DNA from: Candidatus Saccharimonadota bacterium | GTDB taxonomy: Bacteria; Patescibacteriota; Microgenomatia; UBA1406; GWC2-37-13 | DNA: 32,000 nucleotides | Assembly (NCBI GenBank): GCA_001790095.1 | Contig: MGBH01000001.1 | Span: forward strand, 360,001-392,000 | Reading direction: 5' to 3' | Notes under the pieces: model-generated | Database searches by the model: none | What the model was told of the DNA's origin: nothing | Seen by the model: the letters and a program-made list of their open reading frames with translations, nothing else | Program-made: the position numbers and the translations under genes | Part shown: piece by piece, positions 1 through 32,000 of the stretch | How positions within the stretch are numbered: position 1 is the first letter of the stretch | Layout: each line of letters starts with the position of its first letter

Positions 1-1
1 C

Positions 2-211
2 CTATCGTTTTTAAAAAAACAAACAGCATATCAACCTCGCATTCTAGAAACTTCAGACATGAAAGAAGCAGTAAGATTTGCATACTTGCATACAAAACCC
101 CACACTATTTGTCTCCTTTCTACTGCGTCTCCAAGTTATAGCGTATGGAAGAATTTTGAAGAAAAGGGAGATCTATTTACTCTTTATGCTTCTAAATATG
201 AGAAGAGTTAA
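2..211 (+). CDS. murD: UDP-N-acetylmuramoylalanine--D-glutamate ligase, 3' end (partial; the gene starts upstream of the window)
   Basis: The frame is open from base 2 to TAA at 209-211. It translates to ...MKEAVRFAYLHTKPHTICLLSTASPSYSVWKNFEEKGDLFTLYASKYEKS*. The LLSPAcaSfD.FkNfEeRG..F-type C-terminus is typical of MurD, and the position upstream of ftsW-murG matches dcw synteny. Confidence 0.7.
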   Translation, partial: LSFLKKQTAYQPRILETSDMKEAVRFAYLHTKPHTICLLSTASPSYSVWKNFEEKGDLFTLYASKYEKS

Positions 212-1298
212 GCCCATGACCGACAATAAAACCCGTGCGAAAAGATCGTTTATTACCTTGTTTTCTTTACCTATCGTGCTTTCGGTTATTGGTCTTTTTT
301 TTGTGTTTGAAGCCTCTTACGTAAGAAGCTTTGGTGAATATAGGGATAGTTTCCATTACTTCAAAATTCAAGCAACGTGGATTCTGCTTGGTACCCTTAT
401 CATGGTGATTCTTTCTTATGTTGACTATCATAAACTATATTACGGAGCTTTTTTTCTGATGCTTGTCAATATATTTCTTTTATTTCTTGTGCTTGTTCCA
501 GGCATCGGCACAAAAGTAAATGGTGCACGAAGGTGGATTTTTGGTTTTCAACCTACAGAGATGGCAAAATTCTCAGTAATTATCTATCTGTCTTCTTGGT
601 TTATTACCAAAGAAAGAAAACGTTTTTTTTCCTTTATCATTTTACTTGGACTTCTTATGTTTTTGATTATTTTGCAACCTGATATGGGAACTGCAGCTAT
701 CCTTTTTTCCCTCAGTATTGCCATATATTTTTTGGCAGGTATTGAGCTTCGTTATTTACTGTTTTTAGTGCCGTTTTCTCTCCTCAGTTTTTATATGCTA
801 GCAAAATCATCACCTTATAGACTTAAGCGTTTGCTTGCTTTCTTTGATCCTACAATCGATCCACTGGGTATAACTTATCACATCAATCAAATTTTGATTT
901 CATTGTCAAACGGAGGAATTTTTGGTCAAGGATTTGGTGCATCCAAACAAAAACATCTTTATTTGCCCGAGGCTCATACAGACTCAATTTTTGCAATCAT
1001 AGGGGAGGAGATTGGATTCTTGGGGAGTTTCATTTTAATCACTATCTTCATATTCCTTGCTATATATATATTTAGGATTGCAGAGCAAGCTCATGACAGG
1101 TTTGGCAGGCTGCTTTGCGGCGGTATATTTGCTTTTTTCTGTCTTCAAACGACAATAAATTTAGCAAGCATGGTCCACCTTATTCCTTTAACAGGAGTTC
1201 CTTTACCATTTATCTCCTATGGTGGTTCGAATCTGCTTCTATCCTTTGCACTTATGGGTATTGTGTTAAGCATTGCCAGAAGCATAAAAATTAGATAA
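198..1298 (+). CDS. ftsW: SEDS-family peptidoglycan glycosyltransferase / cell division protein FtsW
   Basis: Motifs seen: RWIFGFQPTEMAKF, QPDMGTA, LPEAHTDSIFAIIGEE, GVPLPFISYGGSN. The protein is polytopic. The ORF track starts at 78, but 78-197 overlaps the murD tail, so ATG 198 (MRRVKPM...) or ATG 216 is preferred. Confidence 0.9.
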   Translation: MRRVKPMTDNKTRAKRSFITLFSLPIVLSVIGLFFVFEASYVRSFGEYRDSFHYFKIQATWILLGTLIMVILSYVDYHKLYYGAFFLMLVNIFLLFLVLVPGIGTKVNGARRWIFGFQPTEMAKFSVIIYLSSWFITKERKRFFSFIILLGLLMFLIILQPDMGTAAILFSLSIAIYFLAGIELRYLLFLVPFSLLSFYMLAKSSPYRLKRLLAFFDPTIDPLGITYHINQILISLSNGGIFGQGFGASKQKHLYLPEAHTDSIFAIIGEEIGFLGSFILITIFIFLAIYIFRIAEQAHDRFGRLLCGGIFAFFCLQTTINLASMVHLIPLTGVPLPFISYGGSNLLLSFALMGIVLSIARSIKIR

Positions 1299-1313
1299 GA
1301 TGAAAAACAAATC

Positions 1314-2426
1314 ATGAAAATACTCATTACCGGTGGCCATCTCACTCCTGCTCTTGCTGTCATCGATCGCATTATTGCATCATCTCAAAACAAAGATATT
1401 AGTTTTGTATTTGTGGGTAGAAAGTACTCACTTGAAAGCGAGCAGACGTATTCATTTGAGTATAAAGAGATTACAAAGCGAAACATACCTTTTATCTCAC
1501 TTCATGCGGGACGACTTACGAGATTTCTATCGTATAAAAGCATTCGAAGTATCTTAAGGATTCCCCTTGGATTTTTTCACGCCCTGTTTGTCTTACGTCA
1601 GGAGTCACCAGATATTATTTTGTCATTTGGCGGGTATTTAGCGCTTCCAATAGCCTTTGCTGGATGGTTATATAGAAAACCGATATTTACACATGAGCAG
1701 ACTATGCATCCTGGATTATCAAATAGAATTATTGCTTATTTTTCAAAAAAAATATTTTATTCATTCCCGGAAACTAAAAAGTTTTTTCCCTCAGGAAGAC
1801 GCACCATACTATCAGGTAATCCGATACGAAAAACTGTTTTTGAGGTAAGAAAAAAACCATTTGAAATACAAAAAACCAAACCGGTCATATACATAACAGG
1901 AGGATCTCTTGGTTCCCATGGCATTAATAACCATATACGTATGATTCTTCCCAATTTGTTACGTGACTTTATTGTCATCCATCAGACAGGTAACGTAAAA
2001 GAGTTTCACGATTATGATCGTCTGGTCCGTTATCGCAGAACACTTCAGGAAGATCTAAGGAATCGTTATTATCCCGTTGAACATTTCTTTGACGAGGAGA
2101 TAGGATATATATATTCAATCGCAGACATTGTAGTTAGTCGTTCAGGCGCAAATACTTTTTTTGAGCTTATTCAATTGCGTAAGCCAGCGGTATTAATCCC
2201 CCTCCCCTGGTCGGCCAATAAAGAACAGCAACTTCATGGTAATTTTTTTGCAAAGAATGGTTTGGGGGAGGTATTTGAGCAGCATGAACAGAGTACGAAA
2301 CTATTGGAGTTTATACAAAAAATTGCCTCACGTATAGATACATATAAAAAACATTTCTTAAAATTACCATTCCAAATAAGGCAAGATGCAACAGATACGA
2401 TCATCAAAGAAATTCTTAATATATAG
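1314..2426 (+). CDS. murG: Lipid II synthase MurG (GT28 UDP-GlcNAc transferase)
   Basis: Motifs seen: N-terminal ITGGHLTPALAV G-loop, ITGGSLGS, VVSRSGANTFFEL and PLPWSANKEQQLHGNFF (the H-Q..NA region). It sits between ftsW and ftsQ. Confidence 0.9.
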   Translation: MKILITGGHLTPALAVIDRIIASSQNKDISFVFVGRKYSLESEQTYSFEYKEITKRNIPFISLHAGRLTRFLSYKSIRSILRIPLGFFHALFVLRQESPDIILSFGGYLALPIAFAGWLYRKPIFTHEQTMHPGLSNRIIAYFSKKIFYSFPETKKFFPSGRRTILSGNPIRKTVFEVRKKPFEIQKTKPVIYITGGSLGSHGINNHIRMILPNLLRDFIVIHQTGNVKEFHDYDRLVRYRRTLQEDLRNRYYPVEHFFDEEIGYIYSIADIVVSRSGANTFFELIQLRKPAVLIPLPWSANKEQQLHGNFFAKNGLGEVFEQHEQSTKLLEFIQKIASRIDTYKKHFLKLPFQIRQDATDTIIKEILNI

Positions 2427-3123
2427 TCGTCTATTCTTATTTTTCACGATCCCCATATTTGTATTGGGGAGTCTATTTATTTACTTAGACATGATGTTTC
2501 GAGTAAAGCTTATTCGGGTAGAAGGCACATTAAAAGATGTGACACTATTTGGTTTAGAAGATTTGAAAGACAAACGCATCGTATTTCTTTCGACAAAAAA
2601 AACTGAAGAACAGATCAAACAAATAAATCCATTCCTTTCATCTGTTGTTATTAAAAAAAGGTATCCCAGTACATTAGACATTACCATTGAGCAGGCTGCT
2701 CCTTACATATATCTTAAGGCAGACCCAGGGTTACTCGTACTAAACTTGGATGGAAGAATTATGCAAAAAATTAAAGATATTAAAGGGAACCCTATACTTC
2801 CGTATCTTACCTACTTTCAGAAGTTCAACTATGCTTCTTATCAACCGGGTGACATAATTGATTTAAGGGAGATAAAAATGGCCCTTATTTTTGTCAAAAA
2901 AGTAACAGATGCGGGTTTAAAAGTTAATACTATTGATATTGATGGAGTTGGTGTGATAGGATTACACTTGAAGGGTAAAACAATCCTGTTTTCCTCAGAA
3001 AAAGATGTTGAATCTCAAGTATATCAAATGGAGCAAATAGTCCATCAGTTTAAAATACAAGGAAAAGATTTTAAAAAACTGGATCTAAGGTTTAACCGAC
3101 CTGTTTTAGAACTAATTGAATAA
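2386..3123 (+). CDS. ftsQ: Cell division protein FtsQ/DivIB-like (N-terminal TM plus POTRA-like region)
   Basis: It has a short basic N-terminus, one TM helix (LFLFFTIPIFVLGSLFIYL), then VKLIRVEGT... typical of the FtsQ POTRA start. Its position directly upstream of ftsA-ftsZ supports the call. It overlaps the murG end by 41 nt. Confidence 0.6.
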   Translation: MQQIRSSKKFLIYSRLFLFFTIPIFVLGSLFIYLDMMFRVKLIRVEGTLKDVTLFGLEDLKDKRIVFLSTKKTEEQIKQINPFLSSVVIKKRYPSTLDITIEQAAPYIYLKADPGLLVLNLDGRIMQKIKDIKGNPILPYLTYFQKFNYASYQPGDIIDLREIKMALIFVKKVTDAGLKVNTIDIDGVGVIGLHLKGKTILFSSEKDVESQVYQMEQIVHQFKIQGKDFKKLDLRFNRPVLELIE

Positions 3124-4399
3124 TATGGCAGACCAGCTAATAACAGCAATAGACATCGGTAGTTCAAAAATAGCTACAATTGTAGGTTTAGAATCAAAAG
3201 AGGATGAACAGCTACGTATTATAGGGTTTAACTCAACACCCTCAAGAGGTGTTAAAAAGGGATTAGTCGTTGATATAGACAAGGTCACAGAATCGGTCAT
3301 AGAGAGCATTGAGAAAGCAGAGCGAATGGCTGGACAAAAAATCCACCACACCCTTGTATCAGTCGGTGGGCCACACATCTCATCACTTAACTCGCGCGGT
3401 GTAGTGGCTGTAGCTGATGCAAGAGGCGAGATATCAGAAACTGATATTAATCGCGTTGTTGAAGCTGCTCGAGCAATCTCACTTTCAACCACAAGACAGA
3501 TTATTGAAGTATCTCCGCGGGACTTTGTAGTAGATGGTCAAGAAGGGATAAAAAACCCAATCGGTATGAGCGGAGTACGGCTTGAAGTTGAAACTCATAT
3601 CATAACAGCCTCCCATACTAATCTAAAAAATATCGATCGTTGTATGGATAACGTTGGTGTCCAAAATCAAGGATTTATCTTTGCCGGTTTGGCATCATCT
3701 GAATCTGTTCTCACCGATACGGAAAAGGAGCTGGGAGTCGTGTGTGTTGATATTGGAGGAGGTAAAACAGATGTAGCTTTATATGTAGACGGCTCTCTTT
3801 CGTATTCATCCTCGATTCCAATAGGTGCAAAGCACATAACTAATGATATTGCAGTTGGACTTCGTGTTTCTCTTGACTCAGCGGAAAAAATAAAACTTTT
3901 TTTAAGCAAAAAATTAGGCCACCAAACCGAAAAAAGCAAACAGAAGATTGATGAGTTAGATTTTCATGAGCTTTTACTACCGGAACAAACGGAAAAGATA
4001 GACGTAAAGGTGTTAATTGATGGTATCATCGGACCTCGTCTTGAGGAAATATTTAGACTTGTGAGTGATGAAATTGTAAAAAGTAATTTTATTGAGCATA
4101 TTCCCTCAGGGCTTGTTATTACAGGTGGAGGAGCTTTGACGGTTGGCATCCTTGAGATGGGAAGAAAAGTGATAGGACTGCCCATAAGAATTGGAATACC
4201 AAGTGGGATAACTGGTTTGGTTGATGAGATCATTGATCCTCAATTTTCAACCACCGTTGGCTTGATTTTACAAGGAAGAAAAAATATAATGAGCAATAAA
4301 GAAGAAGGCTTCAAAAATTTTAATAAAATATTAAAGGATTTTTCAATAGGTGGATCAGTCGGAAAAGTAAAGGAGTTTTTCAAACAATTTATACCATAA
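3116..4399 (+). CDS. ftsA: Cell division protein FtsA (actin-like ATPase)
   Basis: Motifs seen: AIDIGSSKI (phosphate 1), VDIGGGKTDVA (phosphate 2), ITGGGA (adenosine). Alternative start at ATG 3125 (MADQL). Confidence 0.9.
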   Translation: MNNMADQLITAIDIGSSKIATIVGLESKEDEQLRIIGFNSTPSRGVKKGLVVDIDKVTESVIESIEKAERMAGQKIHHTLVSVGGPHISSLNSRGVVAVADARGEISETDINRVVEAARAISLSTTRQIIEVSPRDFVVDGQEGIKNPIGMSGVRLEVETHIITASHTNLKNIDRCMDNVGVQNQGFIFAGLASSESVLTDTEKELGVVCVDIGGGKTDVALYVDGSLSYSSSIPIGAKHITNDIAVGLRVSLDSAEKIKLFLSKKLGHQTEKSKQKIDELDFHELLLPEQTEKIDVKVLIDGIIGPRLEEIFRLVSDEIVKSNFIEHIPSGLVITGGGALTVGILEMGRKVIGLPIRIGIPSGITGLVDEIIDPQFSTTVGLILQGRKNIMSNKEEGFKNFNKILKDFSIGGSVGKVKEFFKQFIP

Positions 4400-4400
4400 T

Positions 4401-5546
4401 ATGTTTATCAAACCAAGAGCAGGGCAAGCTGCACGTATAAAAGTTGTGGGTGTGGGTGGTGGTGGAGGCAACGCCCTTTCATCCATGATCTTTGAGGGAG
4501 GTATTGCGGGTGTAGAATTTATTGCAGTTAATACAGATGCTCAAGCACTTCTGAATAATAAAGCAACCGTAAAAGTTCAAATAGGTGAAGGTCTTACAAA
4601 AGGTCTTGGATCTGGCGGAGACCCTGAAGTAGGTAAACAAGCAGCAGAGGAATCAAGAGAACGATTAAAAGAGGAGTTAAGTGGTGCAGATATGGTTTTT
4701 ATCACATGCGGCGAAGGAGGAGGTACGGGGACTGGCGCATCACCAATTGTAGCTGAAGTAGCAAAAGAATCGGGAGCTCTTACTGTGGCTGTTGTCACTA
4801 AACCGTTTGAATTTGAAGGGACGAAGCGCCGCTTTACTGCAGATGAAGGAACTCTCCGGTTAAAAGAAAAAGTAGATACCCTTATCGTCGTTCCCAACCA
4901 GAAGATTTTACAGGTTGTGGAAAAGAAAACACCCATCCTTGAAGCGTTTAGAAGGATTGATTCGGTACTTCATCAAGGGGTAAAAGGAATAGCAGAGCTC
5001 ATAACTGTTCCTGGACTTATTAACGTTGATTTTGCAGACGTTCGCACCGTTATGAATAGCGCTGGCACCGCTCTCATGGGGATTGGAATTGGTTCAGGCG
5101 ACAAAAGAGCCTTAGCTGCTATAAAACAGGCGATTTCTTCACCACTTCTTGATGCATCGATTGAAGGCGCAAGGGGAATACTTCTTAATATAGTTGGTGG
5201 TCCTGATATTACCATGAGTGAGATTGATGAGGCCGCCTCCATAATCACAAAGACGGTTGATCCCGATGCCGATATCATATTTGGAGCTGTTATAGATGAA
5301 AAAATGATGGACTCAGTGAAAATAACCCTTATTGCCACCAAGTTTGATGATCATCGTGTTAAACTTTTCAGATTTAAAAAAGAAGAACCAGTATCAGAAT
5401 CAACCAAATTAACCCCTGATTCACGTAAACCTGAGGAAGCTGTCCAACTTGAACAATCATCACAAAAAATGGAAATGCCAGATGATGAAGAATTTTTGGA
5501 AGAAGATGATGCTTTTGATGTCCCTGCTTTCTTGAGAAAGAAATAA
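4401..5546 (+). CDS. ftsZ: Cell division GTPase FtsZ
   Basis: Motifs seen: GVGGGGGNA, tubulin signature GGGTGTGASP, NVDFADV, and an acidic linker ending in the conserved C-terminal peptide DDAFDVPAFLRKK. Confidence 0.97.
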   Translation: MFIKPRAGQAARIKVVGVGGGGGNALSSMIFEGGIAGVEFIAVNTDAQALLNNKATVKVQIGEGLTKGLGSGGDPEVGKQAAEESRERLKEELSGADMVFITCGEGGGTGTGASPIVAEVAKESGALTVAVVTKPFEFEGTKRRFTADEGTLRLKEKVDTLIVVPNQKILQVVEKKTPILEAFRRIDSVLHQGVKGIAELITVPGLINVDFADVRTVMNSAGTALMGIGIGSGDKRALAAIKQAISSPLLDASIEGARGILLNIVGGPDITMSEIDEAASIITKTVDPDADIIFGAVIDEKMMDSVKITLIATKFDDHRVKLFRFKKEEPVSESTKLTPDSRKPEEAVQLEQSSQKMEMPDDEEFLEEDDAFDVPAFLRKK

Positions 5547-5565
5547 TTCAAAAAACATTATTTAT

Positions 5566-8559
5566 ATGCCCAAGCCAGTTCAGTCAAACCCCGATTTTCC
5601 ACTCCTTGAAAAAGAGCTTCTTACTCACTGGTATAAAGATGGAATAGTTGATAAATATCTGCATAAAAACGACAAAGAAAAAAAAACATTTTCATTTTTA
5701 GACGGTCCCATAACAGCCAATAACCCCATGGGAGCCCATCATGCATGGGGTCGTACTTACAAAGACCTTTGGCCAAGATTTTTTAACCTCATGGGGTATC
5801 GCCAGCGATTCCAAAACGGATTTGACTGTCAAGGGCTATGGGTTGAGGTTGAGGTGGAAAAAGAATTGGGACTTCGATCAAAAAAGGACATAGAAAATCT
5901 AGTACCTGGAGATAGGAAAGCATCTATCGCTAAGTTTGTCCAACTTTGCAAAGATAGGGTAGTCAAATTTTCAAAAATTCAGACAGAACAATCCAAACGC
6001 CTAGGTTATTTTGCCGATTGGAATCATTCGTACTTTACCATGAGTGAGCAAAACAACTATATGATTTGGCACTTTCTAAAAAAGTGCCATGAGCATGGTT
6101 GGATTTATAAAGGACACGAATCAGTTCCATGGTGTCCCCGGTGTGAAACCGCCATATCTCAGCATGAGATGTTGACTGAGGATTATAAAGAAGTAGTACA
6201 TGAATCAGTATATTTGGAACTGAAACTCAAAAACAAAAATGAGTTTTTACTCATCTGGACGACTACTCCTTGGACTATTCCGGCAAATATTGCTGTTGCT
6301 GTTGAAAACGATTATGACTATGCATTGGTTCAAGGAACAACCAATGATCTTTTTTGGGTAGCAAAGGATGCTGTGGAGAGAGTGTTTGGTAAAGGATACA
6401 AAAAGATTATCAAGACGGTTAAGGGAAGGGATTTGGTTGGGCTTACCTATGAGGCACCTTTCGATGGGATACCTGCGGTAAAAAAAGTAGAGGAGGCAAA
6501 CAAAAAGAATTTCCATACGGTGGTCGCTACAGATCAAACGATTTTACCAATCACAACTACAGAAGGTACGGGTCTTGTCCACACGGCTGTGTCAGCCGGT
6601 ACTGAAGACTTTAAACTTGGTAAAAAATACGGTTTACCCATGATTCCCGTGATTGCCGACAACGCTGATTATCTGCCAACAATGGGTTTCTTGAGTGGAA
6701 AGAATGCAAAAAAACATCCAGAGCTCATTCTTGATTTTTTGAAGGAGAAAGACTGTGTTTTTAAAATTGAACGATATAAACATCGCTACCCCGCCTGTTG
6801 GAGATGTAAGGCTGAACTTGTTTGGAAAGTTGCAGATGAGTGGTATATCGCGATGGATTCTCCATCGCGAATTCAAAAGTCAAACGTCCCTTCGACGAAG
6901 CTCAGGGCAAGCAAAAGTCAAAATTTGACGTTGCGACAGCGAATGATAAATGTTGCTAAGCAAATAAAATGGATGCCGGAATTTGGACTTGATCGTGAGC
7001 TTGATTGGTTGAAAAACATGCATGATTGGTTGATAAGTAAAAAGAATCGTTACTGGGGACTAGCTCTTCCTATATATGAATGCAAAGGATGTGGAACCTT
7101 TGAAGTAGTCGGTTCTAAGGATGAACTAAAAAAAAGAGCTGTCTCCGGTTGGAGCATATTTGAAGGTCACTCTCCACACAAGCCATTTATTGATGAAGTT
7201 ACAATCACCTGTAAAAAATGCAATAAGGAAGTAAAAAGGATAGATGATGTCGGTAATCCGTGGCTTGATGCAGGAATTGTTCCCTACTCAACCATCATGG
7301 ATAAAAACCAAGGGGAACCTCTTTATCTTGGAGATAAAGAAAAATGGAAAGATTGGTTTCCAGCGAATTTTATAACCGAATCCTTTCCCGGACAGTTCAA
7401 AAACTGGTTCTATGCGATGATTGCAATGTCTAGCGTACTTGAAAACACCAATCCATTTGAAAGGGTGTTGGGATATGGGACTATGTTGGGAGAGGATGGA
7501 CGAGCCATGCATAAAAGCTGGGGAAACTCTATTGAGTTTAACGAGGGTGCGGACAAGATAGGGGTAGATGTGATGAGATGGATGTTTGCCAGACAAAATC
7601 CGGCAGATAATATGTTGTTTGGATATAAAAAAGCAGATGAGGTGCGTAGACAGTTTTATCTTATGCTGTGGAATGTCAATAAATTTTTTGTCGAATACGC
7701 CAATTTAGATAAATTTGAAGTTCAGGATGACAAAATAAATCTAAAATCTAAAAACATTCTTGATACGTGGATTCTTTCACGTCTTGCATCTCTTATAGAC
7801 CATACTGAAAAATCGTTTCGAGAGTTTAATGCAAAAGAGGCCGCCTTGTCTATTGAAAAATTCGTTGCCGATGTATCAACTTGGTTTATAAGGAGAAGTA
7901 GGGACAGAGTTTGGGTGAACTCTGACGACACAAACGATAAACAATATTTTTACACTACACTAAGGAAGATATTAATAGATCTTTCCATAATCATATCACC
8001 GATAGTTCCATTCATAAGTGAGATGATATTCACAAATCTGACAGATTATGAGTCTGTTCATCTTACTTATTGGCCAAAGACAGATAGTTTACCCAAGCCG
8101 GATGACAAAATGTTTGTTGACATGGAGATTGTCCGAGAGATGGCTGAGGCAGGACAAAGAGCAAGAAAAGAGCAAAAAATAAAAGTCAGACAACCCTTAA
8201 ATTCTGTAAGAATTACTGCTCCGGTATCAAAAAAGTTCCACATTGAAGCATACAGGGAAGAATATTTGAGACTGTTACGTCTTGAATTAAATGTCAAAAA
8301 AGTTGAGCTTGGTATATCCAAAGACGACGTCATATACGTGCAATATGACATTATTCTCACTGAAGAATTGAAGTTTGAGGGCAAACTCCGTGAACTTATG
8401 CGGGAGATACAATCAAAAAGAAAAGAACTTGGTACCAAACCAGATCAATTTGTTATCCTAACCCTTCCGAAAGACTGTATGAAGTTTGCAGAATTTTTAA
8501 GAAAAAAAATATTAGCACATAAAATTGAAGAGGGAAATGAGCTAAACGTTTCACTATGA
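5566..8559 (+). CDS. ileS: Isoleucine--tRNA ligase (class Ia; long form with Zn-ribbon Cys pairs)
   Basis: Motifs seen: WTTTPWTIPAN (IleRS editing-domain entry), PMGAHHAWGR at the HIGH position, AMHKSWGNS at the KMSKS position. Cys pairs: CPRC, CWRC, CKGC, CKKC. Stop TGA at 8557-8559 overlaps the rodA ATG (ATGA). Confidence 0.85.
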   Translation: MPKPVQSNPDFPLLEKELLTHWYKDGIVDKYLHKNDKEKKTFSFLDGPITANNPMGAHHAWGRTYKDLWPRFFNLMGYRQRFQNGFDCQGLWVEVEVEKELGLRSKKDIENLVPGDRKASIAKFVQLCKDRVVKFSKIQTEQSKRLGYFADWNHSYFTMSEQNNYMIWHFLKKCHEHGWIYKGHESVPWCPRCETAISQHEMLTEDYKEVVHESVYLELKLKNKNEFLLIWTTTPWTIPANIAVAVENDYDYALVQGTTNDLFWVAKDAVERVFGKGYKKIIKTVKGRDLVGLTYEAPFDGIPAVKKVEEANKKNFHTVVATDQTILPITTTEGTGLVHTAVSAGTEDFKLGKKYGLPMIPVIADNADYLPTMGFLSGKNAKKHPELILDFLKEKDCVFKIERYKHRYPACWRCKAELVWKVADEWYIAMDSPSRIQKSNVPSTKLRASKSQNLTLRQRMINVAKQIKWMPEFGLDRELDWLKNMHDWLISKKNRYWGLALPIYECKGCGTFEVVGSKDELKKRAVSGWSIFEGHSPHKPFIDEVTITCKKCNKEVKRIDDVGNPWLDAGIVPYSTIMDKNQGEPLYLGDKEKWKDWFPANFITESFPGQFKNWFYAMIAMSSVLENTNPFERVLGYGTMLGEDGRAMHKSWGNSIEFNEGADKIGVDVMRWMFARQNPADNMLFGYKKADEVRRQFYLMLWNVNKFFVEYANLDKFEVQDDKINLKSKNILDTWILSRLASLIDHTEKSFREFNAKEAALSIEKFVADVSTWFIRRSRDRVWVNSDDTNDKQYFYTTLRKILIDLSIIISPIVPFISEMIFTNLTDYESVHLTYWPKTDSLPKPDDKMFVDMEIVREMAEAGQRARKEQKIKVRQPLNSVRITAPVSKKFHIEAYREEYLRLLRLELNVKKVELGISKDDVIYVQYDIILTEELKFEGKLRELMREIQSKRKELGTKPDQFVILTLPKDCMKFAEFLRKKILAHKIEEGNELNVSL

Positions 8560-9590
8560 TAAGCCTTCTTTTACCTACATTTTTTTTATTTTTGTTTGGG
8601 TTTTTTAATCTTTTTGGGATAAAGCCCGTGTTAGGCAGCACGATGTTGCTTAATTTTACTGTGGGACTCTTTTTCTTTTTTATTTTCAAAAAACTTAGTT
8701 GGAAGTTTTTTCGTGAGAATAGCACTCTTTTTTACTGGCTATTTATAGGAATCTTGCTTATTACCTACATAATCGGGCTTGAAGTGAAGGGTTCTAAGCG
8801 GTGGATTGATCTCTTTTTCTTTCGATTTCAAGGTTCGGAATTCTTCAAAATTTTTTTTATTCTTTTTTTTGCTGACTTTTTTTCAAAGTTTTCAAAGAGT
8901 GAAAATATCTTCCTTACCCTCACAAAAACTCTTATTTATTTTGCGTTGCCAACTTTAATCATATTTAAACAACCAGATCTTGGAAATGCAATGGTATATG
9001 TTTTTGTTTTCTTTGTTTTGCTTTTTTTTTCATCAGTTCCAAAAAAAAACGTGCTATATCTGTTGGGAAGCCTTTGCGCTTTTTTACCGTTCGGATGGTT
9101 TTTTCTCAAAGAGTATCAAAAAAGTAGGATAATAAGTTTTTTTCAACCTCATCTTGATACACAACAAAATGCGTACAACATGATACAAGCCATGATTACG
9201 ATTGGATCTGGTACGTTTTTTGGACGCGGACTAGGGCTTGGAACTCAATCAAAACTTTACTTTTTACCTGAAAACAGCACTGACTTCGCATTTTCATCAC
9301 TGGTTGAACAGTTTGGTTTTGTTGGGGGACTGCTTACTCTTATTCTCTATGTGGTCATACTCTATATGCTGTTTAAAAGATCACAAAAATTTGTTCTTAA
9401 AGATGATGAGACAGGTAAGTATACTTTTTTATATATTTTAGGAATGATGTCATTTATTTTTTTTCAAGTGATGGTTAATATTGGTATGAATCTTGGCATA
9501 CTTCCGATTGCAGGCATAGCACTTCCTTTTATCTCCTACGGAGGATCAATGATTGTATCTCTTATGATTGGTTTTGCTCTTATTCCATAA
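8556..9590 (+). CDS. rodA: SEDS-family protein RodA-like (second SEDS paralog in the window)
   Basis: Motifs seen: KRWIDLFFFRFQGSEFFK, QPDLGNA, LPENSTDFAFSSLVEQFG, GIALPFISYGGSM. The protein is polytopic. Confidence 0.85.
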   Translation: MISLLLPTFFLFLFGFFNLFGIKPVLGSTMLLNFTVGLFFFFIFKKLSWKFFRENSTLFYWLFIGILLITYIIGLEVKGSKRWIDLFFFRFQGSEFFKIFFILFFADFFSKFSKSENIFLTLTKTLIYFALPTLIIFKQPDLGNAMVYVFVFFVLLFFSSVPKKNVLYLLGSLCAFLPFGWFFLKEYQKSRIISFFQPHLDTQQNAYNMIQAMITIGSGTFFGRGLGLGTQSKLYFLPENSTDFAFSSLVEQFGFVGGLLTLILYVVILYMLFKRSQKFVLKDDETGKYTFLYILGMMSFIFFQVMVNIGMNLGILPIAGIALPFISYGGSMIVSLMIGFALIP

Positions 9591-9598
9591 GTCAAGAA

Positions 9599-9627
9599 TT
9601 GACAAATAGCTCTCCATATTTTATAGT
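9599..9627 (+). promoter_or_regulatory. Sigma-70-type promoter TTGACA-N17-TATAGT
   Basis: -35 TTGACA at 9599-9604, a 17-nt spacer, -10 TATAGT at 9622-9627. It lies 25 nt upstream of ATG 9653. Confidence 0.55.
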
Positions 9628-9652
9628 GTTACTATACAAATAAAAACTTATC

Positions 9653-10150
9653 ATGGACAATAAAATCTGCATAGATAAAAGGATATGGTATCTTATATTG
9701 TTTGTTGTTCCACTTTTTTTTGTAATACTTTCGTTTTCGCTCTTTGTTAATTCACAAAGGATATATCAAAATAGCAAAGCATCAGAATATAGTACACCTC
9801 AGATCAAGGTTAAGCAAACAAGCTTAAATCCAAGCCCAATAACTGTTAAAACACTAGCAATTTGCCTTAAAGCCATAGAAAACAAGACAGCACAAGCAAT
9901 TGACCTCTACCTTATACCCTCCTCCTCGCCATATAGGGAGCAACCCATGAAGATTTATGCAAATTCCTCATACATGGCGCTTATCTCTCCCCCCATCTCA
10001 TTAAATACAAAACTTCCTTTTTATTCACTAAAGAGGGAGTTATTTTCAAAAGAAGAGGCGTATATCTTTTTTGCTATTCAAGGGCAAGGTGAGACAAATA
10101 CTCAAAAAAAAGAGACACTCAAAAATTGCGAAAAGCTGTTTCTTGATTAA
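9653..10150 (+). CDS. Hypothetical membrane-anchored protein (one N-terminal TM helix)
   Basis: 165-aa ORF with its own promoter-like element. The hydrophobic N-terminus is WYLILFVVPLFFVILSFSLFV. I recognise no family motif. Confidence 0.5.
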   Translation: MDNKICIDKRIWYLILFVVPLFFVILSFSLFVNSQRIYQNSKASEYSTPQIKVKQTSLNPSPITVKTLAICLKAIENKTAQAIDLYLIPSSSPYREQPMKIYANSSYMALISPPISLNTKLPFYSLKRELFSKEEAYIFFAIQGQGETNTQKKETLKNCEKLFLD

Positions 10151-10170
10151 GAAACAAGAGAAAGTTCATA

Positions 10171-10199
10171 TTGATTTTTTTGGCTTTTTCATATATACT
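10171..10199 (+). promoter_or_regulatory. Sigma-70-type promoter TTGATT-N17-TATACT abutting rplU
   Basis: -35 at 10171-10176 and -10 at 10194-10199. Only 8 nt separate the -10 from ATG 10208, so the mRNA would be leaderless or nearly so. Confidence 0.5.
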
Positions 10200-10207
10200 A
10201 ACTACTT

Positions 10208-10525
10208 ATGGCACAATTTTGTGTGGTTAAAACAGGAGGAAAACAGTACGTAGCTACAGAAAAGGACTTTTTGGTAGTGGACCGTATGGATGCAAAAGAA
10301 AAAGACAAGATAGAACTTGAGACCTTGGCTGTGTTTGATGAAAAGGGTGATATCAATCTTGGAGCGCCCAACCTTCCTACAAAGACAGAGGCGACTGTAA
10401 TAGAACATCTTAAGGGAGAAAAATTAAGGATTTCGAAATTTAAAGCCAAGGTGCGTTATCGAAGAGTAACAGGATTTAGATCAAAACTCACCAAAATACA
10501 AATTACTAAAATCCCACAGATTTAA
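10208..10525 (+). CDS. rplU: 50S ribosomal protein L21
   Basis: The N-terminus MAQFCVVKTGGKQYVATEKD matches the L21 signature (..IKTGGKQY.V). Size is right and it is followed by rpmA. Confidence 0.95.
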   Translation: MAQFCVVKTGGKQYVATEKDFLVVDRMDAKEKDKIELETLAVFDEKGDINLGAPNLPTKTEATVIEHLKGEKLRISKFKAKVRYRRVTGFRSKLTKIQITKIPQI

Positions 10526-10534
10526 CTTTATTAT

Positions 10535-10780
10535 ATGGCACATACAAAGGCCCAAAGGGCTGTTCGAGGCAATAGAGACTCAGCTCCTAAAAAAAGAGGA
10601 GTTAAAAAATTTGGAGGAGAACTTGTCATTCCTGGCAACATCATCATCAGACAAAAAGGTACAAAGTTTAAGGCTGGTGAGGGTACGATGCTTGGAAATG
10701 ACTTTACTATCATGGCAACAAAAAAAGGCGTTGTGACATTTAAAGTGCGATACGGTCAAAAATACGTCTTCGTCAAATAA
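10535..10780 (+). CDS. rpmA: 50S ribosomal protein L27
   Basis: MAHTKAQRAVRGNRDSAPKKRGVKKFGGELVIPGNIIIRQKGTKF is the canonical L27 N-terminal region. Confidence 0.95.
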   Translation: MAHTKAQRAVRGNRDSAPKKRGVKKFGGELVIPGNIIIRQKGTKFKAGEGTMLGNDFTIMATKKGVVTFKVRYGQKYVFVK

Positions 10781-10823
10781 CCAATTTTTAGCATCTTTCT
10801 TTCATACATGATAAAATGATTAT

Positions 10824-11366
10824 ATGCATGAGGACATTGAAGCCATATATGAACAGATAAAAAAAGAAGAGAATTTTATCACAAAGGCAAAGCTTCTTCG
10901 TTTCCTAGTCGTTGACAAAGAGATAAGAATAAAAGACATAAGTAAAAAAATAGGAATAAAGGAATCATATATTTGTCATATTCTTAGGCTTAATAAGTTG
11001 ACTGACATGATTGTAGATGGATATTATTCAAAGCTTATTTCAATAAGTCATCTATTTATCATATCCCGATTAAAGACAAATGAAGACATCTCAAAAGCAT
11101 ATGAGAAAGTGTTATCAGATAGCTTGACTGTTGGCCAAACGGAGGAACTTATTCGAGAAACACTTTATCAGACAAAAACAGTAGGGGAGCATCTCTCAAA
11201 GGATGAGGTTGATAAATCAAGGCAAGATATCAAACTTCTATTTGACGGTGTTGATTTAAAAATAGTTCAAACACGGATAAAAAGCCGATGTATATTAGAT
11301 ATGAAAGGAAGTTTAGCTGAGACAACACCCCTGATCAGACAGATACTAAAAAAGTTAATCTCTTAA
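10824..11366 (+). CDS. ParB/Spo0J-like HTH domain protein lacking the N-terminal ParB/Srx box
   Basis: KDISKKIGIKESYICHILRLNKLTDMIVDGYYSKLISISHLFIISRL...LTVGQTEELI resembles the ParB central HTH plus the sVR.tE.L segment. I saw no GERRxRA-type box. An extended -10 (TGATAAAAT, 10809-10817) lies 6 nt before the ATG. Confidence 0.5.
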   Translation: MHEDIEAIYEQIKKEENFITKAKLLRFLVVDKEIRIKDISKKIGIKESYICHILRLNKLTDMIVDGYYSKLISISHLFIISRLKTNEDISKAYEKVLSDSLTVGQTEELIRETLYQTKTVGEHLSKDEVDKSRQDIKLLFDGVDLKIVQTRIKSRCILDMKGSLAETTPLIRQILKKLIS

Positions 11367-11930
11367 ATTGGTTGGAAATGGATTATTGATGGGTCCGACC
11401 TTGTTTGATGGAAAGTAGCGATAGAATACCAAACCAATCACGCTTGAGGCGGAAATAGGTCCAAACTCCCTTGAATCAGACGATCGCGGACGATTGTCTC
11501 CCATGACAAAAAGTTCTTCTTCAGGCACGATGATTTCCTCTCCGTTTTTTGAAAAGCCTCCCTCCCACAGATTTGTTTTGGCTGAGATGTAGTTCTCAGT
11601 CAATTGAATGTCATTAACATATACTTCTGAGTCCTTAATCATTATTTTATCCCCAGGAAGCCCAACAATACGTTTGATATACTCGATATCAGGGTTTTTA
11701 GGTGATTTGAATACCACCACATCTCCTCTTTCATAAGCACGGAATTTACTTGATATTTTACTTGTGAATATGTAGTCTCCAGAGTTGAAGGTTGGATCCA
11801 TAGATGCACCTTTTACCTGGTTTGGTTGCATTACAAATAAATAAACCACTATGAAAAGGGAGCCAATAAAAACAACCGTTTCAAGTATATCCATCACAAA
11901 CTCAAAGAAGCCTTTAAGTATTTTCAGCAT
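11355..11930 (-). CDS. lepB: Signal peptidase I, bacterial type (S26A, LepB)
   Basis: It has an N-terminal TM helix. Motifs seen: GASMDPTF (catalytic Ser box), YIKRIVGLPGD (catalytic Lys box), GDNRPRSSDSREFG. The 3' end overlaps the convergent ParB-like gene by 12 nt. Confidence 0.9.
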   Translation of the reverse strand: MLKILKGFFEFVMDILETVVFIGSLFIVVYLFVMQPNQVKGASMDPTFNSGDYIFTSKISSKFRAYERGDVVVFKSPKNPDIEYIKRIVGLPGDKIMIKDSEVYVNDIQLTENYISAKTNLWEGGFSKNGEEIIVPEEELFVMGDNRPRSSDSREFGPISASSVIGLVFYRYFPSNKVGPINNPFPTNLRD

Positions 11931-11936
11931 AATCTA

Positions 11937-11965
11937 ATTGTAGTAAAAATAGTTGCAAAAGACAA
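11937..11965 (-). promoter_or_regulatory. Minus-strand promoter TTGTCT-N17-TACAAT for lepB (leaderless geometry)
   Basis: Read on the minus strand, -35 is at 11965-11960 and -10 at 11942-11937. Six nt separate the -10 from the lepB ATG at 11930. Confidence 0.45.
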
Positions 11966-11981
11966 GAATAAAAATTACAAT
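11953..11981 (+). promoter_or_regulatory. Promoter TTGCAA-N17-TACAAT for tRNA-Val (and probably folC)
   Basis: -35 at 11953-11958 and -10 at 11976-11981. The tRNA 5' end at 11995 lies 13 nt after the -10. Confidence 0.55.
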
Positions 11982-11994
11982 AAAGAGGTAAAAT

Positions 11995-12068
11995 GGATCC
12001 ATAGCTCAGTTGGCTAGAGCGTTGCATTCACATTGCAAAGGTCACAGGTTCAAGTCCTGTTGGATCCA
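11995..12068 (+). tRNA. tRNA-Val (anticodon CAC)
   Basis: Hand-folded cloverleaf:
- acceptor GGATCCA/TGGATCC
- D arm GCTC-AGTTGGCTA-GAGC
- anticodon arm TTGCA-TTCACAT-TGCAA (anticodon CAC)
- variable loop AGGTC
- T arm ACAGG-TTCAAGT-CCTGT
- discriminator A
The 3' flank reads CCC, so CCA is not fully encoded. Confidence 0.9.
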
Positions 12069-12073
12069 CCCTA

Positions 12074-13426
12074 ATGACAAAAACATTTTCAGAAGCACTT
12101 ATTTATCTTTATTCTTTTATTCCTAAAGAAACAAAGGGGTTTTTTAGTGAGAAAAAAGGGTTAGATAGAACAAAATATCTTCTTAATCTGATTGGGAATC
12201 CTCAAAACAAATTAAAAGTCATTCATATTGCAGGCACCTCAGGCAAAGGATCAACGGCTTATTACATAAACGCTCTTTTGCACGGGTTTGGATTTAAAAC
12301 AGGTCTTCATATCTCTCCCCACCTACTTGATATTAGAGAAAGAATGCAGATAAACGATAAACTTATTTCACAAAAAGCATTTATTGCCTATATTAACAAA
12401 CTGAAACCGTTTATTAAACAAACCACCCTATCTAAACATGGATCGCCTACGTACTTTGAGATTTTAGTGTGTTTGGCATATTATATATTCTACGATGTAG
12501 GAGTTGATTATGCGGTGGTTGAGACAGGTCTGGGAGGTTGGTATGATGCGACAAATACGGTTGATCGAAGCGATAAGCTATCTCTTATTACCTCAATAGG
12601 CCTTGATCATACGCATATTCTTGGAAAAACAGTTAAGGAAATCGCAAAACAAAAAGCAAAGATTATCACTCAAAACAGTATCGCAGTAGTTCAAGAAAAC
12701 ACAAAAGTTATCCGTGAGGTTATCAAGCAAGAAGCAAGGCAAAAAAATGCGCAGATTTTTTATTTGCCCACTTCAAAGATTATGTCATCTTCAAAAATAA
12801 CGGACAGCGGATTGTCTTTTAATTATATATTTAAAGGCAAGATATATAAAAAAATTAAATCTTCAACCCGGGCTCTTTACCAAGCAGAAAATATATGCAT
12901 GGCCTTGGCAGCCACTCAGATCTTAAGTAGAAGAGACAAATTTTTAATTGCTGAAGAAAAAATCAGAAAGATTGTTACTCAGGTTAGATTTGCAGGAAGA
13001 ATGGAAGAGCTACAAGTACAGGGAAAAAAAATCATATTAGATGGGGCACATAATCCGCAAAAGATGTCAGCCTTTTTTACATCATTAAAGAAAGCATTTC
13101 CCCATAAAAAGATCCATTTTTTGGTTGCTTTTAAAAAAGGAAAAGATATTAAGGAAATGATGAAACTTATTGAACAGCATGCTTTTACCCTTACCATTAC
13201 TACCTTTGTTTTGGAGACACACGATCTCATTCATAGATCCGAAGATCCGTACATCATAAAATCTTATATAAAAAAGCCTATTGAGTTAGAGATTGTTACC
13301 AATCAAATAAGGGCGTTTGATCAAGTACTTATGAAAACAAAGAAAGATCAAATAATGGCTATAACAGGATCTTTATACTTACTAAGTATGATTTATAATC
13401 ATATATATGAATATTCTCGTCATTAA
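12074..13426 (+). CDS. folC: Folylpolyglutamate synthase / dihydrofolate synthase-like Mur-ligase family protein
   Basis: Motifs seen: GNPQNKLKVIHIAGTSGKGST (P-loop in FolC context), HISPHLLDIRERMQIN, ETGLGGWYDATN, DGAHNP. Confidence 0.85.
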   Translation: MTKTFSEALIYLYSFIPKETKGFFSEKKGLDRTKYLLNLIGNPQNKLKVIHIAGTSGKGSTAYYINALLHGFGFKTGLHISPHLLDIRERMQINDKLISQKAFIAYINKLKPFIKQTTLSKHGSPTYFEILVCLAYYIFYDVGVDYAVVETGLGGWYDATNTVDRSDKLSLITSIGLDHTHILGKTVKEIAKQKAKIITQNSIAVVQENTKVIREVIKQEARQKNAQIFYLPTSKIMSSSKITDSGLSFNYIFKGKIYKKIKSSTRALYQAENICMALAATQILSRRDKFLIAEEKIRKIVTQVRFAGRMEELQVQGKKIILDGAHNPQKMSAFFTSLKKAFPHKKIHFLVAFKKGKDIKEMMKLIEQHAFTLTITTFVLETHDLIHRSEDPYIIKSYIKKPIELEIVTNQIRAFDQVLMKTKKDQIMAITGSLYLLSMIYNHIYEYSRH

Positions 13427-13976
13427 CAACGAAACAAGACGTATCGATGAGCTTTGTATTTTACTACAGAATCATATTGTTACCGAGATAACCCCAATGC
13501 ATATTTCAGATAACGATGTTGCAAAAAACGATCTTATTATCCTTACGGGTAGCCATAAGGTTTCCCTTATTGGGCACGAGGCTTATTTTAACAAGGAGAT
13601 TGAACTTATTAAGTCCTGTTCCAAACCTATAATTGGTATTTGTTTGGGGTTGCAGCTCATTGCTTATGCCTATGAGGGTTTTGTAGGTCGAATGCCGGCA
13701 AAACATGATGGAATAAAAAATATCCAAGTAGTGGGGTCTGATCCCATATTTGGTGAAAAAAGCTCATTTAAAGTATATTCAAGTCATCGATGGATGGTAG
13801 AACGGATAGATTTTCCTTTAATTGGTTTAGCACGAAGTGAGGATGGATGGGAGATAGTAAAACACTCAAACAAAAACATATATGGTTTTCAATTTCATCC
13901 AGAAGTACAACAAAAAAACATATTAGATGGCAAATGGCTTTTTGAAAGGATAGTTCAGACAGTTTGTCCTTCTTGA
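13407..13976 (+). CDS. Class I glutamine amidotransferase-like protein (GATase1 / peptidase C26 fold)
   Basis: Nucleophile elbow IGICLGLQLIA (Cys) and FQFHPE (His-Glu) in a 189-aa protein. It overlaps folC by 20 nt. The specific partner or activity cannot be told from sequence. Confidence 0.75.
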   Translation: MNILVINNETRRIDELCILLQNHIVTEITPMHISDNDVAKNDLIILTGSHKVSLIGHEAYFNKEIELIKSCSKPIIGICLGLQLIAYAYEGFVGRMPAKHDGIKNIQVVGSDPIFGEKSSFKVYSSHRWMVERIDFPLIGLARSEDGWEIVKHSNKNIYGFQFHPEVQQKNILDGKWLFERIVQTVCPS

Positions 13977-15202
13977 TTCTTCAATAGCAGTCTTCTTATT
14001 AAAGTAATACTTACTATTATCATAAGATCTAAAACGATAAAGTACCTACAGAAAAACGATGAAGTGTTGGCAAACACAAAGAAGCTGTAGGTAAAGCACT
14101 TATTTATAAGGCGAAATACTAAAAATGTTGCAATAACCCCCGCAAGGCCCATAAGATTATGTTTACGGTTGTTTATATTCTTTGCAACAAGGAAGTAATA
14201 AAGAGAAGCTAGTATTCCCTCCACAAGCAGTATCTGCCACCATAGACAGTTACATGTTTCAATTCCCTTTACTTCACCGATCTGTTCCCTTGTTTCAGGG
14301 GGAGAAAGAGTTGGGGCGGGCGTACTTGTGATGGTGGTTTCACCAGCGACTTCACCCGCCGGCACTGCCGGTCCTCCAAAGAAAGTAGTGAAGAGACCTA
14401 AAACTCCGCCTGAGGGTGCAGACGATGAGCTTTGTGCAGAAGATGATGAGGCTGAGCTTTGTTGTTGACAGTCTGCATAGCGTATCGTGACAGTCTGTGA
14501 AGGGTATCCGTTGTCTGGCTCAGCTTTTACTTCATCGTCTGTTGAGTAGCTGTATCCCGCGACAGCCTTTCCGTCACTTCCTGTATTTACTTCTTGGACT
14601 GATCCTTTATAAGTAAACTTGACTTTTACTCCAGACTGGACAACCCCATTGTCTTTTAACTCCATAATAGCGTCAAAATTGGAGTTAGTACATGATGTGT
14701 AAAGAGAAGAGGTTTTACCGATGGGTTGATCGAGAAATCCTATGGAAAGGTCAAACTTGGTTGAGGTATTTTGATACTCATTTCCAGCATCAAGATCCAT
14801 AGATACAGTAAATGCAAAGGTTTCAGATGACCCATTTCCCAGACTTGTCAAAAGCTCTGTTTCACCGTTTGCATAAAATGAACTTAAAAGTCCAGACCAG
14901 GCTTGTGAACTGTCAGATCTGGTTATAGTAAGATGCATTACATGGTCAAGATTACCGTTGGTTACCTCATTTGATGAATCTGCTCCAACTTTTTGACTGG
15001 TACCGCTTGCATTTGTGATCTGAACCGTTTTTGTCATGGTTTTACCCGGATACCATACTTCTGATGAAGGGAAAAAATTCGTAATAATGGATGGAGTACA
15101 GTCAGAGCTTGTACAGGTTACATTTTCATCAGCCGCAAAAGCTGATTGGGTAACGATCAATAAACCAAACGTCATTAACAGTATCAAAAATATTTTTTTC
15201 AT
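13955..15202 (-). CDS. Secreted protein with an N-terminal TasA/camelysin-like beta-sandwich, a Cna-B-like domain, a Ser-rich linker and a C-terminal 3-4 TM membrane domain (candidate fibre anchor)
   Basis: Domain evidence along the protein:
- Classical signal peptide MKKIFLILLMTFGLLIVTQSAFA|A.
- ...PGKTMTKTVQITNASG...MDLDAGNEYQNTSTKFDLSIGF resembles the PGD...N.G... and gN.YQg...f.f.F.a.Q blocks of TasA/CalY.
- Linker SSASSSSAQSSSSAPSGG.
- Hydrophobic C-terminus (WWQILLVEGILASLYYFLVA, LMGLAGVIATFLVF, YFIVLDLMIIVSITLI).
The start overlaps the upstream stop as ATGA. The ORF is well supported; the function is tentative. Confidence 0.6.
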   Translation of the reverse strand: MKKIFLILLMTFGLLIVTQSAFAADENVTCTSSDCTPSIITNFFPSSEVWYPGKTMTKTVQITNASGTSQKVGADSSNEVTNGNLDHVMHLTITRSDSSQAWSGLLSSFYANGETELLTSLGNGSSETFAFTVSMDLDAGNEYQNTSTKFDLSIGFLDQPIGKTSSLYTSCTNSNFDAIMELKDNGVVQSGVKVKFTYKGSVQEVNTGSDGKAVAGYSYSTDDEVKAEPDNGYPSQTVTIRYADCQQQSSASSSSAQSSSSAPSGGVLGLFTTFFGGPAVPAGEVAGETTITSTPAPTLSPPETREQIGEVKGIETCNCLWWQILLVEGILASLYYFLVAKNINNRKHNLMGLAGVIATFLVFRLINKCFTYSFFVFANTSSFFCRYFIVLDLMIIVSITLIRRLLLKNQEGQTV

Positions 15203-18200
15203 GGTTTAGTCTCCAATAGTATTTCTTTGCCTTCTTTATCTGTCAGCACAACTGTTAATGTCAAATTCTCTGTATCTGTAAGTTTAGTGCACACACCTCC
15301 TGAGCATGTTTCAAGGATAATGCCTTTTGCTTCATACTTGTCCTGGCCAGATAATACTTCCTCCGACGAGGAATTATCCGCAATGATTTTTTTGGTCAAA
15401 CTATTTTCAAGCTTATAGGTTAATTCAGAATAGGCGGTAATGTTTTCCACTATAAATCCTATTGAGTCTTTGGTCTCTGAAAAAATGAGTATTACTTTTG
15501 GATTTTTATCAAGTGCAACTGTTGGCGCAAGAGTTAAAGTAGGGGTGGGTGGTATAGTTTGTTTAAGTTTACGATTATACGGCTCATTTTCCGATCGGTT
15601 TTCAACTCTTGGAGTGCCTCTTATATCTGATCCTGTAACCCCGACGGTAAAAAAGTCTGTATAGGATTGAGCATCAATACATGAGTACCAATTTAAAGGA
15701 TCCGTACCGTCTCCAGGTATTGAGGTACGCTCCATAGAGTAATATTTGAGATTGACAGCATCATATAATCCCTCACCTTCACCATCTGAAAGATTGTACG
15801 TGTAGTCCCAAGCTGAATCAAGCACGTTGTCTAAAGAATCAGTGAGTTGTAGTTGTAGGTGTCCTGCAGCCAAATCAACAGAAGTAGTTACAAGATCGGC
15901 TGTGACTAAAGGTCTCAGCTGACTATCTGAAGAGCCGGGTGTATAGTTTGCTATGAGATAATATCCACGAGCTTCAATGAAAGAAGATGGTAAAGTAATC
16001 ATATCTACATATGTTGATCCATTATATTTTTGAATCTTAAACCCAGTGAGATCAATCGTTCGATCTGTCATATTGCGAAGCTCAATCCATTCATCAGCAG
16101 AGGATACGCTTGAACCCATCCACATAAGCTCATTTATTATAAGATCGCCCGGTGAAACAGTTGTGGCTGGAGAGAGAGGTGTGGTTGTGCTGCTTGTTGT
16201 ATAGATGTCTGACCAATTTGGTGCTTCATCTGCAGCCTTTATTGCAAAATAATAAGTAGTAGAAGGATTGAGGCCCAAGATTTCAATTGTTTCTTCTAGT
16301 CCGGACTCATTAGGTACTGGGCTTTTGCCAGAGGATGTGGCCGTCTCAAAGTTGTCAAGATCAATGGGGGAAGTAGAATATCGTATATCATATTTTGCAG
16401 CCTTTCCTGACGCCCCGTCGTTGCCTGGTGCAGTCCATGATAATGTCGCTGAGTTTGCACCGATTTCATCCACCTGAAGATCTGTTATCTGGGATGGCGC
16501 TTGAGTGTCGGTTATGATCTGAACTCTATAGATCAAGCTCTCATTTCCTGCATTATCAACTGCCTTGTATTCAACCCAATGATCGCCGTGTTCTGTTACC
16601 TGAAATGTTGAGGGAGTTTGTTGCCATGATCCACCTCCAATGCGGTATTCGTAATGGTTTATGCCTGAAGAGGAGTCTGTACCTGATAAAGTATAGATAG
16701 CGTGACCTGGAGCTGATACAAAATAAGTGGTTATCGCATCTACGTAACCCCACGATTGACGGGTGTCATCATAACTGTTGCCTGCATAAATAGCTAGATT
16801 GATGTTTTCGCTATCAGAATAATTACTTAAATCATAGTAGAATTGTTGCCAACCGCTTGATGTTGCGATACCCACATCCGTATCATCAAGTACAGATGGA
16901 TCTAATTTAAATACCTCCTGACCATTTAACCGTATGAAGAAGCCCGGATCATCAAATGGAGCAAAATCATAAGACGCATAGTTATAGTGAAGGGATAAAC
17001 TTTTTGCCCCTCCGGATATCGACTGCATAAGGCGGTTTTCCCAAACTTTATTACCTTGATCGGTCGGATAGGTATAGTTGCCAATCTTTGCCATAGACAA
17101 ACCCTCATATGGATTGATTACCAGATCTGGTTCGGGAGACAATTGAGGAATGGTATCACTAGCTATGACATCTACATCTCCTGCAGTTGTCCAACCGTTC
17201 AATCCGTCTTCTAACCCACCATTAACAACTTTTTCCTCAACAGCCTTGGTATAGGATCCGGTTATCGAAAGAGAGACAGGAGATGGAGCAACACTATCGT
17301 AGACGATTGAACACTCAGAGGACCAGACAGAAATATTATTTGTTTTGTCATATGCTCTTACTTTATAGGTATGGACTCCTTGTCCTGCGTTGAAGACGCC
17401 TGTGTATTGTGAAGAGATGACAAAGGTACTCCATGTACCAATCGTCCCGTCTAGCTTGGGATAGGTGATAAAGTACTCGTATTTCTCTATTTGCCCAGGG
17501 AAAGGATCTATTACATTATCCCAGTCAGCAATTATGCTATAACTATTTGTTGCTCCGCCACAGGAGATGATAGTACCGTCTGCTTTTTTCCATAGCAGGT
17601 TGGTCGGCGCAGGGGGAGCGGTGTTGTCTACTATCACTTTCCAAGCAGGAGTCCAGTCGCTACAGTTATCCAATGTGTCGCAAGCCTTTACATGCCACCA
17701 ATATTCACCGTCCGGCGTGCCTGGAGCTGGTATTTGGGATGCGGAAAGATGGCCTGAAGTATATGCTAAGGGTGAAAATCCCGGATTTCTTGCACTTTGA
17801 TATATATAATAAACAGGGTTATGCATATCTTCATAATCAGTTACATCCGACCAATCCATAACCAATCCAGACGTATTTCTATATGAATTATTAGTAGGAG
17901 ACAAAAGAGTGGGTACGGGCGGAGGTACAAAATCTTTAACTGAAAATGTAACCCCCGACGCAGTAGAAGAGGATACAAAAAGAGCTCTCGATATCTCACT
18001 TACTCCATATATAACCAAGCCGTTTAATATAAAAGCAAGCAATATGACATTTTTTAGCAATGCTTTCCCTTTTTTATTCTTTGTTTTTTCAAGAACTTGA
18101 TTTGTACGTCTTTCTACTTCCTCATCAATACCCAGTTTTATTGTTTTTATCTGAAGAACAGCTAAAATCAAAGCAGGAAAAATCACAATTGCCGCAAACC

Positions 18201-18714
18201 CCTTTGGTGTTTTGATCAATGCCCCTATATGACCGAGATAGGGGACTGAAAAGAGAAACTGTCCTTTTATCATGGTTTGTGAGATGGTCCAGCTGTCGGG
18301 TGAGTTGTTATTATCTCCTTTTGTCATAAAGGTCTTTTCCTTCCCCGATTTGTTAACAGCGATGATTCTATGAAGTACGGTAAGTTTTGAGTCTTTAGGA
18401 GAAGTAAATGTTATTATGTCGCCTTTTTTGAGCTTGGTTGTCTCTGCGGGTTTTACAAATGCAACAGATCCTGCATGGATAGCCGATTCCATAGAGCCTG
18501 TGGCTACAATATATGTATATATATACTTCTTTGTGGGTAGAAGGGGTGAGAGGACTATGAGAAATGTAGCGATCAGCACGGCAAATATAGCCCACTCAAA
18601 TACTATGCCCACCGTCTTGAGTATCTTCCATACCTTTGCCGTATTGTTTTTTTCTACTTCTTTCTTAGCCATATAAATACTTATCTGACAGTAGGAAGCG
18701 GCGTCCCGCCTCAT
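15199..18714 (-). CDS. Fusion ORF: archaeal/ER-type signal peptidase I (SipW-like, S26B) joined to an internal SipW-class signal peptide and a ~920-aa multidomain passenger (FN3-like x3-4, CBM-like jelly roll, lamin-tail domain)
   Basis: SipW part (about aa 15-190, 18145-18672):
- TM helix, then ATGSMESAI (Ser box), VLHRII (His box), TKGDNNNSPD, then a second TM helix.
Junction (aa 213-256, 17947-18078):
- KKGKALLKNVILLAFILNGLVIYGVSEISRALFVSSSTASGVTF.
Passenger:
- Domain boundaries DNTAPPAP, DSVAPSP, DTQAPSQ.
- VVNGGLEDGLNGWT (CBM-like).
- LSWTAPGNDG...YDIRYS...YYFAIKAADEAPNWS (FN3).
- LIINELMWMG...DEWIELRNMTDRTIDLTGFKI (LTD).
The likely real start is ATG 18672 (MAKKEV). Confidence 0.8.
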   Translation of the reverse strand: MRRDAASYCQISIYMAKKEVEKNNTAKVWKILKTVGIVFEWAIFAVLIATFLIVLSPLLPTKKYIYTYIVATGSMESAIHAGSVAFVKPAETTKLKKGDIITFTSPKDSKLTVLHRIIAVNKSGKEKTFMTKGDNNNSPDSWTISQTMIKGQFLFSVPYLGHIGALIKTPKGFAAIVIFPALILAVLQIKTIKLGIDEEVERRTNQVLEKTKNKKGKALLKNVILLAFILNGLVIYGVSEISRALFVSSSTASGVTFSVKDFVPPPVPTLLSPTNNSYRNTSGLVMDWSDVTDYEDMHNPVYYIYQSARNPGFSPLAYTSGHLSASQIPAPGTPDGEYWWHVKACDTLDNCSDWTPAWKVIVDNTAPPAPTNLLWKKADGTIISCGGATNSYSIIADWDNVIDPFPGQIEKYEYFITYPKLDGTIGTWSTFVISSQYTGVFNAGQGVHTYKVRAYDKTNNISVWSSECSIVYDSVAPSPVSLSITGSYTKAVEEKVVNGGLEDGLNGWTTAGDVDVIASDTIPQLSPEPDLVINPYEGLSMAKIGNYTYPTDQGNKVWENRLMQSISGGAKSLSLHYNYASYDFAPFDDPGFFIRLNGQEVFKLDPSVLDDTDVGIATSSGWQQFYYDLSNYSDSENINLAIYAGNSYDDTRQSWGYVDAITTYFVSAPGHAIYTLSGTDSSSGINHYEYRIGGGSWQQTPSTFQVTEHGDHWVEYKAVDNAGNESLIYRVQIITDTQAPSQITDLQVDEIGANSATLSWTAPGNDGASGKAAKYDIRYSTSPIDLDNFETATSSGKSPVPNESGLEETIEILGLNPSTTYYFAIKAADEAPNWSDIYTTSSTTTPLSPATTVSPGDLIINELMWMGSSVSSADEWIELRNMTDRTIDLTGFKIQKYNGSTYVDMITLPSSFIEARGYYLIANYTPGSSDSQLRPLVTADLVTTSVDLAAGHLQLQLTDSLDNVLDSAWDYTYNLSDGEGEGLYDAVNLKYYSMERTSIPGDGTDPLNWYSCIDAQSYTDFFTVGVTGSDIRGTPRVENRSENEPYNRKLKQTIPPTPTLTLAPTVALDKNPKVILIFSETKDSIGFIVENITAYSELTYKLENSLTKKIIADNSSSEEVLSGQDKYEAKGIILETCSGGVCTKLTDTENLTLTVVLTDKEGKEILLETKP
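17947..18078 (-). other. Internal SipW-class signal peptide within the 1171-aa ORF
   Basis: It has a K-rich n-region, the h-region VILLAFILNGLVIYGV, then SEISRA|LFVSSSTASGVTF. This aligns with the N-terminus of the TasA-like protein (GGTAYA|LFSSSVTASGVTF). The DNA of the two segments is not similar, so conservation is at the protein level. Confidence 0.65.
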
Positions 18715-18738
18715 GCTGTCAAGAAGTACTTAATTAAG

Positions 18739-19299
18739 TTATGGCGCAACTTGAGTACCTGTGATCAACCAAGTTGTGGCAGTTGTTTTATTTGCTATGC
18801 TATTTCCTGCATCACTTGGAACCTGGACATAGATTCTCATCAATTTTTGCTCACTTTGAGCAAGTGTAATGGTGATATCTCTTTCTAAGGAATTCCAGTC
18901 TGCTAAGGTGTAGTATCCGCTACCAACAGCGCCTGCATCATCACCGATCCAAGCAGTGATAACTGGTGATAAGACACCCCAGTCACCGGTTGCTGCAGTT
19001 AGTCTTGCGCTTAAGCGAAGACTAATAGGCGATGTACTTGTGTTTCTTAAATAGAATTCGTTGTAACCGTTATATCCTGGATATAGATTCTGAAATGTGG
19101 TTGGAAAAGTTACATTTTGAGTCCATGTTGAAGCTGGTACGACGCCTGGTCCATTTGACCAAAACTCTAAGTTGGCATTACCAGTTGCAAACGTCACTCC
19201 GCTTGCCGTGACACTGCTTGAGAACAACGCATACGCTGTTCCACCGACAACAGCTGTTAACATAACCAATCCTAAGAATCCTGCTATTATTTTATTCAT
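18739..19299 (-). CDS. TasA/camelysin-like (Peptidase_M73 family-like) secreted protein with a SipW-class signal peptide; candidate major fibre subunit
   Basis: MNKIIAGFLGLVMLTAVVGGTAYALFSSSVTASGVTFATG parallels B. subtilis TasA ...LVGGGTWAAFND...ATFASGTLDL. The C-terminal block DAGNSIANKTTATTWLITGTQ parallels the TasA/CalY ...N.YQG....f.f.f.atQ end. It has the only strong SD in the window (AAAGGAGGTGA, 7 nt before the ATG). Confidence 0.7.
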   Translation of the reverse strand: MNKIIAGFLGLVMLTAVVGGTAYALFSSSVTASGVTFATGNANLEFWSNGPGVVPASTWTQNVTFPTTFQNLYPGYNGYNEFYLRNTSTSPISLRLSARLTAATGDWGVLSPVITAWIGDDAGAVGSGYYTLADWNSLERDITITLAQSEQKLMRIYVQVPSDAGNSIANKTTATTWLITGTQVAP

Positions 19300-19354
19300 A
19301 TATTTTCACCTCCTTTCAAATTAACTTAATCAAATTGTTAACAAACGAAAAGCA

Positions 19355-19392
19355 CAAAAAAAACCAACCTTGTTTTCAAAAAAACTTGGTTG
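19355..19392 (-). terminator. Intrinsic-terminator-like hairpin plus T8 (minus strand) between the sortase gene and the TasA-like gene
   Basis: The minus-sense sequence is CCAACC-AA-GTTTT-TTTG-AAAAC-AA-GGTTGG followed by TTTTTTTT (T-tract at 19362-19355). It lies downstream of a promoter-like element, so it could act as an attenuator rather than a simple terminator. Confidence 0.45.
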
Positions 19393-19420
19393 GCATGTGG
19401 CGTATACATGTGATTAGATC

Positions 19421-19449
19421 ATCCTACACCCTTTAAAAATATTTGTCAA
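19421..19449 (-). promoter_or_regulatory. Promoter-like element TTGACA-N17-TAGGAT (minus strand) upstream of the TasA-like gene
   Basis: -35 TTGACA at 19449-19444, a 17-nt spacer, -10 TAGGAT at 19426-19421 (4 of 6 matches to TATAAT). Confidence 0.4.
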
Positions 19450-19512
19450 GCGATAGTCTTACAGACGTATTAAATGTTGACATTACAACCTAAAAACTAT
19501 TACAGAATTTAT

Positions 19513-20202
19513 TTATTTAGTGAGCTGCGCATCGACGATAAGCCGCTTAAATGTAGTACCTGGGGGCCAGCAAGTCATAAGACTTATTGTTTTTTTTGTT
19601 TTATCTTGTTTTAAATATTTAAGTTCACTTGGCTCAACGATCTTACTGCCTGTTACTTTATATTTGAATTTATCTCCTTTATAAAATAGATAAATATCGT
19701 CGTTTGTTTTAAGCTTAGTTAAAAGATAAAAAATAGCATTATATCTGTTTGCTTGATGCCAATTTGCAGCAGAATGCGCAAAGATAAAGGTATTGCCGTA
19801 TTCTCCAGGATATGCCGTGTCACGAGCATGCGCCACTCCTTTGGTAAGTTGTAACTGATACTCTTTTTCATTAAACGGGCTTACGTTGGCAATAACGGGT
19901 GAATTGGCACCTATCTTAGGTATCACTAATCCGTATTGTTCATCAACCGGTTCGATCACCTTATTACTTGTTATCAAGGTTGGCTTTTCTTCATTTTTTG
20001 AGAGGACAAGAAAATTGTTCACTCCTGGTTTTAAATAGAAAGATATTTCTTGAAACAAGACAGGATAATATATAAGAGTAAGAAGGACTAATCCGGCGGA
20101 AATAAATGCAAATCCACCGACCATCAACAAACGATGTATGTGATTTGGCTTAAAGCCATTCTTTTTTACTTTTTTCCGAATTTCTTTTTTTGTTTTTGAC
20201 AT
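19513..20202 (-). CDS. Sortase-family cysteine transpeptidase
   Basis: It has a basic N-terminus and one TM helix. Motifs seen: LVIPKIG, GNTFIFAHS (catalytic His), ISLMTCWPPGT (TLxTC-type catalytic Cys), KRLIVDAQL (Arg). Starting at 20202 overlaps the upstream ORF tail by 53 nt in an A-rich, Lys-coding stretch. Alternative start at ATG 20124. Confidence 0.85.
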   Translation of the reverse strand: MSKTKKEIRKKVKKNGFKPNHIHRLLMVGGFAFISAGLVLLTLIYYPVLFQEISFYLKPGVNNFLVLSKNEEKPTLITSNKVIEPVDEQYGLVIPKIGANSPVIANVSPFNEKEYQLQLTKGVAHARDTAYPGEYGNTFIFAHSAANWHQANRYNAIFYLLTKLKTNDDIYLFYKGDKFKYKVTGSKIVEPSELKYLKQDKTKKTISLMTCWPPGTTFKRLIVDAQLTK

Positions 20203-23200
20203 AATAAATAGCTCCTAAAATCAATGCTACTAAACCAAGTATGCTAAGTATAATCACCTTACGGTTAGCGACCCAGTTTAATGCATTAGAAAATACGTCT
20301 TTGTCCTTCTGAGTTTTCTCACCTAAGACACTTTCATTATTGTTAGATGTGTTTGCTCCGCTTGTTTCTTCTTGATTTACCTCTTCGGCACCTTGTACCT
20401 CTCCTTCAGTCTCACCTGCTGCAAGGGTGACATTGGTGACAGGAATTGCTCCGCCACCACCTGTGGTTGTCCCTGTACTTGTGCCGGGATTTGAGACAGT
20501 GGTTGTGGTGCCAGTGGTTGTAGTTGTGGTGGTTGTCACCGTGACACTATCTCCCACAAGACCTGAGCCATTGTCAGCACTATCAAAAGCTCTTAATACA
20601 TAGAAATAGGTTTTGTTACAGTCTCCGACAATATCATTATAGCTCCCATTTTGATTGGAACCAATAGATATTGTGGTACGTCTAGATCCTGAATCTGCTG
20701 TAAAGGAGGTATTTTCAGAACGATATACCTCTACTCTGGTTGTTTTGCCACCATCGTCTGCAGTGCGAAACATGATCTTGTATTCACAGGATGACACTTT
20801 TTCTTTTGCATAATTTGTCGGCGTACCTGGTCCGCTTGTATTATAGTCAACAGTTATGGTTTCACTCGTTGCAAAATCATCACTTGTTGTGGCTGTTGCA
20901 TAAAATTGAAAGGTACCATTTTCACTAATCATGCTTGATTCAAGAGGACATAATCCGCTGTTTCCGCCAGCTGTAACAGATATGTCACCACCTATTTGGT
21001 TATAAGCAGAGCTTGGCTTTTTCATGTAGCATCTTACGGTGACAGGTAAACCCTTAAGGTCCAATGTGACATAACCGAGATTAAAATCATTGATGCGGGA
21101 TGGGCTTTTTGGTTGTACAAGCCTCACGTGTAGATTAGTTACGGCTTGAACCCCACCGGAAACAGTTAAAAACAAAGCTGTTGCTATAACAAAAGCAGAA
21201 ATCCTCAAGGCAAATGTTTTTTTCTGGAATAAAGCTGAGATGAACATAGACAGTCCGATAAGTATCATGAGTCCTGATAGCATTACCCATATGCTTGGTG
21301 TGCCAGTTCCTGGCAGACCAGTTGAAGCACCAAGTACATCACCATTCTCAGTTACCTCTTTTTTTTCTTCTTTTCTCACATCTACACCAGAGGAATCTTG
21401 CTGGGTTTGATTTATACTTACTTTTGTACCTACAAATGTGTCAATTCCTGTAAACGTACCTGGGTCGACGGTGCCTGAATCTACGGCTTGAGCAAGCAGG
21501 GCGTCAGAGCTTTCAATGGTGCATTCGGTACTTGTTGTACACCCAACAGCCCATGCAAGATCTTTATAGAGTCCTGGTTTTTGACTACCATCAATTACGG
21601 CGGTATACACAAGTTCGATAATGTCCCCAGCATCTGTATCTCCAATCTGCCATTCACCAGGGGAATGATATTGAGGTTCTGGAATAGCAAACTCAACTCC
21701 ATTTTTATATGTTTTCCAGCTTCCAGCCTTATAGGTAAATCCGGAAGGTGGAAGATCAGTTACCACAACGTCCTTGACTCCGTAGTCTAATATCTTCAAA
21801 GTAAGTTTGTATACGACTTCATTACCAGGAGTTGTATCATTTGGCCACGTTGTATTGAATTTGGACAAAGTCATGTATGGTTCAATATGTCTGTTGCCGA
21901 TATAGCAATGGACTACTTCTCCCACATTAACAGTAACACTGTGAAGATTGTCATTGTCTTCATGTGATTCATCACCATCACAATACATGGTGGTTTGAGT
22001 CCATCCTGGTTGAGATTCAAGGTCTTCACTAAAATCATAGACACCCTCTGGTAGTTCAAAACTCACCTCACCGGATTCGGTAGTGGTCTTTATTACTTCG
22101 TTAAGAATTATATTCCAGCCTGATAAATAAGTATCAACATCCTGATCTATATATGAGTCGCCGTCAACATCTTCAAATTTGGTTACTATAACCTGTCCAG
22201 TTGTCGGGGTGACTGTTGGACCAACTTTAAAGTTATCAGTTTTTGAACAATCACTTGGGAAATCTGGGCTTGAGCTTACCCAAACCTTATATTCACCGCC
22301 TGGATTTGAAGTATCTGCAAAAGCTGTCAATTCAAAGAGGTTATAGCATTGTTCGAAACTACCATCAACCACTGTGATTGAAGGTGTGTTGCTTTGACCA
22401 AGCAAAGTGCCGTCTGGCTCAGTCACTTTTACATAATACTGCCCGTCAGGTAGACCCGATCCGTTACCGTTTGGCCCACCGTTCAAATAAACATCTGTCT
22501 TTAATGCGTAATTCACATTTTCATTTACCACTTCACAATACCTATCGGTTGTCCATACAGCTCCATTTAAGTGTTCACAGGATGGAGCGGATGAAGAGGA
22601 AGAAGAGGATGAACTCGAGGATGAACTCGTGGATGAACTTGAAGATGAGCTGCTAGAGGAGGAAGACGAAGATGAACTAGAACTACTTGAAGAAGAAGAC
22701 GAAGAGGTTGATGAACTACTTGAACTACTTGATGAAGAACTTGATGAAACAGAGGTTGGTGTTGGTGTTACTCCATTGATTGAATATACACAGTCTGAAG
22801 GATCCGAATTTGGCTCACCTGATGGATAAGAACAAACATCAAGAAGTGTAGCGTTTGTACCACCACCGATGTCAGCCATCTGTACTGTGCATGTTGCAAC
22901 AGCATCATCCGGGTAATGATCTCCTTCTGGGTCAAATGGATCATCTGGCAACACGCTTACAGAACAAGAAGAAGTATTTGTGATTTCAGTAGCTTGCATA
23001 CATCTGTCGACCCTATCATTCCTACATGAGTAAAGAACCAATGAATCAAATTCTGCAGGGGTGTTTGTAACTGACACACATAAAGAATAGTTTGCAAAAC
23101 CATCACCGTCTGTATCAAAGAGACTACATCCGTCTCCAGTATTTGCTCCTGTCCATCCTATTTCATCCCACTGCATTTTCATTTCAAAATAAACATCCAT

Positions 23201-24280
23201 TTCAGAATTATCAAAACACATACGAGTCATGTCTTTTTGACCTGGTTCATCATTGGGCCCTTCAGAATCTGCATAACATACCCAGTTTGCATCTGTGAAT
23301 GTTGTTGTAGCAACGAGTACGCCTAACTGGTCTTTTACCTCAACCTTATAGTTTGGTCTGTATATCCCGTCAAGCTGATAGGTATATGTGAATGTGCCAA
23401 ATGCGTCAGTTGTGGTTGATCCTACCGTATATACGGCTGGTGCATCGTCAGATGAAACCACTATGGTGTAGGTATAGCCAGGGGTAAAATTCTCACCCGT
23501 GATAACTGCTTTTTCAGTCGGAGCATAGTCACTCTTGTCTGTCCAAACTGATGGATCAACATATGCTTGATTATTGCTTTCAATTATTGTTATCTGTATT
23601 GTTTCATCGCCGGTTTCTAAATTAGCGCCCTGTGTGGGTGCAACAGTGACAGTAGGAGAAATCTGTGTTGATATGCCATCAAGTATTTCACCTTTTTCAA
23701 CTACTGTAGGAGTGGGCTGCAGTGCTGGGGTAGAAGTAATGGTTGGAGAAACTTCAAGATCCTTGCCATTTTCAATCCAATATTTTTCATCGTCTGTCAT
23801 CTCAGTTACAGAGCCGACCGTATCTTCTTTCTCGATTCTTATCTCACCATTTTCCAAAAGAAATCTTTGTATTCTAAACCAGTTCTGATTTGCTAAATTG
23901 ACTTTCAAAATACCTCTTGGAACAGTATGATTTATGCATGTTCCATGCGTTGAGCAGGTTTTTGCTTCCAGTTCCTTTATAAAATTTTCAATCCCAAGTT
24001 CAGTTTCACCTTGAACCGCCTCAATCTGATTAGTTGAGTTAGGAGAATCATTTTTGTAAAGAAGCGAATACGTAATTTTTCCTGAAGTAATGCTGTTTTC
24101 TTTTGTGTTTATCTCAAACTTAAACGCTCCTTTTTGACTTTCATATCCAAGTTTTACCGATAAAGGCTCAGATGAAAAAACGTACTGCGGTACGATATAG
24201 AGGTAGGGAGTAAGTGTGTTAAAAAGAAGAGATAAGATTGTTAAAAAGCCAAAAGCCTTGCGAAGAATTTTTTGTCTCAT
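20150..24280 (-). CDS. Giant surface protein with an internal LPGTG sortase signal (aa 989-993), followed by a second ectodomain and a C-terminal TM anchor
   Basis: Order along the protein:
- N-terminal signal-like helix.
- Ig/Big-like modules.
- A Cys- and Asp-rich region (DTDGDGF).
- A ~55-aa Ser tract.
- A Cna-B/SdrD-B-like module (VIVTKFEDVDGDSYID...GW...).
- A DUF11-like repeat (VTDLPPSGFTY).
- LPGTG, a 25-aa hydrophobic stretch and QKK.
- TFALRISAFVIATALFLTVSGGVQA.
- Two FN3-like modules.
- A Thr-rich linker.
- TM helix VIILSILGLVALILGAIYYV followed by KNKKRNSEKSKKEWL. Confidence 0.85.
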   Translation of the reverse strand: MRQKILRKAFGFLTILSLLFNTLTPYLYIVPQYVFSSEPLSVKLGYESQKGAFKFEINTKENSITSGKITYSLLYKNDSPNSTNQIEAVQGETELGIENFIKELEAKTCSTHGTCINHTVPRGILKVNLANQNWFRIQRFLLENGEIRIEKEDTVGSVTEMTDDEKYWIENGKDLEVSPTITSTPALQPTPTVVEKGEILDGISTQISPTVTVAPTQGANLETGDETIQITIIESNNQAYVDPSVWTDKSDYAPTEKAVITGENFTPGYTYTIVVSSDDAPAVYTVGSTTTDAFGTFTYTYQLDGIYRPNYKVEVKDQLGVLVATTTFTDANWVCYADSEGPNDEPGQKDMTRMCFDNSEMDVYFEMKMQWDEIGWTGANTGDGCSLFDTDGDGFANYSLCVSVTNTPAEFDSLVLYSCRNDRVDRCMQATEITNTSSCSVSVLPDDPFDPEGDHYPDDAVATCTVQMADIGGGTNATLLDVCSYPSGEPNSDPSDCVYSINGVTPTPTSVSSSSSSSSSSSSSTSSSSSSSSSSSSSSSSSSSSSSSSSTSSSSSSSSSSSSSAPSCEHLNGAVWTTDRYCEVVNENVNYALKTDVYLNGGPNGNGSGLPDGQYYVKVTEPDGTLLGQSNTPSITVVDGSFEQCYNLFELTAFADTSNPGGEYKVWVSSSPDFPSDCSKTDNFKVGPTVTPTTGQVIVTKFEDVDGDSYIDQDVDTYLSGWNIILNEVIKTTTESGEVSFELPEGVYDFSEDLESQPGWTQTTMYCDGDESHEDNDNLHSVTVNVGEVVHCYIGNRHIEPYMTLSKFNTTWPNDTTPGNEVVYKLTLKILDYGVKDVVVTDLPPSGFTYKAGSWKTYKNGVEFAIPEPQYHSPGEWQIGDTDAGDIIELVYTAVIDGSQKPGLYKDLAWAVGCTTSTECTIESSDALLAQAVDSGTVDPGTFTGIDTFVGTKVSINQTQQDSSGVDVRKEEKKEVTENGDVLGASTGLPGTGTPSIWVMLSGLMILIGLSMFISALFQKKTFALRISAFVIATALFLTVSGGVQAVTNLHVRLVQPKSPSRINDFNLGYVTLDLKGLPVTVRCYMKKPSSAYNQIGGDISVTAGGNSGLCPLESSMISENGTFQFYATATTSDDFATSETITVDYNTSGPGTPTNYAKEKVSSCEYKIMFRTADDGGKTTRVEVYRSENTSFTADSGSRRTTISIGSNQNGSYNDIVGDCNKTYFYVLRAFDSADNGSGLVGDSVTVTTTTTTTTGTTTTVSNPGTSTGTTTGGGGAIPVTNVTLAAGETEGEVQGAEEVNQEETSGANTSNNNESVLGEKTQKDKDVFSNALNWVANRKVIILSILGLVALILGAIYYVKNKKRNSEKSKKEWL
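21218..21316 (-). other. Complete cell-wall sorting signal (LPGTG, hydrophobic helix, QKK) at an internal position
   Basis: LPGTG is encoded at 21316-21302. TPSIWVMLSGLMILIGLSMFISALF and QKK follow, down to 21218. The ORF continues in frame with no stop. Confidence 0.8.
22589..22753 (-). repeat. Ser-tract coding region (aa 510-564; about 55 residues, nearly all Ser, interrupted by V and T)
   Basis: SVSSSSSSSSSSSSSTSSSS...SSSS then APSC. It uses mixed TCN and AGY codons rather than a pure trinucleotide repeat. The antisense frame gives a spurious E/D/L-rich ORF (22629-22829). Confidence 0.9.
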
Positions 24281-24321
24281 AAGAAGCGTTTTTAAATTAA
24301 ATTAAGTAACTGTAACAACTC

Positions 24322-24352
24322 AAAAAAAAATCGCTAATCTTTTTCAATTAGC
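24322..24352 (-). promoter_or_regulatory. Short hairpin GCTAAT-N8-ATTAGC followed by GA plus T9 in the 5' leader of the giant LPGTG gene
   Basis: Stem arms at 24352-24347 and 24338-24333, T9 at 24330-24322 (minus sense). The stem is weak (6 bp, AT-rich), so function is uncertain. Confidence 0.3.
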
Positions 24353-24359
24353 TTATAAT

Positions 24360-24388
24360 ATTATACATTATTTGAGCTTTATTGTCAA
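24360..24388 (-). promoter_or_regulatory. Perfect-consensus sigma-70 promoter TTGACA-N17-TATAAT (minus strand) upstream of the giant LPGTG gene
   Basis: -35 TTGACA at 24388-24383, a 17-nt spacer, -10 TATAAT at 24365-24360. It lies about 80 nt upstream of ATG 24280. Confidence 0.6.
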
Positions 24389-24436
24389 TCTAAGTATGTT
24401 TCCTTTACAAAAAAGGATAATACATACTGCATATAT

Positions 24437-24462
24437 AACGCTTGATAGTAATTTTTGTTACA
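24437..24462 (-). promoter_or_regulatory. ECF-sigma-type promoter candidate TGTAAC-N16-CGTT (minus strand)
   Basis: TGTAAC at 24462-24457, a 16-nt spacer, CGTT at 24440-24437. The AAC-N16-CGT geometry resembles the published sigmaX/sigmaW/sigmaM-class ECF consensus. It lies just downstream of the sigma and membrane-protein genes and upstream of the LPGTG operon. Confidence 0.4.
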
Positions 24463-24502
24463 CATTTACTTAAAAAGAAGATAACCATGACTTATGAGAG
24501 AA

Positions 24503-24982
24503 TTATGGATGATCGGGGTGAATAGGATGCTCAGGATGTTCAGGGTGAATAGGATGCTCAGGATGATCTTTTGATACTTCAGCAGAAGAGGATGAGGATG
24601 AAGATGTTGAAGAAGAGGAGTTGCTAGATATAGAGGTGGTAGGTTGCAAAGAACTATCCGAACCGGCTGATGTCTTAAGAGGGGTTGGAGTAATTTTTTG
24701 CGTAGTTTTTGTCTCTTCTTGTATTTTCTGGGATGAATCTGCTTTTGGCAACTTTGTAGCTATTATGCTTGTAGCTACTATTCCTGCAGTAACAACAGTT
24801 AGCAGCCGTTTGTTTGCGATTTTTTTAACTTTATTTAATATTCCTTTTGTCTGAGGTGGGAGTGGAAGATTATGCGCACAATGATGAAGAAGTGTGTTTT
24901 TTAGCGCCTGCCTTTGATTGTGGCCAAGGACAAAGCCTCCCTTTAGAGAGCTCAAATTGTGTATTAATTTTTTATCTTCCAT
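24503..24982 (-). CDS. Single-pass membrane protein translationally coupled to the ECF sigma (putative anti-sigma factor) with a Ser-rich linker and a C-terminal (HPx)7 tail
   Basis: The start overlaps the sigma stop by 11 nt. The TM helix is LLTVVTAGIVATSIIA. The extracytoplasmic part is SISSNSSSSTSSSSSSSAEVSK then DHPEHPIHPEHPEHPIHPDHP. I did not recognise a canonical zf-HC2 motif, so the anti-sigma call rests on context. Confidence 0.45.
   Translation of the reverse strand: MEDKKLIHNLSSLKGGFVLGHNQRQALKNTLLHHCAHNLPLPPQTKGILNKVKKIANKRLLTVVTAGIVATSIIATKLPKADSSQKIQEETKTTQKITPTPLKTSAGSDSSLQPTTSISSNSSSSTSSSSSSSAEVSKDHPEHPIHPEHPEHPIHPDHP
24516..24569 (-). repeat. 27-bp tandem duplication (2 copies) encoding the HPEHPIHPE/HPEHPIHPD repeat
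   Basis: On the plus strand, gggtgaataggatgctcaggatg is repeated at 24516-24542 and 24543-24569. The first 22 nt are identical and the last 5 differ. Confidence 0.85.
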
Positions 24983-25532
24983 TGTTTAGTATTTGTTTTA
25001 ACTTAGCGATTGCTCTATGTTGGGTCACTCTGACTGACTCTGGTGATTTATCGATAATAACTGCCACTTCCTGCACTGGCAAATCCTCAATAAAACGCAA
25101 AATGACGATTTCCTTATAATCTTGAGGAAGCTGCGCGATCGCCTCATGAAGCTTTTGACATTCATCATCTTTGGTCACCTTATCTAAAATTTCAGATTTA
25201 CCGTCATGTTTATCAAATTTTTCAAAAGTATCGATATTAGTTATATTCGTTTTTTTCTTATCATCAAAATAATCGTAAATCAAATTTCGTGCTATAGCGT
25301 ATAGAAAAGCCCGAAAATTGTCTTTTTTATATTTATATATATAACTCCAAGCTTTCTTAAAAGTTTCACTTACGATATCTTCTGAATCGGGTACAGAATG
25401 TAGTTGGATCATGCAGTAGCGAAAGATTTCATCGGATAAAAGCTCAAAGAGTTTTCCATACGAATCAATATCGCCTTTTTGGCCCAGTTTTACCAAGTTC
25501 TCAATATCCATCTTTGTATAAGACCTCGGCAT
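24972..25532 (-). CDS. ECF-type RNA polymerase sigma-70 family factor
   Basis: 186 aa. Region 2-like segment: DIVSETFKKAWSYIYKYKKDNFRAFLYAIARNLIYDYF. Region 4 HTH: YKEIVILRFIEDLPVQEVAVIIDKSPESVRVTQHRAIAKLK. Confidence 0.85.
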   Translation of the reverse strand: MPRSYTKMDIENLVKLGQKGDIDSYGKLFELLSDEIFRYCMIQLHSVPDSEDIVSETFKKAWSYIYKYKKDNFRAFLYAIARNLIYDYFDDKKKTNITNIDTFEKFDKHDGKSEILDKVTKDDECQKLHEAIAQLPQDYKEIVILRFIEDLPVQEVAVIIDKSPESVRVTQHRAIAKLKQILNNGR

Positions 25533-25539
25533 GAATGGT

Positions 25540-25548
25540 ATTATATCA
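25540..25548 (-). promoter_or_regulatory. Extended -10 element TGATATAAT 7 nt upstream of the sigma-factor ATG (leaderless geometry)
   Basis: The minus-sense sequence is TGATATAAT (25548-25540), then 7 nt, then ATG at 25532. No good -35 was seen. Confidence 0.4.
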
Positions 25549-25559
25549 AATCTTGGTAT

Positions 25560-28187
25560 TTAGAGTTTTCTAACTTCTTTTACCAGTTCATTGACTGATT
25601 TGAGCAATATTTGAGCATAATTTAACCTATTTTGGCTTATCGAATATTCAGCTTGTTTTAGCCTTTTGTTAATTTCAATGAGAGTTTGAGTATTTTTTAA
25701 TATGTTTTTTCCTTTATTTTTCATGGATAGAAGAAATGTTTGAGTGGGAAGGTCTAACTTCTTAAGATTTCTTATGTCTGACTTGAGTTTAGAAGGAGAG
25801 ATTCCTATATTATATGAACCCATAACCTGATCATGTAAACGCTCTAATTTTTCAACAGCATACAAAACTTTTGCTCTCTCTTGTATTGGTAATTTATAGT
25901 ACCCGGAAAAAAGTTGCTGGTGAGAAAGAAGAAGAGTTGTTTTAAGTTTTCCCTTGTTCTGAACTTCGGAAAGCTGTTTTGAGAATTTTAAATTATTTAT
26001 CGCCTTTGTAATATCTGCCTTTTTAAAGGTTATATTTATATCTGAGAGATAAAGTATTAGTTCTTCAAAAAGTGTGGATGATGAAGACAATGAAAGTTGG
26101 GGAAACTGGTCGTCAAGCAAAAGAGTATAGATATCTGTTTGAGATGAGGGTGGATTTGCAGTGATTATTCCTTCGATCCGAGTCCAATAGTCTTTTTCTT
26201 CGGTCAGGCGACCTACCAGAATAGAATATCTTCCATTATCTTGTCCTGTTGCTCTTAATTCATATGAGTTTGAAAGAGCGTTTTCAATAAAAACAACCCC
26301 TTCTTGTTCTTGATATGTTTTACCTCCTACCCTTATCTCAAGTTTTGCTGGGGAAAGCATAAGAAATATAAGAGAAGGAAAAAGATTGGTTCTTTTTCCT
26401 TCTATAATATCTTTATCTTCGACTCCAATCTGCAATGTATCAAGCAGTTGCTTGATTGCATCTTTTGTGTAAATGAGCTCACCATGATCTTTTGAGAGGA
26501 TGATTGGATTTTCTCCACCTTTTGCGCTAACAGATGTGACAGTTAGATCACCCATGTCAGTCAATTTCTGAATCGGTCTACCGTCTGGATAATTATCAAG
26601 TAACTCATCTATAACATTTCTTTTTTTTACTACATATCCTGACGTAGTCATACCTTTTTCACCTGAAGTTGTTTGTAATATGTCAAATATTTGATTAAAG
26701 TTATCTTGATATCTTGAGAGCAGATTATTTTTGATTGCCATATTGGAGATTGAAATCACTTGAGACTCATCTTTTAAAAAATCTGTTGTAGGGATAAGGT
26801 TTTGAATTACCGGGAAGTTTTCTGAAAGGATTTGTCTATCGGTTTTTAATCCATCCTTATACAGCTGTAAAACAATTTTTTCAGCAAGCCAAAATAATGA
26901 ATTGTCAGTCTCAATCTCTCCTCCTTCTACTGCCATATAAGATTTTGCAATACCTTGATGAGGTGAACCAACTGTGACAAGATGTTCTATGTTTGTTTTT
27001 CCGTATTTTTGTGCGTATATACGACCTACTATACCACCGAGAGAATGACCCACTAGGTCGGCCGGTTGTTCAAGATGTAAATTGTTAATAAAAACATTCA
27101 ATTTATCAGCATTTGATTCGATATCTTTTCTCCAATCATAGTTAAAATAATAAAAGTCTTTGTTCTTTTCATACCCAAGATGTATTAATGTCTTTTCAAG
27201 ACCTTCGTATTCCTTGGCGATCGGATTAAGTATCCAGTCTTGCTGAAGAACGATTTTATTGTGAAGTATGGCATCTTTATTCCATGATCCAAGAAAACCA
27301 GGGATTATAATAATTGGATTTTTTTTAACTTGTTCAGACGAGGAAGCTCGGTTTAGACTCCACAAAGAGTTAATATTTTTGGCATAGTATAGATAAAGCG
27401 CGTTGTCTTTGTGCATTACAGAATGAAAACGCGGTGAATCGAAAACTATGTGTCGGTTGGTCCAGTTTGAGTTGCATGACGGTTGGCTAGTTGTCTCAAC
27501 AGTCTCAACACCATTGGGTGAGTGAAAAAATAAGTAATATATGTTATCTTTTTTAACAAGAGATTTTGGTGCTACATCTGCCTCAAGTAAGAAGTCGTGG
27601 CATTTTGTAAAGTGTATGCCATCTGTAGAATATGCAAAGCCCATTTTCCAGTTATTGCTTAACGCTGTATAGAAAAGATAGTAGGCTCCGTTTTCAAAAT
27701 AAATTGTGGGTGATGAGACTCCTGCCCATTCCCAGCTTTGCTCGGGCATAAGTACTGTTTGGAGGGTTGAAAGATCAAAATCGATTCCATTTGAAGAATC
27801 AATCCTCATAATACGCGTGTGCTGTCCGGGTGGAGTAGTGCCAAAATAAAGAACATAACCCTGCGGTGTCTTTAAAATAGATGGGTCATGAATATCTTGA
27901 TTATTTAGAAAATTGTACAATTTCTTTCTTTCCCAGTTGACATTATCTGTTGATTCACCATAAGCAAGACGCATCCCATTTCCCAAACTGGTATACCACA
28001 TCTTGTATTTTGACTCATCATATAAAAAAGAAGCCTGGATGATTCCAGCTTCCTCCCAGTTATAGTACTGGCCCGTAACATTAAGAGGATTTTCCTCATA
28101 CGGTATAAATGGTTCGAAAGCATATGTTTGTTTTGAACTAAACAAGGTTGTAAATAAAAAGAAAGCGACCAGTAGTATTTTTTTCAT
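25560..28187 (-). CDS. Secreted multidomain protein: N-terminal beta-propeller glycoside-hydrolase-like domain, LCAT/PGAP1-like alpha/beta-hydrolase (lipase/acyltransferase), and a C-terminal region of unknown function
   Basis: Domain evidence:
- Signal peptide MKKILLVAFFLFTTLFSSKQTYA.
- Repeated W/Y-rich blades (KMWYTS, YVLYFGT, YYLFYTA, YYLFFHS).
- IIIIPGFLGSW, FNYDWRKD (LCAT-family YDWR motif) and the nucleophile elbow GHSLGG (27033-27050). Confidence 0.7.
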   Translation of the reverse strand: MKKILLVAFFLFTTLFSSKQTYAFEPFIPYEENPLNVTGQYYNWEEAGIIQASFLYDESKYKMWYTSLGNGMRLAYGESTDNVNWERKKLYNFLNNQDIHDPSILKTPQGYVLYFGTTPPGQHTRIMRIDSSNGIDFDLSTLQTVLMPEQSWEWAGVSSPTIYFENGAYYLFYTALSNNWKMGFAYSTDGIHFTKCHDFLLEADVAPKSLVKKDNIYYLFFHSPNGVETVETTSQPSCNSNWTNRHIVFDSPRFHSVMHKDNALYLYYAKNINSLWSLNRASSSEQVKKNPIIIIPGFLGSWNKDAILHNKIVLQQDWILNPIAKEYEGLEKTLIHLGYEKNKDFYYFNYDWRKDIESNADKLNVFINNLHLEQPADLVGHSLGGIVGRIYAQKYGKTNIEHLVTVGSPHQGIAKSYMAVEGGEIETDNSLFWLAEKIVLQLYKDGLKTDRQILSENFPVIQNLIPTTDFLKDESQVISISNMAIKNNLLSRYQDNFNQIFDILQTTSGEKGMTTSGYVVKKRNVIDELLDNYPDGRPIQKLTDMGDLTVTSVSAKGGENPIILSKDHGELIYTKDAIKQLLDTLQIGVEDKDIIEGKRTNLFPSLIFLMLSPAKLEIRVGGKTYQEQEGVVFIENALSNSYELRATGQDNGRYSILVGRLTEEKDYWTRIEGIITANPPSSQTDIYTLLLDDQFPQLSLSSSSTLFEELILYLSDINITFKKADITKAINNLKFSKQLSEVQNKGKLKTTLLLSHQQLFSGYYKLPIQERAKVLYAVEKLERLHDQVMGSYNIGISPSKLKSDIRNLKKLDLPTQTFLLSMKNKGKNILKNTQTLIEINKRLKQAEYSISQNRLNYAQILLKSVNELVKEVRKL

Positions 28188-28246
28188 CTATCATTGTTCT
28201 AAAATAGTTAGAAAAAAAGCACAATGGACTATAGACAACAATTTGG

Positions 28247-29161
28247 TTATTTTTTCTTTATATAAAGCTCCAGAATAGAGCCAAAGTAGTTTATGTTTAA
28301 AAGTCGATACAGGAGCTTAGCAATGCATTTATCAAACAACAAATACTTAATATGAGAAATGTTGAAATAACACTGTTTTTTAGCCATAGGTGGATTGATT
28401 TGACAGTCCATTTTTAACCTACGAGGTTGGATGTGGCCCGTCACAGCCTTTAAAATTCCCATAAAATGTTCGGGGTAACTATATGTTGAAACTTTAATAA
28501 GATAATTTTTTTTTATTAGAAAACGAATGAGACAATATCTTGAAAAAATCCATAAGTGATCAGGAGGAGTTAAAAACGTGTAGTTATCATTTTCTACTCT
28601 ATACAAGTGACTATCTAGATTGGGTGTTTCAATATATAAAACGCCTCCAGGGTTAAGCAATTTTGCTGCACTCTGAACAGTTTGTTTTGGATTCTTTAAA
28701 TGTTCAACAACATGTATTAGTGTTATGAAGTCATATTTTTTTCTCTTAGACTTTTTCTGGTACTGTTCAAAAGTCATGCAAAATGTATGCATAATCTGTT
28801 TATAGTTTGAATTTGAAATAAGGCGTCTGGATGGTTCAATAGCATATATTTGTAAACCAATTTTTTTTGCTTCATCCAAAAAAAATCCATATCCTGAACC
28901 AATATCCAAAACAGTTTTTCCTAAAGGATTCATATGCAGTAATTTATTAATAATATGTTTAGCTTGAGTTCTTATAATTTTTTCGTTTAAAAAACCTGCG
29001 GTGTAGTTAAAGCTATTTTTGTAATACGCGCTTATTTCTTTATTTTTTAGAAAAGGAGATAGAAACAGTACTTTACAAAACTTACAGAAATAATAAATAT
29101 ATGTATCTTTTCTATTTTTTATCTCTGTCCTTGAGTTACATAAAGGACAAAAAACCTTCAT
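28247..29161 (-). CDS. Class I SAM-dependent methyltransferase with an N-terminal Zn-ribbon
   Basis: CPLC...CKFC pair at the N-terminus, VLDIGSGYGFF (SAM motif I), DFITLIHVVEHL, GGVLYIETPN. Confidence 0.75.
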   Translation of the reverse strand: MKVFCPLCNSRTEIKNRKDTYIYYFCKFCKVLFLSPFLKNKEISAYYKNSFNYTAGFLNEKIIRTQAKHIINKLLHMNPLGKTVLDIGSGYGFFLDEAKKIGLQIYAIEPSRRLISNSNYKQIMHTFCMTFEQYQKKSKRKKYDFITLIHVVEHLKNPKQTVQSAAKLLNPGGVLYIETPNLDSHLYRVENDNYTFLTPPDHLWIFSRYCLIRFLIKKNYLIKVSTYSYPEHFMGILKAVTGHIQPRRLKMDCQINPPMAKKQCYFNISHIKYLLFDKCIAKLLYRLLNINYFGSILELYIKKK

Positions 29162-29266
29162 GAAGCGATTATGATAAGAAGTTAAAAAAACACCAGAGCA
29201 TATATGCTACAATCTAATTAGAAGGGGTTGGTAGAACAGTATATTTTTTGCAATATCACTTTTACT

Positions 29267-30118
29267 ATGAAATGCTTACTTTGTGGTCACGAGACAGACG
29301 GGGTTTACAGGGTCGTAAATGAAGTAAAGATCTATGAGTGCAGGGCTTGTGGACTTGGATTTGTCGATCAGTCAAAGGCAATAGGCAAAACACTTGATCA
29401 CCTCTATTTGTTTGACATGTATAAAAAGCAAGAGGGTATGATTCGCAAGCGTTTGACTAATTTAGTCAATAAAATAGTCTATTTCAAATCATCAGGTTCG
29501 GTATTGGAGATAGGTGCGGGCTATGGACTTCTTAGCTCCATGTTATTACAGAAAGGTCATTATACGCTAGATGTTGTGGAGCCAAGTCTTATACCACACT
29601 ATCTAGCAAAGAAAAAGTTCACCCTTCATAAAACAGATCTAGACGGTTTCTTAAAGAAAAATAAAAAAAAATTTGATCTGATAGTTATGTTTGACGTTAT
29701 TGAACACCTGCCCAAACCTCTTGAATCAATAAAACAGTTAAGAAAAGCATTAAAGAGTGAAGGGGTTTTGGTTATTCAAACACCTAACTACAAAAGTATT
29801 ATGCAGTATATAGTAAGAGATTGGTCTTGGTGGATGGTGGAAGATCATAAATGGTTTTTTAGTCCGGATTCCCTAAAAAAATTATTAAATGAAGTGGGGT
29901 ATAAACCACTTCTTCTTTGGACTTATGAAGATTGGTTTGATTTTAAAAAAAATTTGGACGGTAATTTTGTCTATATCACCAATACATTTATTCGAAAGTG
30001 CACAAAAACTATATTTTTTACACTTTTTACTCCGATATATTTTTTGCTCCGTAATTTATTATGGAGTTCGGGAGAAGGAGGTCTTATTTTTTCAGTATCA
30101 TGCAGGAAGAAAGACTAG
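29267..30118 (+). CDS. Class I SAM-dependent methyltransferase with an N-terminal Zn-ribbon (divergent paralog of 28247-29161)
   Basis: MKCLLCGH...CRACG, VLEIGAGYGLL (motif I), DLIVMFDVIEHL, GVLVIQTPN. The ORF track begins at TTG 29228. ATG 29267 gives the same N-terminal Zn-ribbon layout as the paralog. Confidence 0.75.
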   Translation: MKCLLCGHETDGVYRVVNEVKIYECRACGLGFVDQSKAIGKTLDHLYLFDMYKKQEGMIRKRLTNLVNKIVYFKSSGSVLEIGAGYGLLSSMLLQKGHYTLDVVEPSLIPHYLAKKKFTLHKTDLDGFLKKNKKKFDLIVMFDVIEHLPKPLESIKQLRKALKSEGVLVIQTPNYKSIMQYIVRDWSWWMVEDHKWFFSPDSLKKLLNEVGYKPLLLWTYEDWFDFKKNLDGNFVYITNTFIRKCTKTIFFTLFTPIYFLLRNLLWSSGEGGLIFSVSCRKKD

Positions 30119-31482
30119 TAATAGCGATTGTGGATACTTGAGATAACAGAAATGACTATAAGATATAACATAAAAGTCAGCAATAACAAAAACCAACTAG
30201 ATTTTGGTAACGGATAAACACGCTTTTTCAACTGGATAAAGCTAAACATTGCAAACGGTATAAGACTCAAAAAATATCTTCCTTGAGTGCCATCTATGAT
30301 GAGTGATCCAACTATTTTCCAATTTAAATAAAAGATGGTCATCATAAATGTATAGGTAAGGAAAATACTTCCCAAGATGAGAAAAGATTGCCATTTCTCT
30401 ATGCGACTTTTTTTATCCAGTTTGATCGTATACATGATATATATACCTACTACTATAAACAATATATATATCCACCAATCCATAGAATAATCAAGCCACC
30501 CAAAAAGTCCTATAGCACCTTGTAGATGAAATTTAGTTAAACGAATGCTTGACTGAGTAAAATTCTGCAGATAATCAAATGGGTGACTCAGTATATATTG
30601 GGTTTGAAGCACGGGATTTATCCCCTTGGGATGATGTGTGTAGCGGGAAGCAGATAAATAAAACGTAGACTTACTCAAAAAGTAAACAAGTAATATAATA
30701 AATAAAACTACTCCGATTTTTTTTAGATATCTTGAAAATACCGTATCTATTTTTTTGTTTGGAATTAAAAAAACCAGAAGTAGCATTGGTTCAAAAGAAA
30801 GCTTCATAATAAAAAAAAGAATAAAGGTAAAAGCTATAAGTGCTAGATCATATAAAGACAAAGTATTTTTTTGTAAAAGATTAAGTAACAAAACAAAAAG
30901 ACTAAACCCCATCATATACTGCATGCTATCGTAGTTGTAACCAGTAATTTGATGGATCAACATGGGCAGTGAAAAAACAAATAATAGAATTGGCTTAAAC
31001 GGAGAGGGTGTTTTTCTAAACAAAAAAATAGTCCAAATGAAAACAAACAAAAACATAGTAAGTCTCCCCGTAAAAAAAGTAAGATACGCATTCAGATGAA
31101 AGAAACGAGCCAAAATAATGCCAAAGGCGTAGGGGATATAGGAAGAAGCTGGTAACATGAACTGTCCCCACGTAGACTCTCTCACCAATTGATAAGCTCC
31201 CCTATCTGCAAAGGGAGAGCGCACATACCACATGGGGTCAAACTTGATCTTTGGGTGATAGGGTATCTTATTTAGATGAGGGTCGTGTATAAGATCATAA
31301 TATTGTTTCTCAATAGGAAGCTCCACATCCTTATCAGTGAGAATAATTTTGCCGTGACTTAGTAGGATGCTTCGTATAAAATGACCGTGTTCATCGGGCT
31401 TTTGAAGAGGAGGAACAAGAAAGGTAAAAAAAAGACCTAAAACAAAAATATATGCGAAGACAATTTTTGCTGAAAAGCTCAT
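30115..31482 (-). CDS. Polytopic membrane protein, DUF2142 / GT-C-like glycosyltransferase candidate
   Basis: It has at least 10 hydrophobic helices. The first loop, PLQKPDEHGHFIRS, carries a DE..H motif typical of the DUF2142/GT-C first periplasmic loop. An extended -10 (TGTTATAAT, 31499-31491) lies 8 nt before the ATG. Confidence 0.6.
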   Translation of the reverse strand: MSFSAKIVFAYIFVLGLFFTFLVPPLQKPDEHGHFIRSILLSHGKIILTDKDVELPIEKQYYDLIHDPHLNKIPYHPKIKFDPMWYVRSPFADRGAYQLVRESTWGQFMLPASSYIPYAFGIILARFFHLNAYLTFFTGRLTMFLFVFIWTIFLFRKTPSPFKPILLFVFSLPMLIHQITGYNYDSMQYMMGFSLFVLLLNLLQKNTLSLYDLALIAFTFILFFIMKLSFEPMLLLVFLIPNKKIDTVFSRYLKKIGVVLFIILLVYFLSKSTFYLSASRYTHHPKGINPVLQTQYILSHPFDYLQNFTQSSIRLTKFHLQGAIGLFGWLDYSMDWWIYILFIVVGIYIMYTIKLDKKSRIEKWQSFLILGSIFLTYTFMMTIFYLNWKIVGSLIIDGTQGRYFLSLIPFAMFSFIQLKKRVYPLPKSSWFLLLLTFMLYLIVISVISSIHNRYY

Positions 31483-31528
31483 TTTGTCCTATTATAACAG
31501 TTATAACCAGTATAATTATTATATAAGT

Positions 31529-32000
31529 ATGAGAAAAATTTCTCTTCTCATGATCACCAAGAACTCAGATACATTACTAGAACAATCGCTTCATTCGGTG
31601 ATGGATTTTATCGATGAAATCGTCATAGTAGATGATGGATCAACAGATGATACGTTATCCATTGCAAAAAAATACAAGGCAACCATTTATTCAAGACACA
31701 ACTTAGATCTAGGAAGTCAGAGAGCGTATGGACTTGAGAAATGTAGGGGAGAATGGATATTGATGCTTGACGCAGATGAGATCGTAACAGATGAGTTGTC
31801 ACAAGATATTAAACGCGTTATTTCAAATAACAGACTAAAAAGCAACACTGTAGGTTACTATATTCCTTACCAAAATCATTTTTTAGGTAAACCAATCTAT
31901 CATGGTGGGGAGAATTACAAGATTTTAAGATTATTTAAAAGAGAAGCTGCTGTTATTTTCAATAATGTCATTCACGAACATGTAAAAGTAAAGGGGATAA
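31529..32000 (+). CDS. Family 2 glycosyltransferase (5' partial; runs off the window)
   Basis: MRKISLLMITKNSDTLLEQSLHSVMDFIDEIVIVDDGSTDDT...LMLDADE shows the GT2 DxD and DDGS signatures. The frame is open to the window end. Confidence 0.8.
   Translation, partial: MRKISLLMITKNSDTLLEQSLHSVMDFIDEIVIVDDGSTDDTLSIAKKYKATIYSRHNLDLGSQRAYGLEKCRGEWILMLDADEIVTDELSQDIKRVISNNRLKSNTVGYYIPYQNHFLGKPIYHGGENYKILRLFKREAAVIFNNVIHEHVKVKGI

Follow-up and report, generated by a model that had tools for sequence, protein, structure and literature searches.

Three adjoining genes of a Candidate Phyla Radiation (CPR) bacterium (Roizmanbacteria) raise the question of whether these organisms build a surface fibre from TasA-like subunits and, if so, which protein would begin such a fibre and which would end it and hold it to the cell. 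TasA-type donor-strand fibres are emerging as widespread chaperone-free surface filaments of Gram-positive bacteria and archaea, and accounts of their start, stop and attachment to the cell are still mostly models. In the 32,000-nucleotide stretch of DNA analysed here (the window), a conserved operon encodes a TasA-like subunit, a SipW-type signal peptidase and two accessory proteins, and the two accessories are complementary, one carrying the strand without a TasA body, the other a TasA body without the strand and with three transmembrane (TM) helices. We place at roughly 0.6 the probability that the three genes represent a CPR version of a TasA-superfamily donor-strand fibre, with a tip, a shaft and an anchor.

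Organization of the locus

All three genes lie on the minus strand where the initial annotation had placed them, and they are accompanied by three candidate expression signals.

18739..19299, minus strand: 186-aa TasA/camelysin-like major (shaft) subunit, assigned from AF2/Foldseek and profile A3
15199..18714, minus strand: 1171-aa polyprotein ORF, with SipW-type peptidase, internal signal peptide, donor-like strand and modular passenger
13955..15202, minus strand: 415-aa putative acceptor-only membrane anchor/terminator
19421..19449, minus strand: sigma-70-like promoter match, TTGACA-17-TAGGAT, upstream of the TasA-like gene
19307..19315, minus strand: strong Shine-Dalgarno sequence AAGGAGGTG, 9 nt before the ATG of the TasA-like gene, read from the sequence
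15199..15202, minus strand: ATGA stop/start overlap, read from the sequence, coupling the polyprotein and anchor genes

The order subunit, SipW (fused or split) with passenger, and 415-family gene is found at 10 distinct loci, the window included; these related loci were gathered with the alignment of the 415-aa family (A2), and that of the 186-aa family (A1) offers no conserved 7-10-mer. The promoter-like site is the best on the minus strand within 13700-20400, its 10/12 agreement being a consensus match only, of a kind not enriched over shuffled sequence. The proposed ATGA coupling of the last two genes is present at 15199-15202. The TasA-like gene had been said to have the only strong Shine-Dalgarno sequence; the sequence itself is there, and its uniqueness is slightly overstated because GGAG also stands 8 nt upstream of the 415-aa start. 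A riboswitch or other known RNA in the 5' leader was considered and rejected, the leader having no Rfam match.

Neighbouring genes were considered as further components. An adjacent sortase and LPGTG protein occur at none of the other loci and were rejected as a conserved part of the system, and an LPXTG-type sorting signal, by which a sortase pilus would be recognized, occurs in none of the 186-, 1171- and 415-aa proteins. The nearness of lepB more likely reflects housekeeping synteny (IleRS-FtsW-L21-L27-ParB-LepB) than a functional link.

The TasA-like subunit

As had been proposed, the 186-aa protein belongs with TasA and camelysin, as a divergent relative. Its AF2 model (pLDDT 82) finds the TasA fibre 8aur_A as best PDB match in Foldseek (E 1.3e-6, probability 1.00, TM 0.53); among the matches of lower rank are further fibres of the donor-strand type, namely Hyper2, ABP, FimG, CanA and the Sulfolobus 0406 filament. 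Profile A1 by itself retrieves nothing significant from the PDB; profile A3, which is A1 plus syntenic M73 members added to reach TasA, matches TasA (5of1/8aur, E 3e-8) and AbpX (9sj2, E 2e-7). A check against Pfam Peptidase_M73 (PF12389) gave a divided answer: the window protein alone scores 12.2 bits, in its N-terminal region only and below the gathering threshold of 22.5, whereas its syntenic counterparts in four other loci (L004, L005, L012 and L023) pass that threshold with 35-64 bits. Within the 186-aa family, 25 of the 30 members give weak PF12389 matches (best E 7.3e-5).

The signal peptide is of the SipW type (aa 1-24), with predicted cleavage at AYA|LF. The cognate_SipW signal-peptide model TIGR04088, whose cut-off is 19 bits, matches residues 9-41 with 15.1 bits (E 0.02), and the pattern A|xF..(S/T)…G.(T)F.(T/A)G can be seen by eye. 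Neither MNKIIAGFLGLVMLTAVVGGTAYA nor the internal signal segment of the 1171-aa protein contains the twin-arginine RR motif, and both look Sec-type. An isopeptide triad of the BsaA type is not supported, the A1 family having no invariant Lys or Glu.

A signal peptidase fused to a modular passenger

What had been called a giant passenger makes up the C-terminal portion of a polyprotein that begins with a SipW-type signal peptidase of ~200 residues, whereas sister genomes encode the two separately; the true start of the ORF is probably M15, at 18672. This fusion of the peptidase in cis to the passenger, which went unmentioned in the initial annotation, is the most unusual feature of the locus.

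18142..18594, minus strand: SipW/archaeal-type signal peptidase I domain, aa 41-191 (TIGR02228)
17983..18069, minus strand: internal signal-peptide-like segment, aa 216-244, with K-rich n-region, h-region VILLAFILNGLVIYGV and c-region SRA|
17896..17934, minus strand: Pro-rich stop/linker DFVPPPVPTLLSP, with the family motif [CDFY][FW]xxP behind the strand
15817..16698, minus strand: passenger modules, OmpL47-type beta-barrel (aa 673-728), fn3 (aa 741-831) and lamin-tail LTD (aa 854-966)
15202..15576, minus strand: conserved ~110-aa passenger C-terminal domain, …LSYEL.Y…TCSGE.VCTYD…, with no Pfam family

The peptidase scores 103 bits with TIGR02228 (cut-off 51.85); with the Bacillus SipW model NF046067 it reaches 98 bits against a cut-off of 190 (E 3.9e-28) and is hence not an equivalog. 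It is flanked by TM1 (~33-55) and TM2 (~172-192) and carries the catalytic-type motifs GSMES, LHRII and KGDNN. The signal-peptide-like segment is the third and last TM segment of the polyprotein, and cleavage after Ala244 (A244|L245) is predicted from the sequence. Small residues compatible with signal peptidase I occupy positions -3 and -1 before the strand in all fused homologues examined. In the split loci L004, L005 and L007 peptidase and passenger are separate genes, and this same segment is the N-terminal signal peptide with which the passenger opens, ahead of the strand. JGI, ENA and Logan assemblies together contain the identical 1171-aa ORF on at least 24 contigs; given these independent assemblies and the existence of independent fused homologues, a frameshift or assembly artefact was rejected as the origin of the fusion.

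Behind its strand the passenger continues at once into the Pro-rich linker DFVPPPVPTLLSP, as had been noted. Of the FN3, CBM and LTD modules then proposed, fn3 and LTD exceed their Pfam cut-offs and the CBM finds no HMM confirmation; the OmpL47-type domain exceeds its NCBIfam cut-off. The description of the passenger as a strand without a TasA body agrees with the BLASTP strand match described below and with the family HMM, which detects no such body. The C-terminal domain is kept in every fused or split passenger and is represented by 33 clusters in 1.84e9 representatives; as a candidate for a hidden TasA-like acceptor it was rejected, with hhalign probability below 1% against both A1 and A2. 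The TapA/YqxM family is absent among the Pfam and NCBIfam matches of the 1171-aa protein, and the passenger is analogous to TapA, not homologous.

The shared N-terminal strand

Subunit and passenger have closely similar predicted mature N-termini.

19180..19227, minus strand: predicted N-terminal donor strand of the subunit, aa 25-40, LFSSSVTASGVTFATG (conservation and TasA alignment)
17935..17982, minus strand: donor-like strand of the passenger, aa 245-260, LFVSSSTASGVTFSVK (identity to the subunit strand and co-variation)

The match is real, though it amounts to 11/16 identical residues, or 12/17 when the -1 Ala is counted, and not to the 12/16 first reported. In BLASTP of subunit against passenger the similarity also takes in the hydrophobic core of the signal peptide that precedes the strand, with 19/42 identities (E 0.001). 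The earlier remark that the DNA differs is correct: 30/63 nucleotides are identical and all seven TASGVTF codons are different, and the likeness is therefore conservation at the protein level and not a recent copy. By conservation the subunit strand ranks fourth among the 147 16-mers of the mature 186-aa protein, and conservation runs 16-20 residues beyond the cleavage site. In profile A3 the strand aligns to the TasA donor-strand region K-S-K-D-A-T-F-A-S-G-T-L-D-L, and it is unstructured in the AF2 monomer model.

Co-variation of the two strands, suggested earlier as a check across related genomes, is found in nine loci: identity between subunit and passenger strands is 8.0/16 within a locus against 4.85/16 between loci (permutation p = 2e-5), a result that would arise too if both strands merely had to suit the same SipW.

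The putative anchor

The 415-aa protein shows the reverse arrangement.

14723..15133, minus strand: TasA-like beta-sandwich N-domain, aa 24-160, with ordinary AFA|AD signal peptide and without donor strand (hhalign)
13964..14242, minus strand: C-terminal membrane domain with TM helices at aa 321-342, 345-366 and 388-413 and conserved C..C.WWQILL

The 186-aa and 415-aa families align in hhalign (A1 against A2) with a probability of 97.2% (E 3.4e-11), and an 18-column gap falls exactly on the strand AYALFSSSVTASGVTFAT, so that the earlier picture of a TasA-like body behind an AFA|A signal peptide, with the strand missing, is sustained; the C-terminal TM helices also stand, as three and not the possible four. 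The N-domain is modelled by AF2 with pLDDT 80-90. Foldseek with the full 415-aa model gives generic GH2-type jelly-roll and Ig matches, with no TasA in the top 50, and because this full-length search is nonspecific it is the profile-profile alignment that points to TasA. Searches of the PDB with the 415-family profiles (A2 and A5) are swamped by the fn3 domain of some homologues, and the BsaA family model TIGR04090 is matched faintly (13.8 bits). Cys30 and Cys35 are invariant in the N-domain; as modelled, its groove may be open or may be self-complemented by a Cys-bridged N-terminal segment, the monomer models fitting both. A strand-less pilin-like N-domain joined to a C-terminal TM region, by which the anchor of haloarchaeal tafi fibres is defined, is what the 415-aa protein has. 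In the Firmicutes loci L013, L021 and L024, strand-less TasA-like domains with sortase-type or TM anchors adjoin SipW and strand-bearing paralogues.

A model for fibre assembly and its alternatives

The proposed tip-shaft-anchor fibre would be assembled as follows. The polyprotein would insert in the membrane via TM1 and TM2 of SipW and the third, signal-peptide-like TM segment, and SipW, acting in cis or in trans, would cut after Ala244 and free the mature passenger. The first 16 residues of the freed passenger would imitate the subunit donor strand and, in the way suggested for TapA, AbpB and TafC, occupy the groove of the 186-aa subunit that is first in line, leaving that subunit's own strand free for the next. 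With strands handed on in this way the fibre would grow at its membrane-proximal end, and the OmpL47-type, fn3, LTD and C-terminal modules of the passenger would come to lie at the distal tip. The 186-aa subunit would be in excess because its gene is first and has a strong Shine-Dalgarno sequence. The 415-aa protein, translationally coupled to the tip gene, would be exported by ordinary signal peptidase, and its strand-less TasA-like domain would take up the last free strand, thereby ending the fibre and fixing it to the membrane, a role that has been proposed for TafF and that, by analogy, PapH would share.

It is possible, though in our judgement unlikely, that the shared N-terminus is a mere recognition and export signal for SipW, with subunit, passenger and possibly others being independent SipW-dependent secreted proteins and the passenger a free or wall-associated adhesin that caps no fibre. 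NCBIfam indeed treats the region as a signal-peptide class (TIGR04088, cognate_SipW), matched weakly by the 186-aa protein, co-variation is expected when both substrates co-evolve with one peptidase, and the fusion of peptidase and passenger hints at a processing relationship. Signal peptidase I specificity, however, resides chiefly at positions -3 and -1, whereas conservation here extends 16-20 residues past cleavage, in one of the most conserved segments of the mature protein. The corresponding residues of TasA have been resolved structurally as its donor strand (PMC9674648), and a role in export alone leaves unexplained that the 415-aa protein keeps the body yet lacks exactly the strand segment. 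The similarity between the 415-aa and 186-aa proteins could also be incidental, the former being a self-complete jelly-roll surface protein functionally unrelated to the latter, with no fibre at all. The generic beta-sandwich enzymes retrieved by Foldseek with the full 415-aa model, and the position of the lone 186-aa protein below curated family thresholds, would fit such a reading, which is nevertheless very improbable given a three-gene order kept across divergent CPR lineages, the hhalign E of 3.4e-11, and the matches to the TasA fibre fold and the TasA profile.

A fibre of opposite polarity, in which an uncleaved or membrane-associated SipW-passenger polyprotein sits next to the cell as nucleator and anchor, the part first ascribed to TapA, we regard as improbable. 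The 415-aa protein would then be a terminator, an assembly platform or chaperone transiently holding strands, or a dock for the fibres of another cell. TapA has been called an anchoring/assembly protein and co-localizes with the membrane (PMC10151520), BsaA oligomers are membrane-anchored via the uncleaved signal peptide of the newest subunit (PMC11580942), and the polyprotein has three TM segments. Against this, a canonical site with small -1 and -3 residues precedes the strand in all fused homologues examined, the passengers of split loci have no anchor beyond a cleavable signal peptide, large fn3/LTD modules are more usual in distal adhesins, and it is the 415 family and its Firmicutes analogues that bear permanent anchors, whether TM helices or sortase signals.

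The preferred reading, with the passenger at the tip and the 415-aa protein at the base, gives a compact layout with one role per protein: a donor-only tip, a shaft subunit with strand and groove, and an acceptor-only membrane anchor. The physical fusion of peptidase and nucleator makes both initiation, by cleavage that exposes the strand, and termination, by strand-less capture, testable with recombinant proteins. Such a fibre would offer CPR bacteria, dependent as they are on touching host cells, a candidate adhesion organelle besides type IV pili, and the recurrence of anchored strand-less TasA-like domains in Firmicutes loci suggests that the anchor principle is general and under-annotated. 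More tentatively, the locus may define a second CPR pilus class beside type IV pili, a TasA-superfamily fibre whose tip is a self-processing polyprotein with its own SipW-type peptidase, coupling peptidase delivery, donor-strand release and fibre start at one membrane site; each fibre would be ended and anchored by a strand-less 3-TM protein made by translational coupling in a 1:1 ratio, and the variable modular tip could serve host attachment in obligate episymbionts.

Comparison with known systems

The initial annotation set the three-part architecture apart from the described tapA-sipW-tasA scheme; as a claim of novelty this is not supported, since both TapA (PMC9674648, PMC10151520) and the haloarchaeal tafi fibres (PMC11821415, PMC12337348) precede it. 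TapA has been described as donor-only, with an N-terminus that imitates the donor strand of TasA and sets off fibre formation (PMC9674648, PMC10151520). Like tapA-sipW-tasA of Bacillus subtilis, the window locus encodes a dedicated ER/archaeal-type signal peptidase beside its substrates, a TasA-fold major subunit with a conserved N-terminal strand, in the window a predicted donor strand, and an accessory protein with a strand-mimicking N-terminus and no TasA body. It differs in its CPR host, in gene order and in the fusion of the peptidase in cis to the putative donor-only protein; the passenger is far larger than TapA, modular and without detectable homology to it, and the strand-less TasA-like membrane anchor has no described counterpart in B. 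subtilis.

In the tafi model the tip donates the first strand, the shaft polymerizes, a protein with an acceptor domain and C-terminal TM region terminates and anchors the fibre, and the subunits are processed by a SipW-type peptidase of their own (PMC11821415, PMC12337348). The published layout of TafC tip, TafE adapter, TafA shaft, TafF anchor and TafD peptidase, from which the likeness is drawn, follows the same proposed logic. Tafi subunits carry Tat signals, whereas those of the window look Sec-type, and TafC has a pilin-like domain of a kind not detectable in the window passenger; in the window, moreover, tip and peptidase share one ORF, the membrane part of the anchor consists of three TM helices, and neither a separate adapter nor a DUF5305/TafG partner was found among the proteins scanned.

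Where LPXTG anchors accompany bacterial AbpX and BsaA loci, a comparable arrangement has been put forward (10.64898/2026.01.04.697558, PMC11580942). The archaeal bundling pili AbpA/AbpB and the AbpX loci are TasA-superfamily donor-strand filaments, and AbpB is proposed to give the first strand and, in the manner of FimH, to bear adhesin domains at the distal end (PMC9245690). A dedicated peptidase is missing from the ABP locus and the AbpX-associated peptidase has ten TM helices, unlike the enzyme of the window. Bacterial AbpX loci have LPXTG/SLH anchors, and AF3 predicts that these attach to the fibril through strand complementation (10.64898/2026.01.04.697558); they are wall-linked, whereas the window anchor is a 3-TM domain. 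The sipW-bsaA-bsaB-bsaC operon of Clostridium perfringens shares with the window a SipW gene, TasA-like paralogues and donor-strand exchange, the last as proposed for the window, and an adjoining sortase and LPXTG-bearing BsaB homologue have been speculated to form its anchor (PMC11580942). In contrast to the window locus, BsaA subunits are locked by an N-E-K isopeptide triad and the bsa operon has no fused peptidase.

Chaperone-usher pili, with FimH or PapG at the tip and PapH as terminator, resemble the window system in function alone, the sequences being unrelated. Tip-first assembly at the base and specialised terminal subunits without a usable groove or strand are common to these pili and to the fibre proposed here; the polarity is inverted, the chaperone-usher tip being acceptor-only and the proposed window tip donor-only, and the window system does without chaperone, usher or outer membrane. 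In the P pilus the ratio of terminator to subunit determines pilus length. Set against these systems, a donor-only nucleator and a tip/shaft/membrane-anchor fibre with a dedicated SipW-type peptidase are already published; what is new here is that the host is a CPR bacterium, that peptidase and substrate are fused, that the anchor has three TM helices and that the tip ends in an unannotated C-terminal domain.

Organization of the locus

The window matches genomes of Candidatus Roizmanbacteria, within the Candidate Phyla Radiation (CPR), and a protein of RIFOXYC2_FULL_38_9 is 100% identical to the 186-aa protein encoded here. The locus comprises these five genes:

20150-24280, minus strand: 1376-aa LPGTG surface protein
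19513-20202, minus strand: sortase
18739-19299, minus strand: 186-aa protein, the putative shaft subunit
15199-18714, minus strand: 1171-aa ORF, including the passenger (putative tip)
13955-15202, minus strand: 415-aa protein, the putative membrane anchor

The window and related loci from other genomes (L001, L002, L004, L005, L007, L008, L011, L012 and L023), labelled Roizmanbacteria, Saccharibacteria, Dojkabacteria or unclassified Patescibacteria, share the gene order of subunit, SipW (fused or split) with passenger, and 415-family gene. Neither the sortase nor the LPGTG protein accompanies the operon in the other loci. The Shine-Dalgarno (SD) sequence AAGGAGGTG of the 186-aa gene and the ATGA overlap are present as initially annotated; the 415-aa start, too, has a GGAG 8 nt upstream.

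Several neighboring features deserve mention. The best promoter-like site (19449-19421) and the TasA-like start codon flank a hairpin (CCAACCAAGUUUU…AAAACAAGGUUGG, then U8; window ~19350-19395, minus strand) with no match in Rfam, which may act as a leader attenuator or terminate the sortase gene. Just upstream of the surface-protein genes, on the same strand (24503-25532, minus), the gene for a 186-aa ECF-type sigma factor (Sigma70_r2/r4) overlaps one for an uncharacterised 159-aa protein; the two may regulate the cluster. The 1376-aa protein has an internal sorting signal (GLPGTG, TM and QKK; aa ~985-1048), followed directly by a second signal-peptide-like segment (…FLTVSGGVQA|V), and another C-terminal TM with KNKKR at aa 1336-1376; the neighbouring sortase and a signal peptidase may process it as a second polyprotein. 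The gene for LepB, the general signal peptidase (11355-11930, minus), neighbours the operon both here and in L001-L005; because the whole IleRS-FtsW-L21-L27-ParB-LepB block is common to the window and L001, this proximity probably reflects conserved synteny rather than a functional link.

A TasA-like subunit

The proposed kinship of the 186-aa protein with TasA is borne out by predicted structure and by profile. Among PDB structures, the TasA fibre 8aur is the best match (E 1.3e-6, probability 1.0) to its AF2 model (pLDDT 82), in which the N-terminal 40 residues are unstructured, and the lower-ranked matches include the donor-strand fibres Hyper2, ABP, FimG, CanA and the Sulfolobus 0406 filament. 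Membership of the M73 family was recovered for syntenic counterparts and not for the protein by itself, which scores below the curated cut-offs (PF12389, 12.2 vs 22.5; TIGR04088, 15.1 vs 19); it is the syntenic genes of L004, L005, L012 and L023 that score above the Pfam M73 threshold. A profile combining the 186-aa protein, its CPR relatives and these syntenic genes matches TasA (5of1/8aur) at E 3e-8 and AbpX at E 2e-7, and aligns the strand region of the 186-aa family with TasA KSKDATFASGTLDL.

A signal peptidase fused to the passenger

The initial annotation of a giant passenger omits the SipW-type peptidase domain of the 1171-aa ORF. Residues 41-191 constitute a SipW/archaeal-type signal peptidase I (TIGR02228, 103 bits vs a cut-off of 51.85) with GSMES, LHRII and KGDNN motifs. 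Hydropathy places TM1 at ~33-55 and TM2 at ~172-192, followed by a Lys-rich loop and a third hydrophobic segment (222-240) ending SRA|LF, and the predicted topology is that of a peptidase, then a complete Sec signal peptide, then a secreted passenger. At least 24 contigs of independent JGI, ENA and Logan assemblies carry the identical ORF, and the fused architecture is seen again in many CPR proteins with differing passengers (LTD, RTX repeats), each with a small -3/-1 site and then x-F/Y-S/T…G-I/V-T/S. In three sister loci (L004, L005, L007) peptidase (191-209 aa) and passenger (357-847 aa) are separate adjacent genes, and the split passengers start with the same signal peptide and strand. 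Together these occurrences show the fusion to be real and its internal segment to be a genuine signal peptide.

The mature N-termini said to be shared by subunit and passenger are both present, as LFSSSVTASGVTFATG (residues 25-40 of the 186-aa protein) and LFVSSSTASGVTFSVK (residues 245-260 of the 1171-aa ORF), with identity at 11/16 positions and not 12, a count reached only if the -1 Ala is included. In a BLASTP comparison of the 186-aa and 1171-aa products, the similarity continues N-terminally through the hydrophobic stretch ahead of the strand (19/42 identities, E 0.001), and the first 16 mature residues of the 186-aa protein rank 4/147 among its mature 16-mers by conservation. As had been claimed, the underlying DNA differs, with 30/63 nucleotides identical and every codon of TASGVTF different, which rules out recent duplication and points to selection on the peptide.

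Within the passenger, the Pro-rich DFVPPPVPTLLSP, fn3 and LTD modules were recovered and the CBM was not confirmed; an OmpL47-type domain is also present. A conserved two-Cys domain of ~110 aa (LSYEL.Y…TCSGE.VCTYD; window 15202-15576, minus) ends all passengers, fused or split, belongs to no Pfam family and has no detected similarity to the TasA body. It occurs in only 33 clusters (50% identity) in 1.84 billion representatives (P0167-P0199), a rare unannotated family almost always paired with an N-terminal SipW-type signal and donor-like strand: eight clusters are SipW-fused, and ~20 are stand-alone proteins that start with a signal peptide, an x[FY][ST]D..S..N.F.A-type strand and a [CDFY]W..P motif. 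Since the smallest members (134-158 aa) consist of signal peptide, strand and C-terminal domain and nothing else, the donor-like strand and the C-terminal domain are the invariants of the family, with varying modules between them. In a variant locus, one 'passenger' (L010:1097-3238) still has a TasA/M73 body, joined to SdrD_B and LTD modules and to the C-terminal domain, and a separate 146-aa ORF (L010:4673-5113) holds the TM domain of the 415 family only.

A putative strand-less membrane anchor

Profile-profile comparison relates the 186-aa family to the 415 family (97.2% probability, E 3.4e-11 over 163 columns), and an 18-column gap in the latter falls exactly over AYALFSSSVTASGVTFAT of the subunit, so that the mature AAD of the 415 family is aligned with NAD/NAN of the subunit right after the strand. 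The subunit HMM also matches the 415-family N-domain directly. The AF2 model of the 415-aa protein (pLDDT 74.7) has beta-sandwich domains at 25-156 and 163-240, a disordered linker and three TM helices, where three to four had been annotated; the family has ~15 members, some with fn3 in place of domain 2. A Foldseek search with the full model lists generic two-sandwich enzymes predominantly and not TasA, and the structural argument is therefore indirect. By sequence comparison, the 415-aa protein appears correctly described as a membrane-anchored TasA-like domain that lacks the donor strand.

Two invariant cysteines, Cys30 and Cys35, stand where the 415-family N-domain begins, in the place that a donor strand would occupy, and two further conserved ones, Cys317 and Cys369, mark the outer ends of the TM helices; disulfides are possible. 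An (E/Q)V.G..T motif appears twice ahead of the first TM (aa 283-320; G287, V311 and G313 conserved), and in the 1376-aa protein the anchors follow a comparable VLG[AE].T (DVLGASTGLPGTG, SVLGEKT). CPR surface proteins may thus carry a processing or sorting motif that has gone unrecognised.

A model for fibre assembly

Domain content, homology, topology-compatible hydropathy, conserved synteny and strand co-variation are consistent with a model, to which we assign a probability of about 0.6, in which the cleaved passenger nucleates the fibre, 186-aa subunits polymerise, and the 415-aa domain captures and anchors it. SipW would cleave the 1171-aa product at A244|L245, and the freed passenger strand would fill the groove of the first subunit. 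Further subunits would join at the membrane-proximal end until the 415-aa domain takes the last free strand and anchors the fibre; the strong SD of the subunit gene, together with ATGA coupling of the tip and anchor genes, would set the stoichiometry.

Co-variation of the two strands across related genomes, anticipated by the initial annotation, was found: over nine loci, subunit and passenger strands share a mean of 8.0/16 residues within a genome and 4.85/16 between genomes (permutation p 2e-5), and the cognate partner is the best match in 4/9 loci (5 counting one tie). Such co-variation could also arise from co-adaptation to one shared peptidase, as expected if the shared segment serves SipW recognition only, the main rival explanation and one that we consider unlikely. 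The initial sequence observations are thus confirmed, and the three-part donor-strand interpretation is partly supported, with strand insertion a predicted step.

Relation to known systems

In TasA, residues 28-38 insert into the next subunit on polymerisation; the TapA N-terminus resembles this strand and has been modelled and shown to start assembly, and TapA's own Ig fold is complete (PMC9674648, PMC10151520). AbpB is a proposed first-strand donor carrying adhesin domains, like FimH, and PF12389 homologues in Patescibacteria were noted in the same work (PMC9245690). In the tafi model, TafC is the tip that provides the first donor strand, TafE the adapter, TafA the shaft, TafD the SipW-type peptidase, and TafF both terminator and anchor, its N-terminal pilin-like domain accepting the TafA strand ahead of a C-terminal TM (PMC11821415, PMC12337348). 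Bacterial AbpX and BsaA loci encode LPXTG or SLH anchors whose attachment to the fibre is a matter of prediction or speculation (10.64898/2026.01.04.697558, PMC11580942). Strand-less TasA-like domains also adjoin SipW and strand-bearing paralogues in Firmicutes (L013:9406-10080, L024:842-1657, L021:15772-16722), ending in PPTG(D/E) or LPYTAT, a TM and a basic tail, that is, in sortase-type anchors, and the acceptor-only anchor principle seems widespread. Given these published schemes and the Firmicutes loci, the three-part architecture, initially put forward as novel, is not new in kind. Our literature search found no description of SipW fused to its substrate or of such a fibre system in CPR, and none of the papers searched brings SipW and CPR together. 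The interest of the locus lies in the peptidase-tip fusion, the CPR host and a clean layout of one protein per role, which makes fibre initiation and termination testable.

What the first reader, a model, noticed from the sequence alone, without database searches (positions are those of the whole stretch)
13955..25532. One 11.6-kb minus-strand locus combines two normally separate surface-assembly machineries (sortase/LPXTG and SipW/TasA) next to an ECF sigma pair
Seen in sequence: the gene order is sigma, a coupled membrane protein, the LPGTG giant, sortase, the TasA-like protein, the SipW-passenger ORF, and the TasA-domain membrane protein. All lie on the same strand with only two intergenic gaps (24281-24502 and 19300-19512).
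- About 3,400 codons of a very compact, housekeeping-dense region are devoted to extracellular modules (FN3, Cna-B, DUF11-like, CBM-like, LTD).
- The LPGTG giant has a Y-V-F-S-S motif after its N-terminal helix (..VPQYVFSSEPLSVKLGY). This loosely resembles the YALFSSS motif of the SipW class, so it might also be a SipW client.

Inference:
- The locus could be a dedicated attachment organelle, with a wall-anchored adhesin plus a TasA-type fibre carrying a tip protein.
- If the organism is an episymbiont of the CPR type, this is a plausible host-contact apparatus.
- By eye the locus looks somewhat GC-richer than the flanks. The Gly/Thr/Ser/Asp/Pro-rich composition could explain that.
Basis: inference. 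Interest (0 to 1): 0.7.

Follow-up and report, generated by a model that had tools for sequence, protein, structure and literature searches.

The report
Two linked surface-attachment modules in Roizmanbacteria
In a tiny candidate-phyla-radiation bacterium, a gene set for a TasA-type fibre sits beside a gene pair for a sortase-attached giant surface protein; the two are separable modules that recur together in relatives, and the general layout is already published, though this version has some unusual gene fusions.

Summary
The seven minus-strand ORFs, both intergenic gaps and the family calls are real. The window is Candidatus Roizmanbacteria RIFOXYC2_FULL_38_9.

The stretch looks like three units, not one machine:
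- **ECF sigma pair:** a sigma gene plus an overlapping membrane protein. It is not conserved with the rest (1 of 80 related sortase loci has a sigma nearby).
- **Sortase pair:** in the 1376-aa protein the LPGTG signal lies 388 residues from the end. A second membrane helix, two FN3 domains and a membrane anchor follow it. This layout recurs in 113 of 150 cluster representatives, and 64 of 66 related sortases sit directly after such a module.
- **Fibre cassette:** a TasA-fold subunit, a SipW-type peptidase fused to its own substrate through an internal signal peptide, and a membrane-anchored protein with a TasA-like domain. All nine independent relatives' loci have the first two genes, and all seven that extend far enough have the third.

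Sortase pair and cassette occur apart in most relatives but lie together in about 20-35% of loci, in several arrangements. In one lineage the TasA-like base protein carries the LPXTG signal itself. Both modules carry a homologous ~90-aa domain at their free ends.

The higher GC is amino-acid composition, not gene transfer. The giant is probably not a SipW client. A 2026 preprint already describes TasA-superfamily loci with tips, anchors, peptidases and sortases, so this is a new variant.

The parts
24972..25532 (-). ECF-type sigma factor (186 aa). It neighbours the surface modules but is not conserved with them.
   Evidence: Sigma70_r2 and r4_2 domains; TIGR02937 101.8 bits against a cut-off of 42.9. 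No homologue in L001-L017; 1 of 80 sortase loci has one nearby.
24503..24982 (-). Anti-sigma-like 159-aa protein with one membrane helix. Its outer part is Ser-rich and ends in a His-Pro repeat.
   Evidence: 11-nt overlap with the sigma gene; TM at residues 60-78. No family hit. No homologue in 80 sortase loci.
24360..24388 (-). Sigma-70-type promoter-like site, TTGACA-17-TATAAT, in the gap upstream of the giant.
   Evidence: 12 of 12 consensus positions. This is a consensus match only.
20150..24280 (-). 1376-aa surface polyprotein: signal peptide, tip-like domain, Ser/Thr run, stalk domains, internal LPGTG sorting signal, then a C-terminal membrane module.
   Evidence: Homologues P0032-P0038 keep the whole layout. 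No Pfam hit on this protein.
23888..24160 (-). N-terminal tip-like domain of the giant (about residues 41-131, G-x-C-S-x-x-G-x-C motif). It is homologous to the C-terminal domain of the SipW passenger.
   Evidence: jackhmmer hits SipW fusions P0299 (2.4e-13) and P0301 (1.4e-12). hhalign probability 95.0%, E 3.9e-8, 80 columns. Plain BLASTP of the two window sequences is negative.
21302..21316 (-). Internal LPGTG sortase motif (residues 989-993), followed by a membrane helix (994-1018) and QKK.
   Evidence: An internal [LMF]PxTG lies 313-429 residues from the C-terminus in 113 of 150 family representatives. In the split form in L017 the upstream protein ends in a canonical C-terminal sorting signal.
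20153..21217 (-). C-module (residues 1022-1376): second signal-like membrane helix, two FN3 domains each with a conserved Cys pair, Thr-rich disordered linker, C-terminal membrane helix and basic tail.
   Evidence: AlphaFold model: pLDDT 80-95 in the two domains. Foldseek finds tandem FN3 folds, 1qg3 at 6.6e-7 and RbmA at 4.9e-6. 610 cluster representatives at E<=1e-3. Conserved columns.
19513..20202 (-). Sortase (229 aa, N-terminal membrane helix). It falls below the score cut-off of every curated sortase class.
   Evidence: PF04203 1.5e-24; TIGR01076 61 bits against 39; best class match is class C at 70.7 bits against a cut-off of 160. Closest PDB sequences are class C sortases, E 3e-9. H143, C211 and R220 are invariant in A6.
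19421..19449 (-). Promoter-like site, TTGACA-17-TAGGAT, in the sortase/TasA gap.
   Evidence: 10 of 12 consensus positions.
19355..19394 (-). Hairpin CCAACC...GGTTGG followed by a run of eight T, between the promoter-like site and the TasA start. Weak terminator or attenuator candidate.
   Evidence: Centroid structure -12.6 kcal/mol; z-score only -0.93.
18739..19299 (-). TasA-fold fibre subunit (186 aa) with a SipW-class signal peptide (TAYA|LFSSS) and the proposed N-terminal donor strand.
   Evidence: 31 homologues, including Shapirobacteria. Y23, A24, F26, N86, S88, G181 and Q183 are invariant. Model and Foldseek match to 8aur_A. PF12389 only at E 0.16.
18070..18714 (-). SipW-type (S26B) signal peptidase domain of the 1171-aa fusion (residues 1-215; two membrane helices; GSME, LHRI and GDNNN boxes).
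   Evidence: TIGR02228 103.1 bits against 51.85. TM prediction. Orthologues are standalone in L013 and L015.
17983..18069 (-). Internal signal peptide (residues 216-244): basic loop, third membrane helix, predicted cleavage at S-R-A|L.
   Evidence: BLASTP against the TasA signal peptide region, E 0.001. Conserved in all fusions. In L013 it is the passenger's own N-terminal signal peptide.
15202..17982 (-). Passenger (residues 245-1171): TasA-like N-terminal strand LFVSSSTASGVTFSV, then an OmpL47-type barrel, FN3 and LTD domains and the terminal tip-like domain (about residues 1073-1159, window 15238-15498).
   Evidence: Pfam and NCBIfam hits. Strand co-variation with TasA. Tip-domain alignment A5 and hhalign.
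13955..15202 (-). 415-aa base candidate: ordinary signal peptide (AFA|AD), C-x4-C, TasA-like domain without a donor-strand motif (residues 44-151), linker, C-terminal domain of three membrane helices with invariant Cys, Trp, Tyr and Phe residues.
   Evidence: hhalign to the TasA family 95.4%, E 1.8e-8. Present in every cassette locus that extends far enough. The homologous domain is on the LPXTG protein in L015/L016 (97.1%, E 5.8e-11).

Best explanation
The region holds two separable surface modules placed next to an unrelated ECF sigma pair.

**Module 1: sortase pair (20150-24280 and 19513-20202).** The 1376-aa protein is exported through an ordinary signal peptide. Sortase cuts it at the internal LPGT|G (inferred). 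The roughly 950-aa N-terminal stalk, with the tip-like domain at its free end, is joined to the wall (inferred). The C-terminal 384 residues stay in the membrane as a hairpin, two FN3 domains and an anchor helix. That remnant is a dedicated partner of this sortase subfamily, and its role is unknown.

**Module 2: fibre cassette (13955-19299).** The SipW-type peptidase removes the signal peptide of the TasA-fold subunit. It also cuts its own fused passenger at the internal S-R-A|L site (inferred). The freed passenger has only a TasA-type N-terminal strand and no TasA core, so it would donate that strand to the first subunit and cap the distal end as the tip. Subunits would then chain by donor-strand exchange. 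The 415-aa protein has the TasA-like core but no donor-strand motif, and it has three membrane helices. It would accept the last strand and hold the fibre on the cell (all inferred).

**Link between the modules.** They share a homologous free-end domain and are recurrently but not obligatorily co-located. In another lineage the base protein itself carries LPXTG plus the C-module and is followed by the same kind of sortase.
For: **Cassette conserved.** The TasA-like gene followed by the SipW fusion is present in all nine independent relatives' loci, and the third gene in all seven that extend far enough (L001, L002, L004, L006, L011, L013, L088); L007 and L008 end inside the fusion.

**TasA fold.**; base-domain homology.

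**Peptidase-substrate fusion.**
- The internal signal peptide matches the TasA one.
- [VI]-x-A| followed by the strand motif is kept in eight fusions plus P0298, P0299, P0301 and P0302.
- L013 has the same parts as separate genes.
- The predicted topology obeys the positive-inside rule.

**Shared strand.** Identity between the TasA strand and the passenger strand is 0.65 within a locus and 0.41 between loci. Only 14 of 40,320 permutations reach that value.

**Sortase polyprotein.**
- 113 of 150 representatives have an internal LPxTG, a median of 364 residues from the end. Another 36 are standalone C-modules.
- L017 shows the split form: a canonical LPATG protein, then the C-module, then sortase.
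- 64 of 66 sortases are directly preceded by a C-module.

**Link between modules.**
- Tip-domain homology.
- Integrated operons in L015 and L016.
- Co-location in 6 of 24 well-flanked sortase loci, in at least four arrangements.

**Literature.** TasA assembles by donor-strand exchange and TapA donates its N-terminal strand (PMC9674648, PMC10151520). LPXTG anchors and sortases occur in TasA-superfamily loci (bioRxiv 10.64898/2026.01.04.697558).
Against: - No cleavage, polymerisation or anchoring has been observed. Every processing step is inferred from sequence.
- The TasA assignment fails the Pfam threshold and finds no PDB sequence match. The Foldseek TM-score is only 0.53.
- The strand co-variation rests on few independent events, mainly two clades, and gene conversion could produce it.
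- Tip-domain homology needs profile methods; BLASTP finds nothing.
- No multimer model could be run, so the tip and base polarity is untested.
- The promoter and terminator evidence is consensus-level only.
- Most relatives carry just one module within reach, so co-location could be lineage synteny plus a few chance events.
Confidence: 0.6

Rival explanations
1. One reading: one integrated attachment organelle. All seven genes form one co-regulated system under the ECF sigma, and the giant is also processed by SipW.
For: - All genes lie on the same strand with tight spacing.
- The modules co-occur again in L013 and L088 in the same order.
- They share a tip domain.
Against: - The sigma pair is absent from L013, L088 and all other related loci except one unspecific case.
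- Both gaps carry sigma-70-like promoter matches.
- Each module occurs alone in most relatives.
- The giant family's signal peptides end in variable small-x-small sites followed by (S/A)EPL, not in the A-x-F-S-S motif.
Confidence: 0.12
2. Chance neighbours: the sortase pair and the TasA cassette are functionally unrelated, and both happened to land in a variable spot next to the rodA-ileS cell-division cluster.
For: - L006 (cassette only), L014 (sortase pair only) and L013 (both) all sit beside the same rodA-ileS block, and in L006 and L013 also beside lepB-parB-L21.
- In C. perfringens a sortase gene lies directly 5' of sipW-bsaA, and deleting it had no effect on the BsaA polymer (PMC7395162).
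Against: - Co-location in 6 of 24 sortase loci and 4 of 11 cassette loci, in at least four different arrangements. This is far above the roughly 2% expected for a 20-kb window in a 1-Mb genome.
- The L015/L016 operons put the TasA-like base domain, LPXTG and the C-module in one protein.
- The tip domain is shared.
Confidence: 0.2
3. Released matrix rather than an anchored fibre: as in Bacillus biofilms, the TasA-like protein forms a shed extracellular scaffold. The 415-aa protein would be an assembly or secretion accessory factor, and the passenger would stay tethered to the SipW domain as an uncleaved membrane protein.
For: - B. subtilis TasA and C. perfringens BsaA are mostly extracellular matrix polymers (PMC9674648, PMC7395162).
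- The 3-TM domain of the 415-aa protein has invariant Cys, Trp, Tyr and Phe residues, which suggests more than an anchor.
Against: - The small-x-small site and the strand motif are conserved exactly where the unfused orthologue has its signal-peptide cleavage site.
- The base domain is replaced by an LPXTG-anchored version in L015/L016. That fits anchoring rather than catalysis.
Confidence: 0.15

Closest known systems
Bacillus subtilis tapA-sipW-tasA operon
   Same: - A dedicated S26B signal peptidase sits next to a TasA-fold subunit.
- A second client's N-terminal strand resembles that of the subunit. TapA donates its N-terminus to TasA (PMC10151520).
- Assembly is by donor-strand exchange (PMC9674648).
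   Different: - Here the peptidase is translationally fused to the TapA-like client.
- The client carries FN3, LTD and tip domains instead of the TapA Ig fold.
- A third conserved gene supplies a membrane-anchored TasA-like domain.
- The subunit fails PF12389, and the peptidase fails the Bacillus SipW equivalog (98 bits against a cut-off of 190).
AbpX-type and Tafi-type TasA-superfamily loci (bioRxiv 10.64898/2026.01.04.697558; PMC11821415)
   Same: - The blueprint is a major subunit, a predicted tip, a minor subunit or anchor, and a dedicated TIGR02228 peptidase.
- Bacterial loci are reported as frequently linked to LPXTG-anchor proteins and sortases.
- AlphaFold 3 predicts donor-strand pairing between the LPXTG anchor and the fibril subunit.
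   Different: - Those examples are from Bacillota and archaea; the term Patescibacteria does not occur in the preprint's main text.
- Their peptidase has ten membrane helices or a DUF5305 partner.
- The passages read describe neither a peptidase-tip fusion nor an internal LPXTG with a C-module.
Sortase-assembled Gram-positive surface proteins and pili, including the signal-peptidase-like SipA/LepA of streptococcal pilus islands (my own knowledge; PMC7900414 was retrieved but not read)
   Same: - LPXTG motif, membrane helix and basic tail next to a dedicated sortase.
- Stalk built of Ig-like domains.
- A signal peptidase homologue in the same island.
   Different: - The sorting signal is internal, and the leaving group is a 384-residue membrane protein.
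- No YPKN-type pilin motif was found in the giant.
- The sortase falls below every class cut-off.
- The peptidase here keeps its catalytic Ser and His boxes.
Clostridium perfringens srtB-sipW-bsaA region (PMC7395162)
   Same: A sortase gene lies directly upstream of a sipW plus TasA-like operon.
   Different: In C. perfringens the sortase was shown to be dispensable for the polymer. Here relatives fuse the TasA-like base domain to an LPXTG signal.
SafA, the small membrane protein genetically linked to the actinobacterial housekeeping sortase (PMC9282373; abstract only, from the listing)
   Same: A conserved membrane protein is encoded next to a sortase.
   Different: SafA is a small transmembrane protein with an FPW motif that shields the sortase from signal peptidase. 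The C-module is about 350 residues with two extracellular FN3 domains and is usually fused to the substrate.

Membership tests
TasA/camelysin (Pfam PF12389, TasA superfamily) | Sequence match above the Pfam gathering score | tested here: not met
   186-aa protein: E 0.16, 12.2 bits against 22.5, signal-peptide region only. A profile of 30 homologues finds no TasA sequence in the PDB.
TasA/camelysin (Pfam PF12389, TasA superfamily) | Jelly-roll beta-sandwich fold of TasA | tested here: met
   AlphaFold pLDDT 82. The best PDB match is the TasA fibre 8aur_A: E 1.3e-6, probability 1.0, TMq 0.53. The bundling pilus 7ueg, CanA and FimG also match.
TasA/camelysin (Pfam PF12389, TasA superfamily) | SipW-class signal peptide and an adjacent dedicated S26B peptidase | tested here: met
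   Y23, A24 and F26 are invariant. The peptidase gene starts 24 nt downstream. The pairing is kept in all nine independent relatives' loci.
TasA/camelysin (Pfam PF12389, TasA superfamily) | Polymerisation by N-terminal donor-strand exchange | not testable with these tools
   No multimer prediction is available. The evidence is indirect: the N-terminus is unstructured in the monomer model, and the strand co-varies with the passenger.
SipW / ER-archaeal type signal peptidase I (S26B, TIGR02228) | Score above the curated cut-off | tested here: met
   103.1 bits against 51.85, residues 41-191.
SipW / ER-archaeal type signal peptidase I (S26B, TIGR02228) | Catalytic Ser and His boxes | tested here: met
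   Read directly from the sequence: TGSME, VLHRI and KGDNNN. All three are conserved in L001, L002, L004 and L006.
SipW / ER-archaeal type signal peptidase I (S26B, TIGR02228) | Bacillus SipW equivalog (NF046067) | tested here: not met
   98.3 bits against a cut-off of 190.
Sortase (PF04203 / TIGR01076) | Domain score and the catalytic His, Cys (TLxTC-like) and Arg residues | tested here: met
   PF04203 1.5e-24; TIGR01076 61.4 bits against 39.35. H143, C211 (LMTCWP) and R220 are invariant in six relatives.
Sortase classes A-F (NCBIfam NF0337xx) | Score above a class cut-off | tested here: not met
   Best is class C at 70.7 bits against 160. Classes D, E and F are lower. The nearest PDB sequences are class C, at E 3e-9 only.
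LPXTG cell-wall-anchored protein (TIGR01167) | LPXTG, hydrophobic helix and basic residues | tested here: met
   LPGTG at 989-993, helix at 994-1018, QKK. Conserved in 113 of 150 relatives.
LPXTG cell-wall-anchored protein (TIGR01167) | Sorting signal at the extreme C-terminus | tested here: not met
   The LPGTG motif starts 388 residues from the C-terminus, so 383 residues follow it. The TIGR01167 hit at 1343-1367 covers the last helix, which has no LPXTG.
LPXTG cell-wall-anchored protein (TIGR01167) | Cleavage by sortase and linkage to peptidoglycan | not testable with these tools
   Inferred from the split form in L017 and from the peptidoglycan genes in the window: ftsW, murG and a murT/gatD-like pair.
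ECF sigma / anti-sigma pair | Sigma regions 2 and 4 above cut-off; an overlapping gene for a single-pass membrane protein | tested here: met
ECF sigma / anti-sigma pair | Recognisable anti-sigma domain | tested here: inconclusive
   No Pfam or NCBIfam hit. No H-x3-C-x2-C motif was seen in the sequence.

The most novel reading that the evidence does not exclude
Patescibacteria have their own modular attachment toolkit that has not been described.
- A large family of sortase-processed polyproteins. The leaving group after an internal LPXTG is a conserved tandem-FN3 membrane protein that works with the sortase.
- Self-processing SipW-tip fusions that prime a membrane- or wall-anchored TasA-type pilus.
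- One small disulfide-containing tip domain shown either on the wall-anchored stalk or on the fibre end. That would make it the candidate host-contact element of these presumed episymbionts.
Probability: 0.3. Interest if true: 0.75.

Novelty: new variant of a known kind. Interest (0 to 1): 0.55.

Why it matters
How CPR/Patescibacteria cells attach to hosts is largely unknown outside type IV pili in Saccharibacteria. I found no paper on their sortase systems.

This locus gives concrete, testable candidates:
- a TasA-type fibre with a defined tip and base;
- a peptidase fused to its own substrate, which is a convenient system for studying SipW specificity;
- a widespread family of sortase substrates with an internal sorting signal (at least 370 clusters at E<=1e-30), which breaks the rule that LPXTG signals are C-terminal;
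- a shared tip domain that could be expressed and used to search for a ligand.

The general tip-shaft-anchor-peptidase-sortase blueprint is already in a 2026 preprint. The value here lies in the variants and the lineage, not in a new principle.

Tried and rejected
**Searches that found nothing.**
- A PDB sequence search with the TasA-family profile gave only chance hits. Fold comparison was needed.
- BLASTP of the 186-aa against the 415-aa protein, and of the giant N-terminus against the passenger C-terminus, found nothing. Profile methods did.
A 9-sequence subset gave only five genome loci.
- A degenerate DNA search for the G-E-V-L-G motif was uninformative.
- A literature search for internal LPXTG returned only irrelevant papers.
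- The last protein search, with the SipW N-terminus, returned only 21 hits. The frequency of fusions is therefore not quantified.

**Leads rejected or left weak.**
- L003 looked like a 91%-identical relative in which SipW and passenger are split. It is the same population, 100% identical, with N gaps and a 33-nt insertion, so it is not independent evidence.
- The N-terminus of the L015 704-aa LTD protein is not significantly similar to the TasA family by hhalign (E 0.21). It has only sub-threshold PF12389 hits, so its TasA-like nature stays weak.
- Horizontal transfer inferred from GC is rejected.
- The giant as a SipW client is rejected.
- The hairpin in the sortase/TasA gap is weak as a terminator (z -0.93).
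- Weak SipW-model hits in L018, L023, L024, L041 and L075 (E about 1e-5 to 1e-6) were taken to be probable lepB-type peptidases (not checked against a LepB model) and were not counted.

Full report
**Origin and observation**

The 186-aa protein is 100% identical to a hypothetical protein of Candidatus Roizmanbacteria bacterium RIFOXYC2_FULL_38_9. The deposited record GCA_001790195.1 has the same gene calls as my ORFs. Seven minus-strand ORFs occupy 13955-25532, with only two real gaps, 24281-24502 and 19300-19512.

The flanks are housekeeping genes:
- ftsW, murG, ftsQ, ftsA, ftsZ, ileS, rodA, L21 and a parB-like gene;
- a canonical lepB and a murT/gatD-like pair;
- on the other side, a secreted lipase-like protein, two methyltransferases and a DUF2142 membrane protein.

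**Component identities**

- **Sortase and sigma.** Sortase (PF04203, 1.5e-24) and the ECF sigma are clear.
- **SipW-type fusion.** The 1171-aa ORF starts with an S26B/SipW-type peptidase: TIGR02228 at 103 bits against 51.85, with GSME, LHRI and GDNNN boxes. It continues into an OmpL47-type barrel, FN3 and LTD domains.
- **TasA-like subunit.** The 186-aa protein has no family hit above threshold (PF12389 E 0.16) and no PDB sequence match. An AlphaFold model built on 30 homologues (pLDDT 82) has the TasA fibre 8aur_A as its best PDB match (E 1.3e-6). Other donor-strand filaments follow: the archaeal bundling pilus, CanA and Fim subunits.
- **Base candidate.** The N-domain of the 415-aa protein is homologous to this family (hhalign 95.4%, E 1.8e-8).
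- **Domain labels.** The Cna-B, DUF11 and CBM labels are not reproduced on the giant itself. They do appear on its homologues.

**The fibre cassette**

Nine independent relatives' loci carry the TasA-like gene followed by the SipW gene or fusion. Seven of them extend far enough and also carry the third gene: L001 (Shapirobacteria), L002, L004, L006, L011, L013 and L088. L007 and L008 end inside the SipW fusion.

*The peptidase is fused to its own substrate.*
- After the peptidase domain and its second membrane helix come a basic loop and a third helix. Then comes S-R-A|LFVSSSTASGVTFSV. This aligns with the TasA-like signal peptide and N-terminus, TAYA|LFSSSVTASGVTFAT.
- The feature is kept in every fusion seen.
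- In L013, peptidase (218 aa) and passenger (854 aa) are separate genes. There the passenger's own N-terminal signal peptide takes the place of the window's internal helix.
- The ORF is therefore best read as a peptidase fused to its own substrate, and cleavage would free the passenger. This is inferred.

*The strands co-vary.* The 11 residues after the cleavage region differ between lineages but match between TasA and passenger of the same locus. Identity is 0.65 within loci against 0.41 between them, and only 14 of 40,320 permutations reach that. Few independent changes lie behind this figure.

*Proposed assembly.* TasA is known to polymerise by inserting its N-terminal strand into the next subunit, and TapA primes it with a similar strand (PMC9674648, PMC10151520). 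I therefore propose three roles:
- The passenger is a strand-only tip.
- The 186-aa protein is the shaft.
- The 415-aa protein is the cell-proximal end. It has the core, a C-x4-C in place of the strand motif, and three membrane helices.

This polarity is inferred; I could not run a multimer model.

**The sortase pair**

LPGTG lies at residues 989-993 of 1376. It is followed by a helix and QKK, a second signal-like helix ending VQA|V, about 290 structured residues, a Thr-rich linker and a last helix with a basic tail.

*The layout is conserved.*
- It is not a read-through artefact: P0032-P0038 keep it.
- A search of 1.84 billion cluster representatives with this C-terminal part found 610 proteins at E<=1e-3 and 370 at E<=1e-30.
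- Of the best 150, 113 have [LMF]PxTG 313-429 residues before the end (LPATG 67, LPSTG 22, LPGTG 14). Another 36 are standalone proteins of about 320 aa that start at the second helix.
- Locus L017 shows the split form: a protein ending in a canonical LPATG-helix-KLKKKYA signal, then the module, then a sortase.
- In 80 metagenome loci found with a sortase alignment, 64 of the 66 with enough upstream sequence have the module ending within 200 nt of the sortase start.

*What the module looks like.* The model shows a helical hairpin and two FN3-like domains. Two Cys pairs and a cluster of polar residues are more than 95% conserved.

*Likely processing.* The likely course is sortase cleavage of a polyprotein. 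The stalk would go to the wall and the module would stay in the membrane beside the sortase. The module's role is open. The sources that name these proteins call them hypothetical or SdrD B-like.

**Are the two modules one system?**

*Evidence against an obligatory link.*
- Seven cassette loci have no sortase, giant or sigma within their flanks.
- L014 has the sortase pair alone, at the same genomic spot.
- 18 of 24 well-flanked sortase loci have no cassette element.
- Each gap in the window has a sigma-70-like promoter match, a perfect one before the giant.
- C. perfringens has a sortase gene next to sipW-bsaA that is dispensable for the polymer.

*Evidence for a real link.*
- L013 and L088 repeat the window's order.
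- L029, L032, L039 and L043 place cassette parts near the sortase in other arrangements. L060 has only a third-gene-like domain.
- In L015 and L016, one operon reads SipW, an LTD protein with a SipW-type N-terminus, and a protein made of the TasA-like base domain, DUF11, LPxTG and the C-module. A sortase of the same subfamily follows (hhalign to the third-gene family 97.1%, E 5.8e-11).
- The giant's N-terminal domain is homologous to the passenger's C-terminal domain (jackhmmer 1e-12 to 1e-13, hhalign 95.0%, E 3.9e-8). In the proposed topologies both sit at the end furthest from the cell.

I conclude that the modules are separable, that their association is recurrent but facultative, and that they share a tip domain.

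**What is not part of it**

- **Sigma pair.** It has no homologue near any related cassette or sortase locus, apart from one unspecific ECF sigma among 80.
- **Giant as SipW client.** The family's signal peptides share an SLLLNSxxPF core and end in variable small-x-small sites before (S/A)EPL. P0032 reads YVFA|KEP.
- **Horizontal transfer.** GC3 of the locus equals that of the flanks, and the GC excess is in the second codon position.

**Comparison with what is known**

- TasA homologues in Patescibacteria were already noted, as was the idea of a strand-donating tip adhesin (PMC9245690).
- A January 2026 preprint on AbpX reports that TasA-superfamily loci commonly encode a TIGR02228 peptidase, predicted tips, minor subunits and anchors. 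It also reports that bacterial loci are often linked to LPXTG anchors and sortases predicted to pair by donor strand with the fibril.
- The blueprint is therefore known. I did not find these elements described:
  - the peptidase-tip fusion;
  - the base protein with three membrane helices;
  - the internal-LPXTG polyprotein family with its FN3 module;
  - the shared tip domain.
- I found no paper on CPR sortase systems.

**Verdict**

This is a new variant of a known kind, with interest of about 0.55.

Noticed in passing
window 25560-28187 (-): An 875-aa secreted protein combines a weak GH130/GH43-like propeller with an LCAT/PGAP1-type alpha/beta hydrolase. Homologues sit next to the giant in L014 and L080 and near it in L024, so it may belong to the same surface neighbourhood.
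   Followed up: partly
window 24506-24565 (-), C-terminus of the 159-aa protein: The extracellular tail ends in a His-Pro repeat, HPEHPIHPEHPEHPIHPDHP, after a Ser-rich stretch. This could be a metal-binding sensor end of the anti-sigma-like protein.
   Followed up: no
window 22589-22747 (-), giant residues 512-564: A 53-residue run made almost entirely of Ser, with a few Thr. It is a likely flexible or glycosylated spacer and a likely assembly trouble spot.
   Followed up: no
giant residues 1-40 (window 24161-24280) and about 20 family members: The signal peptides of the giant family share a conserved core, S-L-L-L-N-S-x-x-P-F with a Pro, before the cleavage site. This recalls the specialised YSIRK-type signal peptides of some LPXTG proteins.
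   Followed up: no
giant residues 980 and 1293; 415-aa protein residues 283 and 309; also in relatives: A short motif, G-[EDQ]-V-[LQKA]-G-[AE]-x-T, recurs just before each membrane anchor or LPXTG in the giant, its C-module and the third gene. Similar copies are seen in relatives. Its role is unknown.
   Followed up: partly
window 13979-14254 (-), 415-aa protein residues 317-408: The C-terminal domain of three membrane helices has invariant C317, W321, L325, C385, Y387 and F388 across five distant relatives and no family hit. That is more conserved than a plain anchor needs to be.
   Followed up: no
window 12074-13976 (+) and 11355-11930 (-): A murT/gatD-like pair (Mur ligase plus class I amidotransferase) converges on the 415-aa gene and overlaps it by 22 nt. 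A canonical LepB-type signal peptidase is encoded 2 kb away, so the genome has both peptidase types.
   Followed up: no
L003 (ENA scaffold of the same population): An older scaffold is 100% identical to the window apart from N gaps, a 33-nt insertion that splits the SipW fusion into 279-aa and 886-aa ORFs, and a 45-nt deletion in the TasA-like gene. This is most likely assembly noise, but it could mislead comparisons.
   Followed up: yes
giant residues 1084/1111, 1165/1221 and 1176-1244 (C-module): Across 149 family members, two Cys pairs are about 100% conserved. D1176, T1180, R1230, N1237, S1239 and D1244 are at least 96% conserved, as is an aromatic Tyr at position 1186. This points to a conserved binding or catalytic surface on the second FN3 domain.
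   Followed up: partly

What the first reader, a model, noticed from the sequence alone, without database searches (positions are those of the whole stretch)
15199..18714. SipW-type signal peptidase fused in frame to a ~920-aa passenger that carries its own SipW-class signal peptide
Seen in sequence:
- The first ~200 aa form a complete archaeal/ER-type signal peptidase: TM helix, GSMES Ser box, LHR His box, GDNN, second TM helix. That is the size of a stand-alone SipW.
- The ORF does not stop there. It continues through a K-rich segment into VILLAFILNGLVIYGV-SEISRA-LFVSSSTASGVTF (17947-18078).
- That segment aligns with the N-terminal signal peptide of the adjacent TasA-like protein (GGTAYA-LFSSSVTASGVTF).
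- The topology is self-consistent. After the second SipW helix the chain is cytoplasmic, the K-rich stretch obeys the positive-inside rule, and the third helix would export the passenger.

Established knowledge: B. subtilis SipW is a separate protein that processes TasA and TapA.

Inference: this could be an enzyme-substrate polyprotein in which the peptidase releases its own passenger, in cis or in trans. I know of no described SipW with this layout.
Basis: partly seen in the sequence, partly recalled or inferred. Interest (0 to 1): 0.85.

Follow-up and report, generated by a model that had tools for sequence, protein, structure and literature searches.

The report
Signal peptidase fused to its substrate
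In this uncultured groundwater bacterium, and in about a hundred relatives, the enzyme that trims export signals off surface-fibre proteins is made as one chain with one of its own substrates, so it most likely cuts itself free, an arrangement I could not find described for this enzyme class.

Summary
ORF 15199-18714(-) is one intact 1171-aa frame, probably starting at M15. The identical product is called on at least 24 independently assembled contigs. Residues 41-191 are an archaeal/ER-type (S26B) signal peptidase I. A basic linker, a third hydrophobic segment and the site SRA244|LF follow. The next 15 residues are 73% identical to the mature N-terminus of the adjacent TasA-like protein.

The layout is a family trait of CPR Microgenomates, not a one-off. 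Ninety-six fused homologs keep a small residue at -1 (Ala in 93), a small or aliphatic residue at -3, and an aromatic at +2 in 94%. The catalytic Ser, His and Asp are invariant. In two other genomes the same genes are separate, and there the segment is the passenger's N-terminal signal peptide.

Best reading: a sipW-passenger gene fusion that yields a self-resolving enzyme-substrate precursor. Cleavage would expose a TapA-like donor strand on a multidomain adhesin. That strand would plug into the upstream TasA-like shaft subunit. The downstream gene encodes a membrane-anchored TasA-like domain that lacks a donor strand.

Cleavage, cis versus trans action, and fibre assembly are inferred, not shown. 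I rate it a new variant of a known kind.

The parts
15199..18714 (-). Fused ORF, 1171 aa (stop codon included). The probable true start is M15 at 18670-18672, giving 1157 aa.
18550..18606 (-). TM1, aa 37-55. It follows an N-terminal region of net charge +5, so the N-terminus is expected in the cytoplasm.
18142..18594 (-). S26B signal peptidase I catalytic domain, aa 41-191. It carries S74 (18493-18495), H115 in LHR (18367-18375) and D134/D140 in KGDNN...D (18307-18321).
18139..18195 (-). TM2, aa 174-192, which returns the chain to the cytoplasm.
18049..18138 (-). Cytoplasmic helical and K-rich linker, aa 193-222. It corresponds to the C-terminal tail of stand-alone SipW plus the n-region of the former signal peptide.
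17983..18048 (-). Internal signal-peptide-like segment, aa 223-244: h-region VILLAFILNGLVIYGV followed by c-region SEISRA.
17980..17985 (-). Predicted cleavage site A244|L245. Position -1 is Ala in 93 of 96 fused homologs.
17926..17982 (-). Donor-strand-like N-terminus of the passenger, aa 245-263 (LFVSSSTASGVTFSVKDFV). It is unstructured in the AF2 monomer model.
17620..17922 (-). Passenger domain 1, aa 265-365, a fn3/PKD-like beta-sandwich. The same module is repeated in giant surface proteins.
16531..16698 (-). OmpL47-type beta-barrel domain, aa 673-728.
16222..16494 (-). Fibronectin type III domain, aa 741-831.
15817..16155 (-). Lamin tail domain (LTD), aa 854-966.
15202..15498 (-). Conserved C-terminal passenger domain, aa about 1073-1171 (Y.LTY ... 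LGTCS...C motif). It has no Pfam match and is not TasA-like.
18739..19299 (-). Upstream gene P2, 186 aa: a TasA-like donor-strand fibre subunit with a SipW-class signal peptide (GGTAYA|LFSSSVTASGVTF) and a strong Shine-Dalgarno sequence.
13955..15202 (-). Downstream gene P3, 415 aa; its start overlaps the fused ORF's stop (ATGA). It has an ordinary signal peptide, a TasA-like jelly roll that lacks the donor-strand segment, a Ser-rich linker and C-terminal Cys-containing TM helices. It is the putative membrane base.
11355..11930 (-). Context: a separate bacterial-type (LepB) signal peptidase I. The S26B enzyme is therefore a second, dedicated peptidase.

Best explanation
The ORF is a natural fusion of two adjacent operon genes. 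One is a dedicated archaeal/ER-type signal peptidase, working like SipW. The other is one of its substrates, a multidomain surface protein.

Proposed sequence of events:
1. The chain inserts with TM1 N-in, the catalytic domain outside, and TM2 returning to the cytoplasm.
2. The K-rich linker stays inside. The third hydrophobic segment is the former N-terminal signal peptide of the substrate, and it re-initiates export of the 927-aa passenger.
3. An S26B active site, either the chain's own or that of a neighbouring molecule, cuts after A244. This leaves a three-helix peptidase in the membrane and frees the passenger.
4. The new N-terminus of the passenger (LFVSSSTASGVTF...) mimics the donor strand of the upstream TasA-like subunit P2. 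Like TapA in B. subtilis, it would insert into a P2 subunit and nucleate or cap a donor-strand-exchange fibre. Its fn3, LTD and barrel domains would serve as the adhesive end.
5. P3, a membrane-anchored TasA-like domain without a donor strand, would accept the last free strand and tether the fibre to the cell.

Shown: the fusion, the domain identities, the conservation of the site, the split orthologs, and the complementary presence or absence of strand and jelly roll in the three proteins. Inferred: the cleavage, its cis or trans mode, and the fibre architecture.
For: Frame and peptidase:
- The frame is intact in at least 24 independent contigs.
- The N-terminal domain is S26B by HMM, and its AF2 model best matches SEC11.
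- S74, H115, D134, D140 and A244 are invariant in 63 fused homologs.

Internal site, in 96 fused homologs:
- Position -1 is A 93, S 2, G 1.
- Position -3 is only A, I, V, T, S, L, M or G.
- Position +2 is F, Y or W in 94%.
- The segment has an n-h-c layout, with an apolar run of median 16 aa and a polar c-region of median 6 aa.
- An aromatic P2' is the feature that makes TasA a poor LepB substrate and a SipW substrate (PMC10269814, abstract seen).

Split orthologs with the same gene order:
- L004 has a TasA-like gene, a 223-aa sipW ending in a K-rich tail, and a 429-aa passenger with its own signal peptide, overlapping by ATGA.
- L056 has the same arrangement with a 20-nt overlap in another frame.

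Link to the fibre subunit:
- The internal segments align to the signal peptide plus the first 17 mature residues of the P2 family (hhalign 96.3%, E 1.9e-9).
- The P2 model's best PDB hit is the TasA fibre 8aur (E 2.5e-6). Archaeal bundling pili and Fim pilins also appear.
- 24 of 29 P2 homologs hit TIGR04088.
- The passenger shares only its first 15 residues with the P2 profile.
- P3 shares the jelly roll but not the strand.
- Passenger strands resemble the P2 strand of their own locus more than those of other loci: 7.2 versus 4.2 identities in 14, permutation p = 2e-5.
- A P2-like gene lies directly upstream in all 9 fused loci examined.

Literature precedent: the TapA N-terminus resembles the TasA donor strand and is predicted to complement TasA (PMC9674648). 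The AbpB initiator/adhesin idea is similar (PMC9245690).
Against: - There is no experimental or proteomic evidence for cleavage.
- AF2 does not dock residues 239-248 into the active site (pLDDT below 50). Cis cleavage therefore has no structural support, though it is not contradicted either.
- TIGR04088 does not recognise this protein's internal segment, and hits only 1 of 24 homologs.
- The peptidase scores below the Bacillus SipW equivalog cutoff (98 versus 190 bits).
- P2 has no Pfam PF12389 hit and no sequence-level PDB hit. Its TasA kinship rests on fold and weak HMM hits.
- P3 is absent downstream in locus L002.
- A TTG at aa 219, preceded by AAGGGAAAG, could in principle start a separate passenger.
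- I could not run multimer predictions to test strand insertion.
Confidence: 0.72

Rival explanations
1. The protein is a permanent fusion and is never cleaved. The third helix is a stable membrane anchor, so the passenger stays tethered to the peptidase. The strand next to the membrane inserts into the first TasA-like subunit and anchors the fibre to the cell at the site where subunits are processed.
For: - TapA is described as an anchoring and assembly protein (PMC9674648).
- AF2 models aa 219-237 as a helix and shows no docking of the site into the active site.
- The fusion guarantees that enzyme and nucleator sit together.
Against: - A stable anchor would not need a small residue at -1 in 96 of 96 homologs together with a -3 position restricted to small or aliphatic residues.
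- The apolar run is short (median 16 aa) and is followed by a polar c-region of about 6 aa, as in cleaved signal peptides.
- In split orthologs the same segment is an N-terminal signal peptide.
Confidence: 0.13
2. The precursor is cleaved as proposed, but the passenger has nothing to do with the TasA-like fibre. It is simply a secreted or surface adhesin that uses the dedicated peptidase. The resemblance of the N-termini reflects only the peptidase's substrate preference on the P' side.
For: - Conservation is strongest at +1 to +5, which could be peptidase specificity.
- The passenger has no jelly-roll acceptor domain.
- Its domain set varies widely between homologs.
Against: - Similarity to P2 extends over about 15-17 mature residues (G[IV]S[IF]S..DF), well beyond a protease footprint.
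- The strands covary with the cognate P2 strand.
- TapA and AbpB provide precedents.
- Strand and jelly roll are distributed in a complementary way across passenger, P2 and P3.
Confidence: 0.12
3. These are really two genes. The in-frame junction is an assembly or homopolymer error in the A-rich tract, or the passenger is made separately from an internal start (TTG at aa 219) or by frameshifting. On this reading no polyprotein exists in the cell.
For: - The split loci L004 and L056 show that a +/-1-nt change in an A-rich overlap converts one state into the other.
- A TTG with a weak purine-rich upstream motif lies at aa 219.
Against: - An identical ORF is found in at least 24 contigs from different assemblers and samples.
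- 96 diverged homologs, at 27-56% identity, keep the frame through a linker of variable length.
- No Met or start position is conserved in the linker.
- Most genes in the window lack a Shine-Dalgarno sequence anyway.
Confidence: 0.03

Closest known systems
Bacillus subtilis tapA-sipW-tasA operon
   Same: - A dedicated ER/archaeal-type signal peptidase is encoded next to a TasA-like donor-strand fibre subunit.
- An accessory protein has a mature N-terminus that mimics the major subunit's donor strand.
- The cleavage site has an aromatic at P2'.
- A separate LepB-type peptidase exists in the genome.
   Different: - Here the peptidase and the TapA-like accessory are one polypeptide with an internal signal peptide.
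- The accessory is a 927-aa multidomain adhesin-like protein with no detected sequence similarity to TapA beyond the donor-strand-like N-terminus.
- The peptidase scores below the SipW equivalog cutoff.
- The host is a CPR bacterium.
- A membrane-anchored TasA-like protein without a strand (P3) is added.
TasA-superfamily filament loci of archaea and bacteria (AbpA/AbpB, AbpX, Tafi)
   Same: The gene sets combine a major subunit, a tip or minor component, a membrane or cell-wall anchor (often LPXTG plus sortase in bacteria) and a dedicated signal peptidase I (bioRxiv 10.64898/2026.01.04.697558; PMC9245690). The window also has a sortase and an LPGTG protein adjacent.
   Different: In the loci described in the papers read, the peptidase is either separate, fused to the accessory DUF5305, or a 10-TM form. 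A fusion to a substrate with a retained internal cleavage site is not mentioned.
Signal peptidase I fused to accessory modules (DUF5305-SPase I of Anaerolinea thermophila E8MZY1; 10-TM SPase I)
   Same: An S26 peptidase from a TasA-type locus is extended by extra membrane spans and extracellular domains. The 381-aa Firmicutes proteins found are of the 10-TM type.
   Different: Those partners are proposed non-substrate subunits. Here the partner carries a signal-peptide-like segment, an AXA-type site and a donor strand, so it is a substrate.
Streptococcus pyogenes SipA/LepA pilus chaperone
   Same: It is a signal-peptidase-fold protein encoded in a surface-fibre locus with a sortase, and it appears as a structural hit (4n31).
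   Different: SipA is described as a signal peptidase homologue needed for pilus polymerisation rather than a processing peptidase, and it serves sortase-polymerised pili. The enzyme here keeps Ser, His and Asp and sits in a donor-strand (TasA-type) locus.
Viral polyproteins with internal signal peptides (own knowledge: flavivirus and bunyavirus glycoprotein precursors)
   Same: An internal hydrophobic segment re-initiates translocation and is cut by a signal peptidase to separate the products.
   Different: In viruses the peptidase is a host enzyme, not part of the polyprotein. Here the enzyme is the first module of the precursor.

Membership tests
Peptidase S26B, archaeal/ER-type signal peptidase I (TIGR02228) | Profile HMM score above the curated cutoff | tested here: met
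   103.1 bits against a cutoff of 51.85, aa 41-191 covering profile positions 9-157 of 158.
Peptidase S26B, archaeal/ER-type signal peptidase I (TIGR02228) | Catalytic Ser and His (not Lys), plus the conserved Asp residues | tested here: met
   S74, H115, D134 and D140 are present and invariant in 63 fused homologs. The bacterial-type model scores only 34 bits, below its cutoff of 47.
Peptidase S26B, archaeal/ER-type signal peptidase I (TIGR02228) | Fold like SEC11 | tested here: met
   The AF2 model (pLDDT above 90 over the domain) best matches human SEC11C and SEC11A, 7p2q_A and 7p2p_A, TM 0.62-0.63 on the target.
Bacillus SipW equivalog (NF046067) | Score above the equivalog cutoff | tested here: not met
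   98.3 bits against a cutoff of 190, although the alignment spans profile positions 7-187 of 189. It works like SipW but is not an ortholog by NCBI's threshold.
SipW-cognate signal peptide (TIGR04088): internal segment of the fused ORF | HMM match to the signal peptide plus AxF region | tested here: not met
   No hit for this protein at E <= 10, and only 1 of 24 homologous segments hits. Profile-profile comparison with the P2 N-termini is significant, however (96.3%, E 1.9e-9).
SipW-cognate signal peptide (TIGR04088): neighbour P2 | HMM match at the N-terminus | tested here: inconclusive
   18.9 bits on the 63-aa fragment and 15.1 bits on the full protein, against a cutoff of 19. 24 of 29 family members hit, best E 1.9e-6.
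Signal peptidase I substrate site (-3/-1 rule, n-h-c organisation) | Small residue at -1, small or aliphatic residue at -3, a short h-region and a polar c-region after a basic n-region | tested here: met
   In 96 homologs, -1 is A, S or G in 100% and -3 is A, I, V, T, S, L, M or G in 100%. The h-run has a median of 16 aa and the c-region a median of 6 aa. The upstream charge is net positive in 76%.
Signal peptidase I substrate site (-3/-1 rule, n-h-c organisation) | Actual cleavage at A244|L245 | not testable with these tools
   This needs N-terminal proteomics or expression with an S74A control.
TasA superfamily (P2, the presumed partner) | Pfam PF12389 / TasA sequence model | tested here: not met
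   No Pfam hit. NF046066 TasA gives only weak hits in 9 of 29 homologs, best E 0.0012. The profile finds no TasA in PDB sequences.
TasA superfamily (P2, the presumed partner) | Jelly-roll fold with an N-terminal donor strand | tested here: met
   AF2 pLDDT is 83.5 with a disordered N-terminal 40 aa. Foldseek's top hit is the TasA fibre 8aur_A (E 2.5e-6, probability 1.0), followed by AbpA 7ueg and Fim pilins.
TapA-like initiator or minor subunit (functional class) | Mature N-terminus resembling the major subunit's donor strand, with no acceptor jelly roll | tested here: met
   11 of 14 residues are identical to the P2 strand. Only the first 15 residues align to the P2 profile.
TapA-like initiator or minor subunit (functional class) | Strand insertion into the major subunit | not testable with these tools

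The most novel reading that the evidence does not exclude
The fusion is not just a convenient gene merger but an obligate self-processing assembly module. Each molecule would cut itself in cis once and keep the severed signal peptide as a third transmembrane helix that completes or activates the peptidase. It would then hand its freshly exposed donor strand directly to the first TasA-like subunit it processes. On this reading the signal peptidase doubles as the nucleation platform of a donor-strand fibre, a chaperone/usher-like role for an S26 enzyme. The A-rich junction, which is split by a +/-1 frame change in sister lineages, could additionally let cells tune the ratio of free to fused enzyme.
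Probability: 0.15. Interest if true: 0.85.

Novelty: new variant of a known kind. Interest (0 to 1): 0.62.

Why it matters
- A signal peptidase I covalently linked to its own substrate gives a natural "Rosetta stone". It ties a dedicated S26B enzyme to a specific substrate class in uncultured CPR bacteria.
- The precursor is convenient to express. The active site, the cleavage site and the product are in one chain, so cis versus trans action and P'-side specificity (aromatic P2') could be studied directly.
- The locus predicts a complete TasA-type fibre in Microgenomates: a tip with a strand only, a shaft with strand and groove, and a membrane base with a groove only. These organisms depend on attachment to other cells, and their surface structures are almost uncharacterised.
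- The presence of both fused and split states in sister lineages shows how easily overlapping secretory genes can merge into polyproteins.

Tried and rejected
- TIGR04088 on the internal segment gave no hit for this protein and 1 of 24 for homologs. I replaced it with a profile-profile comparison.
- A sequence-profile search of the P2 family against PDB sequences returned only chance hits. The fold search was needed.
- The Firmicutes 381-aa signal peptidases from the first homolog search looked like further fusions. They are an N-terminal polytopic domain followed by the peptidase, a different architecture.
- The AF2 model of aa 1-375 was meant to show whether the site docks in cis. Residues 239-248 came out disordered, so the result is inconclusive.
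- The conserved C-terminal passenger domain was tested as a possible TasA-like acceptor. hhalign gave no similarity and Pfam gave nothing.
Several best loci carry doubtful NCBI labels such as "Gammaproteobacteria".
- For internal translation initiation, a TTG at aa 219 has a weak purine-rich upstream motif. I rejected it as the main route because no start position is conserved and the frame is kept in 96 homologs.
None found a description of a peptidase-substrate fusion. The searched library lacks many subscription papers.
Full report
**1. What is there**

The window comes from Candidatus Roizmanbacteria bacterium RIFOXYC2_FULL_38_9 (CPR, Microgenomates; GCA_001790195.1). The neighbouring protein is 100% identical to an NCBI entry from that genome, and the locus maps to its 1.2-Mb contig.

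ORF 15199..18714(-) is a single 1171-aa frame. The identical product is called on at least 24 contigs, in 32 index blocks, from JGI, ENA, Logan and NCBI assemblies. The in-frame junction is therefore not an assembly accident. NCBI starts the gene at M15 (1157 aa), and homologs also begin there.

**2. The peptidase**

- Residues 41-191 score 103 bits on TIGR02228, the archaeal-type signal peptidase I model (cutoff 51.85).
- They score 98 bits on the Bacillus SipW equivalog over nearly its full length, below that model's cutoff of 190.
- The bacterial-type model scores only 34 bits.
- S74, H115, D134 and D140 are invariant in 63 fused homologs.
- An AF2 model of aa 1-375 (mean pLDDT 87.9) best matches human SEC11C and SEC11A.
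- A LepB-type peptidase is encoded separately at 11355-11930 (164 bits on TIGR02227). The S26B enzyme is thus a second, dedicated one, as SipW is in Bacillus.

**3. The junction**

Hydropathy gives three hydrophobic peaks, at aa 37-55, 174-192 and 223-241, and no others in the 1171 aa. AF2 models TM2 continuing into a cytoplasmic helix (170-210), a disordered loop, and a helix at 219-237. Residues 239-262 are unstructured, and a confident beta-sandwich follows at 265-365.

The segment reads KTKNKKGKALLKN-VILLAFILNGLVIYGV-SEISRA|LFVSSSTASGVTFSVKDF. It aligns with the N-terminus of the adjacent 186-aa protein P2 (…VVGGTAYA|LFSSSVTASGVTFATGN) at 19/42 identities.

**4. It is a family, not a one-off**

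A word-indexed search with aa 1-367 found 29 close homologs of 343-642 aa, mostly Candidatus Gottesmanbacteria, and all of them fused. An exhaustive profile search of 1.84 billion representatives added many more, up to 1243 aa.

In 96 fused sequences aligned to an HMM of the peptidase-to-strand region:
- Position -1 is Ala in 93, Ser in 2 and Gly in 1.
- Position -3 is only A, I, V, T, S, L, M or G.
- Position +2 is F (67), Y (22) or W (1).
- Position +4 is D or S.
- The motif G(I/V)S(I/F)S..DF follows.

The apolar run before the site has a median of 16 residues and is followed by a polar c-region of median 6. The region upstream is net positive in 76%. This is the n-h-c anatomy and -3/-1 rule of a cleaved signal peptide. 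It also carries the aromatic P2' that distinguishes SipW substrates from LepB substrates (PMC10269814, abstract). No Met or other start position is conserved in the linker.

**5. Split orthologs**

Two loci have the same genes as separate ORFs.
- In a Woesebacteria contig (L004) the order is a TasA-like gene (225 aa, …TATSA|YFTANVTAS), a stand-alone peptidase (223 aa, ending in a K-rich tail), a 429-aa passenger and a P3-like gene. The passenger has its own N-terminal signal peptide (…FLFSQA|YYTVSVTAHG) and the same first domain plus LTD. The peptidase and passenger genes overlap by ATGA.
- In Shapirobacteria CG06 (L056) the 194-aa peptidase gene overlaps the 662-aa passenger gene (MKSKIVKFVLLILLLFLPQISA|TNSSFF…) by 20 nt, in another frame, inside an A-rich lysine tract.

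The third helix of the fused protein is therefore a former N-terminal signal peptide, and a one-nucleotide change suffices to fuse or split the genes. Fused forms also occur in Shapirobacteria (L013) and Woesebacteria (L015, complete genome CP011214.1). Both states thus exist within the same candidate phyla.

**6. The system around it**

P2 (18739-19299):
- 24 of 29 homologs hit TIGR04088, the SipW-dependent signal peptide model. The window's own copy scores 18.9 bits against a cutoff of 19.
- YA|xF is invariant in the family.
- Its AF2 model (pLDDT 83.5, N-terminal 40 residues disordered) has the TasA fibre 8aur_A as best PDB match (E 2.5e-6). Archaeal bundling pili, cannulae and chaperone-usher pilins follow.
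- A P2-like gene sits directly upstream of the fused gene in all nine fused loci examined.

Comparisons with the P2 profile:
- The internal segments of the fused proteins align to the P2 signal peptide plus its first 17 mature residues (hhalign 96.3%, E 1.9e-9).
- The mature passenger shares nothing else with the P2 profile; only residues 1-15 align.
- The downstream protein P3 (13955-15202, start overlapping the fused stop) aligns to the P2 jelly roll (96.7%, E 4e-10). It lacks the strand segment. It has an ordinary signal peptide (SAFA|ADENV) and C-terminal transmembrane helices.

The three proteins are therefore complementary: a strand only (passenger), a strand plus groove (P2), and a groove plus membrane anchor (P3).

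Passenger strands resemble the P2 strand of their own locus more than those of other loci: 7.2 versus 4.2 identities in 14, permutation p = 2e-5. Independent divergence of paralogous segments would not give this result. It indicates co-evolution or gene conversion, and so a shared partner.

**7. Mechanism proposed**

The chain inserts with TM1 N-in, the catalytic domain outside and TM2 back in. The basic linker stays inside, and the third segment re-initiates export. An S26B active site then cuts after A244. The released 927-aa passenger carries fn3/PKD-like, OmpL47-type barrel, fn3 and LTD domains plus a conserved C-terminal domain.

The passenger presents a TapA-like donor strand to P2. This matches the proposal that TapA supplies the first donor strand to TasA (PMC9674648), and that archaeal AbpB does the same while carrying adhesin domains (PMC9245690). 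P3 would accept the last free P2 strand and hold the fibre on the membrane.

The fusion, the site conservation, the split orthologs and the strand/groove distribution are shown. The cleavage, its cis or trans mode and the fibre order are inferred. AF2 neither supports nor contradicts cis docking.

**8. Rivals**

- A never-cleaved tether is hard to reconcile with the -1/-3 conservation and the short h-region.
- A passenger unrelated to the fibre is hard to reconcile with similarity over 15-17 residues and the cognate covariation.
- Two genes, an artefact, or internal initiation are contradicted by the independent assemblies and by 96 diverged in-frame homologs. A TTG at aa 219 with a weak purine-rich leader does exist.

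**9. Comparison with what is known**

The system works like tapA-sipW-tasA and like the wider TasA-superfamily loci that encode tip, minor, anchor and dedicated peptidase genes. The peptidase is a member of S26B, but by NCBI's threshold it is not a Bacillus SipW equivalog.

A recent preprint notes peptidase fusions to the accessory DUF5305 and a 10-TM peptidase form. The latter corresponds to the 381-aa Firmicutes proteins I first mistook for relatives. I found no description of a signal peptidase I fused to a substrate that keeps its cleavage site, within a library that lacks many subscription papers.

**10. Verdict**

I rate it a new variant of a known kind. Interest is moderate to high: the gene fusion itself is an ordinary evolutionary event, but an enzyme-substrate precursor for signal peptidase I is unusual, widespread in an uncultured lineage, and directly testable.

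Noticed in passing
window 20150-24280 (-), especially 21302-21316: The 1376-aa ORF next to the sortase carries a complete internal sorting signal: LPGTG at aa 989-993, a TM helix at 999-1017, then QKK. A second signal-peptide-like segment follows immediately (aa 1022-1047...TVSGGVQA|VTN), then about 330 more residues ending in a C-terminal TM (1342-1360). It looks like a second polyprotein-like in-frame fusion in the same cluster, one that would need sortase plus a signal peptidase to resolve. In contig L007 the gene is called as two ORFs, but the break is elsewhere.
   Followed up: partly
window 13955-15202 (-): P3 is a TasA-like jelly roll without a donor strand, followed by a Ser-rich linker and C-terminal Cys-containing TM helices. 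It is conserved downstream of the fused or split passenger gene in L001, L004, L011, L014 and L056, but absent in L002. It is a candidate membrane base of the fibre.
   Followed up: partly
window 17620-17922 (-), aa 265-365: Passenger domain 1 (PVYY.YQS...CD...NCS.W, fn3/PKD-like) recurs as roughly 7-38 tandem copies in giant proteins of about 1,100-7,000 aa in the representative library. This suggests a CPR fibrillar-adhesin repeat with no Pfam model.
   Followed up: no
window 15202-15498 (-), aa about 1073-1171: A conserved C-terminal domain of about 95 aa (Y.LTY ... LGTCS...C) is shared by about half of the fused passengers and by the split passenger of L056. The shortest fused protein (P0020, 343 aa) has little else. 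It has no Pfam hit and no similarity to the TasA-like family.
   Followed up: partly
L056:1080-1099 and window 18049-18100: The fused or split junction lies in an A-rich lysine-codon tract. In L056 the sipW and passenger genes overlap by 20 nt in different frames, and in L004 by ATGA. A +/-1-nt slip would therefore toggle between the split and fused states.
   Followed up: no
window 19513-20202 (-): A sortase (Pfam Sortase, E 1.5e-24; closest to class C/D models but below their cutoffs) sits between the LPGTG protein and the TasA-like gene. A recent preprint reports sortase and LPXTG anchors near bacterial TasA-superfamily loci. No sortase gene (Pfam PF04203) was called in L001 or L002.
   Followed up: no
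window 24503-25532 (-): An ECF-type sigma factor (186 aa) and an overlapping 159-aa ORF with no family hit lie immediately upstream of the surface-protein cluster. They could form a regulator pair for it.
   Followed up: no
proteins P0064, P0077, P0081 and similar (not in the window): Firmicutes signal peptidases of about 381 aa consist of a large N-terminal polytopic membrane domain followed by the S26 domain. This matches the '10-TM SPase I' described for AbpX loci.
   Followed up: partly
window 18739-19299 (-): NCBI annotates P2 from an internal Met (174 aa), which truncates the signal peptide's n-region. Homologs and the strong Shine-Dalgarno sequence AAAGGAGGTG support the 186-aa start at 19299.
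   Followed up: yes

Follow-up and report, generated by a model that had tools for sequence, protein, structure and literature searches.

A sortase sorting signal in the interior of a fused adhesin and membrane protein of Patescibacteria: a candidate bacterial polyprotein

Introduction

Sortase substrates are defined by, and searched for via, a C-terminal sorting signal. Can such a signal also reside in the middle of a protein? The question is raised by a reading frame of a groundwater "candidate phyla radiation" bacterium, which lies in a stretch of 32,000 nt that we analyzed as a whole (hereafter the window) and which has a like arrangement in hundreds of relatives. For sortase systems, we found no description of a mid-chain sorting signal that is followed by another export signal and another membrane-anchored protein.

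Organization of the Fused Reading Frame

The fused reading frame and the gene behind it comprise the following features:

20150..24280, minus strand: whole fused ORF, 1376 aa; adhesin, internal sorting signal, predicted internal signal peptide and FN3-type membrane protein
24173..24280, minus strand: N-terminal export signal of the adhesin, about aa 1-36 (boundary approximate)
21317..24172, minus strand: adhesin ectodomain, about aa 37-988
21494-21874, minus strand: DUF11-like beta-sandwich at the C-terminal end of the adhesin ectodomain, aa 803-929
21329..21337, minus strand: VLG motif just 5' of LPxTG, aa 982-984
21316-21302, minus strand: LPGTG sortase recognition motif, aa 989-993, internal to the ORF
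21227..21295, minus strand: helix 1, predicted stop-transfer helix of the sorting signal, aa 996-1018
21203..21226, minus strand: basic, predicted cytoplasmic loop QKKTFALR, aa 1019-1026
21143..21202, minus strand: helix 2, internal and signal-peptide-like, ISAFVIATALFLTV-SGGVQA, aa 1027-1046
20543..21136, minus strand: two beta-sandwich (Ig/FN3-type) domains, predicted extracytoplasmic, aa 1049-1246
20297..20533, minus strand: Thr/Gly/Glu-rich disordered linker with a VLG motif (SVLGE), aa 1250-1328
20153..20257, minus strand: helix 3 (aa 1342-1361) and Lys-rich, predicted cytoplasmic tail (aa 1362-1376)
19513..20202, minus strand: dedicated sortase with an N-terminal TM helix and the catalytic motif SLMTC (aa 207-211)

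Every feature that the sequence-only reading had described for this 1376-aa ORF with a mid-chain LPGTG was confirmed at these coordinates. Translation also bears out its claim that the frame runs on past QKK: it persists for 355 codons beyond K1021, and because of these codons the sorting signal is not C-terminal. The order downstream of LPGTG is TPSIWVMLSGLMILIGLSMFISALF-QKK-TFALR-ISAFVIATALFLTVSGGVQA|VTNLHVRLVQPKSP. In a 19-aa Kyte-Doolittle (KD) window, four hydrophobic segments emerge (aa 12-30, 994-1019, 1022-1048 and 1336-1363). In the AF2 model of the junction, the LPGTG region is disordered, two helices (996-1018 and 1021-1039) are separated by a break of 2 residues, and SGGVQA has no structure. 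An identical 1376-aa product occurs in 36 collection blocks, independent assemblies among them; ENA, NCBI (GCA_001790195.1) and Rifle ANAN16 assemblies contain the identical fused protein, and one assembly with the identical ORF diverges elsewhere in the locus.

The export signal of the adhesin starts with a basic MRQKILRK, followed by the hydrophobic aa 12-30 (KD maximum 1.63). The ectodomain includes a poly-Ser run (about aa 507-566) and, toward its C-terminal end, a region with a weak match to DUF11 (E 0.0097) that AF2 models as a beta-sandwich with a pLDDT of about 90. PF01345, PF17802, PF17210 and PF19403 are present in fused homologs, and tblastn detects relatives in 77 of 80 loci.

The sortase gene had been said to follow immediately, which proved correct: it overlaps the end of the fused ORF by 53 nt. 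Its product scores 86.5 bits against PF04203 (cutoff 26.6) and 61.4 bits against TIGR01076 (cutoff 39.35). None of the NCBIfam class models reaches its cutoff; class C scores best (70.7 vs 160 bits), and class D (46-50), class E (42.7) and class F (19.6) likewise remain under theirs.

The Internal Sorting Signal

LPGTG, the hydrophobic stretch and QKK had been read as a complete tripartite signal, and our analysis agrees, with a helix at aa 996-1018 (KD maximum 2.31; helical in AF2, at residues 207-229 of the modeled segment) and a QKKTFALR loop of net charge +3. In fused loci, the median length of helix 1 is 24 aa and that of the loop is 8 aa. The loop plays two parts, providing the sorting signal with its charged tail and the internal signal peptide with its n-region. 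Of the features by which sortase substrates are recognized, the fused ORF has the LPXTG pentapeptide, the hydrophobic segment with basic residues and a nearby cognate sortase; the signal is not at the extreme C-terminus, nor is it in 96 of 150 family representatives. Gram-positive anchor models do not pick up the internal signal above threshold: PF00746 on aa 781-1024 yields an E-value of 0.47 and 10.9 bits, below the cutoff of 20, and TIGR01167 does not report it.

LPGTG at aa 989-993 is the sole LPxTG with a hydrophobic tail in the window. An LPxTG alone arises in 3.6% of shuffles of the fused protein, but the whole arrangement is conserved in relatives, which excludes chance. The T and G of LPxTG are invariant in alignment A2, as are V, L and G of the preceding VLG motif, and the motif [VIL]LG occurs at most 12 aa before the pentapeptide in 75/75 loci and in 83/87 fused representatives.

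Helix 2 and the Second Moiety

Helix 2 follows the plan of a Sec signal peptide, with a basic KK..R n-region, a short h-region of about 14 aa, a helix-breaking SGG behind it, and small residues at -3/-1. It starts at about aa 1020 of 1376, not at the N-terminus as expected of a Sec signal peptide. Signal peptidase I is predicted to cut at VQA|V (aa 1046/1047). In the AF2 model, the helix gives way to a c-region of low pLDDT. Stand-alone homologs of about 320 aa have N-terminal signal peptides with which helix 2 aligns. Applying a simple -3/-1 rule with control helices, we found (V/A)-x-A after helix 2 in 61/87 fused representatives, compared to 5/87 at helix 1 and 6/70 at helix 3, an enrichment of about 10-fold. 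Ala occupies position -1 in 32/39 fused loci and 76/87 fused representatives, and in 31/32 split forms (described below). Conservation of the site is almost as good as in stand-alone homologs. The window shows no canonical LepB; the single S26 enzyme in the vicinity resembles SipW, and its probable client is an adjacent TasA-like gene.

The second moiety had been read as two FN3-like modules, a Thr-rich linker, a TM helix and a Lys-rich tail, and AF2, Foldseek and hydropathy confirm each of these. The two domains are modeled with pLDDT>90 over gene-2 residues 25-222. Their best PDB matches are the tandem FN3 domains of integrin beta4 (Foldseek, E 9e-8), and the Pfam fn3 model finds no significant match in the sequence. 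Four cysteines (C60, C87, C141 and C197) are ~100% conserved among 151 sequences of both fused and split forms, which may count as support for export of the second moiety. The linker has pLDDT<50 at gene-2 residues 226-304, and 98/117 stand-alone homologs have VLG within their last 75 aa. Helix 3 (KD maximum 2.59) precedes a tail of net charge +4, and the LPXTG_anchor (TIGR01167) and Gram_pos_anchor (PF00746) models match faintly on the TM and tail part of this region only. Helix 3 and the tail are predicted to form a permanent membrane anchor that resembles a sorting signal devoid of LPxTG.

Fused and Split Forms of a Conserved Cassette

We searched exhaustively for relatives of the second moiety with the C-terminal 352 aa, counting cluster representatives. 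The search recovered 1015, 673 and 512 representatives at E<=1e-3, 1e-10 and 1e-30, respectively, and defines a Patescibacteria-specific family for which we found no Pfam or NCBIfam model. Homologs share 40-62% identity over 90-98% of the 352 aa, and more than 200 are stand-alone proteins of about 320 aa. In 78/80 loci, the gene order is LPxTG surface-protein gene, second moiety, sortase; the sortase follows in every locus that has downstream DNA and lies next to every fused locus.

The comparison of orthologs that the sequence-only reading had called for reveals two genetic states. One ORF is present in 39/80 species-level loci (33 with LPxTG, five with MPxTG and one degenerate) and in 96 of the best 150 representatives, where the proteins span 410-3052 aa, the domain is always C-terminal, and [LM]PxTG lies at most 110 aa upstream of it in 95/96 cases. 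Two hydrophobic segments separate motif and domain in all fused loci. The one degenerate motif belongs to locus L072, a fused lineage (VLGAATGTETSW). Elsewhere there are two genes. A gene encoding LPxTG, a TM segment and a basic tail then ends with a stop that overlaps the ATG of the next gene by 8 nt (ATGNNTAA) in 35/41 split loci, most of which have LPxTG at exactly -103 nt. In the tail of the sorting signal, the RRK codons contain the Shine-Dalgarno (SD) sequence of the second gene. This split cassette is found in Levy-, Gottesman-, Davies- and Collierbacteria and in Saccharimonadales (loci L007, L010, L012 and others). The suggestion that two genes have been fused is thus correct in a historical sense, as other lineages carry the pair as two genes with the 8-nt overlap.

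Fused and split states are clade-specific, with a minimum of six switches in 76 taxa, and the all-fused clades comprise 14-15 deep-branching taxa. The nearest relatives of the frame studied here (L004-L006, at 57-62% identity, and L026) are all fused and differ in their junction sequences. A stop codon is present in only about 36-50% of orthologs, which belong to separate clades; hence, the stop in all orthologs that the earlier reading had named as the sign of two ordinary genes is not what the comparison shows. Most of the genomes are MAGs, in which homopolymer errors could misclassify a few individual loci, not whole clades.

Proposed Processing and Alternative Explanations

From the reading frame and its conservation, the cassette, its two genetic states and the conserved motifs, we infer a topology, two cleavages and a functional partnership. 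We attach somewhat more belief than doubt to the view that the ORF encodes a natural polyprotein that two enzymes process, sortase at LPGT|G and signal peptidase I behind VQA. The N-terminal signal would export the adhesin moiety of about 950 aa until helix 1 (aa 996-1018) halts transfer, leaving the short KK..R loop in the cytoplasm. Helix 2 (aa 1027-1046), acting like an internal signal peptide, would restart export for the two Ig/FN3 domains, and helix 3 with the Lys-rich tail would anchor the C-terminus. The adjacent sortase might then cleave LPGT|G and move the adhesin to an envelope acceptor, and signal peptidase I would cleave after VQA (aa 1046). The predicted products are an adhesin attached by sortase and a membrane protein of type I, with a helical hairpin of about 53 aa left over. 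The polyprotein would yield the same pair of mature products for which sister lineages use two translationally coupled genes. The fusion, like the 8-nt overlap in split lineages, would enforce 1:1 co-synthesis and co-insertion, and this suggests that the second protein works with the adhesin and the sortase. The sequence-only reading had proposed that sortase divides one translation product into two. Comparative evidence speaks for the internal signal itself, and the cleavage into two products is a plausible consequence of it. The membrane-bound remnant had been expected to stay at about 380 aa; as helix 2 keeps a signal peptidase I site, the remnant is probably trimmed to a type I protein of about 330 aa plus the hairpin. 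Cleavage of an internal signal peptide that has a preceding hairpin partner may be inefficient.

Helix 2 might alternatively be an uncleaved anchor, with sortase as the only processing enzyme. The remnant (aa 993-1376) would then retain three helices, and the FN3 ectodomain would be tethered at both ends. The real internal signal and the conserved sortase agree with this arrangement as they do with the polyprotein, internal signal peptides are not always cleaved, and a few fused sequences are poorer at -1/-3 (11/87 have no Ala at -1). However, (V/A)-x-A after helix 2 is conserved almost like that of stand-alone signal peptides and well above the controls, and the short h-region followed by SGG or P/G is typical of cleaved ones, so that we regard an uncleaved helix 2 as unlikely. 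It is far less probable that the internal LPGTG is an unused relic in an intact polytopic protein with two ectodomains, the sortase serving other substrates. The inferred nature of the cleavage and the degenerate motif of L072 are compatible with a relic, but a relic would be expected to decay over the depth of the all-fused clades. Instead, [LM]PxTG is kept in all but one fused representative, T, G and the upstream VLG are invariant, the sortase is retained beside every fused locus, and the window has no other LPxTG substrate.

The nucleotide sequence of the junction bears on two further explanations. An A7 run at 21217-21223 encodes QKK, and one A fewer leads to ...QKKHLP*. Two ordinary genes could therefore have been joined, in this genome only, by a 1-nt error or a recent A7 mutation: the shorter run restores a stop three codons on that overlaps a TTG giving MRISAFVIATALFLTVSGGVQA, a clean signal peptide. 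Yet the same sequence recurs in independent assemblies, the nearest relatives (L004-L006 and L026) are all fused with different junctions, and neither an SD nor the ATGNNTAA overlap of split loci is present here. An artefact or pseudogene is thus largely refuted already and hardly credible. The fusion might also be accompanied by separate products, made through polymerase or ribosome slippage on the A-run or through initiation at ATG 21247 or TTG 21208, which we consider improbable. The A7 run lies exactly at the junction, and the -1A frame ends after five codons with a TGA overlapping TTG 21208. Loop codons contain A-runs of >=6 in 22/38 fused loci, the deletion-frame stop comes somewhat earlier than background (median 7 vs 13 codons), and the loop still has a Met in 22/37 fused loci. 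On the other hand, Lys codons make A-runs expected in a genome of 37% GC, the difference in stop distance is modest, and some fused loci, e.g., L059 and L047, are devoid of A-runs. The A7 run and the near stop in the -1A frame leave room for some slippage-derived product. A nested product of about 365 aa had been suggested from in-frame ATGs at 21283, 21268 and 21247; these are present, as is TTG 21208, but initiation there finds no support. We found no SD before ATG 21247 or TTG 21208, and SD-like motifs precede 27/39 split-gene ATGs vs 1/37 loop Mets in fused loci, a systematic loss of the internal SD in fused lineages.

Implications

Hundreds of divergent Patescibacteria proteins, mostly of 1,000-3,000 aa, bear a complete sorting signal in their interior. 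Annotation rules that demand a C-terminal signal miss these fused proteins, which are currently labeled "hypothetical" or "DUF11 domain-containing". The fused/split pair is a textbook Rosetta-stone case, linking sortase-mediated surface display to a membrane protein that is uncharacterised and restricted to the CPR. If the proposed processing is true, this would be a rare bacterial polyprotein handled by two different envelope enzymes. The Patescibacteria brought into culture to date live attached to host cells, and a sortase is nearly universal among Microgenomates (PMC6744442). The cassette is thus a concrete and testable candidate for the attachment apparatus. One could speculate, with little confidence, that the second moiety is the dedicated partner in a sortase pathway specific to Patescibacteria, and that the dually processed giant adhesin is transferred onto or held by this membrane-anchored FN3 protein rather than peptidoglycan, forming a two-subunit, membrane-rooted "mini-pilus" for host attachment in which the shared VLG aids recognition.

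Comparison With Known Systems

The fused protein shares with classical sortase substrates a complete LPGTG, a helix of about 23 aa and a KK..R tail. It further resembles them in its export signal at the N-terminus, in stalk-type domains (in homologs, DUF11, SpaA and SdrD_B) and in the cognate sortase gene beside it. It differs in that the basic tail doubles as a second signal-peptide n-region, an invariant VLG precedes LPxTG, and anchor HMMs stay below their cutoffs. The split cassette has the orthologous LPxTG adhesin, a protein of about 320 aa with signal peptide, two beta-sandwiches and TM, and the sortase, all in the same order. It differs in consisting of two ORFs with the 8-nt ATGNNTAA overlap and an SD encoded by the RRK codons of the tail, so that its sorting signal occupies a genuine C-terminus.

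Gram-positive sortase-assembled pilus loci encode a class C sortase and pilins, including the basal pilins SpaB, EbpB and PilB. They resemble the present locus in having a dedicated sortase beside its substrate, Ig-like subunits and a further Ig-domain protein close to the membrane; the sortase described here also scores best against the class C model. Pilins are among the many Ig/FN3 structures that Foldseek matches to the second moiety, and these structural matches are generic. In contrast to the pilus loci, the second moiety ends in VLG...TM-KK without LPxTG, and the sortase scores far below the class C cutoff. A C-terminal TM is typical of class C sortases, whereas the sortase described here has an N-terminal one. 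The 151 aligned second-moiety sequences contain no invariant pilin-type Lys (the QPK Lys K34 is 75% conserved, and K135 is 96% K and 3% R).

The proteobacterial dedicated sortase system (NCBIfam/TIGRFAMs) combines one sortase, one target and accessory membrane proteins. Similarly, the cassette joins a single sortase to its one cognate target and a conserved accessory protein in a fixed arrangement. Its accessory protein is unrelated, it occurs in Patescibacteria only, and target and accessory protein are either fused or coupled by overlap. With regard to polyproteins, the cytochrome b/c1 precursor FbcH of Bradyrhizobium japonicum is reportedly a bacterial polyprotein with an internal signal peptide (described by Thony-Meyer et al.), and viral envelope polyproteins are cut by host signal peptidase. 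Like these, the fused ORF would yield a single polytopic precursor that is divided, on the outer face of the membrane, at an internal site of the signal-peptide type. As the upstream moiety here also ends in a sortase signal, two different envelope enzymes would process one precursor.

An internal sorting signal within one long ORF

The ORF on which the sequence-only reading had focused contains all the elements claimed for it, and the sortase gene that had been placed next to it is indeed its neighbor:

20150..24280 (-), ORF of 1376 aa, an adhesin followed by a second moiety; stop codon at 20150-20152
21316-21302 (-), LPGTG of the internal sorting signal, aa 989-993
21283, 21268, 21247 (-), in-frame ATG codons near the junction
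21208 (-), TTG, a further in-frame start codon near the junction
19513..20202 (-), sortase gene (PF04203, 86.5 bits; active-site motif SLMTC), overlapping the end of the ORF by 53 nt

Downstream of LPGTG, the frame continues through TPSIWVMLSGLMILIGLSMFISALF, QKK, TFALR, ISAFVIATALFLTVSGGVQA, and VTNLHVRLVQPKSP and remains open up to the stop codon. This LPGTG, part of the candidate sortase-substrate peptide VLGASTGLPGTGT, is the sole LPxTG with a hydrophobic tail in the 32-kb window. A 19-residue hydropathy scan yields exactly four hydrophobic segments (aa 12-30, 994-1019, 1022-1048, and 1336-1363). The second and third (helix 1 and helix 2) flank the loop QKKTFALR with a net charge of +3, and the fourth (helix 3) precedes a C-terminal tail with a net charge of +4. 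In an AF2 model of aa 790-1240, a DUF11-like sandwich is followed by a disordered 35-residue stretch with VLGASTGLPGTG, a helix (996-1018), a two-residue break (Q1019-K1020), a second helix (1021-1039), and a low-confidence SGGVQA.

A Pfam scan of the whole 1376-aa ORF gave no match, probably because of a poly-Ser run, and segment-wise family scans gave weak DUF11, SdrD_B, and Gram_pos_anchor matches and nothing stronger. This run of ~55 residues, nearly all Ser with a few Thr, is located in the central part of the adhesin (aa about 507-566, window about 22580-22765, minus strand) and may act as a spacer, either flexible or glycosylated. The sortase scores above the cutoffs of the generic models but of no class model, the best being class C with 70.7 bits at a cutoff of 160.

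The second moiety is a protein family of its own

With aa 1025-1376 as query, >200 homologs were found, nearly all of them stand-alone proteins of Patescibacteria with 310-345 aa. Each stand-alone homolog starts with M-(K/R)-signal peptide-AxA, followed by ...LSVRLEQPKSPTNQ..., and helix 2 of the ORF aligns with these N-terminal signal peptides. Two longer matches (P0049 and P0104) have the internal LPATG-helix-KKK-helix-domain layout of the ORF studied here. No NCBIfam family covers the second moiety. When 1.84 billion cluster representatives were searched exhaustively with a profile, 1015 members were recovered at E<=1e-3, 673 at 1e-10, and 512 at 1e-30.

AF2 predicts two confident beta-sandwich domains (window 20543-21136, minus strand), for which tandem FN3 domains are the best structural matches. 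Cysteines at residues 60, 87, 141, and 197 of the second protein are ~100% conserved among 151 sequences, whether fused to the adhesin or encoded separately. Two of them fall into each beta-sandwich domain, which implies one disulfide per domain. Based on sequence and model, the second moiety is predicted to be extracytoplasmic. CPR genomes are reportedly enriched in cell-wall-anchored disulfide oxidoreductases (PMC6744442). The C-terminus of the second protein (VLG...W-TM-KK) resembles the sorting signal of the adhesin without LPxTG, suggesting that it might be a permanently membrane-anchored paralogous module.

Two further ideas on this moiety were abandoned. A pilin-like acceptor Lys in the QPK motif is unsupported, as no Lys is invariant (K34 of QPK is 75% conserved, K135 is 96% K and 3% R). 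An intramolecular isopeptide bond between K135, D152, and N213 was dropped on reading the sequence pattern, in which these residues fit ordinary FN3 signatures (Y..RA.D..GN.S).

Fused and split cassettes among relatives

Adhesin, second protein, and sortase form a cassette that we surveyed in 80 species-level loci from GTDB genomes. The sequence-only reading had left it to orthologs whether there is one ORF or two, and both answers hold: adhesin and second protein are fused into one ORF in 39 loci and split into two genes in 41. In 78/80 loci, the second gene is followed by the sortase gene at a distance of -16 to +154 nt; the remaining two lack downstream DNA.

In the 39 fused loci, a long ORF that stays open for up to 2000+ codons runs in frame into the domain. 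A [L/M]PxTG motif precedes the domain by 38-84 aa (33 LPxTG, 5 MPxTG, 1 degenerate); between the two come a helix of ~24 aa, a basic loop (median 8 aa), and another hydrophobic segment. Among the best 150 representatives, 96 are fused (410-3052 aa, median 1709), always with the domain at the C-terminal end; 95 of these carry [LM]PxTG at most 110 aa upstream of the domain and the last one FPATG. In one fused locus of the Moraniibacteriota (L072), the sorting motif is degenerate (VLGAATGTETSW, without L-P; junction ~90 aa upstream of the domain, which starts at 6001), the Lys of QPK is also replaced (IPESP), and a sortase gene is still found downstream. This lineage may have changed or lost sortase processing.

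In 35/41 split loci, the upstream gene ends in LPxTG-helix-RRKYA* or similar, and in most of these LPxTG is found precisely at -103 nt. The stop of the adhesin gene and the ATG of the next gene share an 8-nt overlap (ATGNNTAA, e.g., ..KYA*/MLK..), and 27/39 split loci have a GGAGG-type Shine-Dalgarno sequence within the codons for Arg and Lys in the tail of the sorting signal. Thus, the same nucleotides serve as membrane-retention signal and ribosome-binding site. Examples with both the overlap and a Shine-Dalgarno sequence in the Arg-Arg-Lys codons are L010, L012, L017, L029, and L032 (around position 5960-6010).

In a neighbor-joining tree of the domain, the two states cluster by clade with a minimum of 6 switches across 76 taxa, and there are all-fused clades of 14-15 deeply diverged taxa. 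Going by the titles of the records, the fused state prevails in Roizman-, Shapiro-, and Woesebacteria, the split state in Levy-, Gottesman-, Davies-, and Collierbacteria and in Saccharimonadales. Fused forms of ~700 aa also occur in WWE3 and Moraniibacteriota.

Use of the junction and alternative explanations

The Lys codons of QKK are encoded by an A7 run (21217-21223, minus strand). Without one A, the frame would end in ...FQKKHLP* with a TGA overlapping TTG 21208, from which translation would yield MRISAFVIATALFLTVSGGVQA, a clean signal peptide. As this deletion frame resembled two genes joined by error, a homopolymer sequencing artefact was our first suspicion, and the junction was compared with other assemblies and relatives. 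In the assembly collection, 36 blocks contain the identical 1376-aa product, among them ENA ERZ27254749, a Rifle ANAN16 scaffold, and NCBI GCA_001790195.1. The ANAN16 assembly (L002) has the same junction and differs in another part of the locus, where the sigma-factor gene is broken up into fragments of 64 and 103 aa. The nearest relatives, L004-L006 (57-62% identity) and L026, are all fused with differing junction sequences; hence, the fused state is inherited here and no private frameshift. Contradicted by conservation and independent assemblies, an artefact is hardly credible and was rejected. A nested product from the internal ATGs, as envisaged in the sequence-only reading, was discarded as well. 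In the window, no Shine-Dalgarno-like motif precedes ATG 21247 or TTG 21208, and a weak AGGA precedes ATG 21268, a codon inside helix 1. Such a motif stands before the ATG of the second gene in 27/39 split loci vs. before a loop Met in 1/37 fused loci and has thus been lost in fused lineages, rendering internal initiation unlikely. That either internal initiation or slippage on the A-runs of the Lys codons adds minor products is improbable: 22/38 fused loci have A-runs of at least six in loop codons and the deletion-frame stop follows after a median of 7 codons vs. 13 in the background, but the statistical signal for slippage or programmed frameshifting is weak.

T and G of LPxTG are invariant in alignment A2, and in fused forms the motif is under selection. 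Given its conservation and the sortase retained beside every fused locus, the economical reading is that sortase would use the internal signal. Conservation and independent assemblies contradict the notion that LPGTG is an unused relic, which we regard as very improbable. An invariant VLG motif precedes LPxTG by 5-8 aa in 75/75 loci and 83/87 representatives (here at 21329-21337, minus strand). VLG recurs in the linker of the second moiety (about 20300-20330, minus strand), ~13 residues before the C-terminal TM helix, and likewise in 98/117 stand-alone homologs vs. a background of 0.04 per 75 aa. Its presence before both anchors points either to a longer recognition element or to shared descent of the two anchors. 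Helix 2 retains signal-peptide geometry: its n-region is basic, its h-region short (14 aa in this ORF), and its c-region helix-breaking. Ala occupies -1 after helix 2 in 32/39 fused loci and 76/87 representatives, vs. 31/32 stand-alone forms. By the same scoring, (V/A)-x-A is found in 61/87 at helix 2 vs. 5/87 at helix 1 and 6/70 at helix 3. The retained geometry and this enrichment argue that signal peptidase I may still cut after helix 2. The main alternative, sortase-only processing with helix 2 uncleaved, is rather unlikely.

The ORF and its conservation, the cassette, the two genetic states, and the motif statistics are observations; from them we infer the following course for processing by both enzymes. 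The precursor would insert with ectodomain 1 outside, the basic loop between helix 1 and helix 2 inside, ectodomain 2 outside, and, after helix 3, the Lys tail inside. Sortase would then cut LPGT|G and transfer the adhesin to an envelope acceptor, and signal peptidase I would cut VQA|V. Besides a ~53-aa hairpin, this would yield the two mature proteins that split lineages also produce. Either the fusion or the 8-nt overlap would enforce 1:1 co-synthesis, and the second protein therefore most likely acts with adhesin and sortase.

Neighboring genes

The cassette is flanked in the window by the following genes:

15199-18714 (-), 1171-aa protein
18739-19299 (-), 186-aa protein
24503-24982 (-), 159-aa protein
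24972-25532 (-), ECF-type sigma factor
25560-28187 (-), 875-aa secreted protein

In the 186-aa protein, a signal peptide of the SipW type (GTAYALFSSS; TIGR04088, 15.1 bits, slightly below cutoff) is accompanied by a faint camelysin/TasA-like match. Directly after it, the 1171-aa protein combines an N-terminal SipW/archaeal-type signal peptidase I (TIGR02228, 103 bits) with OmpL47-type barrel, FN3, and lamin-tail domains. Together they may represent a fibre pair of the TasA/SipW type in which the peptidase fusion is unusually large. Just upstream of the adhesin ORF, the sigma factor gene overlaps by 11 nt with that of the 159-aa protein. The latter, a possible anti-sigma factor, contains a single TM helix, a run of Ser, and, at the C-terminus, a HPEHPIHPEHPEHPIHPDHP repeat. 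As the SipW-like peptidase, the TasA-like gene, and the ECF sigma factor accompany the cassette in 1-5/80 loci, all three were rejected as parts of the system. Upstream of the sigma factor, the 875-aa protein contains a GH130/GH43-like beta-propeller region and a PGAP1/LCAT/palmitoyl-thioesterase-type alpha/beta hydrolase domain; its tblastn relatives occur in 6/80 loci only.

Comparison with known systems

The ORF is a real and widespread variant of sortase-substrate architecture that is apparently undescribed. Text searches of the literature, whose incomplete coverage makes absence suggestive only, brought up no paper that describes this cassette or LPXTG signals in an internal position. The fused members are labeled in databases as "hypothetical" or "DUF11 domain-containing." Internal signal peptides in bacterial polyproteins have a precedent in FbcH, in which sortase is not known to be involved. 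The Pam pilus, the subject of a preprint (10.64898/2026.03.03.709456), belongs to the donor-strand-exchange pili and is unrelated to sortase. Compared with sortase pili, the cassette is no demonstrable pilus system. The ORF would work like a canonical sortase substrate but departs from the C-terminal position that defines one, and helix 2 would work like a Sec signal peptide but departs from the defining N-terminal position.
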